Assembly: GCA_038884755.1 (NCBI GenBank)
Contig: JAWABJ010000001.1
Coordinates: 512,001-576,000 of the forward strand
Direction: 5' to 3'
Origin: Candidatus Norongarragalinales archaeon
GTDB taxonomy: Archaea; Micrarchaeota; Micrarchaeia; Norongarragalinales; Norongarragalinaceae
Length of the DNA: 64,000 nt
The notes under the pieces were generated by a model. The model saw only the letters and a program-made list of their open reading frames with translations, did not search any database and was not told the DNA's origin. Position numbers and translations under genes: made by a program. Of the stretch, positions 1 through 64,000 are shown one piece after another. Each line of letters begins with the position of its first letter. The stretch's first letter is position 1.

Positions 1-342
1 GTAAAAAAGTATTATCCACGAGATTATGCCGTCGCCGCTCAAGAGCGTTAGGGAAAGCAAGCCAAGCCAGGCCAAGACTTGCAGGGAAACCAGCTTGAGC
101 ACCAGTTCTTTCCTGCTTTTCACTATGCGCGAGGTGCGCGAGTAGAACAATTGCGCCAGGCTACCCAACAGTTGGGGGAAAGTCTGGAGAAACCCTATGT
201 CGGCGACAGTAGCGCCCGCGCGCAGGGCGAAAGGCGTCAGGTAGTTCACGCCGAAGCCCACCATGAGCGAGTAGAAAGACCCGTCCTTGACGGAATACTC
301 TTTCGATTTTTCAAGTTTTTCCTCGAGTTCCTTTTCGTCCAT
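1..342 (-). CDS. MFS transporter, N-terminal part (runs off left edge)
   Basis: Not in ORF track. My translation from ATG 342: MDEKELEEKLEKSKEYSVKDGSFYSLMVGFGVNYLTPFALRAGATVADIGFLQTFPQLLGSLAQL..., hydrophobic helices typical of MFS N-termini. Confidence 0.75.
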   Translation of the reverse strand, partial: MDEKELEEKLEKSKEYSVKDGSFYSLMVGFGVNYLTPFALRAGATVADIGFLQTFPQLLGSLAQLFYSRTSRIVKSRKELVLKLVSLQVLAWLGLLSLTLLSGDGIISWIILFY

Positions 343-370
343 GGGTGCAAAACCTTTTTTCAAACGAGAA

Positions 371-1027
371 TCAGGCGTCTATCAGTATTGTGACCAAAAA
401 AACCTTTTTGCCGTTGCGCACGCCAGTAAGCTTGTGCGACAGCGAAAAGGGTTTTTTCAACGAACGCACGGCATCCAGCACCGCGTTCTTGCTTCCCGCC
501 ACCAAGTCCGCGCCGCCGGTTTTCTTTAACTCCGTCTTCCAAAACGTTTTTCCTTCGATCGCTTTTTCCAGCTTTTGCAAAACCCGTTCTACCCTTCGTT
601 CATCCCCCCGTATTTGCACTATAGCTTCCTTGTACCCGCCCGCCTGGCGCGAGCAGTCGAGGCAAAGCGTTTTCGAAAAAGGGATTTCGAAATGCTTTTC
701 CTGCTTTACGTCGTGCCCGTCGACTTTCAAATGGAATTTAGCGTGAACGCCAACAAAACGCTTTCCTTGCGTGAAGGACACTTGGGTGGAAAGAGGAAAG
801 CGCGACTTGCTCTTGTGCGCCACCATTTCTTCGACGACTTTCGGGGTGAATTCCACCCACGCGCTTCCGCTTTTCACGCGGAGGCAGCGGGGGCACAGCG
901 TGAGCGAAAGGTTTTTCCCGGCAACTTCGACAAGCTGTTGCTTGGAAAAACAGTCTATGCAGAAAGAGCCTACGAACTGCTTTTCGCTCTTTCCGCACGA
1001 AGGGCATATTTTCAAGTTCAACACCAT
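371..1027 (-). CDS. nmd3: NMD3 family ribosome biogenesis protein
   Basis: Four CxxC pairs (CPSC, CIDC, CPRC, CLDC) and the SRQAGGYKEAIVQIRG signature. Confidence 0.85.
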   Translation of the reverse strand: MVLNLKICPSCGKSEKQFVGSFCIDCFSKQQLVEVAGKNLSLTLCPRCLRVKSGSAWVEFTPKVVEEMVAHKSKSRFPLSTQVSFTQGKRFVGVHAKFHLKVDGHDVKQEKHFEIPFSKTLCLDCSRQAGGYKEAIVQIRGDERRVERVLQKLEKAIEGKTFWKTELKKTGGADLVAGSKNAVLDAVRSLKKPFSLSHKLTGVRNGKKVFLVTILIDA

Positions 1028-1099
1028 TATTGCTCTTGCGGAAACCGCAAAAGTATTATTTTTAACCGCAATCGCGTTTTAAAGTTTGTTTAATTCATT

Positions 1100-2899
1100 T
1101 TGAGAGCGTGGTTTAAAGTGGCTGTCGACCAGAGGGAAAAAGCGCTGAGCGCCAGCAAGCTGTTTTTCCGAGTGCCTCCTTCGAAGAGGACGCTGGTCGC
1201 GCTGCTTTTGGCGACCAGCTTGTTGGGCTTTGCCTTCAGGATTTACGCAGGCAACGGAGTCTCAAACGCGCTAGTGTACGGAGTGGCGGAAGGCGTTTTG
1301 CTGCTGGGCCTGCCGGCTTTGCTCGCCGCAGCCCTTTCCTCGCTTTACTACAAAGAGCCGTTCAAGTACAATATTTTCATAGGAGCGACTGCCGCAGTAA
1401 TCGCAGGCACGGTTTACTTAGTGGGATTCGCAGGGGGACAGCTGGTCAATTCAATAATACTCGCGAACGCATTATGCATCCTCCTGTGGTTCAGCGCGTC
1501 TTTCGTCGGGCTCAACCAGGGCGTGAAATCCATTCCCGCAAGCTTTCTGCAGGCGTTTTTCAACGCGTCTTTCTTGTGGTTCTGGCAGCGCTTCGGGTTC
1601 ATAGAATCCTCGTTCGCAATAGGCTCGCTTCCCTTAGCCGCAATCAAGATACTCGTTTCATCCGGAATCCTTCTCTTGGGATTGTGGGCTGTTTTCTACG
1701 TGGTCAACGCGCCTGCCAAGCGCAATTTCGGCATTTCCACAATCCAGGCAGTCGCGCTGTTCTTCTCGCAGTGGACCACAGGAAAGAAAGAATTCGAGGA
1801 AATACTGGCTGAAATGGGCGAGCCCGTCGAAACCACGGTCGAAGGCGTGGTTTTCAAGAACGTGCGGGGAAAAACCAAAGCGGTGTTCTTTTCCCCGCAA
1901 GTGCACTTCGGGCCGTTCGGAAACGTTGGCGGAAGCGAATTCCCGTTCTTGCTTTCACAAAAAATTTCTTTTGAAACAAAAGCGCCTTGCTTCGTTTTCC
2001 ACTCCACGGTCAACCACGACTTCAACCCAGTCTACTCCTCCACTCACGCGCTTATCTCAAAAAAAGCGTTGCAAGCCATTGCCGCCTCGTCCAAAAACTT
2101 TTCTTCCCAAGCGTGCTTCGTGCACTCGCGCGAAGGTAGTGCGAGCGTGGCGGGCTTCGCCTTCGGCAAAAACGCGTTTCTAACGCTCTCCCGCGCTCCC
2201 GAAAGCACTGAAGACATCGAGCTTTCGCTCGGGCTTGCCTTGAAAAATTCTGCAAGAAGAAAATTCGGCGAAGCTATAATAGTGGACAGGCACAATTCTT
2301 TGACGGACGGCAGCATTTTCCGCGTGGGAAGCAGGGAGTTTCTCGAGTTCGAAAAAGCGGTTTCGGGCGTTGAAAACGGAAAGCAAAACTCGTTCAGGCT
2401 GGGCGTGAGCGAGCGAAGCCTCGATTCGTTCACCCTCGACAACGGAGTCGGAAAAGCGGGGTTGAAAACCGCTGTGTTCGAAATCCGGGGAAAGAAATAC
2501 TGCATCGCGCTTATCGACGGCAACAATATCCTGCCGTCGTTCCGCGCCAACGCGCTGCTGTCGCTGAGAAACTACGGGTTCGAGTGGGCCGACATTTTTT
2601 CCACCGACACGCACTCTGCGAACAAGATTGGCGGGGTGCACAACCCCGTGGGAAGAAACTTGAACCACGAAAAGCTCATTGAGGAAATAAGGAAAGGCGT
2701 TGACGAGGCGCTGGAAAACCGGGAAGAGTGCAAGGCGGCGTTCTTTTCCGACAGCGTGGGGGTCAGCGTCCTGGGAGGGAGGAAGCAAAGCGAACTCACG
2801 TCGACCATCAACTCGGTAGTTGCAATAACTCGCGTGCTTGCGCCAGCGATTTTCGCAGTCTGCGTTTTAGCCGTCCTCTTCCTCCTCTTGGCGTCGTAA
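1100..2899 (+). CDS. DUF2070-like membrane protein
   Basis: N-terminal TM helices; HFGPFGNVGGS, HSTVNHDFNP, DRHNS, DGNN and STDTH motifs; C-terminal TM. Confidence 0.75.
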   Translation: MRAWFKVAVDQREKALSASKLFFRVPPSKRTLVALLLATSLLGFAFRIYAGNGVSNALVYGVAEGVLLLGLPALLAAALSSLYYKEPFKYNIFIGATAAVIAGTVYLVGFAGGQLVNSIILANALCILLWFSASFVGLNQGVKSIPASFLQAFFNASFLWFWQRFGFIESSFAIGSLPLAAIKILVSSGILLLGLWAVFYVVNAPAKRNFGISTIQAVALFFSQWTTGKKEFEEILAEMGEPVETTVEGVVFKNVRGKTKAVFFSPQVHFGPFGNVGGSEFPFLLSQKISFETKAPCFVFHSTVNHDFNPVYSSTHALISKKALQAIAASSKNFSSQACFVHSREGSASVAGFAFGKNAFLTLSRAPESTEDIELSLGLALKNSARRKFGEAIIVDRHNSLTDGSIFRVGSREFLEFEKAVSGVENGKQNSFRLGVSERSLDSFTLDNGVGKAGLKTAVFEIRGKKYCIALIDGNNILPSFRANALLSLRNYGFEWADIFSTDTHSANKIGGVHNPVGRNLNHEKLIEEIRKGVDEALENREECKAAFFSDSVGVSVLGGRKQSELTSTINSVVAITRVLAPAIFAVCVLAVLFLLLAS

Positions 2900-2928
2900 G
2901 CGTATTTGAAGAGTGTGAGCATTCAAAA

Positions 2929-4065
2929 ATGAAAATAGCTTTTTTCACCGACACGTTCTACCCCAACGTCGACGGGGTGGTCACGACGCTAGTCAACTAC
3001 AGGAATGAAATGCAGCGCAAGGGCGAGAAAGTTTTCGTGTTCACTTCGGGAGACAGGAAAACGCGCGAGGAAAACAAGGACAACCGCGTTTTCGTTTTCC
3101 ACTCGGTCCGCTTTCCCCCCTACCCGCAGTACAAAATCGCATTGTACCCTTTCAACTCCAGCGAAATAGCGCGCGAAAAGAAGATAGAAATCGTGCATTG
3201 CCACGCGCTCGCGTCCATGGGACTCGCGGCAATAAAAACCTCGCGCGACTTGCAAGTCCCGCTTTTGGGAACGTTCCACACGATGGTTCCGCTGGCTGCG
3301 AAAAAAATGGTGGGGAAAACTGCCGAGAAAATCTTGTGGAAGGCGGTCAAGGTTTTCTACGACCGCTTCGACCTCGTCACGTGCCCCACTGAAACCATAC
3401 GGGGGATACTGCGGGAAAAAGGCGTCGAGAGCGTCGTAGTCCCCAACGGCGTCGATACCGAAAAGTACAACCCGCGCGTGAAGGCTAACGTTGTCAGGAA
3501 CTTGATTGCAGCAGACAAGATCGTGCTCGTAGCTGGCAGGATAAGCCAGGAAAAAAACGTGGACGTCATCGTGCGCGCGGCTTCGGAAGTCTTGAAGCAA
3601 ACGAACGGGTTGAACGTCAAGTTCGTAATAACCGGAGACGGGCCGGACCGCAAGCGAATCGAAGAAATGGCGAAAAGCGAGGGGCTGTGGAAAAACTTCG
3701 TTTTCACAGGTTTCGTCAAGCAAGAGCACTTGCCTTCGTACTACGCAGCAAGCGATTGTTTCGCGACGGCGTCGACGTTCGAAACGCAAGGTCTCGCCTT
3801 GCTTGAAGCAATGGCCTGCGGAAAGCCGGTTGTCGGGGCGAAAGCTATGGCAATTCCAGAAGCAGTGCGCAACGGCAAGAACGGGTTTCTCTTTCCACCA
3901 GGCGATGAAGGCGCGTGCGCGGAGAAAATATTGAAAATTTTGGGCATGAACAAGGCAGGCTACGCCCGGATGTCGAAAAACGCCCGTGCGACCGCGGAAA
4001 AGTTTTCCGTGCCGAAAAGCACGTCGAAAATGCTGGACATTTACGCCGAGCTTTTACACCGATGA
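2929..4065 (+). CDS. GT4 glycosyltransferase
   Basis: MKIAFFTDTFYPNVDGV start; GRISQEKN; ETQGLALLEAMACG. Start moved to ATG 2929. Confidence 0.92.
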   Translation: MKIAFFTDTFYPNVDGVVTTLVNYRNEMQRKGEKVFVFTSGDRKTREENKDNRVFVFHSVRFPPYPQYKIALYPFNSSEIAREKKIEIVHCHALASMGLAAIKTSRDLQVPLLGTFHTMVPLAAKKMVGKTAEKILWKAVKVFYDRFDLVTCPTETIRGILREKGVESVVVPNGVDTEKYNPRVKANVVRNLIAADKIVLVAGRISQEKNVDVIVRAASEVLKQTNGLNVKFVITGDGPDRKRIEEMAKSEGLWKNFVFTGFVKQEHLPSYYAASDCFATASTFETQGLALLEAMACGKPVVGAKAMAIPEAVRNGKNGFLFPPGDEGACAEKILKILGMNKAGYARMSKNARATAEKFSVPKSTSKMLDIYAELLHR

Positions 4066-4123
4066 TTTAAATAGGGAAAAAACGGTAGTAAAAAGAAAAG
4101 CAAAAAAAAACGAGGGGTTTCGA

Positions 4124-4549
4124 ATGGCTGTGCCTTTGGTAAGCGTTGATTTCGTCGCAGTCGTCCTGGCGGCGATAGCGAGTTTCGTAATCGGGATGGT
4201 TTGGTATTCGCCTATGCTATTCGGTAAAATGTGGATGAAGGAAATGAAAACGAGCGAAAAGGAAATGAAGAAGGGCAAGAAGAACATGACTCAAAGCTTC
4301 GCCTTCGCTTTCGTAGGTGCGCTGGTGATGGCTTACGTTCTCGCCCACTTTATCGCTTACGCAACTGGCGGCTATCCGACGCTCATGGACGGAATTACTA
4401 CCGCATTCTGGGCGTGGCTCGGGTTCGTAGCGACTGTAAGCGCGGGAATGGTTTTGTGGGGCGGAAAATCCTGGAACCTGTACGCCTTGACTGCTGGCAA
4501 CGATTTGGTGTCCATGCTCGCCATGGGCGCGATTATAGCGCTTTGGTAA
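4124..4549 (+). CDS. DUF1761-like membrane protein
   Basis: IGMVWYSPMLFGKMWM motif, 4 TM; start at ATG 4124. Confidence 0.8.
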   Translation: MAVPLVSVDFVAVVLAAIASFVIGMVWYSPMLFGKMWMKEMKTSEKEMKKGKKNMTQSFAFAFVGALVMAYVLAHFIAYATGGYPTLMDGITTAFWAWLGFVATVSAGMVLWGGKSWNLYALTAGNDLVSMLAMGAIIALW

Positions 4550-4553
4550 TCCG

Positions 4554-5198
4554 CTAGGCAGAGCATTCCACTTGCGCCAGAATCGATTCCTTTGGAATTA
4601 TCCCGGCGTAAGCCTTTTCTTTAATCACTATCGAAGGCGTTTGCGTTATAGCGTAACGGCTTTTTATCGCGTTCACAACGCCTATGTCCAAGTCAGTGGG
4701 AAAAGCAAAAACGCGCACGTTCTTGCACTCGTCCCTCACGCTGTTGAGAATCTGCGCTTGAGCGCGGCATTCCACGCAATCCTGCGTGTCCGGATAGAAA
4801 TACATTATAGGAATCGTGCCGGAAGAGCCGCACACGTTTTGCAGCTGTTGCAGGTAAAGCCACAATTCTGAATTCGCCAGGATAAACCTCCGCTTGGTGC
4901 GCGAAGTGTCCGCGAGGACGGCCGAAGACTCCGTCGCCTGCAATTGGTTGAACAAATCGTAAAGTTTGTTTATTTGCGAGCGGGCGGTTTCCTCGAGCGC
5001 GGGACACGCTTCGAGCGAGTTGTTGTAAGTTTGGGTGTAAAGCAAGAGCGTGCGCGCGGACTGCATTTCCTCCTCCAAGTCGGCGACACGCGCTTGCAAG
5101 TCTTGCGCCCGCGAGTCGTCCAAATACTTCACGAAAAAGTAGTTGCCCGTGAACAGCACGAGCGTGATCACCAAAGCCTTCACGTAAACGCTTACCAT
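4554..5198 (-). CDS. Membrane-anchored protein with C-terminal thioredoxin-like domain
   Basis: N-terminal TM, coiled coil, MYFY...CVEC and TPSIVI. Confidence 0.65.
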   Translation of the reverse strand: MVSVYVKALVITLVLFTGNYFFVKYLDDSRAQDLQARVADLEEEMQSARTLLLYTQTYNNSLEACPALEETARSQINKLYDLFNQLQATESSAVLADTSRTKRRFILANSELWLYLQQLQNVCGSSGTIPIMYFYPDTQDCVECRAQAQILNSVRDECKNVRVFAFPTDLDIGVVNAIKSRYAITQTPSIVIKEKAYAGIIPKESILAQVECSA

Positions 5199-5199
5199 G

Positions 5200-6540
5200 C
5201 TAAGCTTTCACCTGCAATTTATTCTCCCATCTTCTTTCCGTGCCGACTATCTCGTGCACCATTCCAGAGAAATACACGAAGGAAATGAACATCGAGTACA
5301 AAGTCATGAAAACCACCATCGGCGGGATATGCAAAAGCTTGATTTTTTGCTTCGCAATTCCGAAGCTTATCCACACTATGTAAAGCCACACCATTATCGT
5401 AAAGAGGAAGAAGAACACGGAGGAGTTGATTATGGCGCCGGAGTATATGCCGAGGTTGGTGACGAGCGAAGCATCAACGCGCGCTACGCCTATTGCCCCC
5501 AAAAAGTCGTTGACGAAATTCCCGCCGTGAAGGAAAAGAATGCGCGATACCACTATCACGCCCAAAAGCTCGACTGCAAACGAAATCGGGTATACAAACC
5601 TCCCGAAATCGCCGTACTTCGAGTTGAAGAGCATATGGCGGTATTTCCGTCCGTTGAATATCTTTCCCCTCAACCAACGCAATCTTTGTTTGAAAAGCTT
5701 CCCCCAAGAATCTGGAACGTCCGTATGAACGACTGCGTCGGTGGTCAAGCGGATTTTGTAGCCTGCGGACTGCAAGTGCAAAGCTACCTCCATGTCTTCC
5801 GTGATGTTGCCCTCGTCGAAACCCCCTATTTTCTTTAGCGCATTAACGGAGTATACCGACATCGGGCCGGGGGTTACGATGAGCCCGTCGAGTTCTGCGA
5901 GGGCGGTGTGCCAAAAGCCGAAAGCAACGTAATATTCGATTTCCTGAATTTTCTGCACGAAATTCTTGGGTTTTTCGACGCACACCAACGCGGTTACGGC
6001 GCCAACGCCCTTGCCGTCGAACAAACGCACCATTTTCTTCAACGCATCGCGCGCGGGGTAAGTGTCTGAATCGATGCACGCGACTATTTCGCCCTTCGCC
6101 TTTCCTAACGCGAGGTTGAGCGAACGCGCTTTTCCCTGGTTGCTCGCGTGACGTATTATTTCGAGCGAAGGAAAGCGTTTTTTGAGGTCGTAAAGGATTT
6201 TCGCAGTCCCGTCCGTACTGGCGTCGTCCACTACCACGACCTGCAGTTTTTTCGGGTATTCCAGCGAGAACACGCTTTCAACGCAGCGCTCTATTGTTTT
6301 CGCGCTGTTGTAGCACGGGATTATCACGCTCGCCGCGGGGAATTTGTTCGAAAGCTTTTGCTCGCTTTTCTCCCAGAATTTTAATAGGTATACTACGGCA
6401 ACGTATACGAAGAGGAAGTTGGCAGTAAGGAAAATCACAAGGTACGGCACTACGGCGAAGAGCGCGTAGAAAAACGCGGCGAACAAGCTTACGACTAGCA
6501 GCGCGGAAAACCAAAAGCTGTTGCGCAACCCTTCGAGCAT
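5200..6540 (-). CDS. Processive membrane GT2 glycosyltransferase (cellulose/hyaluronan synthase-like)
   Basis: DDAS, DSD, TED and QRLRW motifs with flanking TM helices; start ATG 6540. Confidence 0.9.
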   Translation of the reverse strand: MLEGLRNSFWFSALLVVSLFAAFFYALFAVVPYLVIFLTANFLFVYVAVVYLLKFWEKSEQKLSNKFPAASVIIPCYNSAKTIERCVESVFSLEYPKKLQVVVVDDASTDGTAKILYDLKKRFPSLEIIRHASNQGKARSLNLALGKAKGEIVACIDSDTYPARDALKKMVRLFDGKGVGAVTALVCVEKPKNFVQKIQEIEYYVAFGFWHTALAELDGLIVTPGPMSVYSVNALKKIGGFDEGNITEDMEVALHLQSAGYKIRLTTDAVVHTDVPDSWGKLFKQRLRWLRGKIFNGRKYRHMLFNSKYGDFGRFVYPISFAVELLGVIVVSRILFLHGGNFVNDFLGAIGVARVDASLVTNLGIYSGAIINSSVFFFLFTIMVWLYIVWISFGIAKQKIKLLHIPPMVVFMTLYSMFISFVYFSGMVHEIVGTERRWENKLQVKA

Positions 6541-6602
6541 TTCACACCACACAAGCTGAAAACTAAGGCTTTGATTAAAACATATTATGGAAAAGCGGGG
6601 TT

Positions 6603-7331
6603 TTAAATTTCCCTTATTATCGCGTAGCGCTTGGTTTTGATGCCCAAAAGAAAGTTGAGAGTAGTTTTCCCCCAGTCCCACAACAAACCCGCCAGCCCGA
6701 ATTTCTTGAGACGGCGGTTGGAAGTATACGTGACGACGTTCTTGTCGTAAACCACTTTTCCCCTCTTAGCTATGCGCATGCACAAGTCTTGGTCTTCGCT
6801 CGCTTCCATTTCCTCGTCGAAACCGCCGACCGCGTCGAAGTCTTTCTTCTTGTAGGCGGCGGCGTTGCCTGCAATCACGGGCCGCCCTAAAAGCGTCGCT
6901 ACTTCCACAATCAAATTGAATATTTCGAAAACCCAGTTTTGCAGGAAAGTAGCGTCTTTCGGCATTACTTTCCCGCCGAACCCGACTACTGAGGGTTTGG
7001 AAAACTCCTGCTTCATGCGGTCGAAAAACGCCTTTGGTGGGATGTTGTCGGCGTCGCAAAATACAATCCACGGGTGTTTAGCGTGGCGCGCGCCGGCGTT
7101 GCGCCCGGCGCCTATCGAAGGACGGATTTTCTTGCGCCCGTTCTCGAGGCAAACCTTGTCCGCGAGTTTTTTCGCTATCGCGACGGTCTTGTCCGAACTC
7201 CCTCCATCCGCGACTATCACTTGAGAGTAAGGAAGGGTTTTGCGCAACGCGCGAAGGGTGTTCCCGATGTTTTTTTCTTCATTCAGGGTGGGAATCACTA
7301 CGGAAATTCCAGCGGGACGGTGGTTTTTCAT
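6603..7331 (-). CDS. GT2 glycosyltransferase
   Basis: SVVIPTLNEE, DGGSSD, DAD, GGFDE...ED. Confidence 0.9.
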   Translation of the reverse strand: MKNHRPAGISVVIPTLNEEKNIGNTLRALRKTLPYSQVIVADGGSSDKTVAIAKKLADKVCLENGRKKIRPSIGAGRNAGARHAKHPWIVFCDADNIPPKAFFDRMKQEFSKPSVVGFGGKVMPKDATFLQNWVFEIFNLIVEVATLLGRPVIAGNAAAYKKKDFDAVGGFDEEMEASEDQDLCMRIAKRGKVVYDKNVVTYTSNRRLKKFGLAGLLWDWGKTTLNFLLGIKTKRYAIIREI

Positions 7332-7446
7332 TGGAAATGCAAAGTTTAGAAAGCGGAGCGGAAAGAAAAGCTTTTTGCATCGGAAAAAGGTCGTTCAAAG
7401 GAAAAAAATAAATTCCCCTTTTCTCTGCGTTATTCGCGGGATTGGC

Positions 7447-7644
7447 ATGCTTGATTGGCGGGTGGTACTGGTTTTCGGGGCCGTGATAATAATGTGCGGA
7501 GCCATTTCCATGGCGTATTACTTTGTGATGACGAGCACCACGCCTTTCTCCGCGACCCCGCTTTCGGGTTCACTCGCGCCCCAGCCGCAGGCCGAACGCG
7601 GACCTTCAAAGGCGATAGGCTACGTTACCCTGACGGTCACCTGA
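7447..7644 (+). CDS. Small membrane-anchored hypothetical protein
   Basis: ATG 7447; TM segment, Pro/Ser linker, terminal beta-strand GYVTLTVT. Confidence 0.55.
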   Translation: MLDWRVVLVFGAVIIMCGAISMAYYFVMTSTTPFSATPLSGSLAPQPQAERGPSKAIGYVTLTVT

Positions 7645-7724
7645 GTTTCCACCGCTTTCTTTTCAACAGCTTTTTAAAAGCAGAGTGAGTTGTCTTACTA
7701 TCAAGAGTGAGAGGCTAGAGTAAA

Positions 7725-8993
7725 GTGGAAACCGCCAGAAAGGCACTGCTTTTACTGTTATTGCTGGTCGTGCTTTCAAACAGTGTTTTTTCAGTGGGCA
7801 TAAGGCCCGCGCGCCTCGTTTACCCCTTCCAGGAAGGAAGAGAATTGGGCATGGACTATACGATAATAAACCGCGGTCCCGTCGGCGCGCGTTTTGCGGT
7901 TTACACTTGCGGCACGTTTTTCGACAAAATCGAAATTTCAAGCGTTTCTTCAACGGTTTTTTCCGACAGGGATTGCACTGCAGCGCAGAGGAAGGTCATA
8001 GCCCAGCTTGAGAACGGCGACATTACGCTGGACGAGGCGGGCGTGTTCTTGAATCCGCGCGAGGAGAAAATGATCCAGGCGAAAATAAAACTTCCTTCGG
8101 TCGGGGGCTTCGAGCCGGGAATAGTCGAAACGAGGATAGGCGCGGTTGACTTGCCGTTGACGTTCAAGCCGGGCGAAACGGTCGTGGGCGGCATCGCAGC
8201 CGTTGAAGCGCAGTTGTGGCTGAAAGTGCCTTATCCCGGAAAGCGTTTCGTGATTTCGCCCGCCACTGAAGACGTGGAGTGGGGCAAGAAAGCGAAAGTG
8301 AGGGTTTCCGTTACGAGCGAAGGAAGCGAAGATGTGAAAAACGCTGTTTTAACCGTGGACATTCTCGACTCGCAGGGAGTGCGCAAGGACAGGATTGTTT
8401 TCGACGCCAAGGACATCGCTTCCGGAGAAAGCGTGGAGTACTCCACGTTGTGGGACACCAAGCAAGTGGAGCCGGGCACTTACACGCTGTTGTTCAGGCT
8501 TTCTTTCGAGGGGCAGGCGGTCACCCAGGAAGCCCAGTTCAGGATAGGCGGGCTTGACGTGCGGGTTTCAAGCGTGGAAGCGCAGGCTGTGGCGAAAGGC
8601 GGGATTGCGAAGATAATAGTTTCGGCGGAAAGCAAGTGGGGAGACGCTATTCCCGGCATTTACGCCGACATTCTCGTGAACGACGCGGCCGGGAAAAGCC
8701 TGGTTTCGCTGAAAACCAGGTCGGAGGAAATAGGGCCGTTCGGAAGGTCGGTTTTGGAAGCGTTTTGGGAAACCGGAGACGCGCCTTCGGGAAAATACGA
8801 CTTGCTCGTCACGCTGCATTATTCCAACAAGACTTCGGAAGGCAAGGGCGCGGTTGAAATCATGGAAAGCGTTTCGCAGCAAACGCCGGTAGAATACGTC
8901 GCTCTCGCGGTAGTAGTCATCCTGTTGATTGTAGGCGCGTGGTTTTTGAGGGGCAGGGTAAAAATCGAGCCCGAGCAGAAGAAACAGCGTTAG
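7725..8993 (+). CDS. Secreted, C-terminally anchored multi-Ig-like surface protein
   Basis: Signal peptide, beta-rich domains with WDTxxxxPGxY / WETxxxxSGxY repeats, C-terminal TM and basic tail. Confidence 0.7.
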   Translation: METARKALLLLLLLVVLSNSVFSVGIRPARLVYPFQEGRELGMDYTIINRGPVGARFAVYTCGTFFDKIEISSVSSTVFSDRDCTAAQRKVIAQLENGDITLDEAGVFLNPREEKMIQAKIKLPSVGGFEPGIVETRIGAVDLPLTFKPGETVVGGIAAVEAQLWLKVPYPGKRFVISPATEDVEWGKKAKVRVSVTSEGSEDVKNAVLTVDILDSQGVRKDRIVFDAKDIASGESVEYSTLWDTKQVEPGTYTLLFRLSFEGQAVTQEAQFRIGGLDVRVSSVEAQAVAKGGIAKIIVSAESKWGDAIPGIYADILVNDAAGKSLVSLKTRSEEIGPFGRSVLEAFWETGDAPSGKYDLLVTLHYSNKTSEGKGAVEIMESVSQQTPVEYVALAVVVILLIVGAWFLRGRVKIEPEQKKQR

Positions 8994-9046
8994 GCGAGCT
9001 GGCAAAGCAAAACCGTATTTAAGGCGCGGAAGCTATTTTTCAAATC

Positions 9047-9463
9047 ATGGACAAGGCGCAAACTCAGTTTTACTCCGCGGCGCTGATTGCAATTTCCTTC
9101 GCTATCCTGGCGCTCGGCATGGGCTTGCTGTCGCAAAAAAACTTTTTCAAAACCACGCTGCCCATGCACTTGAGCGTGAGCGAACCGGGAGTGCTGGGCT
9201 TCAACGTTTCCGAATCCCTCGAGTTCGGCGCAATTCCGCCCGGAGCTGGAGGAAGGAAAGTGGTTTTCATCACTAACAACTTTAACTCCGAAAAGACAAT
9301 GTTCCTGCGCGCTTACGGCGGGATTGCAAGTTGGATTTCGGTTTCCCAAAACGGCGTTTCCGTACGCCCAGGCCAGACTTTGAACGTTAGCGTGGTAGCG
9401 CTCGTCCCGCCTTACGCTGCAAAAGGCGATTACTACGGCATTCTGGAAATAACGCTAGGCTGA
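9047..9463 (+). CDS. Small membrane-anchored Ig-like protein
   Basis: N-terminal TM; LEFGAIPPG and VPPYAAKGDYYG motifs. Confidence 0.65.
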   Translation: MDKAQTQFYSAALIAISFAILALGMGLLSQKNFFKTTLPMHLSVSEPGVLGFNVSESLEFGAIPPGAGGRKVVFITNNFNSEKTMFLRAYGGIASWISVSQNGVSVRPGQTLNVSVVALVPPYAAKGDYYGILEITLG

Positions 9464-9488
9464 AAAAAACAAACGAAGCAAAGGGGAT

Positions 9489-10649
9489 TCAGAATTTCCT
9501 GTAAAACTTTTCGTAGCTTTTCGCGGTCTCGTCCCAAGTGAATTTCTTGACGGCTATTTTCCGCCCTTCCGCGCCCATTTTCCTCGCGGTCTTCTTGTTT
9601 TGCAGGAGGAAGGTTATGCGCTGGGCCAGCGCCCTCGCGTCGCGCGGCTGCACGAGAAAACCGTTTTTCCCGTGCTCGATTATTTCGGGAATCCCGCCGA
9701 TGTCCGTTCCAACCACGGGCTTTCCGGTCGCCATTGCTTCGACCACGACTATTCCGAACGGCTCCCACAGTGAAGGCAGCACAAAGCAGTCGCAAGCGGC
9801 GTACAGCGCGGCCAAGTCTTTCTCGGAAAACCGTTCGGCTAGGAAAGAAATTTTTTCTTCCACGCCGAGCTTTTTCGCCTTCGCCTGCAAGTGTTCCAGC
9901 AAAGGCCCCCTCCCCAAAAGAACGAAGTGGGCTTTCCCGCCGAGCTCCTTATCCACTAGCGGAATCGCGTCAAGCAAATAATCCAGCCCCTTTTGCTCAA
10001 CCAGGCGGCACACGGTCAAAACTATTTCCTTTCCTTCTGCACCCACCAAGTCCTTCAAAATCCTCTGCCCGGAATTGCGGGGGTTGAACGCGCCCGTGTC
10101 CACGCCGTTGTAAACCACTTGCATGGGCACGCGGGTTCCTTCCGGCACGGTGATGTCGAGCGTGTTCTTGCTCACGCCCGCAATGGCGTCGCAATTCTGC
10201 ATTATCTTCCGCCCGTAAACGTCGTCGTACAACCCGCCCACCAAGTCCGTCGGCAGGTCTATGCCCTGCGGGCGGGCGTTGTGCAAGGTGAGCGCCAGTT
10301 TTTTCTTCAGGATTTTTTTGACCGTGAAGATTTCGAACATGCTGTAGACGAAGCGGTTGTGAATGTGCACTACGTCCGCTTGCTTCGCTTCTTCCACCAA
10401 GTCTGGCCATGGAAGCAGGTATAGGGGGACTGGCGGGGGAAGCGGATGGGGAAGCCACGTCAGGACCGCTGCAGGCATCCTCACTATTCGCACGCCTTGG
10501 AATTCTTCCTCGCGCTTGGTGTGCGGCAGCATCGACGTGAGCACGGTGACCTCGTGCTTTCGCGCGAGCCGCCTGCACGCTTCGAACAAGTGCTTTTCAG
10601 TTCCGCCTGAGTAAGGGTAGTAGAAAGGGTTGAGCATCAGCAAGCGCAC
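9489..10649 (-). CDS. GT4 glycosyltransferase
   Basis: PYSGGTE; RLVEQKG; EPFGIVVVEAMATG. Confidence 0.92.
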   Translation of the reverse strand: MRLLMLNPFYYPYSGGTEKHLFEACRRLARKHEVTVLTSMLPHTKREEEFQGVRIVRMPAAVLTWLPHPLPPPVPLYLLPWPDLVEEAKQADVVHIHNRFVYSMFEIFTVKKILKKKLALTLHNARPQGIDLPTDLVGGLYDDVYGRKIMQNCDAIAGVSKNTLDITVPEGTRVPMQVVYNGVDTGAFNPRNSGQRILKDLVGAEGKEIVLTVCRLVEQKGLDYLLDAIPLVDKELGGKAHFVLLGRGPLLEHLQAKAKKLGVEEKISFLAERFSEKDLAALYAACDCFVLPSLWEPFGIVVVEAMATGKPVVGTDIGGIPEIIEHGKNGFLVQPRDARALAQRITFLLQNKKTARKMGAEGRKIAVKKFTWDETAKSYEKFYRKF

Positions 10650-10702
10650 TGCAATTCACCGCGTCCGCAAGCGGACAGAATTAGTAAAGTGGAAGGCTCG
10701 TT

Positions 10703-11983
10703 TTAAACTTCGTGCTTTTCGCCTAACGCCGGGGCGAAAGCCTCGAAACCGTCCTTTTCGCGCAAGTCTTTCGCAAAAGCCTCGCAAGAATCTCCGTGCA
10801 CGCAATACACTTTCTCCGGATTCATTTTTTTAATCGCCTCGCGCAGTTGCTTTGCGCTCGCGTGGGCGGAAAAATCGAAGTGCTCGAAAGGCATTTGCAC
10901 GTTGATTTCTCCGCCGTCTACCAAAAGCTTTTGCCCGTCCAAAAGCCTGCGTCCGTTGGTTCCTTCCACTTGGAATCCAGTGAGGAAAATCTTTCCCTTC
11001 CCGCTCTTGTTCAAAAAACTCAAGTAATTCAGTATAGGCCCTCCCTCGAGCATTCCGCTCGTGGTAAGAATTACGCACGGTTTTTCTGCTATGCGCTTTC
11101 TCATCGAACGGCCGCTGACGAATGAAGTACCTTGAAGCGCTTGGGAAAAAGCCTTGTAGTTTTTCACGTAGGAAGGATAGTCGGCGAGAAGGGTGCACAC
11201 TTTCTGCGACATGCCATCCAAATACACTTTCACTCCCGAGCGCAACAGCGCTTTTAGAACGAGCAGAATTTCCTGGCTTCGACCTACTGCGAATGATGAA
11301 ATGAGTGCGACGTGCCCGTCTGCAACACAATCTTCAACCTTGCCGATAAACCTTTTTTCCAGCGCCTTGCGTTCGGTGTGCTCTTTGAACGCGTAAGTGC
11401 TTTCCAAAACCAACGCATCTACGTTCTCGTCGGGAAACCGGGCTTTGGAAAGCAGGCGCGTTTCGGAAGAATTGAAATCGCCCGTGTAAAAAACGCGTTT
11501 TTTCTTTCCGCTTTTCTTGGATTCGAAGAATATTCCCGCGCTGCCGGGAATGTGTCCCGCATCGTAAAACTCGAATTTCGAAGAATCGAAAAACTCGTAC
11601 GGCGTGTTGTAGGAAATGGGAGTGAACTTTCGGTAGAGCTTGATGGTGTCGGCGCGCTTGTAAGGCAATTGGTGGCCGTTGATTTGCGCCAGTTTTTCCG
11701 AATCCTCGAGCAAGAGCGTGGTCATGGGGATTGTAGGGAAAGTGCAGAAAGTCGGGAGGCTCGCGTGCTTGTACAAAACCGGCAGCCCGCCGGAATGGTC
11801 CAAGTGCGCGTGGGAAAGGATGCAAGCGTCGAAACGCTCACGCCCGAGTGCAGGCGGTTCGTTGTGGTCGTGCACTTTCATGCCGCAGTCGAGCGCAACC
11901 CGCAATTCGCCTGTTTCCACCGCAATACAGCTTTTGCCCACTTCGCGCGCGGCGCCCAAAAAACGCAGTTCCAAAAAAATCAA
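10703..11983 (-). CDS. beta-CASP metallo-beta-lactamase ribonuclease (aCPSF-like)
   Basis: GAAREVG, SHAHLDH, AGHIPGS, YTGD, ESTY, FSAHA and VHG motifs. Confidence 0.9.
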   Translation of the reverse strand: MIFLELRFLGAAREVGKSCIAVETGELRVALDCGMKVHDHNEPPALGRERFDACILSHAHLDHSGGLPVLYKHASLPTFCTFPTIPMTTLLLEDSEKLAQINGHQLPYKRADTIKLYRKFTPISYNTPYEFFDSSKFEFYDAGHIPGSAGIFFESKKSGKKKRVFYTGDFNSSETRLLSKARFPDENVDALVLESTYAFKEHTERKALEKRFIGKVEDCVADGHVALISSFAVGRSQEILLVLKALLRSGVKVYLDGMSQKVCTLLADYPSYVKNYKAFSQALQGTSFVSGRSMRKRIAEKPCVILTTSGMLEGGPILNYLSFLNKSGKGKIFLTGFQVEGTNGRRLLDGQKLLVDGGEINVQMPFEHFDFSAHASAKQLREAIKKMNPEKVYCVHGDSCEAFAKDLREKDGFEAFAPALGEKHEV

Positions 11984-12058
11984 TTCCTCGAGCGGGTTGA
12001 ATATGCGAGCATTACTGGCGTGAAAGGTATAAAACTTTTGCCGGGGCGGAAAAACCCG

Positions 12059-12370
12059 TTAAATCTCGAATCTCTTGGGCTTTTTTTCTTTTTCCTCTTC
12101 CTGCGAAGTCTGTTTTGGAGCGTGACGGGCAACCAACTCTGCAATAACTGCGTTATAGCCTCCCGCTCGGGGGAAAAGGGCGGGATGCTCTTGCTCGAAC
12201 TTCCGGATTGCCTGGCGTATGGAGGCGACCATGGGCATCGGAGGTTCGCTGGCGTTCAACTGCTGCATTGCGCTAGCCGCCTGGCGGGCAGAATGTCGTA
12301 TGTCGGCATTTTCGCTCAGATGGTCGGCAAGCTCAGATGGAGTGAAGCGCGGTCCCGTCGCCTCACGCAT
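12059..12370 (-). CDS. Hypothetical protein
   Basis: Fills the gap between the beta-CASP gene and the divergent acd operon; ATG 12370; no recognisable motif. Confidence 0.4.
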   Translation of the reverse strand: MREATGPRFTPSELADHLSENADIRHSARQAASAMQQLNASEPPMPMVASIRQAIRKFEQEHPALFPRAGGYNAVIAELVARHAPKQTSQEEEKEKKPKRFEI

Positions 12371-12491
12371 TCTCAAACGATTTTCTTCCAAAACAACGCA
12401 CCTAAAAAAAAACAAAGTTGAAACGCGTATAAAACCTTCGCTTACGCACATAACACCGAACGCTTTTATTTGCGGGAAAGTTATTGTAGTC

Positions 12492-13145
12492 ATGCGGCTG
12501 TTGGACTATTCGCAAACGCGCGCGCTGTTGCAAAAGCACGGCATCGCTTGCGCAAAAGGAGTTTACTGCGCCGGCGCGGACGAGGTTTTGAAGGAAAGCA
12601 AAACCGTGCCCAAACCGTGGGTTTTGAAAGTCATGGGAAAAAACGTCCTCCACAAGACGGAAAAAAGCCTTATTGCACTTGATCTGCACGATTTCGAGCA
12701 CTTGTACCACGCGGCGCAAAGGCTTGAGGCAAACGCTCGTTCCGCGGGGTTAGGCAAAGGCGAGTGGGGGTTCCTGCTTCAAAGCAAAATCAACGGCGTG
12801 GAACTCATAATAGGAGGCAAGCGCGATGCGGCTTTCGGAAAGACGGTTTTGTTCGGAAGCGGGGGTGTTGCCGTGGAGTTGTTCAAAGATTTTTCCACGC
12901 GCGTGTGCCCCATTGCGGAGAGCGACGCGCTGGAAATGATTGAGGAAACCAAAGCCTCAGCGTATTTCACGAGAGAAGGGTTCAGGGGAAGGAAGGCGAG
13001 CAGGCAAAAGATAGTGGAATTGCTTTTGAAAACGAGCGGATTGCTCGAAAGCGAAAAGCAAATAGAAAGCCTGGACTTCAACCCAGTGATTGCCGACGCG
13101 CAAAACGCGTGGGTTGTCGACGCCAAGATAACGGTGGGAGAATGA
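12492..13145 (+). CDS. acdB: ADP-forming acetate-CoA ligase beta subunit (ATP-grasp)
   Basis: PWVLKV, HKTE, GVELIIG...DAAFG...FGSGGVAVELFKD, DFNPVI...VDAKI. Confidence 0.88.
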   Translation: MRLLDYSQTRALLQKHGIACAKGVYCAGADEVLKESKTVPKPWVLKVMGKNVLHKTEKSLIALDLHDFEHLYHAAQRLEANARSAGLGKGEWGFLLQSKINGVELIIGGKRDAAFGKTVLFGSGGVAVELFKDFSTRVCPIAESDALEMIEETKASAYFTREGFRGRKASRQKIVELLLKTSGLLESEKQIESLDFNPVIADAQNAWVVDAKITVGE

Positions 13146-14155
13146 AAACGAGCATAGGGTTTTTTGACACTACGCCCGAAGACGAGGCTTACTTCAAGAA
13201 AACGCTGAAGCAATTCAAGCTGGTATTCTGCGGCGAGTTGAACGAGCGGAACATAGCCAAAGCCGCGTCGTGCAAGGTAATCTCGTGCTTTGCGCTTGCG
13301 AAAACGCGGCTCGACGGGAAAGTGCTTCCGAAAATGCCTTTTCTCAAGCTCATAGCCACGCGCTCGACCGGATTCGACCACATCGACTTGCAAGAATGCA
13401 GGAAGCGCGGGATAACGGTTGAAACCGTTCCTTCGTACGGCGACAACACTGTCGCCGAACACGCGTTCGCGCTTACGCTGGCGTTGTCGCGGAAGATAAT
13501 CGAGGCGAACGAGCGCGTGAGGAAAGGCGATTTCAGCGTGGAAGGGCTTACTGGATTCGACTTGGAAGGAAAGACCATCGGCATAATAGGAACGGGAAGG
13601 ATAGGAGCGAACGTCGCGCGCATAGCGCACGGCTTCGGAATGAAAATCCTCGCTTTCGACATGCGAAAAAACTCGGAACTGGAAAGGAAATACGGGGTCA
13701 AGTACGTCCCGCTCGCGGCAGTGCTTAAAAACGCAGACGTGATAACCCTGCACGTTCCCTTGAACGACAAGACGCACCACTTGGTGAACAAGCGCAACAT
13801 CCGCCTTGTGAAAAAAGGCGCGATTCTCGTCAACACTTCGAGGGGCGCGGTGGTGGAAACCAAAGCGCTGCTGGAAGGGCTGAGCAAAGGCATTCTTTCA
13901 GGCGCGGCGTTGGACGTTTTGGAAGAGGAAGGCACGCTACGCGACGAAGACGAGGTTTTGAAGGCGATTCAAGGCAACCACCAAGAGGTTTTGAAAACCA
14001 TGCTGGAAAACCACATTTTACTCAAGTGGAACAACGTCTTGATTACGCCGCACATCGCATTCAATTCGAGGGAAGCTTTGCACAGGATAAGGCAGACTAC
14101 CGCCGAAAACATCAAGGCGTTCGTGAAAGGAAAGAAACAGAATGCGGTGTGCTGA
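13142..14155 (+). CDS. ldhA: D-2-hydroxyacid (D-lactate) dehydrogenase
   Basis: TRSTGFDHID, VAEHA, GTGRIG, NTSRG, LDVLEEE, TPHIAF. Confidence 0.85.
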   Translation: MKTSIGFFDTTPEDEAYFKKTLKQFKLVFCGELNERNIAKAASCKVISCFALAKTRLDGKVLPKMPFLKLIATRSTGFDHIDLQECRKRGITVETVPSYGDNTVAEHAFALTLALSRKIIEANERVRKGDFSVEGLTGFDLEGKTIGIIGTGRIGANVARIAHGFGMKILAFDMRKNSELERKYGVKYVPLAAVLKNADVITLHVPLNDKTHHLVNKRNIRLVKKGAILVNTSRGAVVETKALLEGLSKGILSGAALDVLEEEGTLRDEDEVLKAIQGNHQEVLKTMLENHILLKWNNVLITPHIAFNSREALHRIRQTTAENIKAFVKGKKQNAVC

Positions 14156-15518
14156 AGTGAATTTGGATTGTTTGCTCGAGCCGAAGAGCATCGCGGTGGT
14201 TGGCGCTTCCGACGAGAAGGACAGCGTGGGCTACGGAATCATGGCTTCGCTCTTGAAAGGGAGCGTTTTCCCGTCTAAATACGCCAAGCCCTTTAAAGGA
14301 AAAGTGTTTGCGGTCAACCCGCACCACACGAAAATAATGGGACTGAAGGCGTATGCCAGCGTTTTGGGCGTAAAGGAAAAAATCGGCTTGGCGGTAATCG
14401 CCGTTCCCGCGCAAATCGTGCCGCAGGTTTTGCGCGAGTGCGGGGAAAAAAAAATCCCGGCCGCCATCGTGATTTCTTCAGGATTCGGCGAAACCGGAAA
14501 CAAAAGCCTTGAAACGCAAGTTGAAAGAACGGCGAGGGAAAACGACATCGCACTGCTCGGCCCGAACACGGTTGGCTTGATGGTTCCAGGCGTTTTCAAC
14601 GCTTCTTTCGCGCTGAGCGTGCCTAAAGCCGGGAACGTGGCTTTCGTTTCGCAAAGCGGGGCGCTGGCCGACAGCGTGATAGATTGGGCGCTCGAAGACT
14701 TGTTCCCTTTCAGGGCGATAGTCGGGTTGGGCAACAAGACCGTTTTGGACGAAAGCGATTTCACCAGGCATTTTGCCGACGACGATAAAACCAAGGTAAT
14801 TGCATTGTACTTGGAGGGAGTGAAAGACGGGAGGAAGTTTTTGCAGTCGCTGCGCTACGCGCGTGCCAAGGGAAAGACAGTCGTGGTTTTGAAAGGCGGG
14901 GTGGGAAGGAAAGGCGTCGAGGCGGCGCAAACGCACACCGCCAGCCTGGCGGGCGACGATTCGGTTTTCGAAGGCGCGTTGAAGCAGGCGAAAGCCAAAA
15001 GGGCGTACTCCCTGGAAGAGCTTTTCGAACTTTCGAAGGCGTTGAGCATGCAACCTCGCGCAAAGAAAAACGCCATCGCAATAATAACCAACGGAGGAGG
15101 GGCGGGCGTGTTGTGCGCCGACGCGTGCGAAAAGCACGGTGTGAAGCTCGCCGAGCTCGACCCGCTAACAATCTCCAAGCTCAACCCGTTCATGCACAAA
15201 GCCTGGTCGCGCGCGAACCCCGTTGATTTAATCGGGGACGCTTTGCCCCAGCGTTACGAAAAAGCTTTGGAAGTCTTGCTTTCCGACCGGAATGTCGGCG
15301 GGGCGATAGTGATACAAACGCTGCAAACCATGACCAAGCCAGAGGAAGACGCGCGGGTTGTCGTGCGCATGGCAAGAAAATTCGAAAAGCCAGTCGTAAG
15401 CGTGTTCATGGGCGGGCTTTACACGAAAAAAAGCATCCGCATCCTGCACGAAAACTCTATTCCCAACTACAACGACCCGGTAAAAGCCGCGAAAGCCATG
15501 TCCCGCCTAGTGGAATAG
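14142..15518 (+). CDS. acdA: ADP-forming acetate-CoA ligase alpha subunit
   Basis: PKSIAVVGAS, LGPN, SQSGAL, AQTHTASLAG (phospho-His), TNGGG, NPVDLIGDA. Confidence 0.9.
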   Translation: MRCAEVNLDCLLEPKSIAVVGASDEKDSVGYGIMASLLKGSVFPSKYAKPFKGKVFAVNPHHTKIMGLKAYASVLGVKEKIGLAVIAVPAQIVPQVLRECGEKKIPAAIVISSGFGETGNKSLETQVERTARENDIALLGPNTVGLMVPGVFNASFALSVPKAGNVAFVSQSGALADSVIDWALEDLFPFRAIVGLGNKTVLDESDFTRHFADDDKTKVIALYLEGVKDGRKFLQSLRYARAKGKTVVVLKGGVGRKGVEAAQTHTASLAGDDSVFEGALKQAKAKRAYSLEELFELSKALSMQPRAKKNAIAIITNGGGAGVLCADACEKHGVKLAELDPLTISKLNPFMHKAWSRANPVDLIGDALPQRYEKALEVLLSDRNVGGAIVIQTLQTMTKPEEDARVVVRMARKFEKPVVSVFMGGLYTKKSIRILHENSIPNYNDPVKAAKAMSRLVE

Positions 15519-15608
15519 CCGCGCGAATAAAAAGCGAAATCAATTTAAAGCCTTGGTGAGAGTTCTTAATGCGTTCAAAAAGCGCTTTGCAAAGGAGGGG
15601 GGGAATTA

Positions 15609-16208
15609 ATGAAAATCGAAGAAAAAATAATGCTGCTTTTAGTTCCGATTGCTTTTGTTGCTATAATGTCCGCCGCGGTTTCGGCAGACTACGCGCAAAC
15701 CACGGTGTTCTTCAACGTTCCTACTTCAACCGCATTTACCGTTACGCTTCCGGGCCAAGGTGCGGTAAGCTCCAACAGCACTCAAAACCCCAACTCTCCG
15801 CCGACCGCAAACATTGAGTTTAACGCAAGCAGTTCCACTGTCAACAACGTAGTCCCTTGCGTTACGGGCGGCTCGTGCCAGTCCGGCGAAGGGCCGTCAG
15901 GAACGCCCATATTCCAGTATGACAACACGGGCAACGTCAACATTTCAATCCAATTGATTTTCAACTCCACGCTTCCATCGGGAGTAACCGTTCGCGCTAA
16001 CAGCAGCTGGGACAACGGCGGGGTAAGCAACGGAACTGCATTCGCCGGCGACAGGCCGGTCAACGCGACTGAAAACACTACGTTGGGAACCAACATCGAC
16101 TGGAACGCGGCGAGTTTTCTCAACGTTTACATGTACGCCAACTTCAGCGCGGTCGTGGGTGGAACCAGGACGACCAGGCTGCTCAACCACACGAGCGTCT
16201 CAAGCTGA
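15609..16208 (+). CDS. Secreted beta-rich glycoprotein; putative major filament subunit
   Basis: Signal peptide ending AVSA/; mature N-terminal strand DYAQTTVFFNV; NTGNV motif; many NxS/T sequons; GGAGG SD upstream; function is inferred. Confidence 0.6.
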   Translation: MKIEEKIMLLLVPIAFVAIMSAAVSADYAQTTVFFNVPTSTAFTVTLPGQGAVSSNSTQNPNSPPTANIEFNASSSTVNNVVPCVTGGSCQSGEGPSGTPIFQYDNTGNVNISIQLIFNSTLPSGVTVRANSSWDNGGVSNGTAFAGDRPVNATENTTLGTNIDWNAASFLNVYMYANFSAVVGGTRTTRLLNHTSVSS

Positions 16209-16220
16209 GGCGCGAACACA

Positions 16221-16280
16221 GGGCGGGAACTTTGCTTTTTCGAAAAGCAGCCGCCCTTTCCTTGGTTTATTGTTTTTTTT
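16221..16280 (+). terminator. Hairpin plus U-rich tract after the putative subunit gene
   Basis: GGGCGG...GCTTTT-TCG-AAAAGC...CCGCCC followed by TTTCCTTGGTTTATTGTTTTTTTT. Confidence 0.5.
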
Positions 16281-16327
16281 GAAAAGCTAGGAATTTTCGA
16301 ATTTACGGTTTTCGGTGGGTTTTAGCA

Positions 16328-17233
16328 TTGGAAGGCTTCAAGAAAATAACGGCATTCGCGGGAATCTTTTTCTTGGGAGTGCTTCTTTTGGGCTGCGTGC
16401 AAGGCGGAGAAGCCAACTCGGCAAACGAAACGCAAAGCATACCTACACCAGAGCTTACAAGCGCAGAGCAAGAGCTCGTCAAATACCCTGAACTTGCGGG
16501 TTTCATCAAATCATACCAGCAGGTGGGCGCACCCGCGCAACGCCCCGACTACTTGCCCAGCATAGTCTTCTCCAAACTCCCCCCGTTTCCCAGAGACTTT
16601 TACTCTGTTGATTTGCTGGTTGAAAACGGCATTTTCAGCGACATGAAGCTCATCGAGGAAGCGTATTGGAAGCAACCCGAATTCTATCCTGAATTCGAAA
16701 GGCAGGCCGTGCTGGCGTACCAAAAGCCGCCCACCGACCGCTGGGCTGCGTTCGGAATAGGCTCGTACCCTTCGGAAGTTGGAATCTTGAGCCCGCGAAA
16801 CAACGTTTTCGAAGTCAACTTTTTCATCCACACTAGCTGGCTGGTGCAAACCTACCAGGGAACTCGATTCAACTACGGCTTTCCAGCCAAAGGCGAGTTA
16901 CTCAAGTCAGACTTTCCCGACGGGACGAGAAACGTGACGCAAGACCCTGAAGTGGTGGCAAAGTATTTCGACGTTGAAATAACGCCTAGGGAAATCCTTT
17001 TGGAACCGGCGTTCCCGGTTTTCGAGCCCAACTGGGTGCAGAAAATAACGGTTAGGGTGAAAGTGAAAGACGCGCCGCCCGGAAGGTATTACATAGCAAT
17101 CGGCAGCCAAAGCCCGTCCAAGGAAAAGGCGGACGAGTGGCTTTGGAAGTATAAAACGCGTTATACTGACGCTGCAAACTCTTTCGGCGGCGTGATACAG
17201 CCGTGGCTCGGCATTTTCATCGACATAACGTGA
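16328..17233 (+). CDS. Lipoprotein of unknown function, paralog of 26044..26796
   Basis: LLLGC lipobox; LPPFPRDF, EAYWKQPE, RWAAxGxGSYP, SWLVxxYQG, PVFxxNWVxK. Confidence 0.75.
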   Translation: MEGFKKITAFAGIFFLGVLLLGCVQGGEANSANETQSIPTPELTSAEQELVKYPELAGFIKSYQQVGAPAQRPDYLPSIVFSKLPPFPRDFYSVDLLVENGIFSDMKLIEEAYWKQPEFYPEFERQAVLAYQKPPTDRWAAFGIGSYPSEVGILSPRNNVFEVNFFIHTSWLVQTYQGTRFNYGFPAKGELLKSDFPDGTRNVTQDPEVVAKYFDVEITPREILLEPAFPVFEPNWVQKITVRVKVKDAPPGRYYIAIGSQSPSKEKADEWLWKYKTRYTDAANSFGGVIQPWLGIFIDIT

Positions 17234-17292
17234 AAACCCGATTCGCTTGTTTACCCACAAGCACTTTTAAACAACCGGGCAGTAGGGATAGT

Positions 17293-18990
17293 ATGCTAAA
17301 AGGGAGAAAGCACTCGTCAGCGGAAATCCTCCTGGTTTTGACGGCAGTTTTAGCCGGAATCGCACATTCTGAATTCGGGCAAGGGGGAATTTTCTTCGGG
17401 GTTACGGAAACCAATCCCATAGTAAACATAACCAACATCGTGTTTTCCCCAAGCCAAATAGTGCAAGGCTCGACCACAGACGTTTCAGTGTATTTGGAGA
17501 ATACTGGAGGGACTGCCGCGAACACTACCGTCAACATAACGATTTTCTATTCCAACGGCAGCGTTGCAGACGTGATTCAATACGACCCGACGGTCGTCGC
17601 GTCCGGGGGAACGCTGCAGATAATCAAGAGTTATAACACAGACTCTCGGCCGCTGGGCACGTACACGGCGAATGGCACGGGCTACTACTCGTTCAACTCA
17701 AGCAATTTTGAAACCAACACGTTCAGCACCACGTTCCAAATAATCGCCGCCCCGCCTGAAGGCGGTGGGGGCGGAGGAGGGACGGGCGGAGACGTTCGCA
17801 TTCCCGCTCCGACCACGATTCCGCCGGAATTGAAGCCCGCGCCTGGAGGAGGGCTGGAGTTCACGAGGACAACGGTTTTGAAGGAAGTTACTCCAGGGAC
17901 GAATGCGATTGAAAGCATTGGACTTAAAAACAACGAGGAAAACGAGCAGCTGGTGAGGGTGAATTTCGACAAGGCGCCTTGGGTGAGGGCGAGGAGAAGC
18001 GAATTCATCATGCTTGCGAAAGAAGAACAAACAGTCAATTTGCTCATAGACATTCCCGAAAACGCTAAGCCTGGAGACTATCTCGCGCAAATGAGCTTGG
18101 AAACCGACTCGGGAGTCGCCAGCGAATTCATGGCCATACGCGTGAAGCCCAAAATCCAAAGCCCAATAGCAACAAAAACCATTTTCCTCGACCGCAACCA
18201 GCGTTTCACCCTCGTCAAAATACAAGTTGAAAACCCGTCAGACCAACTGATTCCAAAGGTTTTGGTTGAAGAAGAGATTCCCCGCGCGCTCGCGACCGAA
18301 GAAAGCAAGCTTCGCTTTCTGGACAAGCCGGGGGTCGTCACGAACGACGCGCCGTTATCCGTAGCGTGGACTTTCAGCGACATTCTCCCGCAAGAGACTG
18401 ACACCATCTCCTACCAGATAAACACTTTGCTCGGGGAGTATTCCACTTACGCCTACTGGCCGATAAAACAAGTGGTCATTCCCGACGAGGTGAGTTTCGA
18501 AAGCTTGGTGAGGCTGGTCGAACTGCACTCGCCCACGTTCGCGCCTGGCGAGGAGAAGGAAGTCACGGCAAGAATTTACTACACGGGCTTGGACCCGCTT
18601 CCGATAAGCGCTTCGCTTAGCCTTCCCGAGTCATTCCAAGTCACTCCTTCTGCTATAGAACGCACGCTCCAGCCCGCGTCGTTCCAAAACTTCGTTTTCA
18701 AAGTGAAAGCCCCGCAGGAAAAACCCGGCACGTACATAGCCACGTTTTACCTCAACTCGCAGGCGGGAAGAATGCAGAGGACTACCACGCTCATCCTGGC
18801 CGCGCCCGAGGCAGGCAGCGAAGGAATACTGTATTTGGCAGGGGGGCTGGCGATAGTAATCCTGCTGGTTATAGTGTTCACTCTGCGCAACAAGGGGGAC
18901 GGCGTGCAGAAGGAAGAGATTGAAGACATCATAGACCGGGAGACCTACTTGCGCGAAGTCAAGGGAATACTCAAGAAAGGAAGGCCTTGA
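17293..18990 (+). CDS. Secreted Ig/CARDB-like multidomain protein with C-terminal TM; putative filament base anchor
   Basis: Signal peptide ending AHS/, then EFGQGGIFFGV; ENTGG; Gly/Pro linker; C-terminal TM and charged tail; start ATG 17293. Confidence 0.65.
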   Translation: MLKGRKHSSAEILLVLTAVLAGIAHSEFGQGGIFFGVTETNPIVNITNIVFSPSQIVQGSTTDVSVYLENTGGTAANTTVNITIFYSNGSVADVIQYDPTVVASGGTLQIIKSYNTDSRPLGTYTANGTGYYSFNSSNFETNTFSTTFQIIAAPPEGGGGGGGTGGDVRIPAPTTIPPELKPAPGGGLEFTRTTVLKEVTPGTNAIESIGLKNNEENEQLVRVNFDKAPWVRARRSEFIMLAKEEQTVNLLIDIPENAKPGDYLAQMSLETDSGVASEFMAIRVKPKIQSPIATKTIFLDRNQRFTLVKIQVENPSDQLIPKVLVEEEIPRALATEESKLRFLDKPGVVTNDAPLSVAWTFSDILPQETDTISYQINTLLGEYSTYAYWPIKQVVIPDEVSFESLVRLVELHSPTFAPGEEKEVTARIYYTGLDPLPISASLSLPESFQVTPSAIERTLQPASFQNFVFKVKAPQEKPGTYIATFYLNSQAGRMQRTTTLILAAPEAGSEGILYLAGGLAIVILLVIVFTLRNKGDGVQKEEIEDIIDRETYLREVKGILKKGRP

Positions 18991-19104
18991 AAGCAACGCC
19001 ATTTTTAAACTCGCTTTGCGTTCCTATTTTTATAAAAAGCGAAGCGAGAAAAAAGGCCTGCAACTCCCACGGTTGAGAGGGGAGACGAAAAGGGTTTGTT
19101 ATTC

Positions 19105-19905
19105 ATGGCTTTGGGAGATTCGAAAAAAGGAACCCGCGTGATAGGGGTTTTGAGCGGTAAAGGCGGCGTCGGGAAAAGCGTCACTTCCGTCAACATTTCC
19201 GCTTTGCTCAACCGAATGGGAAAACAGACTGTTTTGGTGGACGGCGATTTAAGCAACCCAAGCGTTGGGTTGCATTTGGGACTTGCGTACAATGCGATTG
19301 GATTGAACGACTGCCTGCTGGGAAAACACAAGGTTTCAGACGCTATAGTCATACAGCCGCAAACGGGAATGCGCGTTTTGCCCGCTTCGTTGCGTTACAA
19401 GCGCGATTTTTCTCTCAAGCAATTGAGCAGGGTCATGGGCGAATTGGAAGGATACGATTTCGTGATTATAGACTCTCCGCCGGGGTTGACTGAAGACGCT
19501 TGGCAGATAATGAGCGTTTGCGACCAGGTTTTGCTCATCACCACGCCCGACGTGCCTTCCACTACAGCCGCAGCAAAAACCCTCGAGTTGTGCAAAGAAC
19601 GCGGGACCGAAGCGATTGGCGTGATAATCAACCGAGTCACGAAAGCCAAGTACGAGCTTACGCCCCGCGAAATTTCGTCCATGATTGAAGCGCCGGTCAT
19701 CGGCGAGATTCCCGAGGATTACGCCGTTCCCGCGAGCATAGCCGCGAGAAACCCGTTAGTGCTGTACAAGCCGGACGCGCCTGCGGCGAGAAGCTTCGGC
19801 AGGCTTACAAAACGCATTGTTGGGGACGAGGGTTCTTTCGAAACGCCTTCCGAAGGCTTTATCGCCAAAATCATTGCCGCAATCAAGCGCCTTTTCGGAA
19901 GGTAA
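19105..19905 (+). CDS. minD: MinD/ParA family ATPase
   Basis: Deviant Walker A SGKGGVGKS, VDGDL, IDSPPG, IPED, C-terminal amphipathic helix FIAKIIAAIKRLFGR. Confidence 0.88.
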   Translation: MALGDSKKGTRVIGVLSGKGGVGKSVTSVNISALLNRMGKQTVLVDGDLSNPSVGLHLGLAYNAIGLNDCLLGKHKVSDAIVIQPQTGMRVLPASLRYKRDFSLKQLSRVMGELEGYDFVIIDSPPGLTEDAWQIMSVCDQVLLITTPDVPSTTAAAKTLELCKERGTEAIGVIINRVTKAKYELTPREISSMIEAPVIGEIPEDYAVPASIAARNPLVLYKPDAPAARSFGRLTKRIVGDEGSFETPSEGFIAKIIAAIKRLFGR

Positions 19906-19980
19906 GCTTCAAATTCGGCTTGTTTCGAAAAAACAAAACGGTTTTTATATTTTCAGAAGGTTAAAACATAGGGGTTTCTG

Positions 19981-21237
19981 TTGGGTTTGTTGAGGGGGCA
20001 AGCCAAGGCGTTTATCGTCTTGCTTTTCGCGGTAGCCGGAGTTTTGCTTTTCGCGTTCAACGCCAGCGGGCCGTCTAGCCTTGGGCAGAGCGACGGGATA
20101 GAAAACTGGACGGTAACGCTTTCCGCCAGCGAGCAAGGCGAAAGCTCGTTCAACTATACTTCCCTGCCGGAAAACCGAATGGGCGTGTTGCGCGTAATCA
20201 AAGACTCGACTAACGAAGACGTCCTGGACTTCGAAAGCGGGCAAACGTGGGTTTATTGCGCTTCGTGCAACCTAAGCGAAAGCACTTACACTATTTTCTA
20301 CCAAACTCCCGCGCCTGCGCCTTCCCCAAGTCCCTTACCGTCACCCAGTCCAACGCCAAAATCCAGTCCTTCACCAGAACCTAGCCCAACGCCATTCCCA
20401 AGCCCGGAAATTTCTCCGGAACCATCGCCTTCTCCGAGTCCCTCGCTTGAACCAACGCCAATTCCAACCAAACCGCCTTCAGGCCAGTGCGGAGTCATAA
20501 CTCAAAACACTGTTTTAGACTCCGACGTTTTTTTCAACTCTGACGGCGGAGTTTGCTTCGACATTCGCGGCAACAACGTGCAATTGGACTGCAACGGGCA
20601 TTCCATAATGGGGAACGGCAAGGGAATCGCCGTTTACGCCACTCAAGCCGAAAACATCGCGGTTAAAAATTGCAGGATAACCAATTTCGGGTACGGCATT
20701 CTTGTTGAAGGCAACGCGGGTACGCCGGCGTTCAGCGGGTTTGCGGTAGAAAACAACTTTTTGTCCGGCATTAAGAGCGTGGGCATTGGTTTTAGGGGCG
20801 CTTTCAACTCCGTTTCCGTGTCTAACAACACGCTCGAATCCACGGGGGAGCGGGGAATTTGGATTGACGGCTTGAACGGCTTTGAATCAAAAGGCGTTTT
20901 AGTCTCTTCAAACCGCATCTCCGCCTGCGAAAACGCGCTTTTGCTGGATGCGATAGGCGGGGTTGTCGCATCTGGAAACTTTGTCGAAAAATGCAGCAAC
21001 GGCGTCACGCTTTCGTCGGCGTTCAAAAACACCGTTTCGAAAAACACCATAGGCGTTTCGAACGCGGCTTTTTGGATTGAAAGCGAAGACGCGAACGAAA
21101 ACGTTTTCTCGGAAAACTCCGGCGCGGCTGCGGTGGCGGTCAAGCGCCACCCGCGTTCTCAAAACCAATTCAACCAAAACTCTGTCGCTGCGCAGTTCAA
21201 CGAGCAGGAGTTTGAAGAAACGCAGATAGAGGGCTGA
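19981..21237 (+). CDS. Secreted protein with Pro/Ser linker and right-handed beta-helix (NosD/pectin lyase-like)
   Basis: N-terminal hydrophobic segment; (PS/PT)n linker; LDCNGHSI...KNCRITNFGYGI and repeated xxNxx coils. Confidence 0.75.
   Translation: MGLLRGQAKAFIVLLFAVAGVLLFAFNASGPSSLGQSDGIENWTVTLSASEQGESSFNYTSLPENRMGVLRVIKDSTNEDVLDFESGQTWVYCASCNLSESTYTIFYQTPAPAPSPSPLPSPSPTPKSSPSPEPSPTPFPSPEISPEPSPSPSPSLEPTPIPTKPPSGQCGVITQNTVLDSDVFFNSDGGVCFDIRGNNVQLDCNGHSIMGNGKGIAVYATQAENIAVKNCRITNFGYGILVEGNAGTPAFSGFAVENNFLSGIKSVGIGFRGAFNSVSVSNNTLESTGERGIWIDGLNGFESKGVLVSSNRISACENALLLDAIGGVVASGNFVEKCSNGVTLSSAFKNTVSKNTIGVSNAAFWIESEDANENVFSENSGAAAVAVKRHPRSQNQFNQNSVAAQFNEQEFEETQIEG
20305..20480 (+). repeat. 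Pro/Ser/Thr low-complexity linker coding region
   Basis: TPAPAPSPSPLPSPSPTPKSSPSPEPSPTP..., with degenerate codon usage. Confidence 0.8.
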
Positions 21238-21239
21238 AA

Positions 21240-24200
21240 ATGAAGAAAACGCTTCTTTTAGCAATCGCTTTTTTCCTTCTAGCCCAAAACGCTTATGCGG
21301 TCATAAACGAGTACAACGCCGATTACGCCAACAGCGGGTATTTGAACGTCACGGGTTACAATCACACTAACGGCGTTAATTCGGCAACCAACTTTTCCGA
21401 CGACATTTACTTCGGGCTCAACGACTCGAATGCGCACGTTTACGCAAACAAATCGCCTTTCTTGACGGTGTGCGGCGTTGACAACGCCGACGCGACGATA
21501 CCGTTCTGCAGGATTTTCAATTACACTGGCGAAAGCGTTACAAACAGGACGGCGACGGACATAGGAAGTAGTGCGGCAGAGTGGTACGTCTTGAAAGGAA
21601 ACCCGTTTACCAACGAGTTGTTCTTGTGCATAAGCGATGCTGCCGACGATTTGAAGTGCCAGAATTTCAACGGCAGCACCTGGACTTCAACCTTCACCAT
21701 GACCACGAACGACACTACGGTCGACGCGCGCAGTTTCGACATCAACTTCGAAAGCAAGAGCGGAAGGGCGGTAATTGTTTACAGCGTGAACGTCGCAGAC
21801 ACTCTCGCGTACAGGTATTGGAACCAAAGCAGTTGGAGCAAGGAATACTGGCTCACCATGACGAGCGCGGCTACTCTATCGTGGGTAAGGCTGGTGGCAG
21901 ACCCGAACTCGAACAACATGACGGTCGTAGCGCAAAACTCTAGGACCGACGGACAGATTTTCACCGCAAGGTGGAACGGCACGTCTTCCACCTGGTCTGC
22001 CAGCCAAAACGTTACCGCAGGCACTGCAGCCGGTTCCGACTCTTCGGCAGTGGGCATACAGGCATTCGACGCGGCGTACAACAACGAAAGCGCCGCGCTC
22101 ATAGTGTACAGCAACAATGCCACGGTTGGAGCGGTATTCGCGAAAATGTTTTGGCCCAACCAAACGCTCGACGCGCAAGCGCTCGTGGGGTACGGAGGAG
22201 CAGACCAAGTGAAGTACGTTTCAGCCGCGTCAATGCCCGGCTCTTCGAGAATAGGGTATTGTTGGATTGACAACGGAGGAGGCACGACTACGGATGATTT
22301 GTTGTGCAACGAGTGGGAGTATTCCAGAAACTTCACGCAAGCAGAACCAGACTCCACCATAGACGACGACACTTCAACCCAAGGGCGGCAGATGGACGTG
22401 GTTGCGATAGAAGAAATCGGCGGCTGGGCCGTTCCCTACGCCGACAACGGCGTCGACATGCCTACGATAGCAAGGTGTTTGAGCAAATCCGACTGCCAAG
22501 CAGGCACTTGGGGAACCAACACTATGTTCACTGGACCTAGCCCTGCCGCAGACATGAGGCACGTCCGCGCGGACACGAGCGTCATGAACAAAAGCCAGGC
22601 TATAGTAGGATGGAAGAACATCGATACGACCGCGCCTTCGGAAACGTTCTGGGGAATGTTTTACTGTCATTCCGGCGGCTGCGCCTTGAAACACGACACT
22701 GATTCGATTCAACCGGCAACCGCTTCCGCAGCGTTGTTCGCAACTTTCGACGTCGCGAAAGACGAGTACAGCAATTACACGCTCGAAACTTGGTTCAACT
22801 CCACGCCCACCACCGACGTTCCCGCCGGCGCAACGATAGAAAGCGTGAACGCCACGGTGGAATTCAAATCGGCGTTTCCTGGCAATTTTTCCACGTACAT
22901 CTACAACTGGAGCAACTCGCAGTGGAACTTCTGCCAGTCGCAAGTGGTAACTGCGAATACTGAATTGTTCTTGAACTGCAGCGTTTGCTCGAGCGGGTGC
23001 TTGGTTACCGGCGACCCGGTAAACTTTACGGACAGCGTGGGCAACGCACCCAAGGTGATACGCATTTCATTGAACGAAACCATTCACAATCTCGCCATCA
23101 ATGAATCCAACGTTAGCATTGATTACGTGAATTTCAACGTTACTTACAGCAATCCACAAGCCAACGCAGCACTGCGTCTAGCCCAATTCCGCTTGTGGGA
23201 AAGCTCTTCGACAACCATCGGCCAAGGCGCTCTCACCGATTTGAAGTGCAATACTACTAGCTCGTTCGGAGCCAACATCCTCATCACACCAGGAGGAATT
23301 TCCTGCAACAACACCGCCCCTTCGAAAAGTTATAGGGCGGAAATCCGCGTGTGCAACGACGGCGCGAGCGGCGCGAACCAAACGACTTTCGACTACATCA
23401 ACCACAGGTTTCTTTCAACGCAATACTTGGGCGCTTTGACTGCAAACGACTGCGGGCACGGAGACAACGGAAGCGCTTGGAACGGCACGCTATGCAATTC
23501 TTACAGCGAAAGCTCTTTGCTCACAGTGCAAATCGCGAACGAAAGCGCTGGAGACAAGCATTACCTCCCGAGCGGAGACGGTTCCACGCGCGACGATAAT
23601 ACTTGCGAGTATTACGCGTATCGCTTTACTACCGGCGCGCCCGACTGGGTTATCACAGACAACAGCAGGATTAACACCACCGGCGCGTCCAACGGCTCCA
23701 ATCCCGCGCCAACAGAAAACGCGAACCTAAACGTTACGTACAGCGAAACCGCGTTCTCGTTGTACTACCCGTCGACCGGCTGCACTTCAGGAAAAGGGTC
23801 TGACGGAAGGCTTAGGGCGAGATACTACAACGAAACTTGCGTCTTGTCCGGAAGCCACGGGTGCGACGTTCAAAACGCCACGTTCCAAAACTTCAACGAC
23901 ACCACCACCAAAGCCAACGTTACCATAACCGCGGCAAGCACTGACACGTTGTACTACAATTTCACGGGAATAAACGGAATGCAAGGAAACATCTATTGGA
24001 CCAACAACGTTACAAACGGCGGCCAGGACACGTTTTTAGTGCATTTCTGGGATTGGGTTGACGGAAGGTGGGAGCAAGTCGACAGCAGGACTAACGTCGC
24101 CCCGACTACCAACTTGATAAACCTTTCAAGCTTGAGCACCAACTACCTTTCCGGAGGGTTTCTCAACGTTTCCTTAAACGGAACTACAGAAGGGGTTGAC

Positions 24201-26039
24201 ACAACGACGTTCTTGTACGACATTTACTACCACGGCGACCACTCCGACAAGTGCGCCCGGTGTTACTTCCAACCCGCGACCGCGAATTCGGTGAACGTAG
24301 CATGCGAAGGGCAGACTTCCTCAACTTCGTTTTTGGACTTGCAAAACTTGGGAAGCGTAATAGAAGCCTGGAAAGTGTACTTGTCCAGCGCTCTGCCCGA
24401 GCAGACGCCCGGCGGACCTCGGGCCCTTGCGGGCTACTACCACGGCGCAAGTTCGACTGCGCCATACTTAAACCCGGCGTACAGGGTTTGGAGCAGCGCG
24501 GGCTGGGGTTCGGAAACCAACGCGACTACCCTCGACGCTGGAAGCGACATAGAATGGCTCGTAAATAAATGCGACGTCGCCAACGCGAATTGCATCATGG
24601 CGACGCTTGACGACGAGGGGGAAGTGCAAGCGCAGGCGTATACTGCTGGAGCGTGGGGGAGCGTCGTTGACGTTGCCCCGAACATTGGAACCACGAACGA
24701 CCAGTCTCGCGGCTTTGACGTGGCGTTCGAGCAAACGCGCGGGTGGGGTTTGGTCATTGCAGGAAACAACTCGGCCCGCCCGTACTACCGCATCTGGTAC
24801 CCCGAAAACAATACTTGGACTGGAGTGGAGCAGTTTCCCAACAGCGCTTGCGGGGCAAGCGGAACGCCGATTTGGCTTGACGCGGTTTCCAAGCCGGGCT
24901 CGAACGAGATTCTGACAGCGTACAGGGACGATGCCGGGAGAGTGTGCGGCTACGTTTGGGACGGGAGCAGCTGGGGCAACAGCCGAAGCATAAACAACGG
25001 TTCTGCAGAAACGACGCAAAAAACGGTTTGCGCGGCTTACGAAGAGTCGAGCGGAAAGGGAATAGTGTTTTACGAAGAGCAATCGTCGGCCAACTTGAAC
25101 TACGCAAACTGGACCGGAAGCGCGTGGGAAGTGCCTGCAGCAATATGCAACCCCGCTTGCGTTGCCGGAAGCGAATTCGTTTGGTTCGCTTGCGCGTCAA
25201 TGCCTGGGACCAACCGCATAATGTGGGCTTCTCAAGAGCATAGCGTCGGCGCGGAAAAGGGAGATTTGCTGAAAACCCTTTCCTACTCCTCCGGAGAGCC
25301 GGTTTCGAAAACCGTTATCGACTGGAGCGAATACGTTTCTAAAATCAACTCAAGAATGAAAACTCCGAAGTTGAGCTACGTCACCGGCACGCTGGTCGCT
25401 CGCCAGTGGGACAGGGGCTTCGGCACTGAAGCCAATTTCCCGAGCACGATTGAAGACGATTTGAGCGACAGGCCCATGGTTGACGTTGCGTATATAGGCG
25501 GAAGCGGGCACGCAATGATGGTTTACGCTGCCGACACCAACTTCCCCAACTACAGGACTTGCACTAGTTCTGCGAATTGCCAAGCGGGCACGTGGGGAAG
25601 CGCGAGCGCAACGACGGCAAGCGCCTGCGCAACGGGCGCGCAAGTGGATTTGGTGCGGCTTTACGCTGATTCGGCGACCAACGACACCATGCTGTTGTAC
25701 TCTACGCAGCACGCGAACGAGCCGATTTGCGCGCAGTTGTACAACGGAACGACCGCGACGTGGGGAAGCGTCACCAACCTTGAAGACACCAACCGTTTTC
25801 TCGCGAACGCGAGGCCTTTCGACGTTTTCTTCTACAACGCCAGCGCAAGCGGCGGGTCGCTCGCCATGTTCATGAACGACAGCAGCGCCACGCACCTGAC
25901 GCTGAGCACGACGCAGCAAACTTGGAACGCAAGCGTAGAGCAGTACGAGCATTCTTACGCGTGGCTGTGGGCGAACTACACCAGCTACGACTCTTCAACC
26001 CACGAAAACTATTTGGTGAGCAACACTTCGACGAGCTGA
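21240..26039 (+). CDS. Giant secreted adhesin-like glycoprotein (1599 aa) with two propeller-like regions and a split subunit-like C-terminal domain
   Basis: Signal peptide AYA/; Asn/Thr/Ser/Cys-rich; repeated YRxW...W and WxGxxW blades; no C-terminal TM; three segments resemble 15609..16208. Confidence 0.75.
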   Translation: MKKTLLLAIAFFLLAQNAYAVINEYNADYANSGYLNVTGYNHTNGVNSATNFSDDIYFGLNDSNAHVYANKSPFLTVCGVDNADATIPFCRIFNYTGESVTNRTATDIGSSAAEWYVLKGNPFTNELFLCISDAADDLKCQNFNGSTWTSTFTMTTNDTTVDARSFDINFESKSGRAVIVYSVNVADTLAYRYWNQSSWSKEYWLTMTSAATLSWVRLVADPNSNNMTVVAQNSRTDGQIFTARWNGTSSTWSASQNVTAGTAAGSDSSAVGIQAFDAAYNNESAALIVYSNNATVGAVFAKMFWPNQTLDAQALVGYGGADQVKYVSAASMPGSSRIGYCWIDNGGGTTTDDLLCNEWEYSRNFTQAEPDSTIDDDTSTQGRQMDVVAIEEIGGWAVPYADNGVDMPTIARCLSKSDCQAGTWGTNTMFTGPSPAADMRHVRADTSVMNKSQAIVGWKNIDTTAPSETFWGMFYCHSGGCALKHDTDSIQPATASAALFATFDVAKDEYSNYTLETWFNSTPTTDVPAGATIESVNATVEFKSAFPGNFSTYIYNWSNSQWNFCQSQVVTANTELFLNCSVCSSGCLVTGDPVNFTDSVGNAPKVIRISLNETIHNLAINESNVSIDYVNFNVTYSNPQANAALRLAQFRLWESSSTTIGQGALTDLKCNTTSSFGANILITPGGISCNNTAPSKSYRAEIRVCNDGASGANQTTFDYINHRFLSTQYLGALTANDCGHGDNGSAWNGTLCNSYSESSLLTVQIANESAGDKHYLPSGDGSTRDDNTCEYYAYRFTTGAPDWVITDNSRINTTGASNGSNPAPTENANLNVTYSETAFSLYYPSTGCTSGKGSDGRLRARYYNETCVLSGSHGCDVQNATFQNFNDTTTKANVTITAASTDTLYYNFTGINGMQGNIYWTNNVTNGGQDTFLVHFWDWVDGRWEQVDSRTNVAPTTNLINLSSLSTNYLSGGFLNVSLNGTTEGVDTTTFLYDIYYHGDHSDKCARCYFQPATANSVNVACEGQTSSTSFLDLQNLGSVIEAWKVYLSSALPEQTPGGPRALAGYYHGASSTAPYLNPAYRVWSSAGWGSETNATTLDAGSDIEWLVNKCDVANANCIMATLDDEGEVQAQAYTAGAWGSVVDVAPNIGTTNDQSRGFDVAFEQTRGWGLVIAGNNSARPYYRIWYPENNTWTGVEQFPNSACGASGTPIWLDAVSKPGSNEILTAYRDDAGRVCGYVWDGSSWGNSRSINNGSAETTQKTVCAAYEESSGKGIVFYEEQSSANLNYANWTGSAWEVPAAICNPACVAGSEFVWFACASMPGTNRIMWASQEHSVGAEKGDLLKTLSYSSGEPVSKTVIDWSEYVSKINSRMKTPKLSYVTGTLVARQWDRGFGTEANFPSTIEDDLSDRPMVDVAYIGGSGHAMMVYAADTNFPNYRTCTSSANCQAGTWGSASATTASACATGAQVDLVRLYADSATNDTMLLYSTQHANEPICAQLYNGTTATWGSVTNLEDTNRFLANARPFDVFFYNASASGGSLAMFMNDSSATHLTLSTTQQTWNASVEQYEHSYAWLWANYTSYDSSTHENYLVSNTSTS

Positions 26040-26043
26040 GGAA

Positions 26044-26796
26044 ATGAATGCGAAACTCATTTTCCTGGCGTTGGGAGCGGTTGCGATAGCTGCTGGAGTG
26101 TTTTTGCTTACGCAAACGCCTGGCCAGGCGCCGGCGTCCTGCGACGCTTCGGCCCGTAACTCCCTTCCCCCGAATACGTTCGACAACCTTCCCGACTTCC
26201 CGCGGGATTTTTGCGAGAAGGTTGGCGATTTGAGAAGCAGGAAAATCACGCTGCAAGGGTTTTCTGAGCTGGGAGAAGCGTACTGGCGCCAGCCGGAATT
26301 GCAGCCTAATTTCGAAAGCTATGCAATCCAAGCCATGCTCAACCCGCCGGAAGGGCGTTGGGCGGCTAACGGCTACGGCTCTTACCCTGCCGACTTCGTG
26401 GTGGAATTGAAGCACGGACAGTCTTGGGAAGGAGTGTTTTTCTTCAAAAGCTCTTGGCTGGTCGAATCTTATCAGGGAATAGCGTTAAACCACATTATCC
26501 TTCACGCGAACGAAAGCGTTTTCAAAGGAAAGCAAAGCATTCGCGTAAGCTATTCGCCCGACGAGTTCCTGCTCGGGCCCGCTTACCCGGTGTTTGACGA
26601 AAACTGGGTTGAAAAAATAAGCTTGGGAATCAAATTGGATGAAGGCACGCCTCCCGGCGAGTATTTGGTTTTGCTGAACGTGAAAAGCCCGAAAAGAAAC
26701 GGCGAGTGGGCCGGCGCATATCCTCATTATTTCGACGCTTCGTCGTTCGGGTTGCAGAAGCCGTTCTTGAGAATAAGGCTGTTTGTAAAGAGTTAA
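26044..26796 (+). CDS. Membrane-anchored protein, paralog of 16328..17233
   Basis: LPDFPRDF, EAYWRQPE, RWAANGYGSYP, SWLVESYQG, PAYPVFDENWVEK, PPGEY. Confidence 0.75.
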   Translation: MNAKLIFLALGAVAIAAGVFLLTQTPGQAPASCDASARNSLPPNTFDNLPDFPRDFCEKVGDLRSRKITLQGFSELGEAYWRQPELQPNFESYAIQAMLNPPEGRWAANGYGSYPADFVVELKHGQSWEGVFFFKSSWLVESYQGIALNHIILHANESVFKGKQSIRVSYSPDEFLLGPAYPVFDENWVEKISLGIKLDEGTPPGEYLVLLNVKSPKRNGEWAGAYPHYFDASSFGLQKPFLRIRLFVKS

Positions 26797-26844
26797 AAAA
26801 CTCTGCTGCCGAAATAAGGTTTAGCAGACAGGGGTTGCGGAAAC

Positions 26845-27693
26845 ATGATTGAGACTTTTACCGACTTTGCCCAGTTCAAGAAAAAAGCGCAAGAGATAGG
26901 CGTGGGCGTGAACCTGGACGAGCTTCTGGCCGTCGATATAGTCTTCCTCGAATCTTACGAAGACTATTTGATAATAAGCGTGAAAGACTATTCCCAAGGC
27001 CCTTCCAACGGGCTTTCCAGCAACATTCTCATCCTCAGCGAAAAAAACGTGCTGTTGTATTCGGAAAAAACTTTCGGGGAAAAGGATTACAAGATGTTTC
27101 GCTTTACTTTGCAAAAGCAGTTCGGCGAATCGACCGTCTTAACCCTCCTGACGCTGAGGGACATTTTCAACAACTACCAGAACGCGTTCAAAACAATCGA
27201 CGAGAAGATAGACGCGTTGGAAATAGGTTACGATTTGGAAGAGGCGGAGTCGACCACTATAAGGCTGAGGAAAGTGGCGAACCGGATAGAAGACCTGGTG
27301 AACCTTTTGGTTAGCCTGGAGGAAAGAAAAATAAGGCAGGTGGACACGAGTCTCGTTGCGTACGACTACAGGCTTTTGCTCACGAAAGCAAGACACCTGC
27401 TCGACCGGTGCCGCAATCACTTGAACCAGCTTCGCGACATCCAGCGCGAGGCGGACATGCGGCAGACTCGCGAAACGAACAAGCGCATTGAAGATTTGAC
27501 GAACGTCATGAAAAAACTCACTTCCATAACGGTAATCCTCATGCTTCCCACGCTCGTGGCAAGCCACTACGGAATGAACTTCAGCAACATGCCCGAACTG
27601 CAGCTCACGTGGGCGTACCCCGCGGTGATAGGGGTTGAAATAGCGCTGGCCGTTCTAGCCGCGGTATACTTCAGAAAGAGAGGATGGATTTGA
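26845..27693 (+). CDS. corA: CorA-family Mg2+ transporter
   Basis: YGMNF signature and MPEL loop, two C-terminal TM. Confidence 0.92.
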   Translation: MIETFTDFAQFKKKAQEIGVGVNLDELLAVDIVFLESYEDYLIISVKDYSQGPSNGLSSNILILSEKNVLLYSEKTFGEKDYKMFRFTLQKQFGESTVLTLLTLRDIFNNYQNAFKTIDEKIDALEIGYDLEEAESTTIRLRKVANRIEDLVNLLVSLEERKIRQVDTSLVAYDYRLLLTKARHLLDRCRNHLNQLRDIQREADMRQTRETNKRIEDLTNVMKKLTSITVILMLPTLVASHYGMNFSNMPELQLTWAYPAVIGVEIALAVLAAVYFRKRGWI

Positions 27694-27695
27694 GG

Positions 27696-28109
27696 ATGGA
27701 CTGGCTTGCTTTCGCAGTCGCTAGCATGGTTTTCCTTTCCATATCCAACCTATTCGTGAAAATGATTGTCTCCAACCCTTCTTTCGAAAAGCTGGATTTC
27801 AACGCTTTCCTTCTCCCTGGAGTTTTGGTTGCATCAGGAGTTTTGCTTGCTCTTTATTTCTTCCTGCAAAACGCTAAGCCGCCTTTGGCTTACTACCCCA
27901 TTGCAATAGCGGTTTTCGCAACCCTCGGCGTGCTGGCGATGATTCTGGCTCTTAAAACGGGGAAAGTGGCGATTGTAACGGCGGTGCTGGGTTTGTCGAC
28001 CGTGCTCGTGGCAATCCTTTCAGTCGTTTTTCTGGGCGACAGGTTCAGCGGAAGGGAAATTGCGGCTATGGTTCTGGCAATCCTCAGCATTTTCATGCTG
28101 ATAGTTTAG
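27696..28109 (+). CDS. EamA/DMT-family small membrane transporter
   Basis: 5 TM; ALKTGKVAIV...FLGDRFS. Confidence 0.75.
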   Translation: MDWLAFAVASMVFLSISNLFVKMIVSNPSFEKLDFNAFLLPGVLVASGVLLALYFFLQNAKPPLAYYPIAIAVFATLGVLAMILALKTGKVAIVTAVLGLSTVLVAILSVVFLGDRFSGREIAAMVLAILSIFMLIV

Positions 28110-28468
28110 TAGGAAGCGCTCGCGCTTTCACCAAGCTGTGGAAAGCTTTTCTCTAGCTTCTTGCGCAACTCTTCAAAACGCTCCCTCAACTTTTTTTCCT
28201 GCTTGGCTAAAGCATTAAGCCTTACTTCCACGCTTTCCTTTTCTTCCTTCAACTCGCTTTCGAGAACGCTTTTTTCCTTTGGGATCATGATTCCACCCGC
28301 AAACCGGTACAGTTGCCCGCCAGTTGCTTTCCCTATTTCTTCCGACGCCTTGTCCAGCTCGCCCTGCTGCACCAAAAGCTGCTGTTTTTGCATCACGAGA
28401 AGCTGCATCTGCTGTTGTATCGACTGCAGTTCTATCAAGTCTTTCTTCTGGTCTTCATTCAATTCCAT
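28106..28468 (-). CDS. pfdB: Prefoldin beta subunit
   Basis: Coiled coil - YRFAGGIMI hairpin - coiled coil; conserved brix-pcc1-pfdB order. Confidence 0.9.
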   Translation of the reverse strand: MELNEDQKKDLIELQSIQQQMQLLVMQKQQLLVQQGELDKASEEIGKATGGQLYRFAGGIMIPKEKSVLESELKEEKESVEVRLNALAKQEKKLRERFEELRKKLEKSFPQLGESASASY

Positions 28469-28476
28469 AATTCGTT

Positions 28477-28716
28477 TCACCTTTTTTTCGGCACGAGAGA
28501 AATCGCGTCGAAAACAACTTTCAAGTCGCGCAAGAGTGAAGTCGTCCTCGCCCTCAACGCCGAGAAAGTCTTCGCATCTACACGCGCGGTCAGCGTCGCG
28601 CCTTTCGCAGAAAGCCTTACGCTCGCCTTGTCAGAAAACTCTTTGGTTTTTATTATTCCAACGGCTTTTTTAGCGTGCGCCGGGCTCGCGAAGATTATTT
28701 CGACTTCAGCCTTCAA
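28477..28716 (-). CDS. pcc1: KEOPS subunit Pcc1
   Basis: 79 aa, AKTFSALRARTTSLLRDLKV; synteny. Confidence 0.8.
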   Translation of the reverse strand: MKAEVEIIFASPAHAKKAVGIIKTKEFSDKASVRLSAKGATLTARVDAKTFSALRARTTSLLRDLKVVFDAISLVPKKR

Positions 28717-29194
28717 CCTTTCCCGCCCTCTCTTTAAAACCGTTTATTTTTACGTAAAACACTGCGTTCCCGCGCTCGTCATTAAAACTAACGCCTTTCG
28801 AGCTTAAAACCATTTTCAGCCCTATGCCCTTGCCCCGGCCGCTTTCGAAACCCGACAGTTCGAGAATCTTTTCCCCCTGCGGGTCTTGCGCCTCCGCTTG
28901 CGCGACTGCGCCTACGCGTTCGTTTTCCCCCTTCAAAACCTGAAACCCGCCCAAAAGCACTTCGGGGTAAAGCCACCCTCCCTCGACGTCCAGGAAATTA
29001 AGCGAGTAGGGGCTGCCGTGCTTTTCGTAAACGAAAACCGCCCGCGAAAAGCCTTTTTCCTGCATGCGCGACGCTATCTCGACAACGCTGCGTTTTCCGC
29101 GGTTTTCGTACTCCCCGCCGAACAAGCGGGCGAGCCACTTCGCCAGAGTACGCGTCTGCTGCGTGGGCTTTCGGGATGTGGAAACGTACAACAT
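28706..29194 (-). CDS. Brix/Imp4-domain ribosome biogenesis protein
   Basis: STSRKPTQQTR, NRGK, EKHGSP. Confidence 0.88.
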   Translation of the reverse strand: MLYVSTSRKPTQQTRTLAKWLARLFGGEYENRGKRSVVEIASRMQEKGFSRAVFVYEKHGSPYSLNFLDVEGGWLYPEVLLGGFQVLKGENERVGAVAQAEAQDPQGEKILELSGFESGRGKGIGLKMVLSSKGVSFNDERGNAVFYVKINGFKERAGKVEG

Positions 29195-29211
29195 TTGGTG
29201 AATCAGCTCTT

Positions 29212-30087
29212 TCACTTTTTTCTAGGTTTTTTCTTTCTCAAGCCTAAAAAACATTCAAGGTCTTCCCTGACTTTCTTTATTTTAAGGTAGTTTTCAAGCC
29301 TTATGGTTTGAGTGCGGTATTTCACGAACTTTGGGAATTTCAGCAGCTCGGCTCCCGAAACAGGGTGTGTGGCAAACTCTTGCTTGTCAACCAAACCTTT
29401 CGTCTTCAGCCAGTCGTGCAAACGCCAGGCCGTAGTCCTAGGAATTATCGTTGGGTCGTCCAATTCTTCAAAAAAAACGTGGTTTGCATGCCCAAGGTGT
29501 GAAAGCCACTTTTCGAACGCGGGCTTGTCCAAGGGCATTTCACTTCCCTCAGGCCCAACGACAGTCTTAGGCACGTAATTGTGCACTTTCGAACCCGCTT
29601 GCACTAATACTGAAGGAAAGCCCTTGTCAAAATGCGCGTCGAGAGCCTGTTTGAAATTCAAGCCGAAAATCCGTTCGGCTTCGCCGCGGGTGTAAAAGTT
29701 TTCCTTCAAGAACTCTTCCAACTCCCTTCGCGCTTTTATTTTTTCTACTATGCTTTCGTGCACGAACTTGTTTTTCTTCGAGCGAACTATAGCAACTTTA
29801 GCGGCTTTTCTTTGAGACTCAGTCATGTCTCGCGCGGGATCTTGAAAGTCGGTTCCTGAACGCCTTTCAAACTCAGGATAAATTCCCTTTTCAAGCTGGC
29901 TTGAAAGCATTTTCATTCCACCTTGCAAGCCCGCCCTTTGGGCTGCTTCGCTTAGGGTAATCCATTCGTCGTCCGGTTTTTCACGAAGTTCGGCTCTTAT
30001 CTTTGCAGCCTTTTCTTCTGCAGGTGCTTTAGCCCGCGCGTGCAATACTGCGAACTTCCTGCCTAAACGCAAAGGAATTGAAAACAC
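29212..30087 (-). CDS. Hypothetical protein with possible HTH segments
   Basis: 291-aa ORF; WITLSEAAQRAGL and FYTRGEAERIFGL resemble excisionase/MerR-type HTH starts. Confidence 0.55.
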   Translation of the reverse strand: MFSIPLRLGRKFAVLHARAKAPAEEKAAKIRAELREKPDDEWITLSEAAQRAGLQGGMKMLSSQLEKGIYPEFERRSGTDFQDPARDMTESQRKAAKVAIVRSKKNKFVHESIVEKIKARRELEEFLKENFYTRGEAERIFGLNFKQALDAHFDKGFPSVLVQAGSKVHNYVPKTVVGPEGSEMPLDKPAFEKWLSHLGHANHVFFEELDDPTIIPRTTAWRLHDWLKTKGLVDKQEFATHPVSGAELLKFPKFVKYRTQTIRLENYLKIKKVREDLECFLGLRKKKPRKK

Positions 30088-30120
30088 TGCAAAAACACCG
30101 TACGATTGAATTTTTCAAAG

Positions 30121-30318
30121 CGCCGGAGGAGAGATTCGAACTCCCGAGTCCTTGCGGACACTGGTTACCTTTCCCTGCCTTGCCTTTCTTTTTGTAAAAA
30201 GAAAGGCGGAGGCACCGCGAAAGAAAAACACTAGGTTTCTTTTCGGTCGCCTGCATTTTCTTTGCCAAAGAAAAGGCGGGCTTCAAGACCAGCGCGATAA
30301 CCACTCTGCCACTCCGGC
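30121..30318 (-). tRNA. tRNA-Ser(UGA) with 115-nt intron (30167..30281) at 37/38
   Basis: Acceptor GCCGGAG/CTCCGGC; anticodon arm CTGGT-CTTGAA^A-ACCAG; long variable arm; GGGAG-TTCGAAT-CTCTC. Confidence 0.93.
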
Positions 30319-30366
30319 TTTGCAACAAAATAATGCCAGAGGGAATTAATAGGCGTTTTCGAAAGC

Positions 30367-32031
30367 TCAAAACTCGCGCGAAGCGAAAATGCGCCCTACG
30401 AGAACCAGCCCGAACAAAACGGCTATTGACAGTCCGGCAAGCCCTAACGCTGAGTAGCCCCAAAGCAATGGCGGGATTTGCGCGGCGACCAGCAGCGAGC
30501 TTGCGACTATGAGCGCGGCAACGATGAGCGAAAGCGAAACTTTGTTTATCGTCCGGTCCAGCTCGGAGATAGGCTCGTGCAAGCCGTAGTGCTGGATGTT
30601 CAGGCTTAGGTTTCCCTGTTCAGCCCTTCCCAACACGCCGGAAAACTGTACGGGAATCTTGGAGGCTGCTTCGGCAATCTCGTTCAAGCTCGACCACGAT
30701 TTTTTCAGCACGGTCAAAGGCTTTTTCCGCTCTTCAACCAGCCCTTTCACGACGGGCTTCGCCACCTCGATGGTGTTGAACTGGGGGTAGAGCTTGCGTC
30801 CTATGCCTTCGAGCGTCACGAGCATGCGCATCAAAAGCATGCTCTTGGGATGCATGCGCACTTTGTACTCGCGCACGATGTCAGTCAAATCGCGTATGAC
30901 CTCATCCAAGTGCATTTGCGAAATGGGGACGTTGTAATATTGTTCTATGACTTCGCCCAAGTCTTCCCTGAACGCGGAAACGTCGGCGTCTTTGGGTAAC
31001 GCACCTACTCCCATGAAATAATCAACAAGTTTTTCAGTGTCTTTCTCGATGAGGGAAATGAAAAAGTCGGTGGTGGTCTCGCGCGTTTTCGAGTCGATGA
31101 AGCCCATCATGCCGAAATCGACTACGCCTATCCCGTCGTTTTTCATCACTATTATGTTGCCGTAGTGCGGGTCGGCTTGGAAAAACCCGTGCACCAAAAC
31201 CTGCTTTACGAGCGAGCGCGCTCCCGCCTCCACGATTTTTTTCCTCCTCTGCAGGGGGTAAGGCTGGATTTGCAGGAGCTTGACGCCCTCGATGTGCTCT
31301 TCAACCAAAACACGGCGGGTGCAGTATTCCGGGTAAACCAAGGGGGCGTAAACTTCACCGTCTCCCTCGAAATTCTTCCGGAATTTTATCGCGTTGCGCA
31401 TTTCGTGGAGGAAGTCAAGCTCGCGGCGCAGGTTTTTGGCGAAGTCCTGTACTATTTCGGTTGGGGTGTAAAAGCGGGATTCGGGAAAGTTGCTTTCCAG
31501 GAATCCGGCCAAGTCAAGCAGGACTTGCAAGTCGGACTCTATTTTCACGGTTATGTTGGGGCGCTGGACTTTGATTACCACGCGCTTGCCGTTGTGCAAC
31601 GTGGCTTTATGCACTTGGGCTATGCTTGCGGAAGCAAGAGGTTTTTCTTCAATGTGCTTGAAGATTTTCGAGTAATCGCCGTACTCTTCGCGCAGAACGC
31701 TTTTCACGGTTGCAAAAGAAACCGGATTTACCTCGTCCACGAGCTTTTCCAGCTCGCGAATGACGTCCGGAGGGAAAAAGTCGGTGCGAGTTGCAAGCAA
31801 CTGCCCCAGCTTTACGAAAGTAGGGCCCAAGTCTTCCAAAGCCCGTCTCAAGCGTATTCCAACAGGCGTTTTCTGCCTCGGGGGGAAAAAGCGAAGCGCC
31901 AATTCCCGCAACGGGCCTTTTTGTTGGGCTGAGGCGATGAACTCGTCAAAACCGTGGGAGGCGAAAACACCCGCGATTTCCCTTACTCTCCGAAAGTTCT
32001 TGTACTCCCTGGAAAACGGAATTTCGACCAT
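30367..32031 (-). CDS. ABC1/AarF/UbiB family atypical kinase
   Basis: LGPTFVKLGQ, ASASIAQVH, KVQRP, ELDF, ADPHYGN, DFGM. Confidence 0.92.
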   Translation of the reverse strand: MVEIPFSREYKNFRRVREIAGVFASHGFDEFIASAQQKGPLRELALRFFPPRQKTPVGIRLRRALEDLGPTFVKLGQLLATRTDFFPPDVIRELEKLVDEVNPVSFATVKSVLREEYGDYSKIFKHIEEKPLASASIAQVHKATLHNGKRVVIKVQRPNITVKIESDLQVLLDLAGFLESNFPESRFYTPTEIVQDFAKNLRRELDFLHEMRNAIKFRKNFEGDGEVYAPLVYPEYCTRRVLVEEHIEGVKLLQIQPYPLQRRKKIVEAGARSLVKQVLVHGFFQADPHYGNIIVMKNDGIGVVDFGMMGFIDSKTRETTTDFFISLIEKDTEKLVDYFMGVGALPKDADVSAFREDLGEVIEQYYNVPISQMHLDEVIRDLTDIVREYKVRMHPKSMLLMRMLVTLEGIGRKLYPQFNTIEVAKPVVKGLVEERKKPLTVLKKSWSSLNEIAEAASKIPVQFSGVLGRAEQGNLSLNIQHYGLHEPISELDRTINKVSLSLIVAALIVASSLLVAAQIPPLLWGYSALGLAGLSIAVLFGLVLVGRIFASREF

Positions 32032-32079
32032 AAGGCAGGAATAAGGAAAAAGGCATAGTTAAAGATTATTGAACTCGCA

Positions 32080-32571
32080 CTATTGGTTTGGGTAGTCTTC
32101 GGTTTCGTCGTGCAGGACTTCAAGCAAAACTCCCGCTTTTGCGAAGTACTCGCGAGTGAGCGCGGCCGCGTGGTATTTCTTTTCGGCGACAACGCGCTTT
32201 ATTCCCGCGTTGATTATCATTTTCGCGCAGTCCAAGCAAGGCTCCATCTTGCAGTACAACGTAGCTCCTTCTATTGACACGCCGTGGCGAGCCGCCTGCA
32301 CTATGGCGTTTTGTTCGGCGTGAGTAGTGCGAACGCAGTGCTGCTTGGCATGCCCGTCTTCATCATAAACCGTCTTCATCAAGTGCCCTGATTCATTGCA
32401 ATGCGGCAAACCCATCGGAGCGCCAACGTATCCTGTTGAAAGGATGAACTTGTCTTTAACCAAAACAGCAGCTGCTTTTCCCCGGTCGCACGTCGCGCGC
32501 GCAGCTGCAGCGTGCGCTATTTGCATGAAGTACTCATCCCAAGACGGCCTCAAATGTTGAGCTTCAGGCAT
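32080..32571 (-). CDS. dCMP deaminase family protein
   Basis: RPSWDEYFM, HAEQNA, PCLDC. Confidence 0.92.
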   Translation of the reverse strand: MPEAQHLRPSWDEYFMQIAHAAAARATCDRGKAAAVLVKDKFILSTGYVGAPMGLPHCNESGHLMKTVYDEDGHAKQHCVRTTHAEQNAIVQAARHGVSIEGATLYCKMEPCLDCAKMIINAGIKRVVAEKKYHAAALTREYFAKAGVLLEVLHDETEDYPNQ

Positions 32572-33095
32572 AGTTTTTCCACCTCTTTTTCTTCTTCTTC
32601 AATAGAACCGGACGCGTCTATGGTGTAATCTGCAAGCCGCATGGTTTCGTTCACGCTGAGCTTTTCGCCGCCCGCATTTTCCTTGTTCTCCAACGCGAGA
32701 AACTCTTCGAAAGTCTGCGGGTCTTCTTCCCTGCCCCTCGCTTTCATGCGCTCGAAGCGCACTCGCGCAGGCGCGTCTACAGCAACAAGCACAAAGTCCT
32801 TTCTTTTCAACAAGGCTTTTGCTTCGGCGGGATTGCGTATTGAAACGACGACGTAATTCCTCCCTTCGGGCGTCATGTGCTCAAGCGCCTTTTCCCCCAA
32901 AAAACCCGGCCCTTTCTCGTGGCGCAGCTTGTTGCCCAGCTCAATGAGATTCTCGCGAGTGGGCTCTTTGCCTTGCTTTTCTAATTCCATCCGCAAATAG
33001 TCGGACAGGGAATACCTCTCGAAGCCTTTTGAAACTAAATATGCCGCGGCAGTGTCTTTGCCCGCGCAATTCTGCCCCACCAAGCCGATAATCAC
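32550..33095 (-). CDS. P-loop nucleotide kinase (dephospho-CoA/dNMP kinase-like)
   Basis: GLVGQNCAGKDT, SIRNPAE, RFERMKARGR; GTG start 33095. Confidence 0.8.
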   Translation of the reverse strand: MIIGLVGQNCAGKDTAAAYLVSKGFERYSLSDYLRMELEKQGKEPTRENLIELGNKLRHEKGPGFLGEKALEHMTPEGRNYVVVSIRNPAEAKALLKRKDFVLVAVDAPARVRFERMKARGREEDPQTFEEFLALENKENAGGEKLSVNETMRLADYTIDASGSIEEEEKEVEKLCLKLNI

Positions 33096-33219
33096 AAACC
33101 CGCACCTAAACCTTTTTTTGAAAAACAAGAAACCCTTTACCCAATCCGGCTTACAAAATAGGCACTAGGAGGTTTAAAGGCTTTTTTACAGAAAACGAAA
33201 AAACAGCAGGGGGGGAAAC

Positions 33220-33525
33220 TCAACCGAGGTTGAGTTCTATGTTGACGGAAGGAGGAACGCGTATGCGCATGACTTCGCGCAACACCCTATCGTCGGCCTG
33301 GATTTCAATCAAGCGCTTGTGAATGCGCAACTCCCACTTTTCGTACGTGTCGCTTCCATCACCACAGGGAGTCTTTCGGGTGGAAATCTTGAGTTTTTTC
33401 GTGGGCAAAGGAATCGGCCCGCGGAGTTCAACGCCCGCCTTCTGCGCAATGTCGCGTATTTGCGCAGACACTGCATCCAAGTCTTGAAACACTTGGCTTT
33501 CGAGTTTGATTCGGGCTTTGTTCAT
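33220..33525 (-). CDS. rpsJ: 30S ribosomal protein uS10
   Basis: GPIPLPTK, RKTPCGDGS, WELRIHKRLI. Confidence 0.97.
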   Translation of the reverse strand: MNKARIKLESQVFQDLDAVSAQIRDIAQKAGVELRGPIPLPTKKLKISTRKTPCGDGSDTYEKWELRIHKRLIEIQADDRVLREVMRIRVPPSVNIELNLG

Positions 33526-33568
33526 GCGAAACCAACTTTTTTTCTAAATGCAAAAAAAAATGAGAACC

Positions 33569-33609
33569 AAAAATCGGGTTCCGGAACGCAACTCAGGAAC
33601 CCGGTTTTT
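33569..33609 (-). terminator. Stem-loop followed by U9 tract between tuf and rpsJ
   Basis: Minus strand AAAAACCGGGTTCC-13nt-GGAACCCGATTTTT, then TTTTTTTTT. Confidence 0.5.
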
Positions 33610-33625
33610 TATTTTCAACGGAAAC

Positions 33626-34894
33626 TCATGCTTTTCTCGGAACCACTTCGAGAATCACTCCTGCCGCCACGGTCTGCCCCATGTCGCGGATTGCAAAACG
33701 CCCCAGTGCTGGAAAGTCGGAATACTTCTCTGCACATACTGGGCGCGTGGGCTTGATTTTGACTATCGCGACGTCGCCGGTCTTGATAAAGTCGGGGTTC
33801 TTCTGCGCTGTTGCTCCAGTCTTCGGGTCTTTCTTCTCGACGATTTCAGTAATCGTGCAAGCCAACTGCGCCGTGTGCAAGTGAAACACTGGAGTGTAAT
33901 TCTTGCCTATCGCAGTGGGGTGGTTCAAAACCACGATTTGAGCGGTGAATTCGTCCACCACGGTGGGCGGGTTGCTGGAAGGTCCAACGACGCTTCCCCT
34001 CTTGATGGCTTTCTTGTCAACGCCCTTCAAAGTAAAGCCTACGTTGTCGCCTGGAATCGCTTGCGCAATCGACTGGTGGTGCATTTCAATGCTCTTGACT
34101 TCGCCCGTAACATTCTCAGGCATGATTATCACGTTTCCGGGCTTGAGAATGCCTGCTTCAACGCGCCCCACGGGCACGGTTCCCTGGCCGGTGATGGTGA
34201 AGACTTCCTGGATGGGCAAGCGCAACGGCTTGTCCGTGGGTTTCTTGGGTTCGATCAAAGCGTCCAAAGCCTCGAGTATGGTCGGACCGGCGTACCAAGT
34301 CATCTTGTCGCTCTTTACTTTGATGTTATCCCCGTTGTAAGCAGAATACGGAACAAACGGTATTTTGTCCACGGGATAGCCCATGGGTTTGAGCTTGGCG
34401 ACTAAAGCCTGCTTAGTTTCCTCGTACTTGACGCGGTCGTAGTTGACGGCATCCATCTTATTGATGCCGATTATGAACTGCTGCACCCCAAGCACTTTGA
34501 GAAGGAAAGCGTGTTCGATAGTCTGCGCTTGAATGCCTTCCTTCGCGGAGCATACGAGAACTGCAGCATCCGCCTGCGAAGCGCCGGTAATCATGTTTTT
34601 CACAAAGTCTTTGTGTCCAGGAGCGTCGATTATCGTAAAGTAATACTTCTGGGTGTGAAAGTCCTTGTGCGCGATGTCAATCGTAACTCCACGCTCGCGC
34701 TCTTCCTTCAGCTGGTCCATTACGAAAGCAAACTCAAACGTTGGTTTGCCGGCTTTCGCAGCCTCTTCCTTAAGCTTGCGCAAGTCGTTTTCGCTGACCG
34801 CGCCGGTCTCGTAAAGCAAGCGCCCGACGGTGGTGGATTTTCCGTGGTCTACATGCCCCGTAAAAATCAAGTTCAAGTGCGGTTTTTCTGCCAT
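33626..34894 (-). CDS. tuf: Elongation factor 1-alpha
   Basis: GHVDHGKST, ERERGVTI, DAPGH, NKMD, GRFAIRDMG. Confidence 0.98.
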   Translation of the reverse strand: MAEKPHLNLIFTGHVDHGKSTTVGRLLYETGAVSENDLRKLKEEAAKAGKPTFEFAFVMDQLKEERERGVTIDIAHKDFHTQKYYFTIIDAPGHKDFVKNMITGASQADAAVLVCSAKEGIQAQTIEHAFLLKVLGVQQFIIGINKMDAVNYDRVKYEETKQALVAKLKPMGYPVDKIPFVPYSAYNGDNIKVKSDKMTWYAGPTILEALDALIEPKKPTDKPLRLPIQEVFTITGQGTVPVGRVEAGILKPGNVIIMPENVTGEVKSIEMHHQSIAQAIPGDNVGFTLKGVDKKAIKRGSVVGPSSNPPTVVDEFTAQIVVLNHPTAIGKNYTPVFHLHTAQLACTITEIVEKKDPKTGATAQKNPDFIKTGDVAIVKIKPTRPVCAEKYSDFPALGRFAIRDMGQTVAAGVILEVVPRKA

Positions 34895-35081
34895 TATACA
34901 TCCCTCCAACTAACAAAACTTTTGAACGCTTTTTTTCTTCCCTAACCCACATTTCGAATTGAATAAAGGCGTTTAACGCCTGAAAATCCAACGCTCAGAA
35001 TCAGCCATGTTGAGCCTATCGGCCAATGAAGAATTAATGCCGGGGGTATTTAAAAAACCTTTCGTCTGGAAACCAGGAGAT

Positions 35082-35558
35082 TCAAGCGACTTCAGTGCCG
35101 AAATAGTCGTTCAAAAACTTCGCGCTGCCCTCCCGGTCCTTGAGGTTTTTCCTCGGGTATTTCACCACCCAAGGCTGGGCTGAAATGTCTTCCAACTGAT
35201 AGGAAACGGTTTGAACTTTCGCCGGGTCCAAGACCGTATGCTGCTGTCTTTTTATGAACTCCCTGAATTCGCTAGCGTCGACAAGCAAAAGGTGGGTTTT
35301 CGTAACTATCAACAGGTGGTGGGCGGCAGCATTATGCCAAACGCCAGTCCCCGCTTTCCAAGGGTATTTAGACTTTATTTTAAACGTGATTTGCCCGCTT
35401 TCGCCGTAATGCGCCTTGACTTCCAAGCGCTTTTGGTTGGGAAGCAGGAAGTCGTACCCCATCCCGTCCACGTGCTTGGCTTTCGGAAGAATTCTAGAAA
35501 CTAACTTCTCCCCGCGCTCGCCAGTAGAACTGATCCTGTTCCTTCGCTCAAAAACCAT
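35082..35558 (-). CDS. Putative PD-(D/E)XK endonuclease-like protein
   Basis: GERGEKLV...GYDF...LEVKA motif arrangement. Confidence 0.6.
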   Translation of the reverse strand: MVFERRNRISSTGERGEKLVSRILPKAKHVDGMGYDFLLPNQKRLEVKAHYGESGQITFKIKSKYPWKAGTGVWHNAAAHHLLIVTKTHLLLVDASEFREFIKRQQHTVLDPAKVQTVSYQLEDISAQPWVVKYPRKNLKDREGSAKFLNDYFGTEVA

Positions 35559-35634
35559 GAAAACCCCCAAAAGAAATTATGATGGCTAGATTTTAAAAGC
35601 AACGAAGAGAAAAATAGTTCTTGGCAAAAAAGCT

Positions 35635-36549
35635 ATGGTGGGCTGTTTGAAGCAACTGCTCTATTCGTTGGACCCCGAGAATTTCGGCGGACTGCAAGAA
35701 AAATACTCAGACTACAAGACAAGCAAAATCGTGGTCGTGCCCATTCCCTTCGATTCCACAGCCTGCTCTTCGCCAGGCCAGCGCTTCGGGCCCGAATCGA
35801 TAATAAGCGCCAGCGCCGGACTCGAGCTTTACGACGAAGAAATCGACTTTGAAGTTTACAAGGAAGGCATTTGCACTACCGAGCATATGGAGCCGGTGCG
35901 CGGAAACGTGGAAGAAAACAACCTGCGCATCAAGAAATCGCTCGAGGAATTACTGAACGACGGGAAGTTTGTCGTAGCGTTGGGCGGAGACCACAGCATC
36001 ACGTACGGCGTTTTGAGTGCGTTTAACGAAAAACAAAGCCTCAAGCCTTTTTCCGTACTGCAGTTGGACGCGCACGCGGATGTTGCTACGGATGCCGAAG
36101 GCTCGAAATACACGCACGCTTGCGTAATGCGCCGAGCGAGAGAAGAGTTTACCGACAACATAGTACAAGTGGGATTGAGAAGCGTTTCAAAGGAAGAAAT
36201 AGAGTACAACAAGGGAAACGTTTTCCTTGCAATCGATTTGCGCAAGAACTTCGAAGCAAAAATCCCGGAAATCGTTTCGCGCATCAAATACGACAACGTT
36301 TATGTCACGTTTGATGTTGACGCGCTAGACCCTAGCGAAATGCCTTCGACAGGAACGCCCGAGCCGGGGGGACTGCATTACTACGACGTTCTCGCGCTCT
36401 TGCGTGCCGTGTGCGAAAAAAAGAACGTGATAGGGTTCGACTGCGTGGAATTAATGCCCATTCCGGGCAACGACGCGCCGAACGCCGTTGCGGCAAAAAT
36501 AGTCTACAAGCTCTTGGGCTACAAGTTCAAATTCATGCGTCAACGATAA
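35635..36549 (+). CDS. speB: Agmatinase
   Basis: GGDHS, DAHAD, DVDALDP, TGTPEPGG. Confidence 0.92.
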   Translation: MVGCLKQLLYSLDPENFGGLQEKYSDYKTSKIVVVPIPFDSTACSSPGQRFGPESIISASAGLELYDEEIDFEVYKEGICTTEHMEPVRGNVEENNLRIKKSLEELLNDGKFVVALGGDHSITYGVLSAFNEKQSLKPFSVLQLDAHADVATDAEGSKYTHACVMRRAREEFTDNIVQVGLRSVSKEEIEYNKGNVFLAIDLRKNFEAKIPEIVSRIKYDNVYVTFDVDALDPSEMPSTGTPEPGGLHYYDVLALLRAVCEKKNVIGFDCVELMPIPGNDAPNAVAAKIVYKLLGYKFKFMRQR

Positions 36550-36910
36550 CCTTGAAACCGCCGTAAACCATTCGCTTCATATCAAAAGGCATTTCCATAT
36601 CCTTGTTCTTCGGGTCGTTCATCGCCGGGTCTTTCATTACCTTTGCATTGACGGCATCCCGATGGGCGCGGGATTTGTAAACTATGAAAGAAAAAACAAC
36701 GGTCTCGTTGGGTTTGGCTTTAACCGTGTTTGGAAAACGAATCGAAGGGTGAAACCCTTTCATTTTTGGGAACAAATCGTCTGCCACGCATTCCTTGTAG
36801 TCCAGCGCTCCGTGCTTCCTCCACATTTTTGCGCCCATGCGGGCCATCGCCTTGTAAGCTTTAATTTTTTTCTTTGGAACTGGAAGGACATACCCGTCAA
36901 CGTACACCAT
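36533..36910 (-). CDS. DUF1428 family protein
   Basis: YVDGYVLPVP, HGALDYKEC, ETVVFS, MPFDMKRMVYGGF. Confidence 0.9.
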   Translation of the reverse strand: MVYVDGYVLPVPKKKIKAYKAMARMGAKMWRKHGALDYKECVADDLFPKMKGFHPSIRFPNTVKAKPNETVVFSFIVYKSRAHRDAVNAKVMKDPAMNDPKNKDMEMPFDMKRMVYGGFKVIVDA

Positions 36911-36973
36911 TCAAACCCACCTCTAGAGGTTGATTAAACCGAAATTCATAAGATTGAGCAAGCGTGCGCCTTC

Positions 36974-39160
36974 TCAATCCAAAAAGTCTTTCGCAGTAGG
37001 AGCAACTTCAGGCTCGCCCTTGCGCTTGCGAATGCTTGCGATGGTGGAAGCTTGCAACCCAGAAGGCACGGGCTCGTAGCCTGCGTACTCGTAATACCAA
37101 GACGCGCGTCCTTGCGAAGCGCCGCGGATTTCGTTGGCGAACCCGAACATGCTCGAAACCGGAACTTTTGCTTCTATGCTCACGAGTTCGCCTTCCTGCT
37201 TTATTTCTGAAACCTGTCCCCTGCGGGACTGGATTTGCGAGATTATTCCGCTCATGTAATCCGTCGGCGAGGACACGAACAGCTTTTGCTTTGGTTCGAG
37301 AAGGACTGCTTTAGCGTAAAGCATTCCCGCGTAAATCGGGCGCTTGACTGCGGGGATTATTTGCGACGGGCCGCGGTGGGCGGGGTCCACGTGGATTGCC
37401 GCGTCGGTGAGGAGTACTTTCACTCCAGTACATTTTTCCTTCGCCAAAGGCCCCTGGTTCATCGCTTCTTCGAAAGCGTCTATCAAAAGCTCTTTGATGT
37501 CCTGCAAATACTGGACTCCTTTCGTTACGTCGATGAAAATGTTGTCTTCGTGCAAGGCCATCACGTTTTTCGCCTCGTCTCGGGCTAGGCCGGCTTTGAT
37601 CAACCGTTCCACAAGGTCTTTTCCTTTCATCTTGTCGTTGATTTCGCCTTCGTGCATCGCTTTCACGACGCTTTCTTCCAAAGGCTCTACTATGAGCTTG
37701 AACTTGTTGTGCTTGTTCGGGCTTTTGCCTTCTAGCTCGGGCCCTTTGCCCTGGATTGTCTCGTGGTATACGACTATGGGCGGGGAAGTCTGGATTTCCA
37801 CCTTGCGTTCGTTCTGGATTTTGTATTCCACGATTTCCAAATGCAGTTCTCCCATTCCCGAAATCAAGTGTTCGCCCGTCTCCTGGTTGATCTCGACTTT
37901 CAAAGTCGGGTCTTCCTTGCCTATCTTGCGCAACGCTTCAATCAAGCGCACCAAGTCGCGCGGGTTCTTTGCCTCGACGCTCTTCGTTACGACAGGCTCG
38001 GAGTGGTGCTTGATTTGTTCGAACGGCACCATTTCTCCTTCGCTTAGAGTTTCGCCGGCGTACATTTCCTTCAAACCGATGAGCGCGACTATGTTGCCGG
38101 GCGTGGCTTCGTCCACGAGCACGCGGTCTGGACCCATGTAGACTGCGACGCTCTGCACTTTTTCTTTCTTGAATTGCGAGGCAGAGTACAGTTCCGTGCC
38201 TTTCCTGACAGTTCCAGAATACAAACGGCCGACAGCCACGTCGCCAGCATGCTCGTCAACCGCTATTGCAGTAACCATGAACGACACTCTGCCGGTCGGG
38301 TCGCAGTTCAACATGGACTTGCCGTGTTCGGTGTTTTGGTCGCCCTTCCATATTACTGGAATGCGGTAAGCTTGCGCTTTCTTTGGTGAAGGCAATTGGT
38401 TGACTGCCATTTCGAGGATGACTTCGTCCAACGGCGCCTTCTGCTGCAGCCACGCGTGGTCTTCCTTCGCGCAATACTCGTAAATCTGCTGGAAGTTAAT
38501 GCCGAAGTTTTTCATGGTCGTATAAGAAATCGCCCACTTGTTGAAACCCGTGCCGAAAGCCACGTTTCCCTTGTCCACCGCAATCGTCCAGTCTTTCTTG
38601 AACTCTTCAGGCCCGTACATTTCAATGAGCTTGTTGACTGCCGCGATTATTTTCACGAACCGTTCCTGCATCTGCTGGGCGTTCATTTTCAATTCGTTGA
38701 TAAGCCGGTCTATCTTGTTTACGAACAAAACCGGGCGAACTTTCTCCTTCAACGCTTGCCTCAGCACGGTTTCAGTCTGCGGCATCACGCCTTCAACGCT
38801 GTCCACCACGAGCACCACTCCGTCAACCGCACGCATCGCGCGGGTCACGTGCCCTCCGAAGTCAACGTGACCCGGAGTGTCTATCAAGTTAATGAGGTAC
38901 TCGTCTCCTTTGTAGGTGAATCCGAGGGAAATGTTGGCTGCCTTGATGGTGATTCCCCGCGCCTGCTCTTGCGGGTCGTAGTCTAACACGCGCTGCTCTC
39001 CGGCAAGCTCTTTCGAAATCAAACCCGCCCTCGCCACCAGAGAGTCGGACAGCGTGGTCTTGCCGTGGTCTACGTGCGCAACTATGCCCATGTTGCGAAT
39101 GCGCTCTGGGTTTTTCATGAGGCGCACTACGTCTTCGACAACGACTTCTTTTCTTGCCAT
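36974..39160 (-). CDS. fusA: Elongation factor 2
   Basis: AHVDHGKTT, RGITI, DTPGHVDF, NKID, diphthamide loop HVDPAHRG. Confidence 0.98.
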   Translation of the reverse strand: MARKEVVVEDVVRLMKNPERIRNMGIVAHVDHGKTTLSDSLVARAGLISKELAGEQRVLDYDPQEQARGITIKAANISLGFTYKGDEYLINLIDTPGHVDFGGHVTRAMRAVDGVVLVVDSVEGVMPQTETVLRQALKEKVRPVLFVNKIDRLINELKMNAQQMQERFVKIIAAVNKLIEMYGPEEFKKDWTIAVDKGNVAFGTGFNKWAISYTTMKNFGINFQQIYEYCAKEDHAWLQQKAPLDEVILEMAVNQLPSPKKAQAYRIPVIWKGDQNTEHGKSMLNCDPTGRVSFMVTAIAVDEHAGDVAVGRLYSGTVRKGTELYSASQFKKEKVQSVAVYMGPDRVLVDEATPGNIVALIGLKEMYAGETLSEGEMVPFEQIKHHSEPVVTKSVEAKNPRDLVRLIEALRKIGKEDPTLKVEINQETGEHLISGMGELHLEIVEYKIQNERKVEIQTSPPIVVYHETIQGKGPELEGKSPNKHNKFKLIVEPLEESVVKAMHEGEINDKMKGKDLVERLIKAGLARDEAKNVMALHEDNIFIDVTKGVQYLQDIKELLIDAFEEAMNQGPLAKEKCTGVKVLLTDAAIHVDPAHRGPSQIIPAVKRPIYAGMLYAKAVLLEPKQKLFVSSPTDYMSGIISQIQSRRGQVSEIKQEGELVSIEAKVPVSSMFGFANEIRGASQGRASWYYEYAGYEPVPSGLQASTIASIRKRKGEPEVAPTAKDFLD

Positions 39161-39205
39161 AAGTCAATCAAATCCTTTAGCGGCACAAATATTGAGAAGG
39201 CGGAT

Positions 39206-39811
39206 TTACCTCGCGCTTCTCGCTACGCGCTCCATTTCGTTCTTTCTTTTCACGGAATACGAATTGGCGTCGTTTTGCGAAGCGAGAATCAATTCGTTTG
39301 CCAGCGCGTCGGCCATGGTGGTCTTGTTGTTGAACGCGCTCATTATGGTTGCGAGCGCGAGGTTCCTCAACGCCAGGTCGAGCCTCCGTTGTGGGGAGAG
39401 GTCGACTGCAATCTGGTATGAAACCCCTCCGAAGCGCACGCGCGTCACTTCTTCGCGGGGAGCCGAATGCTCTACGGCATCAACCAACGCTTGAATGGGA
39501 TTTTTCTTCGTCCTTAATTCCACGGCTGCGAAAGCCGTCTCCACGAACTTCAAAACAGTTGTTTTCTTTCCTTGCAGTTTGCCGTGCGTGCGGATTATCC
39601 TTCCGCCGAGCTTTTCGCCTGTGCCGCCGCGCATGAGCTTGTTCACCAACCGCTCTACCAGGTTGACCTGAGCTTTCGCGAACTGCTTGTTTGCGTGGCG
39701 CGCGAAACTGTGCGGGACGACCATGGGCTTGAGCGAAATGTACTTCGCCAGGCCGGGGTCGTGAACCGCAACGCCTTCGTAATCGTATTTCCCAAAAAGC
39801 TTTTGCTGCAT
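39206..39811 (-). CDS. rpsG: 30S ribosomal protein uS7
   Basis: VERLVNKLM, APREE, RRLDLALR, ERVARSAR. Confidence 0.97.
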   Translation of the reverse strand: MQQKLFGKYDYEGVAVHDPGLAKYISLKPMVVPHSFARHANKQFAKAQVNLVERLVNKLMRGGTGEKLGGRIIRTHGKLQGKKTTVLKFVETAFAAVELRTKKNPIQALVDAVEHSAPREEVTRVRFGGVSYQIAVDLSPQRRLDLALRNLALATIMSAFNNKTTMADALANELILASQNDANSYSVKRKNEMERVARSAR

Positions 39812-39828
39812 AAGTCCATCACACACCC

Positions 39829-40257
39829 TTATCTCTTAGGCTTCTCCTTCTTTCCGGTGCGCAATTCGCTTAGCGCAACGCCGTTCACCGCGACGACGCG
39901 GTAGCGGACTCCCGGAATAGAGCCCATCTGCCCGCGTTGCGAGCCTCCGAGCCCCTCTATCGTCACTTCATCGTGCTCGTCTATGAACGTTATCGCCTTG
40001 TCGCGCGGAGCGTGCGCGGAAACCTTCTTGCCGTTCTTGGTCAACTGCACTTTCACGCACTTGATGATTCCAGAGTGCGGCTGTTTTTGCTCTTTCCCTT
40101 CCTTCTTCAGCACTATGCCCGTCGCCTGCGGCGCGCCTTCAAGAGGGTCGTACTTGAACTTCAGCCCCAAAGCTTTCCTCTTCCAGGTTTTCTTGAGCCA
40201 ACGGTGTTTTTTCCTCTTTCTTTCCAAAATCCTTCCAGCGAATTCTCCCCTTGCCAT
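39829..40257 (-). CDS. rpsL: 30S ribosomal protein uS12
   Basis: [29 protein letters not shown]. Confidence 0.97.
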
Positions 40258-40289
40258 AAACATATCACCATGCTGCATGAACGCAAAAA

Positions 40290-40700
40290 TCACGTTACTT
40301 TCAATTCAACTACTCCGAAATGCCTTTTCGCCAATTCCCTCGCGCGGTTGATTCTGCTTCCACCCCTTCCTATCGCCAGCCCCTTGTTCTGCGCTTCAAC
40401 GCGCAGCAGCACGCTCTGCCCCGCGTTGTTCACCTGCACGTGCTCGAGCTTCGCGGGCTTGAAGAGGTTTCTCAAAAAACCTTCGAGGTTGTCGGCGAAT
40501 TCTACCAGCTCTACTCTCCTTCCCATCGCCCTTTCGAGGCGCGCGAGGGTCGAACCGTTTTTTCCAATCGCCTTTCCCAAATCACCGCTTTTTACTACAA
40601 ACACGACCGAATCTTCGTTCAACAGCGCGTCGAACGCCTGCACCGAACTCAGCTGTTCGAACAACGAAATCAGCTGTAGTTGTTCGCTTGAAATCTTCAC
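40290..40700 (-). CDS. nusA: Archaeal NusA (KH domains)
   Basis: GKAIGKNG and [10 protein letters not shown] loops; synteny; GTG start 40700. Confidence 0.92.
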
Positions 40701-40713
40701 GTTGCACCCTCGC

Positions 40714-41010
40714 TCATTTTCCGGGATTGAACTTGAGAATGTCCGAATTCCCCTCTTCAATCACGCTCAAGGCGCTTACGGAAAAAGGCTTTCCGCAAAC
40801 CGCGCCCAACTCTACGCCGTTCCCTTCGAAATCAACGACGGCCACTTTCGAGGCTCTGGCATACTGCCTTATTTCCCCTGCAGCAGGGCAGTTTTTGGCC
40901 AAAACGATTGCTTTCGCCCCTCCGGTGAGGGAAAGCTTCAACGCTTTTTGCAAGCCAATTTCCACTTTTCCCGAATCAACCGCAAGGCGGATTGACTGTC
41001 CAACGTCCAT
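40714..41010 (-). CDS. rpl30e: 50S ribosomal protein eL30
   Basis: AVDSGKV, AKNCP, ELGAVCGKPF. Confidence 0.95.
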   Translation of the reverse strand: MDVGQSIRLAVDSGKVEIGLQKALKLSLTGGAKAIVLAKNCPAAGEIRQYARASKVAVVDFEGNGVELGAVCGKPFSVSALSVIEEGNSDILKFNPGK

Positions 41011-41164
41011 TCTGTAAAACCCTTTTTTTCTTCTTTTGACTAGCTATTAAAACCGGCTAATTCGTCAAAGCGACTAAGCGGTTCTCAATCCTTTGCAGGA
41101 TTACTCCCCGTATAAAAACGAGTTTTGCTGAGAATAATAAAATGCCGGGCGTTGTTTAAAAACC

Positions 41165-42604
41165 TTACATTCTTACTATGGTTTTCAACTGCGGGTACAA
41201 GTCGAACAATTGTTGTTTAGCCAAGTCTTCGTAAAAGCGGTAGAGAATTCCCACGGTAAGCAATATGCCCGTTCCAGTTCCCAACGCGCCCGTAATGTCG
41301 GCAAACCACGCCAAAACCCCGACGAACAAACTGCCTAACACGGTTATGATTGGAATGTACCTTTCAAGGATTTTTTCGGTGATGCGAGGGTCTTGCCTGA
41401 AACCGGGAATCTGGAGTCCAGCGCGCTGCAACTGCGCCGCCACGTTGGTCGCGCTCATTCCCGTGCTTTCAATCCAGAACCACCCGAACACTACGCACAA
41501 AAGCACGAGCGCGATGCCGTAAGCAAAAATGTGCATGATTTCCCGCGGTTGTGCTAAGAACTGTAGGTACGCGGGATAACCGCCTGGGAAAAGCAAAGGC
41601 GAAGGCAACGCGGTTATGAAGTACGCGAAGCCGTCTACAGGCTGGTTGTTCTGGAACGTTCCAAGCGGGCCTACTTTGATTCCGGGGGAATCCGCAATGG
41701 GCGTGGCAGTAAACGCGCCTATCAACTGGAAATTAAGTAAAATAGCGCTTGCCAGGATGACGGGAATATTGGAAACGTACATGAATTTTATGGGGTATTT
41801 TGCCCCCAAGCCGCGAGCACGGCCGTAAGCCAAAGGCAATTCTATTTTCATTCCCTCAACGTACACTACCACCACGAAAACCAAGGCAGTAAATAATATG
41901 GGAATCAACGCCCAGAACGAACTCAAAACCTCGCCTTTGAACAGGTAGTAAACCGCTTGCGGAATCAAGCCTCCAGGAATTCCGGTCGCGTCCGACGTGA
42001 AGTTGAACGCGCCGAGGAAAACCGCTTGCGAAACTCCCGCAGCTATGAACAGCGATATTCCCGAGCCTATCCCGAACTTTTGCACGACTTCGTCTAGATA
42101 GAGGAGTATGATGGAGCCTACGGCCAACTGCAGTATCACTATTATTTGCGTCAGGAACAGGCTTCCCAACAGCGCGGGAAATTGCGATGCAGACGAGCCT
42201 ACGGGAGTGATGTAATTGGATAAAACGTATATTGCGGCTTCGAAAAACGCCAGGAGTATCGCGAGGAGCTTTTGCACGCCTTGAAAGCGCTTCTTTCCTT
42301 CAGTAGAGTTCAAGTCGAACGAAAGCAGTTTCGAGCCTACGGCCAACTGCAGGAATATCGACGCCAAAACTATGGGTCCTATTCCGGTGGTGATGAGCGA
42401 GCCGGTCCTGCTTCCCAAAAGAATGTCCAAGCGCTCGAACTGCTGTATGCGTGTCGGGTCTACGCCGATGGGGTATATCGTTCCCATTACGTAGAACAAA
42501 ACGAGGACTACGCCGGTCCACAACAGTTTTTGCTTGAGTGAAAGCGGGCCTTCCGGCGGCTTCACTTCAGGAAGCACGGAAATTATCGAATCCAAAACGC
42601 CCAT
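41165..42604 (-). CDS. secY: Preprotein translocase SecY
   Basis: GIGPIV, GIGSGISLFIA, YVSNIPVI, IPGFR, GTGILLTV. Confidence 0.97.
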   Translation of the reverse strand: MGVLDSIISVLPEVKPPEGPLSLKQKLLWTGVVLVLFYVMGTIYPIGVDPTRIQQFERLDILLGSRTGSLITTGIGPIVLASIFLQLAVGSKLLSFDLNSTEGKKRFQGVQKLLAILLAFFEAAIYVLSNYITPVGSSASQFPALLGSLFLTQIIVILQLAVGSIILLYLDEVVQKFGIGSGISLFIAAGVSQAVFLGAFNFTSDATGIPGGLIPQAVYYLFKGEVLSSFWALIPILFTALVFVVVVYVEGMKIELPLAYGRARGLGAKYPIKFMYVSNIPVILASAILLNFQLIGAFTATPIADSPGIKVGPLGTFQNNQPVDGFAYFITALPSPLLFPGGYPAYLQFLAQPREIMHIFAYGIALVLLCVVFGWFWIESTGMSATNVAAQLQRAGLQIPGFRQDPRITEKILERYIPIITVLGSLFVGVLAWFADITGALGTGTGILLTVGILYRFYEDLAKQQLFDLYPQLKTIVRM

Positions 42605-42691
42605 TTTCCTCACAAGAGTTTTTTGCCGTATTTTTCAAGCAAGAATTCAGGGAAAGAATATTAACCTTGTTTTTCGCTCGGCGTATTGGAA

Positions 42692-43117
42692 TTATTGCAG
42701 GACCGTGACCTTGCCGCCGGCAGCCTCGATTTTCTCTTTGGCTTTGGCGGAAAAAGCTTTCGCCTTGACGTCGAGCTTGTGCGCAAGCTTGCCGTTTGAA
42801 AGGATTTTCGCGCGCGGGAGCTCGAGGGGGTAAAACCCGTCGGCTTCCTTAATCTCGCCTTTAGCTATTTTCTGGGAAATCTGTTCGAGCGTGACTTCCT
42901 GCATAGCGCCTTGCGAATGGAAAAATCCTTGCTCTCCGCGCTCGCTCTTGTTCTTCTCGCCTTGCTTTATGGTTCGCAGCCAGTTGTGCTTGTGGAACCC
43001 TGCTCTTCCTACCCCGCCGCGGTTGCCCTTGCCCCTGCGGTTTTTGGCGTTGCCGCCGCCGAAACTGCGGTTGCCTGCGTACTTTCTTTTCTTCGCGCTT
43101 TTAACCCGTCTAGCCAT
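42692..43117 (-). CDS. rplO: 50S ribosomal protein uL15
   Basis: RGKGNRGGVGRAG, FSAKAKEKIEAAGG. Confidence 0.95.
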   Translation of the reverse strand: MARRVKSAKKRKYAGNRSFGGGNAKNRRGKGNRGGVGRAGFHKHNWLRTIKQGEKNKSERGEQGFFHSQGAMQEVTLEQISQKIAKGEIKEADGFYPLELPRAKILSNGKLAHKLDVKAKAFSAKAKEKIEAAGGKVTVLQ

Positions 43118-43126
43118 AAAATCAAC

Positions 43127-43462
43127 TTAGTGAAGCATTTTTTTGATTAGTTCGTTTATTTTTTCTCCCCTTGCGCCCAAATCCCCTCGGGGATAGTGGT
43201 TTCTAGTGTCTTTCCAGCCGCCAACGGGGTTGTTGAGCCTGTAGACCGCGCTTTTCGAATCCCTTTTTTTCAAAGCTTCGACAGTTTCCTTGGAAGCTTC
43301 CCCCCAGGTTGCGTAATCCCTTATTTGCTGGAGCATCTTCGGGTCTGGTTTTTCCACGAGCACGCAGTGGTTCTTGCGCGTCAAGTGCATTTGGTCGAGC
43401 GCGTAGCGTATGCGGTGGGTTACGCCGTGCACTCCCCTTACTCTCACGATTGCTATGACCAT
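43127..43462 (-). CDS. rpmD: 50S ribosomal protein uL30
   Basis: AIVRVRG, YATWGE, RLNNPVGG. Confidence 0.92.
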   Translation of the reverse strand: MVIAIVRVRGVHGVTHRIRYALDQMHLTRKNHCVLVEKPDPKMLQQIRDYATWGEASKETVEALKKRDSKSAVYRLNNPVGGWKDTRNHYPRGDLGARGEKINELIKKMLH

Positions 43463-43464
43463 GT

Positions 43465-44079
43465 TCAAGCACCCTTAGCCTGCGTTCCCTTCTTGAGCTT
43501 GTTGAGCGAGTTCAGCGCGCCGATCGTCGCGAGGACGGTGTTGAGGATGTTGCGCGTCCTTCCCTTGGAGAAAGTCCAGCAGTCCTTTATTCCAGCCATT
43601 TCCAAAACCTTGCGCGAATTCTCGCCTGCAACTATCCCCACGCCTCTCGGCGCGGGTTTTATCGTTATTTCGGTAGAACCGTTGAACCCGTGCACGGTAA
43701 GCGGAATCGAGTGTTCCGAACCGCAGCCGCACTCCCAGCTTCCGCAGCCAAGCGGAATTTTTATCAAGTTCATTTTCGCGTCGCGTATTGCCTTTGCAAT
43801 CGCATCGCGCGTTTCCGCGCCCTTGCCGACGCCTATGCCTATGAAGCCCCTGCGGTTTCCGAGGATTACGACGGCGCGCATTTGCTGTTTCCTGCCGTAG
43901 GCGGTCATCCTCTGCGTGCTCGTGATTTGCAGAACTTCGTCCGACAGGTCTGGAACGAGAATGTCGATTATTTGCGGTTCCAGCACCTTCAGGTTATTCT
44001 CGAAAATCTGGTCGAACGAGGTTATTTCCCCGGCCAAGACTTTCTTTCCAAGAGTCGTTTTCGCAATCCAGTCAACCAT
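43465..44079 (-). CDS. rpsE: 30S ribosomal protein uS5
   Basis: GCGSWECGC, PAPRGVG. Confidence 0.96.
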   Translation of the reverse strand: MVDWIAKTTLGKKVLAGEITSFDQIFENNLKVLEPQIIDILVPDLSDEVLQITSTQRMTAYGRKQQMRAVVILGNRRGFIGIGVGKGAETRDAIAKAIRDAKMNLIKIPLGCGSWECGCGSEHSIPLTVHGFNGSTEITIKPAPRGVGIVAGENSRKVLEMAGIKDCWTFSKGRTRNILNTVLATIGALNSLNKLKKGTQAKGA

Positions 44080-44097
44080 TTTGATTCACGCACCCTT

Positions 44098-44604
44098 TCA
44101 AGCTTTAACCCCAGCCAGTATTTTTTGTTTCGCCTGCGCGAACTGCGCGTCAGAACCCAAGTGTTTTCCGCTCAAGCGCTCTTCCGAAGGCATTTTTTCC
44201 TGCCCGAAGTTCGCCTTGAGCCCAGCGTCAACCGCGCCTTTGAGGACCGCAAAGACGACCGAACCTTTAGTGGGGGAATGCAATCCCACGTCGAGCACTA
44301 TTTCTCCCACGCCCTTCGCTTTTGCCTTGACTCCGCACAACAATCCCGTCAAGTAAGCGGAAGGGGTGTTTGCTTTTCCGTTGAACCCGAAAGCGTTCAA
44401 CGCTTTGGAAGTGACGCTCGCGAGCGTGGAGTCGCCTTTCTCCCCCCAGGAGGTTATTTGCGCGATGATAAAGCGGTTTGTTTTTCTGACCACAAGCCGG
44501 GGCTTTCCGCTTTTCACGAAAGCGAGGCGCTTTGCGTAGTCGGTCTTTCCCTCGCGCCTTCTCTTGAAATGCACGGAATACAAAGGTCCGGTTGCTCTAG
44601 CCAT
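44098..44604 (-). CDS. rplR: 50S ribosomal protein uL18
   Basis: RRREGKTDY, RLVVRKTN, AYLTG; start ATG 44604. Confidence 0.96.
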   Translation of the reverse strand: MARATGPLYSVHFKRRREGKTDYAKRLAFVKSGKPRLVVRKTNRFIIAQITSWGEKGDSTLASVTSKALNAFGFNGKANTPSAYLTGLLCGVKAKAKGVGEIVLDVGLHSPTKGSVVFAVLKGAVDAGLKANFGQEKMPSEERLSGKHLGSDAQFAQAKQKILAGVKA

Positions 44605-44650
44605 TTTCAAACACTCTTCCAGTCTTTCTTCATTTTGGTTTTTTCGTACT

Positions 44651-44686
44651 GAATTTTCTTTTTTCCAAAAAAAAAAAAGAAAATTC
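44651..44686. repeat. T-rich/A-rich palindrome (intergenic copy)
   Basis: GAATTTTCTTTTTT-CC-AAAAAAAAAAAAGAAAATTC. Confidence 0.7.
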
Positions 44687-44687
44687 T

Positions 44688-45122
44688 TCACTTGAGCAGC
44701 TTGTTTTCCCTAGCGTAGGAAAGCAGTTGCTTTTTCGTCTTGAACAAATTGCCTTTTATCATTGAATACAATTTCCTGTAAGCGCCTTGCGCCAGGCCAC
44801 TCTTCATGCTTTTCAAAACCTTTCTTTGCGAGCGGACTTTCTCCACCCACCGTTCTTTCCTGCTTTTGCCGGCGAAAGACGCGCCTTTCCTGCTTCCAGG
44901 CCCGCGCCTTCTTCCCGAGTGCACGCGCGATTGCTTGAACCTGGCCTTGTTTCGCCCTACGCCTTTCTTCTGTTCTATCACGACGGCGCCTTCCTTGATT
45001 AGCGAGCGCGCGTCGTCGCGGGTCAAGGCTTCCTTGGCCCTGGCCGCGTCGATTATCTTCACTCTCGACTCGCCTGCGTTGGCGATGCTTGCAACCAGCC
45101 TTCGAACGGTCTTCAAACCCAT
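44688..45122 (-). CDS. rpl19e: 50S ribosomal protein eL19
   Basis: GESRV, GRRRGPGSRKG, YRKLYSMIKG. Confidence 0.95.
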   Translation of the reverse strand: MGLKTVRRLVASIANAGESRVKIIDAARAKEALTRDDARSLIKEGAVVIEQKKGVGRNKARFKQSRVHSGRRRGPGSRKGASFAGKSRKERWVEKVRSQRKVLKSMKSGLAQGAYRKLYSMIKGNLFKTKKQLLSYARENKLLK

Positions 45123-45139
45123 TTTGCAAAAACCTTTTT

Positions 45140-45499
45140 TCACTCGTTCAGAATTCTCAGCTTGAGCTTTTTCGCTTCGGCAACCAAAACTGCTTTTTTC
45201 TTTCTTCCCAGGGTTGCGGAAAAACGCACTGCAACGCCGCTCAGCCCCGCCAAGTCGCGCATCGAGCGCACGAGAATTTCCTTCAGCCCGTTCGGGTGCA
45301 GTCCCCTTTCGCTCTTGGCAGTCCTGAACCCGATTTTGGGGAGAAACCCGTAACCGCCTTTCTTGATACGGAGTTTGTTGTCAATGCCTCGCGGTTTTCT
45401 CCACGCTTCCCCGACGCGCTTTTTCTGCGCGCGGTTTTGCCTGGCGAACTTAGGCAGTTTTCTTGCAACCTGTTTTTTCACTTGAGAATTTTCAGCCAT
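45140..45499 (-). CDS. rpl32e: 50S ribosomal protein eL32
   Basis: WRKPRGIDNK, RGLHPNG. Confidence 0.95.
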   Translation of the reverse strand: MAENSQVKKQVARKLPKFARQNRAQKKRVGEAWRKPRGIDNKLRIKKGGYGFLPKIGFRTAKSERGLHPNGLKEILVRSMRDLAGLSGVAVRFSATLGRKKKAVLVAEAKKLKLRILNE

Positions 45500-45513
45500 T
45501 CAAACCAACTTTT

Positions 45514-46020
45514 TCAAGAGTAGTAAATCCCGTCTTGGAACACGCGCGCGTCGCGCTTGGTGATGCGCGTCGCCTTGCGGATGTTCGACGCGGTTTGCCC
45601 GACGGCTTCGATGTCGGAACTCGAAACGATTATGTCCTGGCCTTTCACTTCCACTTTCGCGTCCCCGATTACTTTCGCCTTCCTGGGCGTCTTTTCGCCA
45701 AGAAAGTTTTTGATGAAAATGTCCTTTCCCTTCACTTCCACGGTCACGGGAAAGTGCGAGTACACCACCTGCATTTTCTTTTCGAACTTTTCCGAAACGC
45801 CGGCAAACAGGTTTTTCAAGTGCGCTTCCACGGTCTTGACCGCAGCGTGGGACTTGCGCGTTTGCTTCGCCTTCAGCGCGATTACGACTTCCCCGTTCTC
45901 CACTTTCGCGCTGACTACGCGCGAGTCGAAAGGCTTTTCCAGAGAACCCTGCTTTCCTTTGACCACAAGCTTTCCTTCAGCAATTTCCACGGTCACTCCT
46001 TCAGGAATTTTCACGCCCAT
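45514..46020 (-). CDS. rplF: 50S ribosomal protein uL6
   Basis: YSHFP, NFLGEK, RVFQDGIY. Confidence 0.96.
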   Translation of the reverse strand: MGVKIPEGVTVEIAEGKLVVKGKQGSLEKPFDSRVVSAKVENGEVVIALKAKQTRKSHAAVKTVEAHLKNLFAGVSEKFEKKMQVVYSHFPVTVEVKGKDIFIKNFLGEKTPRKAKVIGDAKVEVKGQDIIVSSSDIEAVGQTASNIRKATRITKRDARVFQDGIYYS

Positions 46021-46036
46021 TCAAACCACGCACATG

Positions 46037-46432
46037 CTAATACACGAAGCACAACAGCCTTCCGCCCAGGTTCTTTTCCTGCGCGTCCTTGTGACCCATT
46101 ATCCCTTGCGGGGTGGAAACCACGAGAATCCCCACTCCCTTGGCTGGCAAAAACCTGGTTTCGAACTTTTCCCAAGTTTTTTTCGACACGGAAAAGCGCG
46201 GCTTTACCGCGCCCGCGTCGTTGAGCTTTCCGGCTAGGGTAACGACGAACTCGCCGCTCTTGCCGTCGTCGACGAACTTGAACTCGCCCACGTAGCCTTC
46301 CTTCTGCAAAAGCAGGAGAACTTCGCGGATGACTTTCGAGGCGGGCCTTATTTTCGCCTGCGTTCTGCCCTTGAGTTCGGCCACTTTCATGCAGTTCAAA
46401 GCGTTTGCGAGAGTATCCATTTTTTCAACCAT
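46037..46432 (-). CDS. rpsH: 30S ribosomal protein uS8
   Basis: DTLANAL, FLPAKGVG, STPQGIM, GGRLL. Confidence 0.96.
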   Translation of the reverse strand: MVEKMDTLANALNCMKVAELKGRTQAKIRPASKVIREVLLLLQKEGYVGEFKFVDDGKSGEFVVTLAGKLNDAGAVKPRFSVSKKTWEKFETRFLPAKGVGILVVSTPQGIMGHKDAQEKNLGGRLLCFVY

Positions 46433-46450
46433 TTTTTGTTTTTTACTTTT

Positions 46451-46480
46451 TGATTTTTCTTTTTTCCAAAAAAAAAATCA
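46451..46480. repeat. T-rich/A-rich palindrome (intergenic copy)
   Basis: TGATTTTTCTTTTTT-CC-AAAAAAAAAATCA; same core as 44651. Confidence 0.65.
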
Positions 46481-46636
46481 TCCGTATTTCTTGAACCCGA
46501 GTTCCACGGCGTTCTCGCGGAAGCACTTCCGGCAGACGTACAAGCCGTACTTTTGAACCAAGCCGCGCACGTTCCCGCAAATCTTGCACTTGCGCAGGCC
46601 CCTGTGCTTGTACTTCGTGTCGAATTTTCCAGCCAT
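46478..46636 (-). CDS. rpsN: 30S ribosomal protein uS14 (not in ORF track)
   Basis: My translation: [52 protein letters not shown]. Confidence 0.95.
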
Positions 46637-46662
46637 TTCAAAACCTTCTCCCATTCAAAAAA

Positions 46663-47169
46663 TCAAGATGCGATTTTCACTCCGTAAGCGCTTTCGAAAA
46701 AAACCCTGGCTTCGTCGGCCGAAACGCGTTGCTTGCGCGGCAGCTTTTTCTTGGCGATTCGTCTGTGCGAAATCCTCGTGCCTTTCTTGCGGAGGGAAAC
46801 GCAAACGTCGAACCCCATCATGCCAATTTTTGGGTCGTACTTCAAGCCCGGAAAGTCTATGTACTCCTTTATTCCGAAAGAAACGTTGCCGTTGTCGTCG
46901 AAGCTCCTGCGGGAAACCGTTTTTTCCACCGACTGCAGCGCGCGGACAAGCACTTCCTCGGCCTTTTTCCCTCTCAGGGTTATTTTGGTTCCTATCGGGT
47001 CTCCTTGTCTTACGTGGAACGCGGGATTGCGCGTCTTGGCGAGCGTCTGCACGGGATTCATGCCGGAAACGTTTTTCAAAAGCGTTTTCGCCGCTTCCAA
47101 AGCCTGCCCTCCTTCGCCCACGCCGATGTTGAGCGTCACTTTCTCCAAAAAAACCTTGTTCAAAACCAT
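46663..47169 (-). CDS. rplE: 50S ribosomal protein uL5
   Basis: KVTLNIGVGE, GNVSFGIKEYIDFPG; start ATG 47169. Confidence 0.96.
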   Translation of the reverse strand: MVLNKVFLEKVTLNIGVGEGGQALEAAKTLLKNVSGMNPVQTLAKTRNPAFHVRQGDPIGTKITLRGKKAEEVLVRALQSVEKTVSRRSFDDNGNVSFGIKEYIDFPGLKYDPKIGMMGFDVCVSLRKKGTRISHRRIAKKKLPRKQRVSADEARVFFESAYGVKIAS

Positions 47170-47189
47170 TGGAACCACGAGTGCGAAAA

Positions 47190-47897
47190 TCAAAACTTGT
47201 CGTCGACGACTATCAAATAATCTTTGAGGGTGATGAAGCTCTCGCCGCCGGCGTTCAACCGTGCTTCGGTCGCCTTGCTTCCAGCCCTTTCGAGCGTTTC
47301 TTCCAAAACGCCCACCGTTCCCGCGTGTTTTCCCTTGAATACGAGGCATTTTGCGCCTTTCTCCATTTTCAAAAACCCTTTGAGTTCCTGCTTGGGAATC
47401 GAGGTTACGACCGTGTCGCCGACCTTGAACTGGTCTTCCTCCTTTTCTATCACGAAATTGCGGGAATCGTGCAAGTTTAGCTGCACTTTCCCCTTGCCGG
47501 AAGTCGTTTTCCCGATTATGCGGCAGTATTTCGTTTTAGCCTGCGATTCGTCGATTTGCTTGAACGCCAGGGCGCCTTTTTGTACGATTACGCGGTAATA
47601 AACGCCGAGTTTCGCCACTGAAACCACGTCCATGAGGCCTACAGGCGTTCCCAAAAACTTTGTTTTCACGCCGTCTACCAAAACCTCTCCTGCGTTCAAA
47701 AGCCTTTTCGCTTGTCTCGAGTTCTCGACCAGCCCGAGCCTGTCTCTCAAAATCAAAAGCAGCGGAATGGAACTCTTTATGGAGTGTTTTCCGGGAATGG
47801 GTTTTTTCACCCACTGCGTTTTTCCCTTGCGGTGGATTTTAGTCGCCAAAGGCAGGTTTTGCCGGTTCAAGTGCCTTCTTTTTCCGTGTACAGCCAT
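47190..47897 (-). CDS. rps4e: 30S ribosomal protein eS4
   Basis: PLLLILRD, PVGLMDV, QLNLHD, GKHAG. Confidence 0.95.
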   Translation of the reverse strand: MAVHGKRRHLNRQNLPLATKIHRKGKTQWVKKPIPGKHSIKSSIPLLLILRDRLGLVENSRQAKRLLNAGEVLVDGVKTKFLGTPVGLMDVVSVAKLGVYYRVIVQKGALAFKQIDESQAKTKYCRIIGKTTSGKGKVQLNLHDSRNFVIEKEEDQFKVGDTVVTSIPKQELKGFLKMEKGAKCLVFKGKHAGTVGVLEETLERAGSKATEARLNAGGESFITLKDYLIVVDDKF

Positions 47898-47903
47898 TCA
47901 AAA

Positions 47904-48287
47904 TCACTTTTTGCCTTGCTGATTCTTCTCGGTTGCAGGCGCTTTAGGCCTCGCCTTCCTGTCGCCCAATTGCAACGCGACCAAATGCGAAGGGTTCAAG
48001 CCAGCCAGGAATTCTTTTCCCCTCTGGTTTTTCACGGTAATCCCTTCGACGAAAACCTTGAGCGCGCCCAAATCAACGCGCGAAACCAAACCTTCCCTCT
48101 TCTTGTGCTTTCCCTTCAAAACCAAAACCTTGTCGCCCTTGCGTATTGCGACAGAGCGTTTTTTCATTTGCTTTCTCAGTTCCTTGCCCAAGTGCACAGA
48201 AACCAGCTTTTGCCGCAAGTGCAAAGGCGCTTGGAACAGCGCTTTCCGTTTCTTGCTCGGTTGCGATGAAACTTTTGAAAACTTCAT
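47904..48287 (-). CDS. rplX: 50S ribosomal protein uL24
   Basis: SQPSKKRK...APLH, RKGDKV. Confidence 0.93.
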   Translation of the reverse strand: MKFSKVSSQPSKKRKALFQAPLHLRQKLVSVHLGKELRKQMKKRSVAIRKGDKVLVLKGKHKKREGLVSRVDLGALKVFVEGITVKNQRGKEFLAGLNPSHLVALQLGDRKARPKAPATEKNQQGKK

Positions 48288-48314
48288 TCTGGAAAACACC
48301 AAAAATTCTTCAAG

Positions 48315-48716
48315 TCAAACGACTACCGACGCCACGCCGACCACTTTTGGAAAGCGCTCCGCGATTTCCCTCGCGACGCAACCCTTGATTTCCGTTCCCT
48401 TGGGAAGCCCTTGGTCGTCAATCAGCACGCAGGCGTTGTCTTCAAAGCGCACTCTTTGCTTTCCTCTCCTGAATTCCTTCTTCTGGCGGATTATGAGCGC
48501 TTTTTCCTTTTTCTTTATCATTTCCGGCTTAGAGGCTTTCTTTACCGCTACGGTCACGACCCCGCCGATTCCCACTCCCGGATACCGCCTCAAGCGCGTT
48601 CCCGCCTTCGCCACGCCGATTATTTCCACTATCTTGGCGCCGCTGTTGTCGTCGCAAACCAATTGCGTTCCGATCGTGAGCGCCTTGCCTACCCTTGCAG
48701 CCAAGCCGAGCGTCAT
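48315..48716 (-). CDS. rplN: 50S ribosomal protein uL14
   Basis: CDDNSGAK, FEDNA, PKGTEIKG; start ATG 48716. Confidence 0.96.
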   Translation of the reverse strand: MTLGLAARVGKALTIGTQLVCDDNSGAKIVEIIGVAKAGTRLRRYPGVGIGGVVTVAVKKASKPEMIKKKEKALIIRQKKEFRRGKQRVRFEDNACVLIDDQGLPKGTEIKGCVAREIAERFPKVVGVASVVV

Positions 48717-48720
48717 TTTT

Positions 48721-49020
48721 TCATTCACCGCCTTGCTTTGCTTTCTTGATGAAAACGTGGCTTTTGGTTTTGGAAATCTTTCTGCACTCGCCGAACTCCA
48801 CGAAATCCCCTTCCTTGACGCTCTCGCAAGGCGGAACGTGAATGTGAACTTTCCCGCGCCTTTTCTCGAGGCGCTCGTACTTTCCAACCGGTTTTACCGA
48901 CGGGATTACGACCACCGCAGTGTATTTCGCTTTCGCGCTTACGACTACCCCCGTTCTCACGCTGCCGCGTACTCGCAAGTTCCCGTGCTTGGGGCAGTTC
49001 AAGTCGCTGCAAGAAACCAT
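48721..49020 (-). CDS. rpsQ: 30S ribosomal protein uS17
   Basis: CSDLNCPKHG, KYER, ECRKISKTK. Confidence 0.95.
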   Translation of the reverse strand: MVSCSDLNCPKHGNLRVRGSVRTGVVVSAKAKYTAVVVIPSVKPVGKYERLEKRRGKVHIHVPPCESVKEGDFVEFGECRKISKTKSHVFIKKAKQGGE

Positions 49021-49092
49021 TTTACAAACCAACCTCATTCTAGAAACGCGAAAAAGCTTTTTGCGCTGGAAAAGCGTGTTCGCCGAAAACCC

Positions 49093-49419
49093 CTACCGCC
49101 TGGCGGAAAGCCTGGCGATTTTTTTCGTCCGGTCTTCAGGACGCGAAACCAAAAGCTCCCCGTCGGCTTTGACGCCTGCTCCGAGGAAAAAGAAAACGCA
49201 CCCGTTCTTGGGGACCGTTTTTCTTCCTTTTCCGGTTTCCAGGACGAAAGTGTTCTTAGTTTCGTCCGTTATTTTTCCTTCAAGGCCTTGAAAGCCTTTG
49301 TCGCTGCTCCATTCCACCCTCGCTTTTTCGCCGATGAGTTCTCCTGCGAGAAACTCCGCGGCGGAAGGCGAAAGGGAAGCCCAGCGCTTTCGGCTCAAAG
49401 CGGAAGCGTCAGTCTTCAT
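49093..49419 (-). CDS. rnp1: RNase P protein Rpp29/Pop4
   Basis: ELIG, GKITDETKNTF, VPK, RPEDR. Confidence 0.92.
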   Translation of the reverse strand: MKTDASALSRKRWASLSPSAAEFLAGELIGEKARVEWSSDKGFQGLEGKITDETKNTFVLETGKGRKTVPKNGCVFFFLGAGVKADGELLVSRPEDRTKKIARLSARR

Positions 49420-49479
49420 AAACGCGTTTTTGAAGAAATGCGAGGATATAATCTGTCGGAAGGGCGAATAAAAACCTTT

Positions 49480-49803
49480 TCACTCGACCCGCGCCGTCTT
49501 GATTACTTCCTTGGGATACCCGATTTTCACGAGGTACTCGACAACTTTTCCCAAGTGTTCTCCCTGCAAAATCACCAGCCCTTTTTTCGCGGTCCCTCCG
49601 CATGCCAGCTTGTGCTTCAGCTCTTTCGCGACGCTGTCGAGCTCGCTGCCTTTCAAACCTTCCACGACAGTCACGAGCTTCTTGAAACGCTGGCGCGTGG
49701 TGTAAACTTTTATTTCCGCCTTGGTCTGCTTTTCGATTTCCTCGAAAACGCCTAATTCCTTAGGCAGTCCAGTCAAAGGGTCTATTTCGGAAATTGCATT
49801 CAC
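49480..49803 (-). CDS. sui1: Translation initiation factor aIF1 (SUI1)
   Basis: KLVTVVEGL, LKHKLACGGT, LQGEH; no in-frame ATG, so start is GTG or ATT. Confidence 0.93.
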   Translation of the reverse strand: MNAISEIDPLTGLPKELGVFEEIEKQTKAEIKVYTTRQRFKKLVTVVEGLKGSELDSVAKELKHKLACGGTAKKGLVILQGEHLGKVVEYLVKIGYPKEVIKTARVE

Positions 49804-49826
49804 GCTCTACAATGCCCAGTTGGGGC

Positions 49827-50033
49827 TTACAAGCTTTTTTCTCCCTTTTGGGTTAATAATGTTAGTATTCTCGCTTTCAAGCGCTTTGCGCTGCGCAAGC
49901 GCCCGGCGTTGGAAGGCCTTCCCGAAGATTTCATCGCCGACAATTCCGCCGCGATTTCCCCTTCCGCTTCCTTGAGCTTGGACTTCAAATCGGCGGATGC
50001 CATCGCCTTCAAGTCTTTCTTTTTAATTCCCAT
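49827..50033 (-). CDS. rpmC: 50S ribosomal protein uL29
   Basis: 68 aa, NAGRLRSAKRLKARILT; synteny. Confidence 0.9.
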   Translation of the reverse strand: MGIKKKDLKAMASADLKSKLKEAEGEIAAELSAMKSSGRPSNAGRLRSAKRLKARILTLLTQKGEKSL

Positions 50034-50052
50034 TTTTCAACACCAAAAACTT

Positions 50053-50739
50053 TTATTGCGCGGTTTCTTCCGCTTCCACCGCAACGACCGACTGCGCCGC
50101 AGCCGCTTCCGCCGCTTGTTTTTCAGCCAACGCCGCCGCTTTCGCGGCTTCGATTTTCTTCTTGTCGTAAAACACCGTTCCCGGAGGAACGATTTTGACT
50201 CTTATCCCTACAGCGCCTGCGCTCAAGTACGCGGTGTAATGCCCTTCATCCACTAGCTTGAGCTGGTCGCCGCTTTTCTTGAGGAATCCCGCTCTCGCGG
50301 AGAACGTTTTCGCCTTTCCTCCTTTTCCTACGACTTTTCCGGCAACGCGGATTTCCGCGCCCAACGCGCCAGCCCCCATTATTTCCTGCAAGGCCATCCT
50401 CATTATCGGCTTGATGTTGGGCTTGGTTTCTATCCTTCTCGCTATTTTTTCGGCCATGAGCCGCGCGTCCAACGCCGGCTTCGCCACTTCGATGACTTCA
50501 ATCTGGGGGTTTTCAATCGCAAAATCCCTTTCGAGAGTGTTGCACAAGTCTTTGATTGATTTTCCCTTCTTTCCCACGACCACGCCCGGCCTGCGAACTT
50601 CGACCATTATGCGTGTTGCAATGGGCGTCTTCTGTATTTCTATCTTGGAAACGCTCGCGCGCTCGAGCTCTTTGAACAGGAAACGCTTGACTTTCAAGTC
50701 GTTCAACGATTTTTTCAAAAACTTTTTCTCGACAGCCAA
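50053..50739 (-). CDS. rpsC: 30S ribosomal protein uS3
   Basis: RPGVVVGKKG KH loop, GALGAEI; TTG start after GGAGGT. Confidence 0.95.
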   Translation of the reverse strand: MAVEKKFLKKSLNDLKVKRFLFKELERASVSKIEIQKTPIATRIMVEVRRPGVVVGKKGKSIKDLCNTLERDFAIENPQIEVIEVAKPALDARLMAEKIARRIETKPNIKPIMRMALQEIMGAGALGAEIRVAGKVVGKGGKAKTFSARAGFLKKSGDQLKLVDEGHYTAYLSAGAVGIRVKIVPPGTVFYDKKKIEAAKAAALAEKQAAEAAAAQSVVAVEAEETAQ

Positions 50740-50784
50740 CCAAACGACCTCCCGGACAAAATCAACAACATAAAAAACCAAAAA

Positions 50785-51375
50785 TCATTTCTTTTCTTCC
50801 TTCGCGGCTGGATTTGACGACCTGGACTTTTTTTCCTGCGCCGGTTTTTCCGCCTTCTTTTCCTGCTTTGCGCCCCCCTTCTTTTCAGCAGGCTGCCTTT
50901 CTCCAAGCACCAATTCCGCCCAGCACGTCACGTAATTGCTCCAAATCGACTGCTTTCCGTACCCGAGAGTGCGGGGGGAAGTAAAGTAGTTCTTGTAGCG
51001 CTTCAAAACGTTCTGCTTGTAAGCGGCCGCATGCTTTACGTACAAGGCGCTTTCGTCCATTCCCTTGTGCACTGCATTCGCCTTAGCGTTTTCAAGCAGG
51101 TCGAGCGCGATTTTGCATTCTTTCTTTGGGTAGCGGCCTTTCTTTCCGCCCAATTCGCTCCTGTGCCCGATGTGCTTGGCGTACTTGTGGTAGCGAATCG
51201 CCTTTTTCATCTCAACCGCGCCGTTGAGGATTGAAACCGCGTCGGCAACGGTCTTTCCTTTTATCGCCGCGAAAACCTGGCTCAAATCCTTGTAGCTGCA
51301 GTTCATGTCGTGCTGCTGCGCCTTGCTTGTTTTCACGCTTTCGTCTTCAACGACCGAATATTTGAACAAACCCAT
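50785..51375 (-). CDS. rplV: 50S ribosomal protein uL22
   Basis: GRYPKK, LENAKANA; synteny. Confidence 0.93.
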   Translation of the reverse strand: MGLFKYSVVEDESVKTSKAQQHDMNCSYKDLSQVFAAIKGKTVADAVSILNGAVEMKKAIRYHKYAKHIGHRSELGGKKGRYPKKECKIALDLLENAKANAVHKGMDESALYVKHAAAYKQNVLKRYKNYFTSPRTLGYGKQSIWSNYVTCWAELVLGERQPAEKKGGAKQEKKAEKPAQEKKSRSSNPAAKEEKK

Positions 51376-51391
51376 TTTGCAAAACCCTTTT

Positions 51392-51778
51392 TTACTTGAG
51401 CTCGACGCTCTTGGAACCGCGCGTTGCGCCTATTCCGGGCCCGGAGTGCTTCACGAGCTTTATTGTTATCGCGTACTCTCCGAGCTTGCGCCCGAGCTTT
51501 TCAGGAGTGACGAGAACTTCAACGAATTCCTTGCCGTTGTGCACTAGAAACCTTTTTCCGAGCATTTCCGGAAGTATGACCATTTGCCGGTAATGCGTTT
51601 TCATGGGTTTTTTGCCGAAATCGTGCTTGCGCAGTTTTTCAATGAACTTTTTCACTTGCACGCCCATTCGCTTGAGCGTCCTTCGCGAGTTTGACGGGAC
51701 GAGGCGCAGGAAGTCGTCCATGCTCATGTCCGCTATCTTATCCACTTCGATTCCTTTGAACAACACTTGTCTAGCCAT
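51392..51778 (-). CDS. rpsS: 30S ribosomal protein uS19
   Basis: THYRQMVILPEM, HNGKEF, PGIGATRGS. Confidence 0.96.
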   Translation of the reverse strand: MARQVLFKGIEVDKIADMSMDDFLRLVPSNSRRTLKRMGVQVKKFIEKLRKHDFGKKPMKTHYRQMVILPEMLGKRFLVHNGKEFVEVLVTPEKLGRKLGEYAITIKLVKHSGPGIGATRGSKSVELK

Positions 51779-52505
51779 TCGATTTCACACCTTTTCCTTT
51801 AGACCTGCCAGTGCGCCTGGCGCCAATATGCCCAGCCTTCCTTCCGACGGGCGTACCGTGCGAAACTGTAGTGGGCTTTCCGCCGGTTTTTCCACCGTAC
51901 GGGTGGTCGTAAGCACTCATCGCCCTGCCGCGCACGTGCGGGTAGTAGCGGTTGAGGGCCTGCATTTTGAACCGCTTTGCGCTGGCTTTCAAGAACGGTT
52001 TTTCCAAACGCCCTCCGCCGGACGCTATTCCTATCGTAGCGAAACAATTGGGGCTCAGGTTCTTCACTTCCTTGGAAGAAAGCTGGACCGAAACCATTCC
52101 CGTGTCTTCGTCTTCGGCAAGCTTAAAGCAGAAAGTTCCGCTCGAACGAGACAGTTTCCCCCCGTCGCCCGGGCGCAGTTCAACGTTGAAAATTGAAGTC
52201 CCGTCGGGAATGTTCTTCAGCAAAGCGACGTTTCCCAAGCCCGGCTGCGCTTCGCGGCCGATTTGAATCCTGTCGCCTATGGCAAGCCCTTCGGCGGCGA
52301 GGTTGTAAACCTTCCTCCCGTTTTCAAGTGTTATTTCGGCCACAAGCACGTCCCGCGCCGGGTCGTGCAAAAACTCGCTTACCACGCCCGAAAGCGTCTG
52401 GCTCAAAGCGACGTCGTAGCGAATGTCTCCCAAAAACCTGTGTCCGGGAGAGCGGAACACAGGGCTACCGCGCCCTCTTTTCTGCTGCCTCAGCCTAGTA
52501 CCCAT
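51771..52505 (-). CDS. rplB: 50S ribosomal protein uL2
   Basis: HDPAR, PGDGG, VRGRAM...DHPYGG, ARRTG. Confidence 0.97.
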   Translation of the reverse strand: MGTRLRQQKRGRGSPVFRSPGHRFLGDIRYDVALSQTLSGVVSEFLHDPARDVLVAEITLENGRKVYNLAAEGLAIGDRIQIGREAQPGLGNVALLKNIPDGTSIFNVELRPGDGGKLSRSSGTFCFKLAEDEDTGMVSVQLSSKEVKNLSPNCFATIGIASGGGRLEKPFLKASAKRFKMQALNRYYPHVRGRAMSAYDHPYGGKTGGKPTTVSHGTPVGRKAGHIGARRTGRSKGKGVKSNG

Positions 52506-52518
52506 TTCAACACCAAAA

Positions 52519-52770
52519 TCAAATTACTTTCAACTTCGCCGCCAGTTCCAAAGCCACTCCCGCCTTTTCGAAAGCCACTATGGCCTTCTTGCTGCCGTGG
52601 GGCGTGGTCATGACGTTGACGCTCTTTACTTTCTGGCCGTAGTTTTTTTCCACTTCTTCCTTGACCTGCCTTTTGGTCGCGCTTTTTTCTACGACGAACG
52701 TAATCTTGTTCTCGCGTTCTATGCCGGAAACGGCTTTTTCAGACGCCAGCGCATACAAAACAATTGCCAT
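52519..52770 (-). CDS. rplW: 50S ribosomal protein uL23
   Basis: SEKA, ENKITFVV, KKAIV. Confidence 0.93.
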   Translation of the reverse strand: MAIVLYALASEKAVSGIERENKITFVVEKSATKRQVKEEVEKNYGQKVKSVNVMTTPHGSKKAIVAFEKAGVALELAAKLKVI

Positions 52771-52794
52771 GTAAAACCACTTTCTTTGCACATA

Positions 52795-53604
52795 TCAACG
52801 CATATACAATTTTTCTTTTGAAAGCTTTTCCAACGCGCCTTGCGTCCAAACGCACAAGCGCCCCGCGTTGCCGCCCGGAGCGAGCAAAACCGCGTTGAGC
52901 TTTTCGACACTCGCGCAATCCACGCCCGCCAAGTTTCTCGCCGCCTTGGCGATTCCGCCGTCATTCCCGTAAACTATGAGCACGCTCTTCCGCTGCTTGT
53001 GCCCTCCGCTCCTGCGCCCTGCAACGCCGGTAAGCGGGGTTCGGGAAGCGCTGGCTTTCTCCAGCTCCTTCTCTAATCCTATTGAAGACAAGAATTTCCT
53101 GACTTCGGAAGTTTTCTTCGCGTTTTCCAAAGCGTTTTCCGCCACGATGGGCAGGGAAATTTTTGAATCCAAAAAATGCCCGCGCGAGGAAACGACTTTC
53201 GCGTTTGCAGTAGCGGCAATCGCGCTTCGCAACGCGAGGTTTTTCTCTTTCCTGTTTATTTTTTCCACGAGGACTTTCTCGGGCTTGGGCGGGTGCGCCC
53301 TTCTTCCTTTGACGGCGTGCGGAACTCGCAAAACCCTTCCGCTCCTTCCGCCCGCGAGCTTTTCCCTCGGCAGGCGCGAGCGCCCGGTGTTGATGGTCTG
53401 CCTCCAAGCGTGCCTCCTGCCGTAGTATTCCGCTGTGTTCTGCATTCCAGCGAGCGGAAACGCGCCCTTGGGCTGCAATTTCAGCGAAGAGAACGCCCAA
53501 AAAGCCCTGCGGATGACGTCAGGCCGGTAGGGAGTTTCGAACTGAGAAGGCAATTCCACGCTTTCGCCTGCAGAACCGTCAATCTTGAAAACGTTGGACT
53601 TCAT
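52795..53604 (-). CDS. rplD: 50S ribosomal protein uL4
   Basis: RPDVIRRA, GRRAHPPK, LLAPGG. Confidence 0.96.
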   Translation of the reverse strand: MKSNVFKIDGSAGESVELPSQFETPYRPDVIRRAFWAFSSLKLQPKGAFPLAGMQNTAEYYGRRHAWRQTINTGRSRLPREKLAGGRSGRVLRVPHAVKGRRAHPPKPEKVLVEKINRKEKNLALRSAIAATANAKVVSSRGHFLDSKISLPIVAENALENAKKTSEVRKFLSSIGLEKELEKASASRTPLTGVAGRRSGGHKQRKSVLIVYGNDGGIAKAARNLAGVDCASVEKLNAVLLAPGGNAGRLCVWTQGALEKLSKEKLYMR

Positions 53605-53615
53605 TTTTTACACGC

Positions 53616-54560
53616 TCATGCAATCAATTGTTTGACTTCGACAGCCTTGGCTTGCGGCTGGGAGAAAACCTGTTTCCTCAATAAAACGAACCTCTTGGCC
53701 GGCCCGGGCACGCTTCCCTTCAACGCGATGAAAGAACCGTGAACCAGCCCGTAATTGTCGAAAAACCGCATGCCCTTGAATTCTTCGGAAATCTTGACTA
53801 TCCTTTTTCCCCTGTCGACGCGCTTTTGAAAACCGTGCTGTCCCGCGCGCGGAATAGTGTACATGACTTTCGCCTGACGCTCGGGTCCAATGGAACCTCC
53901 GTGCCTGCGCGATTGCGAGGCCTTGCGGATGTTTAAAGAAACTCCGTAACGCTTGACTACCCCGCTCCACCCTTTTCCTTTCGTAACTGCAATCGCATCC
54001 ACGACTTCGCCGTCGGAAAAAACGTCTTTCGCGTTTATTTCTTTTCCCAACAAGTCCAGCGCTTTAGCCTTCTGCTCTTCCACGCTACCCCCCAAGGCGA
54101 CTTCGAAAACATCAGGGTTTTTCTTCAAGCTTATTTTCCAAGGCTGCGTGCAGCACAAAAGCCTCACTTCGGCAATGCGCTGTTCGAACTTTTTGAATTC
54201 CTCGGAAGCATTCTTTTCCTTTTTCGCTGGAGTGTAAACACGGTTCAACTGCTTGGGATGCGTTTTCGAGTCGATTTGAGTCAAAGACTTCAAGCCGTAA
54301 GGCGTTTTCTCCCACAATTCAATCGCGTAAACGAAAACCGGCGGGACTTCCAAAACAGTAATAGGCCAAATGACTTCCTGCCCTTTGAAAGGCGAAGCGT
54401 CGTCTTCGACGACCAGAGCCTGCGCCATTCCTGCTTTGAAAGCAGGGAAGCCCTGCATTCCTCCTTGCTTACCCCAAGACCTAACTCTGGGAGTAATGCG
54501 GCTTGCCCTACCGCGATGCCAAAAACTTCTGCTTCCCCTGCGGGGACCGCGTTTTCCCAT
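53616..54560 (-). CDS. rplC: 50S ribosomal protein uL3
   Basis: PRRGS, FKAGM, TKGKG, PRAGQHG, GSVPG. Confidence 0.96.
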   Translation of the reverse strand: MGKRGPRRGSRSFWHRGRASRITPRVRSWGKQGGMQGFPAFKAGMAQALVVEDDASPFKGQEVIWPITVLEVPPVFVYAIELWEKTPYGLKSLTQIDSKTHPKQLNRVYTPAKKEKNASEEFKKFEQRIAEVRLLCCTQPWKISLKKNPDVFEVALGGSVEEQKAKALDLLGKEINAKDVFSDGEVVDAIAVTKGKGWSGVVKRYGVSLNIRKASQSRRHGGSIGPERQAKVMYTIPRAGQHGFQKRVDRGKRIVKISEEFKGMRFFDNYGLVHGSFIALKGSVPGPAKRFVLLRKQVFSQPQAKAVEVKQLIA

Positions 54561-54651
54561 TCAACACACTCTCTGAACGTCTTTTCACCTGGTGCTCAAA
54601 AACCGTTTATTCCAAAAACGATTTTCCGTTCCTTCCGAACGGGTTTGCCGC

Positions 54652-54786
54652 TCAATCGGCCGAAACTCTCTTGGCCACCGGCGGCGTCTTCTTGAACAAG
54701 ACTTTGGAATCGCAGTACAAGCAACGGATGAAACTCAGTTCCTTGAACTCATATTCCTTGCCGCAATTTCCACAAACGAACGTCAT
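54652..54786 (-). CDS. rpoP: RNA polymerase subunit P (Rpo12), not in ORF track
   Basis: My translation: MTFVCGNCGKEYEFKELSFIRCLYCDSKVLFKKTPPVAKRVSAD. Confidence 0.9.
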   Translation of the reverse strand: MTFVCGNCGKEYEFKELSFIRCLYCDSKVLFKKTPPVAKRVSAD

Positions 54787-54901
54787 TCTAAACCAACTTT
54801 TCGTGCTTTAAAGACTAAAAAGCCGCAATCGCAAAAGATTGAGAATAAAAGATGCTTAAAATGCTTATAAAAACCTTTGTTTAGGCGCATTCCCGCGTCT
54901 G

Positions 54902-55342
54902 CTAGTGGTGCTTGAAGTCGAACTCGCGGTCTTGAAATTCCGTTCTTATTTGCCTTATGAGCTCTTTCGCCTTGGCGCTCAAGTCCAAAACCTGTTTTTC
55001 CACTTCCTCCACTTGCTTTTTAAACTCGTCCATCTTCCGCTCGTCAATTTTAGGCTTGCGCTTCAAAACCAAAGCCCGCTGCACTTCCTCTACAAAGTTT
55101 TTTTCCTTGAGCATGAGTTCTTCAGTGCAAATCACGGCATAGTCTGCATCCAACCCTAGGAGGAAGATTTTCTTGTTGACACTCTCGCTGTAATACTGGT
55201 TGGTCCCCATAAACTGCAGGAACTCGTGGATTGTTTGCAGGGAATTGAACGACTGGCGGAGCGTCAGGGGCGTATAGCCGAATCTCGCGAGTTCTTTGTA
55301 CAAACGCAAGTCGACTTCAACATGCTTGTCTTCCAAAGGCAT
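54902..55342 (-). CDS. Hypothetical helical protein
   Basis: 146-aa ORF with SD-like GGTGGGGG upstream; C-terminal coiled coil. Confidence 0.65.
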   Translation of the reverse strand: MPLEDKHVEVDLRLYKELARFGYTPLTLRQSFNSLQTIHEFLQFMGTNQYYSESVNKKIFLLGLDADYAVICTEELMLKEKNFVEEVQRALVLKRKPKIDERKMDEFKKQVEEVEKQVLDLSAKAKELIRQIRTEFQDREFDFKHH

Positions 55343-55391
55343 TTCCCCCCACCCACCGCACTACTGCAATAATGCAACTCGCCAATAAAAA

Positions 55392-55522
55392 AGCCTCCGA
55401 TGGGATTTGAACCCACGACTTCGTGCTCTATGTTTTCTTTCTTTGATTAAATTTTCTTTCTTTTTGAAAAAGAAAGAAAAATTATACCATGCACGCACTC
55501 TACCAGTCTGAGTTACGGAGGC
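55392..55522 (-). tRNA. tRNA-Thr(GGU) with 57-nt intron (55428..55484) at 37/38
   Basis: GCCTCCG/CGGAGGC acceptor; CGTGC-ATGGTA^A-GCACG; GTGGG-TTCAAAT-CCCAT. Confidence 0.93.
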
Positions 55523-55643
55523 AAAACTGAAGAAGCGGACGATTATTTTGTGTGAAAAGGAATTAATATAAACCGATTCGAGAAAATAAATTGGCTTTCA
55601 GCTATATTAGTTTCAGCATGTTGTGCTTTTAGGGTTTTTCGTC

Positions 55644-55802
55644 ATGGGCAAGTTTCCAATCGCAGACAAGGCTTTCACTGGCGTGCTAGTGTGCAAAAAA
55701 TGCAAGGCTCGCAACCCGCGCGGGGCGGAACAGTGCAGAAAGTGCGACTATCGTTCCTTACGGCCCAAACGCGCTCGCAAGAAGGAAGCCAAGGGCAAGT
55801 AA
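55644..55802 (+). CDS. rpl40e: 50S ribosomal protein eL40 (not in ORF track)
   Basis: MGKFPIADKAFTGVLVCKKCKARNPRGAEQCRKCDYRSLRPK... Confidence 0.95.
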   Translation: MGKFPIADKAFTGVLVCKKCKARNPRGAEQCRKCDYRSLRPKRARKKEAKGK

Positions 55803-55804
55803 GT

Positions 55805-55843
55805 CCAAGCCTCGGGAAAACCAAGGTTTTCCCTGGCGCTTGG
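55805..55843. repeat. Inverted repeat between rpl40e and tRNA-Leu
   Basis: CCAAGC..GGGAAAACC-AA-GGTTTTCCC..GCTTGG. Confidence 0.65.
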
Positions 55844-55914
55844 CGGCGAAAGCATCGGCCTTCCCGTTTCTTGCAGGCGTTTTATAATTTCCCTTACGCT
55901 TCAGTATATCGAAT

Positions 55915-56126
55915 GCAGGGGTGGCGGAGCCTGGTCAAACGCGGGGGACTTAAGAAGCTTTTCTTTCTTTGCGAAAGAAAGAAAACCTTGGAAAAGAAAG
56001 AAACGATTTCCTTGGAAAAGAAAGAAAACCTTGGAAAAGAAAGAAACGATTTCCTTGGAAAAAAAGAAAAGCGCTTGCGAAATCCCCTCCCTTAGGGGTT
56101 CGGGAGTTCAAATCTCTCCCCCTGCA
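55915..56126 (+). tRNA. tRNA-Leu(UAA) with 127-nt intron (55955..56081) at 37/38
   Basis: GCAGGGG/CCCCTGC acceptor; GGGGA-CTTAAG^A-TCCCC; variable arm; TTCAAAT T-loop; TTTATAA box at about 55881. Confidence 0.93.
55986..56070 (+). repeat. Tandem repeat inside the tRNA-Leu intron
   Basis: Four CCTTGGAAAA(G)AAAGAAA units at 55986, 56010, 56029 and 56053; higher-order period 43 nt. Confidence 0.9.
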
Positions 56127-56214
56127 CTAAAACCACGTCTCTAAGCACTAGCCAATTCGGCATGAACGTGCCGAATTCGGCGCGAACCCAAATAATGCCC
56201 TTCCGCGGAGGAAG

Positions 56215-59200
56215 ATGAGCATGAACGGGTTTGAAGTGCACAAGAGCATGAAGAATTTCGAGCAATCCTGCGACCGCCTCGAGCGTGATGAACTGGTTTG
56301 CCCGGAAAACAAGAAACTGATTCTATCGTTTTCCAAGATGAGGCTGGCCAAGGGCTCAAGCCGCCTGCGCGTAGTCAAGTGCATGTACGGCTTGCGCTTT
56401 CTATCGCACTGGCTGAAAAAGCCTTTTGAGCAGGCAACAAAAAACGACTTGATTGAGTTAGTTGGCGAAATCGAGCGGCAAGACTATTCCGAAAATTCAA
56501 AGTACGACTTCAAAGTCATTCTCAAAATGTTCTACAAATGGCTGAAAGGCAACGACGAGACTTTCCCGCCTGAAATCAGTTGGTTAAAGCCCAAGCTCAA
56601 CAACCACGCCCACAAACTGCCCGAAGAATTGCTGACTCAAGACGAGGTTTTGAAAATGACTGAAGCCGCGGACAACCCTCGCGACAAGGCGTTGATTCTC
56701 GTCTTGTACGAAACCGGTTGCAGGATTGGCGAAATGCTTTCCCTGCGAATGAAAAACGTCATCTTCGACCAGTACGGCGCGATTCTCCGAGTAACTGGAA
56801 AAACAGGAGACCGGCGCGTGCGAATCATAAGCTCCGCGCCAGTCTTGGCATCGTGGATTGAAGTATACGCGCACGCGAAAGACCCGGAAGCGCCCTTGTG
56901 GCCGCCTTTAGCAACAAACCACAAGAATAGAAACCAGCCAGCTGAACACAGTTCCATCAACATAATGATAAAGCGCTTGGCAAAGAAAGCAGGCATCAAA
57001 AAAAGAGTTTACGCTCACTTGTTCCGCCACTCCCGCGCGACGTTCTTGGCCGAAAAACTGACCGAGGCTCAAATGAAGGAGTATTTCGGCTGGGTCCAAT
57101 CGTCTGAAATGGCGGCCACCTATGTTCATCTTTCTGGCCGCGACGTCGACAACGCCTTGCTCGCTTTGCAGGGCCTGGCAAAGCCCGAGGACAAAAAGGA
57201 AGAACAAATCAAGGTTTGTTTTTGTCCTCGTTGCAGGGAAAAGAATTCTCCCATTGCAAAGTTTTGCCTGCGTTGTGGCACGCCCAACCAAGCGCTTGAA
57301 ACCAAGCTTGCGGACACGAAGCGGCTTTACGACTCTCTTTACAAGGGAGAGGAAAAGATTTTCCGCGTCTCGCTTTACGTGGACAACAAGGAGAACACTG
57401 AGGAAAAACTGAATTTCCTCACTGAAAAATGCAAGTCGAACCTCAACTCCCTGCTTATCATTCCAAAAACGTGCAACTACCGAATGGCCGAGGGAATCAA
57501 GTCCTGCCTGCCATTGTGCCAAGACGAGCTGAAAGTACAGCAAGAGTTTTCCACCAACTCGCTTGCCGCAACAATTCCATTCATTTCCACTTCTTCCGGG
57601 CGCAAGAATGGCGTCCTGTTCGCAAAGGAAGAGGAAACCAAGAACCCAGTGTTCATCGACTTCGAGTCGCTTCCAAACAAGCACTTTTTCGTCATCGGAA
57701 CTTCTGGCTCAGGCAAAAGCTATACTGCAAAATATTTGCTGATTCAGCTTTTCATCGCCCTCGATGCTCGGATTTATGTTCTCGACCCAAACGCCGAGTA
57801 CCGCGACTTGTGCACTCGCTTTGGCGGCCAGAACATAGAGATTTCCCGAACTTCAGACAGCGTCATCAACGTATTCGACTTGGCGAACGAGGACTACGGA
57901 AGCAAAATGCTTTCGCTGATATCAGTTTTCGACCTCATCGTTGGCGGCTTGTCCGAAAGCCAGAAAGGAGTTCTCAACCGCTTGCTCATACAAACTTACG
58001 AATTGAAAGGCATCACGCAAGGCGATGTTTCCTCTTGGAACAACGAACCGCCAACTTTTTCTGATTTCTTCAACGTTGTCCAGAAAGTCAGAAGCGACGC
58101 GTTGGGCTCGGACAAGCTGCAAAACAAGCAGGAAACCAAGAGCCTCGAAGTCCTAGCGAACCGCACGAGCATGTACGTCAAAGGCGGATTCTTTGGCTTT
58201 CTAGACCAGGAGACGAAGATAGACATCAAGCAACGGTTCATCAACTTTGACTTGAGCCAATTGCCTGGCGCGGTGAAGCCGCTCATGATGTTCGCCGTTC
58301 TCGACTTCATTATCCGCGAAATCAAGAAAGACAACAAGCCCAAAGTCTTATTGATTGACGAGGGCTGGACGCTGTTGCGTAGCAGGGAAGCCGAAAACTA
58401 CCTGCTTGACTTCATCAAGACGTCGAGGAAATACGGCGCTTCAATCGGCTTCATTACGCAAGAGATTGAAGACTTGCTTGCAAGCGAAAGCGGAAAGAGT
58501 ATTCTCAACCAGACTTCCACCAAGATTTTGATGCGGCAGAACACTACGAACATAGACTTGATTTCCAACTTCCTGAAACTCAATAATTCGGAAAAAGATT
58601 TTCTCATAAAGTGCCAGAAAGGCCACGGGCTTTTGATAGCTGGCGATGAGCACACGCGCTTCTTCACAAAGCCGCCGAAAGCAATCCACGAAATGATCAC
58701 CACCGACCCCGCGGAAGTGCTGGAAATCAAGCGCAAGGAAGCCCTTGGGCAAGTGGCGCAAGCGAAAAAAGAGTTGCGGGAGGCCAAGCCTTTAAGTCCA
58801 GAGGAAGAAGTCAAATGGGATGAAAAGCGGAAAGCCAGCTTGGACGTGAACAAAGACTACTACAAAGTTTCCGAGTTGAACGAGAACCAAATCAAGGTTC
58901 TGAAACGCATGGGCTACCAGGAAGTGCAGTTCGAGCCTTTCGGAAAAGGCGTCGGGCCTCTTTGGCTGGTTCTGACTCACGGAAAGGAAAGCCCAAAGCA
59001 CGTGATGATGGTGAGAGCAACGCGCGACGAGATTCTAAAGTACTGCAACGACGTCATTTTGAACGACACTGTCGAACCGGATGTCGTCGCAGTGCACAAA
59101 GGAAAGAAAATCGCTTTTGAGATTGAAACTGGTTCTTGGGTGGAAACCAGAAAACCAGAATTGGAGCAACGCTTTTCCAGGCTGAGGGCAAAATATCCGG

Positions 59201-59313
59201 ACGGCTATTACATAATCGTAACCAACGCCGCCTACGAATCCGATTATCAACCATTCGGAACCGTAATTACGAAGAACAAGCTTCAGGAATCAATTAAGGC
59301 AATATTCTCCTGA
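56215..59313 (+). CDS. Fusion: tyrosine integrase + Zn ribbon + VirB4-like ATPase + PD-(D/E)XK-like domain
   Basis: ETGCRIGE, GKTG, HLFRHSRAT, FGW, ATYVH; CPRC...CLRC; GTSGSGKS, LLIDEGW, RKYG, ITQ; ESPKH...EPDV...FEIETG. Confidence 0.88.
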   Translation: MSMNGFEVHKSMKNFEQSCDRLERDELVCPENKKLILSFSKMRLAKGSSRLRVVKCMYGLRFLSHWLKKPFEQATKNDLIELVGEIERQDYSENSKYDFKVILKMFYKWLKGNDETFPPEISWLKPKLNNHAHKLPEELLTQDEVLKMTEAADNPRDKALILVLYETGCRIGEMLSLRMKNVIFDQYGAILRVTGKTGDRRVRIISSAPVLASWIEVYAHAKDPEAPLWPPLATNHKNRNQPAEHSSINIMIKRLAKKAGIKKRVYAHLFRHSRATFLAEKLTEAQMKEYFGWVQSSEMAATYVHLSGRDVDNALLALQGLAKPEDKKEEQIKVCFCPRCREKNSPIAKFCLRCGTPNQALETKLADTKRLYDSLYKGEEKIFRVSLYVDNKENTEEKLNFLTEKCKSNLNSLLIIPKTCNYRMAEGIKSCLPLCQDELKVQQEFSTNSLAATIPFISTSSGRKNGVLFAKEEETKNPVFIDFESLPNKHFFVIGTSGSGKSYTAKYLLIQLFIALDARIYVLDPNAEYRDLCTRFGGQNIEISRTSDSVINVFDLANEDYGSKMLSLISVFDLIVGGLSESQKGVLNRLLIQTYELKGITQGDVSSWNNEPPTFSDFFNVVQKVRSDALGSDKLQNKQETKSLEVLANRTSMYVKGGFFGFLDQETKIDIKQRFINFDLSQLPGAVKPLMMFAVLDFIIREIKKDNKPKVLLIDEGWTLLRSREAENYLLDFIKTSRKYGASIGFITQEIEDLLASESGKSILNQTSTKILMRQNTTNIDLISNFLKLNNSEKDFLIKCQKGHGLLIAGDEHTRFFTKPPKAIHEMITTDPAEVLEIKRKEALGQVAQAKKELREAKPLSPEEEVKWDEKRKASLDVNKDYYKVSELNENQIKVLKRMGYQEVQFEPFGKGVGPLWLVLTHGKESPKHVMMVRATRDEILKYCNDVILNDTVEPDVVAVHKGKKIAFEIETGSWVETRKPELEQRFSRLRAKYPDGYYIIVTNAAYESDYQPFGTVITKNKLQESIKAIFS

Positions 59314-59569
59314 CTGAAATGGCATTCAATTCGCACTCAAAACCTTGATCCAGCCTTCAAATCCGTTTTTCCAAGCGAATTCACGCATATTGAAAACGCA
59401 TTCAAAACCAGTTTTTGGCAGTCAAAACCTCGTTTTGCGCTTCGAAAACGCCATATTAATTCAACTACTCGATTGAATGGCTTTATCGAATTGCTTGCAT
59501 GATTTTGCGCAATTCTCCGCGAATCATTATTGCACCCTTTCCTCAAATCTGTTTATCGAGGTGGTTTGC

Positions 59570-59758
59570 GTGAAGAAACAAGCTTTTGTCGAAATGACAG
59601 AAAGAGGGCAAATAACCCTGCCAAAATGGATCAGGGACAAAATGCAGTTGAAAGGAGGCGAGACCTTCGTTCCCGAGCAGGACGGCGAAAACATAATCCT
59701 GCGGAGACTCAAGATAGACCTGCCGACCGCTCCCGTGAAAATTGAGCCATCGGCTTAG
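59570..59758 (+). CDS. AbrB/MazE/SpoVT-family DNA-binding protein
   Basis: MTERGQITLPKWIRDKMQLKGGE; GAGGTG SD before GTG 59570. Confidence 0.85.
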   Translation: MKKQAFVEMTERGQITLPKWIRDKMQLKGGETFVPEQDGENIILRRLKIDLPTAPVKIEPSA

Positions 59759-59934
59759 AGGTCTTGAGGCATTACGGTAGAGCGGTGGTTTCGCTCTGCT
59801 CGCTTTACTGCTTTGAGGAGTAGCGCGCGGACTTCCTTATCGAGTTCCGAAAATGTTTCAGTAGCAACACGCTTTCCGTTTTGTTTTAGGAAAGTCCGCA
59901 CCGTGTTTTTGGAAAGCAGGGAGTCTCCCTTCAT
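59755..59934 (-). CDS. Histone-fold protein (short alpha3 type)
   Basis: 59 aa MKGDSLLSKNTVRTFLKQNGKRVATETFSELDKEVRALLLKAVKRAERNHRSTVMPQDL; RV loop and RxTVxxxD ending; SD GAGGTG; ATGA overlap with the cdc6 stop. Confidence 0.8.
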   Translation of the reverse strand: MKGDSLLSKNTVRTFLKQNGKRVATETFSELDKEVRALLLKAVKRAERNHRSTVMPQDL

Positions 59935-61079
59935 TTTTTCACCTCTTGCCAGCTGAGCCTGATTTTCTTTGAGTTGAGCATCGGATTGCTTCCCTTCACT
60001 TCCTCGATTACGACAAGGTTTTTCGCTTCTAATGCTTTGAGGTAGTTCCGAATTTGTCTTTTTGTGCGAGTCAGCTTCTTGCAAAAAGCTAAGTACAACT
60101 CCGAGGATTGTTTTTCCCCGGTTTTCAGAATCTCAAGAATAAGCTTTTCTTCTTCGGTTAAGCTTTTTGAACGTATTTCGAAACTGCACTCTTCCACTAG
60201 CATATTTTTAGAGTCGTAAAGCGTCTTGCCGTCCACTGCCTCAACATCTTCGACCGTAATCTTCTTTTTGTCTTGCTTGTCCGCGTGCTTTGCGGCCTTC
60301 CACAAAAGCTCAAGCCCAACCCGCACATTGCTTTTTCTTGCAACTGCTTTTTCAGCGCACGCTTCAATCACGTCCTTGCCCCAACTTCCAGGCAAGAGCC
60401 CAGCCTTGGCTCGTTCTGCCAGAATTTCAGCCATTTGCTGTTTGTTATAGTGCTTGAACTCAAAGTCAGTAAAGCGAACCGAGCTCTTGATTCTCATGTC
60501 CTTATTTACGAGCAAGTAAGGGTCGTTGGAGATGCCAATTATTCCAAAGAAGGGCTTGCCTTTGCCTGCTCTTGAAAGCTCGTAAAGCAATTTTTCCTCG
60601 TTGTGGAAAAACAAGCCGTCCAACTCGTCCAAAACCACTAAAACGCGCACTCCTTCTTTCTCCATTACTTCTGTGATACGGTTGAACACCTCGTCTGTTG
60701 CCAAGCCGCGGCGGGGCAGTATTTCCTTCAATTGGTTTACGATGAGCGAGTAAACCGCCATTCTGGTTGAGTACTCCCAACAATTAGCGTAAACGGTTCT
60801 GACGCGGGAAGTGTATTCCTCCATTTCCTTCAAAACATGCTTTACGCAAGTGGTTTTTCCAGTTCCGCTGTCTCCGTGAATGAACAAGTTGTCCGGCTGG
60901 CGGCCGTCAATCAAAGGCTTTATTGCTTCTGCAATGGCTTGCATTTCAGCCTCGCGGTGCAACAACTCGGCAGGATAATACTCGGGCATGAGAACCTCTT
61001 CCCGAGTAACAAGGCTTGCGTCATCGCGTTGCGTGCTGCTAAACAGGCGGCTCACCAAACCCACCAAAAACCATTTCAC
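59931..61079 (-). CDS. cdc6: Orc1/Cdc6 replication initiator
   Basis: YYPAELLHRE, GDSGTGKT, YANC, LDELD, C-terminal winged helix. Confidence 0.92.
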   Translation of the reverse strand: MKWFLVGLVSRLFSSTQRDDASLVTREEVLMPEYYPAELLHREAEMQAIAEAIKPLIDGRQPDNLFIHGDSGTGKTTCVKHVLKEMEEYTSRVRTVYANCWEYSTRMAVYSLIVNQLKEILPRRGLATDEVFNRITEVMEKEGVRVLVVLDELDGLFFHNEEKLLYELSRAGKGKPFFGIIGISNDPYLLVNKDMRIKSSVRFTDFEFKHYNKQQMAEILAERAKAGLLPGSWGKDVIEACAEKAVARKSNVRVGLELLWKAAKHADKQDKKKITVEDVEAVDGKTLYDSKNMLVEECSFEIRSKSLTEEEKLILEILKTGEKQSSELYLAFCKKLTRTKRQIRNYLKALEAKNLVVIEEVKGSNPMLNSKKIRLSWQEVKK

Positions 61080-61231
61080 AACAAGGAGATTTAAAATTAA
61101 CGGCTAAAAATACCAAATTACTGCGGAAATGAGGTGTGTCTGTGTTTCGATAAATGTTTTGTGGTTCCTAACCAATCTTTCCAAACAATAAGTATAAATA
61201 CTATGATGTTTCATAACTATATGTGATTTAA

Positions 61232-62920
61232 ATGGCTAAGGCTGATGAACGCAAGGCTGCTGTTCTTGATGTCGTGCAAGCGAAGGGCAAGCCGGTTACT
61301 CCGCAAGACGTTGGGCAGGAGCTTGGCGTGTCTTGGAATACTGCTCAAACGTACTTGCAAGAGCTCGCTGCAGAGGGTTTTTTGCAGCACGAGAAAGTCG
61401 GCGGCCAAAACTTGTTTTTCATCAAAACTGGGGCGGGGGCTAAGCTGACTCAGCAAGAGCTTGAAGCGCACTTGTGGAAAGCCGCGGACATTCTGCGCGG
61501 GAGCATTGATTCGTCGGATTACAAGAACTATATTTTTGGGATGCTTTTCCTCAAGCGCTTGAACGACGTTTTCGAGGAGGAAGCCGAACGCATTGAGAAA
61601 GAAACTGGGAACAAGAAAGCGGCTTGGGAAGATCCTGACGAGCACCAGTTTTTTGTTCCGCCTCGCGCAAGATGGGAAGAACTCCGCAAAGCCACCGCAG
61701 ATATTGGTGCGGCAATAAACAAAGCCAACGAAGCTTTGGAAGAGCAAAATCCTTTGCTTGAAGGCGTTCTCGCGGTAACCGATTTTAATAATAAAGACCG
61801 CTTGCCTGACCGCGTTCTTTCCAAGCTAATCATTCACTTCAGCAAATACCGCTTGCGAAATTCAGACCTGTCCGAGCCCGACTTGCTTGGACGCGCTTAT
61901 GAGTACCTAATCAAGCAATTCGCTGACGACGCTGGAAAGAAGGGAGGCGAATTCTACACGCCCCAGAAAGTCGTTCAACTCATTGTTCACTTGCTTAAGC
62001 CTACTGAGGGCATGCGCGTTTGCGACCCTTGTTGCGGTTCAGGCGGAATGCTCATTGAAACCGTGCGCTACTTGCGCGAGCACAAGAAGAACCCGCGCAA
62101 TATTTCTCTTTACGGCCAAGAGAAGAACTTGAACACGTGGGCTATTTGCAAAATGAATTTGTTGCTTCACGGCGTTTTGGATGCGCGAATCGAAAAGGGC
62201 GACACGCTTTTGACGCCTAAGCTTCTTGAAGACCGCCAACTCATGCTCTTCGACCGCGTGATCGCCAACCCAATGTGGAATCAGGACGAGTGGGGTCGCG
62301 ACGAGTTGTTGAAAGGCGACCCGTACGGCCGTTTTGTGTTCGGTTTGCCGCCTCAAAAGACTGCTGACTGGGCTTGGATTCAACACATGTTTGCAACTCT
62401 CAAGAATGAGGGCAAGCTCGGTATCGTGTTGGACAACGGCGTTCTCTTCCGAGGCGGGCAGGAAGGGAAAATACGTCAGAAATTCTTGGAAAAAGACTTC
62501 GTCGAGGCCGTCATTGCTTTGCCCTCTAATTTGTTTTACAACACGCCTTCGCCTGGCTGTATAATGATAATCAACCGCGCGAAGGAAGCCAAGCGCAAGG
62601 GCAAAGTATTGTTCATTTACGCGGCAAACGATTACGAAGAAGGCAAGGCCCAGAATTTCTTGCGTGATTCTGACGTTCAAAAAATCATTAAAACATTCGA
62701 AGACTTTAAGGACATAGACAAGTACGCGAAGGTCGCGACGCTTGAAGAAATCAAGGAAAACGACTACAACTTGAATGTAACGCGTTACGTAGACGTTACC
62801 GAGCCAGAGCCGAAAATTGATGTTAGGAAGGCTTACGCCGAGCTTAAAGCAAGCGAGCAAAAGCGCAAGGAAACCGAGAAGCAATTAGAGCAATACTTGA
62901 AGGTGCTCGGATATGACTAA
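61232..62920 (+). CDS. hsdM: Type I R-M methyltransferase HsdM with N-terminal winged-HTH
   Basis: LWKAADILRG, GEFYTP, DPCCGSGG, ANPMW, YNLNVTRYV; first ~65 aa HTH-like. Confidence 0.93.
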   Translation: MAKADERKAAVLDVVQAKGKPVTPQDVGQELGVSWNTAQTYLQELAAEGFLQHEKVGGQNLFFIKTGAGAKLTQQELEAHLWKAADILRGSIDSSDYKNYIFGMLFLKRLNDVFEEEAERIEKETGNKKAAWEDPDEHQFFVPPRARWEELRKATADIGAAINKANEALEEQNPLLEGVLAVTDFNNKDRLPDRVLSKLIIHFSKYRLRNSDLSEPDLLGRAYEYLIKQFADDAGKKGGEFYTPQKVVQLIVHLLKPTEGMRVCDPCCGSGGMLIETVRYLREHKKNPRNISLYGQEKNLNTWAICKMNLLLHGVLDARIEKGDTLLTPKLLEDRQLMLFDRVIANPMWNQDEWGRDELLKGDPYGRFVFGLPPQKTADWAWIQHMFATLKNEGKLGIVLDNGVLFRGGQEGKIRQKFLEKDFVEAVIALPSNLFYNTPSPGCIMIINRAKEAKRKGKVLFIYAANDYEEGKAQNFLRDSDVQKIIKTFEDFKDIDKYAKVATLEEIKENDYNLNVTRYVDVTEPEPKIDVRKAYAELKASEQKRKETEKQLEQYLKVLGYD

Positions 62921-64000
62921 GCCCGGCTTTAAGCAAACCGAAATCGGAGAAATACCTGAAGAATGGGAATTAGCAAAAATCTGCGATAAGTGTTTGATTA
63001 TAAAGGGTAGAAAACCGCAGAAAATCTATGAAGAACAGGTTGATGGAGGCAGGCCATACTTGCTTGTCGAACACATGTCTGGCGGCCAAAAATTTTTCAC
63101 GGATGATCCAGCAGTACCGGATTGTTACGAACAGGATACTCTTCTTATAATGGACGGATCACGGTCTGGCTTAGTTTTTACCGGATACGCCGGCGCAATA
63201 GGTTCTACCTTCGGTGCAGTACGCCCAAAAGATGAGACAGTCATATCCAGATTTGTCTATTATTTCTTACAAACAAAATACGAATTATTGCAAACACACA
63301 GAACCAAAGGAGCAATTCCTCATGTTGATAAGCAAATACTCCGTAACATGCTAATTCCGCTTCCGCCTCTTCCTGAGCAGCAGAAAATCGCTTCTGTGCT
63401 TTCCACTGTTGACGAGGCAATCCAGCAAACGAACGAAGTCATTGAGCAAGCCAAGCAAGTAAAGAAGGGTTTAATGCAAGAGTTGTTGACGCGTGGGATT
63501 GGGCACAAAAAGTTTAAGCAAACCGAAATCGGAGAAATACCAGAAGAATGGGAAACCGCACGGCTAACTGACATTGCAAATTATTTCAATGGACGCGCGT
63601 TTAAACCAAGCGATTGGAAGACTAAAGGGCTTCCGATAATTCGAATTCAGAATTTAACAGACCCGCAAGAATTATACAACTATTACGATGGTCAAGTCGA
63701 TGAAGAGAATTTAATCCAAAAAGGGGACTTGCTTTTTTCTTGGTCGGCCACATTAGGCGCGTTCATATGGCACAAAGATACGGCAGTATTGAACCAACAC
63801 ATATTCAAAGTAATTCCTAAGAGCAATGTTTACAAGAATTTTCTATATTACAATTTGTTTTCTGCTATTGAGCGCCTAAAGCAAAGAGTTCATGGTTCTA
63901 CTATGCGCCATTTTAGAAAGGGAGAACTCTCGAAAATTATTGTTCCACTTCCGCCTCTCCCTGAGCAGCAAAAAATAGCAGAAATTCTTTCTGTAGAGGA
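62913..64000 (+). CDS. hsdS: Type I R-M specificity subunit HsdS (runs off right edge; not in ORF track)
   Basis: MTKPGFKQTEIGEIPEEW...PLPPLPEQQKIA...KKGLMQELLTRGIGHKKFKQTEIGEIPEEW...PLPPLPEQQKIA. Confidence 0.93.
   Translation, partial: MTKPGFKQTEIGEIPEEWELAKICDKCLIIKGRKPQKIYEEQVDGGRPYLLVEHMSGGQKFFTDDPAVPDCYEQDTLLIMDGSRSGLVFTGYAGAIGSTFGAVRPKDETVISRFVYYFLQTKYELLQTHRTKGAIPHVDKQILRNMLIPLPPLPEQQKIASVLSTVDEAIQQTNEVIEQAKQVKKGLMQELLTRGIGHKKFKQTEIGEIPEEWETARLTDIANYFNGRAFKPSDWKTKGLPIIRIQNLTDPQELYNYYDGQVDEENLIQKGDLLFSWSATLGAFIWHKDTAVLNQHIFKVIPKSNVYKNFLYYNLFSAIERLKQRVHGSTMRHFRKGELSKIIVPLPPLPEQQKIAEILSVE

Follow-up and report, generated by a model that had tools for sequence, protein, structure and literature searches.

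The window, a stretch of 64,000 nucleotides from an archaeal genome of 0.93 Mb, contains a locus whose genes all lie on the + strand and appear to encode the parts of a surface fiber, from tip to membrane anchor. Named homologs of the shaft subunit and of the anchor belong to Candidatus Micrarchaeota and Norongarragalinales. The features, in positions of the window, are the following.

15609..16208, + strand: predicted shaft subunit (pilin), 199 aa; signal peptide 1-26, free N-terminal strand 27-37, beta-sandwich 43-198
15687..15719, + strand: putative donor strand of the subunit, DYAQTTVFFNV, from translation, column profile and structural alignment onto the N-termini of CanA/Hyper2/TasA
16328..17233, + strand: lipoprotein-like, membrane-tethered protein, 301 aa; LLLG-C at residue 23, C-terminal PapD-like beta-sandwich; candidate pilin chaperone
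17293..18990, + strand: predicted anchor, 565 aa from the ATG at 17293; signal peptide, donor-like strand, several Ig-like domains, Gly/Pro linker, C-terminal TM segment, cytoplasmic tail
17371..17403, + strand: donor-like strand of the anchor, EFGQGGIFFGV, from translation, ortholog co-variation and profile-profile alignment
18811..18987, + strand: TM segment of the anchor (about residues 507-535) and cytoplasmic tail, from hydropathy; the tail has a recurring R..Y(L)..(V/I)K pattern
19096..19905, + strand: MinD/ParA-family ATPase directly 3' of the anchor; minD_arch 191 bits (cut-off 202)
19981..21237, + strand: secreted 418-aa protein, Pro/Ser-rich linker and beta-helix; its link to the pilus system is uncertain
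21240..26039, + strand: candidate tip adhesin, 1599 aa; subunit-like domain in split collinear pieces
26044..26796, + strand: second chaperone-like copy, 250 aa, a paralog of the 301-aa lipoprotein directly 3' of the tip gene

Predicted folds and gene neighborhood

Pfam and NCBIfam have no family for the subunit, the lipoprotein-like helper or the tip, and their annotation places no usher family in the locus. The chaperone-like protein is present in only two copies in the genome. Hydropathy gives the anchor one C-terminal TM segment followed by a short tail, and its only Pfam match is NPCBM_assoc at residues 418-487. A gene of 418-495 aa occupies a similar place 5' of the tip gene in loci L006 and L011, the likeness being one of position and size. 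Among the 48 anchors with enough flanking sequence, 37 have a MinD-type gene no more than 1.5 kb downstream, and we infer that this ATPase could be a positioning factor. An amphipathic pattern of the R..Y(L)..(V/I)K type in the anchor tail (18898-18987 of the window, and orthologs) is kept in both classes of locus described below. Judged by eye, several anchors without a downstream MinD gene (L066, L067, L070-L073, L081) have it in its weakest form. It is possible that the tail forms a MinD-binding helix.

Other features were observed along the way. L059 (678-2780), from a same-genus genome, has a gene for a 700-aa membrane protein between the lipoprotein and anchor genes, as does L045. The anchor lies in two overlapping frames in L018 (3742-5198, - strand) and L056 (7016-8780, + strand), through a frameshift or an assembly error. 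Four glycosyltransferases cluster at 2728-10649 of the window, 5-13 kb upstream of the subunit, which itself has 10 N-x-S/T sequons; a link between the two is possible. The ORF at 56215-59313 (+ strand), of 1032 aa, joins a tyrosine integrase domain (aa 140-307) and a P-loop ATPase of the TraG/HerA type (aa 475-801) in one protein. This ORF adjoins a Cdc6-like gene and an HsdM methylase (59931-61079, - strand, and 61232-62920, + strand), local GC falls to 45-49%, and the region probably represents a mobile element, now integrated, that carries this unusual fusion.

The AlphaFold (AF2) model of the subunit (pLDDT 92.7) is a single beta-sandwich with an N-terminal extension, in which residues 21-42 are unpaired and without secondary structure. 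The family has 294 representatives at E<=1e-3, and a PDB sequence search with the subunit gave 0 matches up to E 10. Among 48,161 chains compared by structure, the best rows include Hyper2 (Z 7.0), CanA (6.7), AbpA (6.6) and TasA (6.5), with rmsd 3.3-4.2 over 116-131 aligned residues, and Tafi follows at 5.9; all of these scores are below 8, and unrelated chains (a GH115 enzyme, integrins) fall in the same range. Foldseek with the same model found no match at E<=0.001, its values being 0.03-0.3. Structural rows from the Atlas put camelysin clusters at TM 0.46-0.54 to the subunit, and two nearby Atlas clusters are labeled mostly viral, on few records; of 97 pattern matches in viral contigs none was confirmed. 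The modeled fold leans toward donor-strand filament proteins as its nearest structural matches, below the safe Z range. Tandem duplicate subunit genes with slightly different strands occur in L004 (1182-2426) and L024 (6442-7744), and two tip genes share one locus in L048 (1907-6935), which suggests adaptor subunits or alternative tips.

The model of the lipoprotein (pLDDT 92.3) has a PapD-like sandwich, with EcpB (Z 7.6) and WxLIP (Z 7.5, rmsd 3.1, 113 aligned) among many generic Ig-like rows. The pilus chaperones in these rows are EcpB, WxLIP, YadV, SafB, FaeE, CupB2 and CsuC. Because they are mixed with many rows that are not chaperones, a chaperone role is a lead only, and the same is true of the best Atlas feature score for the helper, 0.84. 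The second helper copy accompanies the tip gene in the window and in L007, L010, L039 and L042, a position that supports the helper as a candidate pilin chaperone.

The long ORFs beside the subunit gene end in a subunit domain, which mostly starts at model position 30-40. In most loci the gene order is tip, subunit, helper, anchor. A strand PSSM gave a median of -4.1 bits for the 23 tips scored, 22.3 for 34 subunits and 6.0 for 30 anchors, after 8 tips and 5 subunits without the anchoring motif had been set aside. In the tip of the window, pieces of the domain lie at aa 1011-1055 (25 bits) and aa 1543-1597 (15.5 bits), with a third near 808-855 that is not significant, and an internal insert of about 490 aa interrupts it. 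The insert is absent from the L042 ortholog (52% identity over 1062 columns), in which the last two pieces are contiguous. The sequencing runs listed as containing the sequence comprise one of DNA, a hot-spring metagenome and possibly the source, and none of RNA. In this DNA run, contigs touch all 30 bins, no joint skips the tip insert and none of the pieces listed spans it. The insert resembles the tip's own N-terminal region, with 24-28% identity to that region of the L042 ortholog. A payload inside a pilin domain is unusual, and the L028 and L047 tips also have inserted or extended domains. A 1532-aa ORF on contig C3 with a weak tip-profile score was rejected as a second tip and looks like a generic TM Ig-like protein.

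Co-variation of the two N-terminal strands

Directly after cleavage-type sites of small residues, AVSA/ in the subunit and AHS/ in the anchor, the two mature N-termini match over 11 residues with 4 identities and a BLOSUM62 score of 25. An earlier reading made from the DNA alone (the sequence-only reading) had proposed this ungapped match, and translation confirms it. The same reading held the remainder of the two proteins to be unrelated, and blastp agrees (best E 1.5). When profiles of 99 subunits and of the first 136 mature residues of 30 anchors are aligned, these 11 columns alone align (probability 12.5%, E 0.0023). The anchor 11-mer is the best non-self match (25; next 23) among 399 ORFs of this genome with an N-terminal hydrophobic stretch, and 3 other 11-mers among the 294,534 in the genome also reach 25. 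On the family PSSM the strand of the window's anchor is degenerate, at -0.3 bits and rank 6 of 596 in its own ORF. By itself, the pair in the window is a modest match that would not convince.

It is the orthologous pairs that take the match beyond chance. Loci were collected from genome contigs and metagenomes, and 30 pairs were kept after 7 duplicate loci (L015, L016, L020, L027, L029, L034, L038) and loci without one partner had been dropped; three anchors with an extra N-terminal domain (L007, L010, L048) were scored separately. The order subunit, lipoprotein, anchor holds in all 30 Micrarchaeota-type pairs. With strand registers taken from separate subunit-only and anchor-only alignments, cognate strands scored 23.6 (BLOSUM) against 11.8 for non-cognate ones over 11 mature residues, with a permutation p of 1e-5. 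When the loci were thinned to a single one for each cluster of anchor identity, p was <=5e-4 at 50% (14 clusters), had a median of 1e-3 and a worst value of 0.011 at 40% (8 clusters), and had a median of 0.048 at 35% (4 clusters). None of 12 shifted anchor windows was significant. For 19 of the 30 anchors the own subunit ranked in the top 3 of 30, and for 2 it ranked below the median. The four extra pairs, registered by hand (the three separately scored anchors and one later locus), gave 16, 25, 23 and 35; all favor the own subunit, and these scores were equaled by 0, 0, 0 and 1 of 30 other subunits.

The features of each clade shift jointly in both partners, as in DYAYTPVTFVV with QYSYSPANFTV (L047), KYTTTLTYFNI with GYTTTPTYLSI (L017) and DFASTRVFFIL with DFAGSRAYFIN (L011). 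The sequence-only reading had described the shared strand by the pattern [DE][YF][AG]Qxx[VI]FFxV. Its second F is indeed shared, but its first F and its Q differ from clade to clade and do so jointly in the two partners. The common core is F at position 9 (30/30 subunits, 24/30 anchors) plus T/S/G at position 5. In 20/30 anchors and 20/29 subunits a cleavage-type site immediately precedes the strand. Strand co-variation across ortholog pairs had been named as the check to make, and it is found, both with one locus per cluster and across the exchange of subunit family described below.

A chance likeness of two beta-strand-like N-termini could appeal to the mere 4 of 11 identities and to the three other 11-mers in the genome that score equally high, and the sequence-only reading had left it open. 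The comparison of cognate with non-cognate pairs refutes it, and the class exchange, the profile alignment, the hand-registered pairs and the L009 stalk (below) also speak against it, so that we give it next to no weight.

Another account makes the likeness a by-product, in which the 5' end of the subunit gene was repeatedly copied onto the anchor gene by gene conversion and no functional pairing is involved. Signal-peptide ends do show a small cognate excess (8.1 vs 6.1, p 0.03), and identical residues use the same codon slightly more often in cognate pairs (74/137) than in others (1150/2557). However, this difference, 54% vs 45%, is about what a shared genome codon bias could give, and the codon sharing of cognate pairs has no clear sign of recent copying. 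Strand similarity also ends sharply at the boundary of the 11-mer. Cognate strands have a mean identity of 4.6/11, and such low identity nevertheless persists across families and both subunit classes, which argues for selection. Copying as the source of the match is therefore highly improbable.

Exchange of the subunit and portability of the strand

A search with the N-terminal alignment of the anchor found anchors in genomes without the subunit family of the window (class 1), including six of the window's own family. Upstream of these anchors, the genes on the contig encode a different subunit (class 2), a different helper that is anchored at its C-terminus, and tips ending in a class-2 subunit domain. 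The anchors are homologous across classes, with E 1e-39 to 1e-100 for the closer ones. HHalign probabilities between classes are about 7% for subunits and 0.2-8% for helpers; at this level of sequence comparison no homology is detectable, and a remote common fold is possible. The sample of the phylum comprised 401 genomes, of which 29 encode class-1 subunits, 41 encode the anchor and 56 encode class-2 subunits; three genomes outside Micrarchaeota were looked at. The genomes with class-2 proteins (loci L050-L056, L063-L082) include those of families f12 and f13, in which several of the fetched loci have tip, subunit and helper with no adjacent anchor.

The class-2 anchor strands follow the new subunit, as in EDQTLGSSATV with SNTELGSSATI (L063) and QDSSLSASLSV with ADSQIIASLNV (L066). 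Across 13 class-2 loci, three of which are near-copies, the anchor score was 13.9 for the own subunit, 7.3 for the remaining class-2 subunits and -1.1 for class-1 subunits; class-1 anchors scored -3.7 with class-2 strands. The own class of subunit is preferred by 30/30 class-1 anchors and 12/13 class-2 anchors. For three of the 13 class-2 anchors (L051, L056, L081), other class-2 subunits score higher than the own one. Five further class-2 anchors have their subunit beyond the end of the contig or at a distance, and 2 of these have a slight leaning toward class 1. Trees were a quick tree and a FastTree tree, and on the latter the class exchange amounts to only one or two events.

The strand also occurs on a different stalk. 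In L009, a Woesearchaeota record, the gene 3' of the subunit encodes an unrelated, Cys-rich TM stalk. This protein opens with a matching strand, to which a Gly/Ser linker is joined; the strand scores 21 and the next best segment of that protein 8. The strand is thus a portable module rather than the strand that opens the domain of the anchor itself. Conversely, a 422-aa ORF at 7725-8993 of the window (+ strand) has an Ig-like domain related to the first domain of the anchor and lacks the strand (the match begins at model position 28), which shows that the strand is specific to the anchor.

The exchange bears on a further possibility, that both N-termini are recognized by another protein, either the lipoprotein or some processing factor, and so co-vary without the anchor strand entering the fiber. 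In class-2 loci the exchange affects the helper as well as the subunit (HHalign probability <8%), and the strand could track the helper. Against this, tips share the locus, often with a helper copy of their own, yet have no strand. The only signal peptidase that a family search finds in the genome lies about 430 kb from the locus, and other secreted proteins lack the strand. For the bacterial Elr pilus, moreover, the chaperone is described as modeled in contact with the body of the subunit, while the donor strand stays outside. We consider a reader of this kind improbable.

A putative base anchor and its relation to known fibers

The reading that we prefer, and hold to be about 80% probable, is that the anchor tethers the fiber to the membrane by inserting its strand into the basal subunit's groove. 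In this model, which reads fiber formation, insertion, polarity and the chaperone role from the sequence match, co-variation, gene order, domain layouts and predicted folds, Sec export would be followed by signal-peptide cleavage that frees the N-terminal strands. Each subunit would then place its strand in the open groove of its distal neighbor, and the most distal acceptor would be the large adhesin with its strand-less subunit domain. The lipoprotein would probably hold subunits until strand exchange. The groove of the most basal subunit would be filled by the 11-residue strand of the anchor, and the anchor's Ig-like stalk and C-terminal helix would suspend the chain from the membrane. A sequence profile search found no subunit-profile match in the anchor beyond the 11-mer. 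With a strand and, by sequence, no subunit-type groove, the anchor would end the chain. As tips appear to have only the groove, subunits both and anchors only the strand, the chain would run tip, n subunits, anchor, membrane. Selection would keep the anchor strand compatible with the groove encoded by its locus. The greater degeneracy of anchor strands (6.0 vs 22.3 bits) may be what is expected of a partner used once per fiber.

The sequence-only reading had cast the anchor as a base protein that plugs the last subunit and tethers the fiber through its C-terminal TM segment. Co-variation supports this, and the geometry puts the anchor at the base, but the anchor could join the fiber either last, as proposed for PamR and ElrB, or first, as for TapA. 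The same contact could be made at the opposite time, with the anchor as a nucleator that gives the first strand, growth outward and the strand-less adhesin capping last. As this differs from the preferred model in order alone, the geometry is identical and all the co-variation data fit. TapA, which donates its N-terminus to TasA, is described as starting TasA filaments (PMC10151520), archaeal AbpB was suggested to act likewise (PMC9245690), and the subunit fold leans to TasA/AbpA/CanA. However, the membrane-tethered PapD-like protein in every class-1 locus suggests tip-first growth at the membrane, as in Elr and Pam, and the prevailing gene order, with the anchor at the end, fits its addition last. 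A membrane-bound helper favors growth at the base. We thus infer that the anchor is probably added last, and regard nucleation as unlikely, though far from negligible.

Several known fibers share parts of this design. In chaperone-usher P pili, PapH is a pilin-fold protein held at the outer-membrane usher; it reportedly lends the last subunit a strand and allows no extension beyond itself. That system has an usher, whereas none was found in the archaeal locus. Nearer in layout is PamR of CPR bacteria, described with an extra N-terminal beta-strand, a beta-sandwich stalk of RbmA-like tandem FnIII domains and a C-terminal TM segment, and proposed from AlphaFold models to end and tether the pilus (PMC13278184). 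The archaeal anchor likewise has a free N-terminal strand that matches the pilin donor and a C-terminal TM helix. The Pam system is also described as usher-less, with membrane-bound chaperone-like proteins and an ultra-small symbiont as host, and its pilins were reported as exclusive to CPR (PMC13278184). By that description, Pam pilins have two domains and donate an internal linker, in contrast to the single beta-sandwich with N-terminal extension of the archaeal subunit. PamT is a lone domain, whereas archaeal tips mostly have several hundred to more than 2000 aa; PamC/D have two domains and a C-terminal anchor, whereas the class-1 helper has an N-terminal anchor and one PapD-like domain. 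Set against Pam as described, the MinD neighbor is a feature of the archaeal locus.

The Elr (WxL) pilus of Enterococcus, compared through ElrB, ElrD, ElrA and ElrE, is reported to have an N-terminal donor on a single-domain pilin, a tip adhesin with a C-terminal strand-less pilin domain, a membrane-anchored chaperone and, in ElrB, a base protein with a strand and no acceptor domain (bioRxiv 10.64898/2026.10.17.759780). The archaeal tips also have a C-terminal strand-less subunit domain, split in the window. ElrB is given as a 13-kDa LPxTG protein attached by sortase, and the system as confined to Bacillota (bioRxiv 10.64898/2026.10.17.759780). Unlike this small protein, the archaeal anchor has about 60 kDa and Ig-like domains and would stay in the membrane. 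WxL Pfam models matched 0/99 class-1 subunits (E<=0.01) and 0/5 class-2 subunits or subunit-like proteins (E<=0.1), 45 helpers had no Pfam match to DUF916/DUF3324, although WxLIP is among the fold matches of the helper model, and no LPxTG precedes the anchor TM segment. With no WxL match, no LPxTG and a single-domain pilin, the archaeal system is a member of neither the Pam nor the Elr family. PamR and ElrB are both described as proposed terminators whose base-anchor roles rest on AlphaFold models.

TasA/TapA, AbpA/AbpB and CanA/Hyper2 are the closest solved folds to the subunit model and align with it including the N-terminal extension. PF12389 (TasA/camelysin) nevertheless matched 0/99 subunits, and the locus has no adjacent signal peptidase (SipW). 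A TM anchor with a co-varying strand belongs to the archaeal locus, and the accounts of the TasA, AbpA and CanA filaments that we drew on note none (PMC10151520, PMC9245690, PMC12518558). Cannulae (CanA/Hyper2) are called chaperone-free in the title of their report (PMC12518558), and both they and Tafi are described as chaperone-independent (PMC12337348). Haloarchaeal Tafi is described as a donor-strand fiber with tip, shaft and a membrane anchor, TafF, which is proposed to end assembly and is modeled as accepting the TafA strand in a pilin-like domain (PMC11821415). That polarity is opposite to the one proposed here, in which the anchor is the donor. Tafi is also reported to use Tat export and a dedicated peptidase, TafD (PMC11821415); unlike this, the subunit signal peptide has no RR, and there is no signal peptidase near the locus.

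Taken together, our results confirm at the level of sequence that the strand match is real and not due to chance, and they most likely reveal a donor-strand base anchor in a previously undescribed archaeal pilus system. A literature search, with supplements and most subscription papers outside its scope, found no description in DPANN archaea, and the Pam preprint was the only paper that joined DPANN, donor-strand, chaperone and pilin. A broader picture is possible, although we hold it doubtful: Micrarchaeota may assemble an adhesive pilus with the help of a chaperone and without an usher, a mode for which only bacterial cases have been described so far, and use it as an organ for finding or holding hosts. 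The anchor would then be a universal socket for exchanged, unrelated cassettes of subunit, tip and chaperone, with only its 11-residue strand re-tuned, and its tail would couple the fiber to a position-setting MinD-type ATPase.

The concept of a base anchor is itself not new, and the finding adds evidence rather than a new class. Co-variation together with the cassette exchange gives independent, evolutionary support for the base-anchor design of the PamR/ElrB type. The finding bears on the question of how DPANN archaea attach to their hosts, and thin filaments of unknown composition have been described on the cultivated DPANN symbiont ARM-1 (PMC11329633). The locus supplies candidate proteins for this attachment and makes the question testable.
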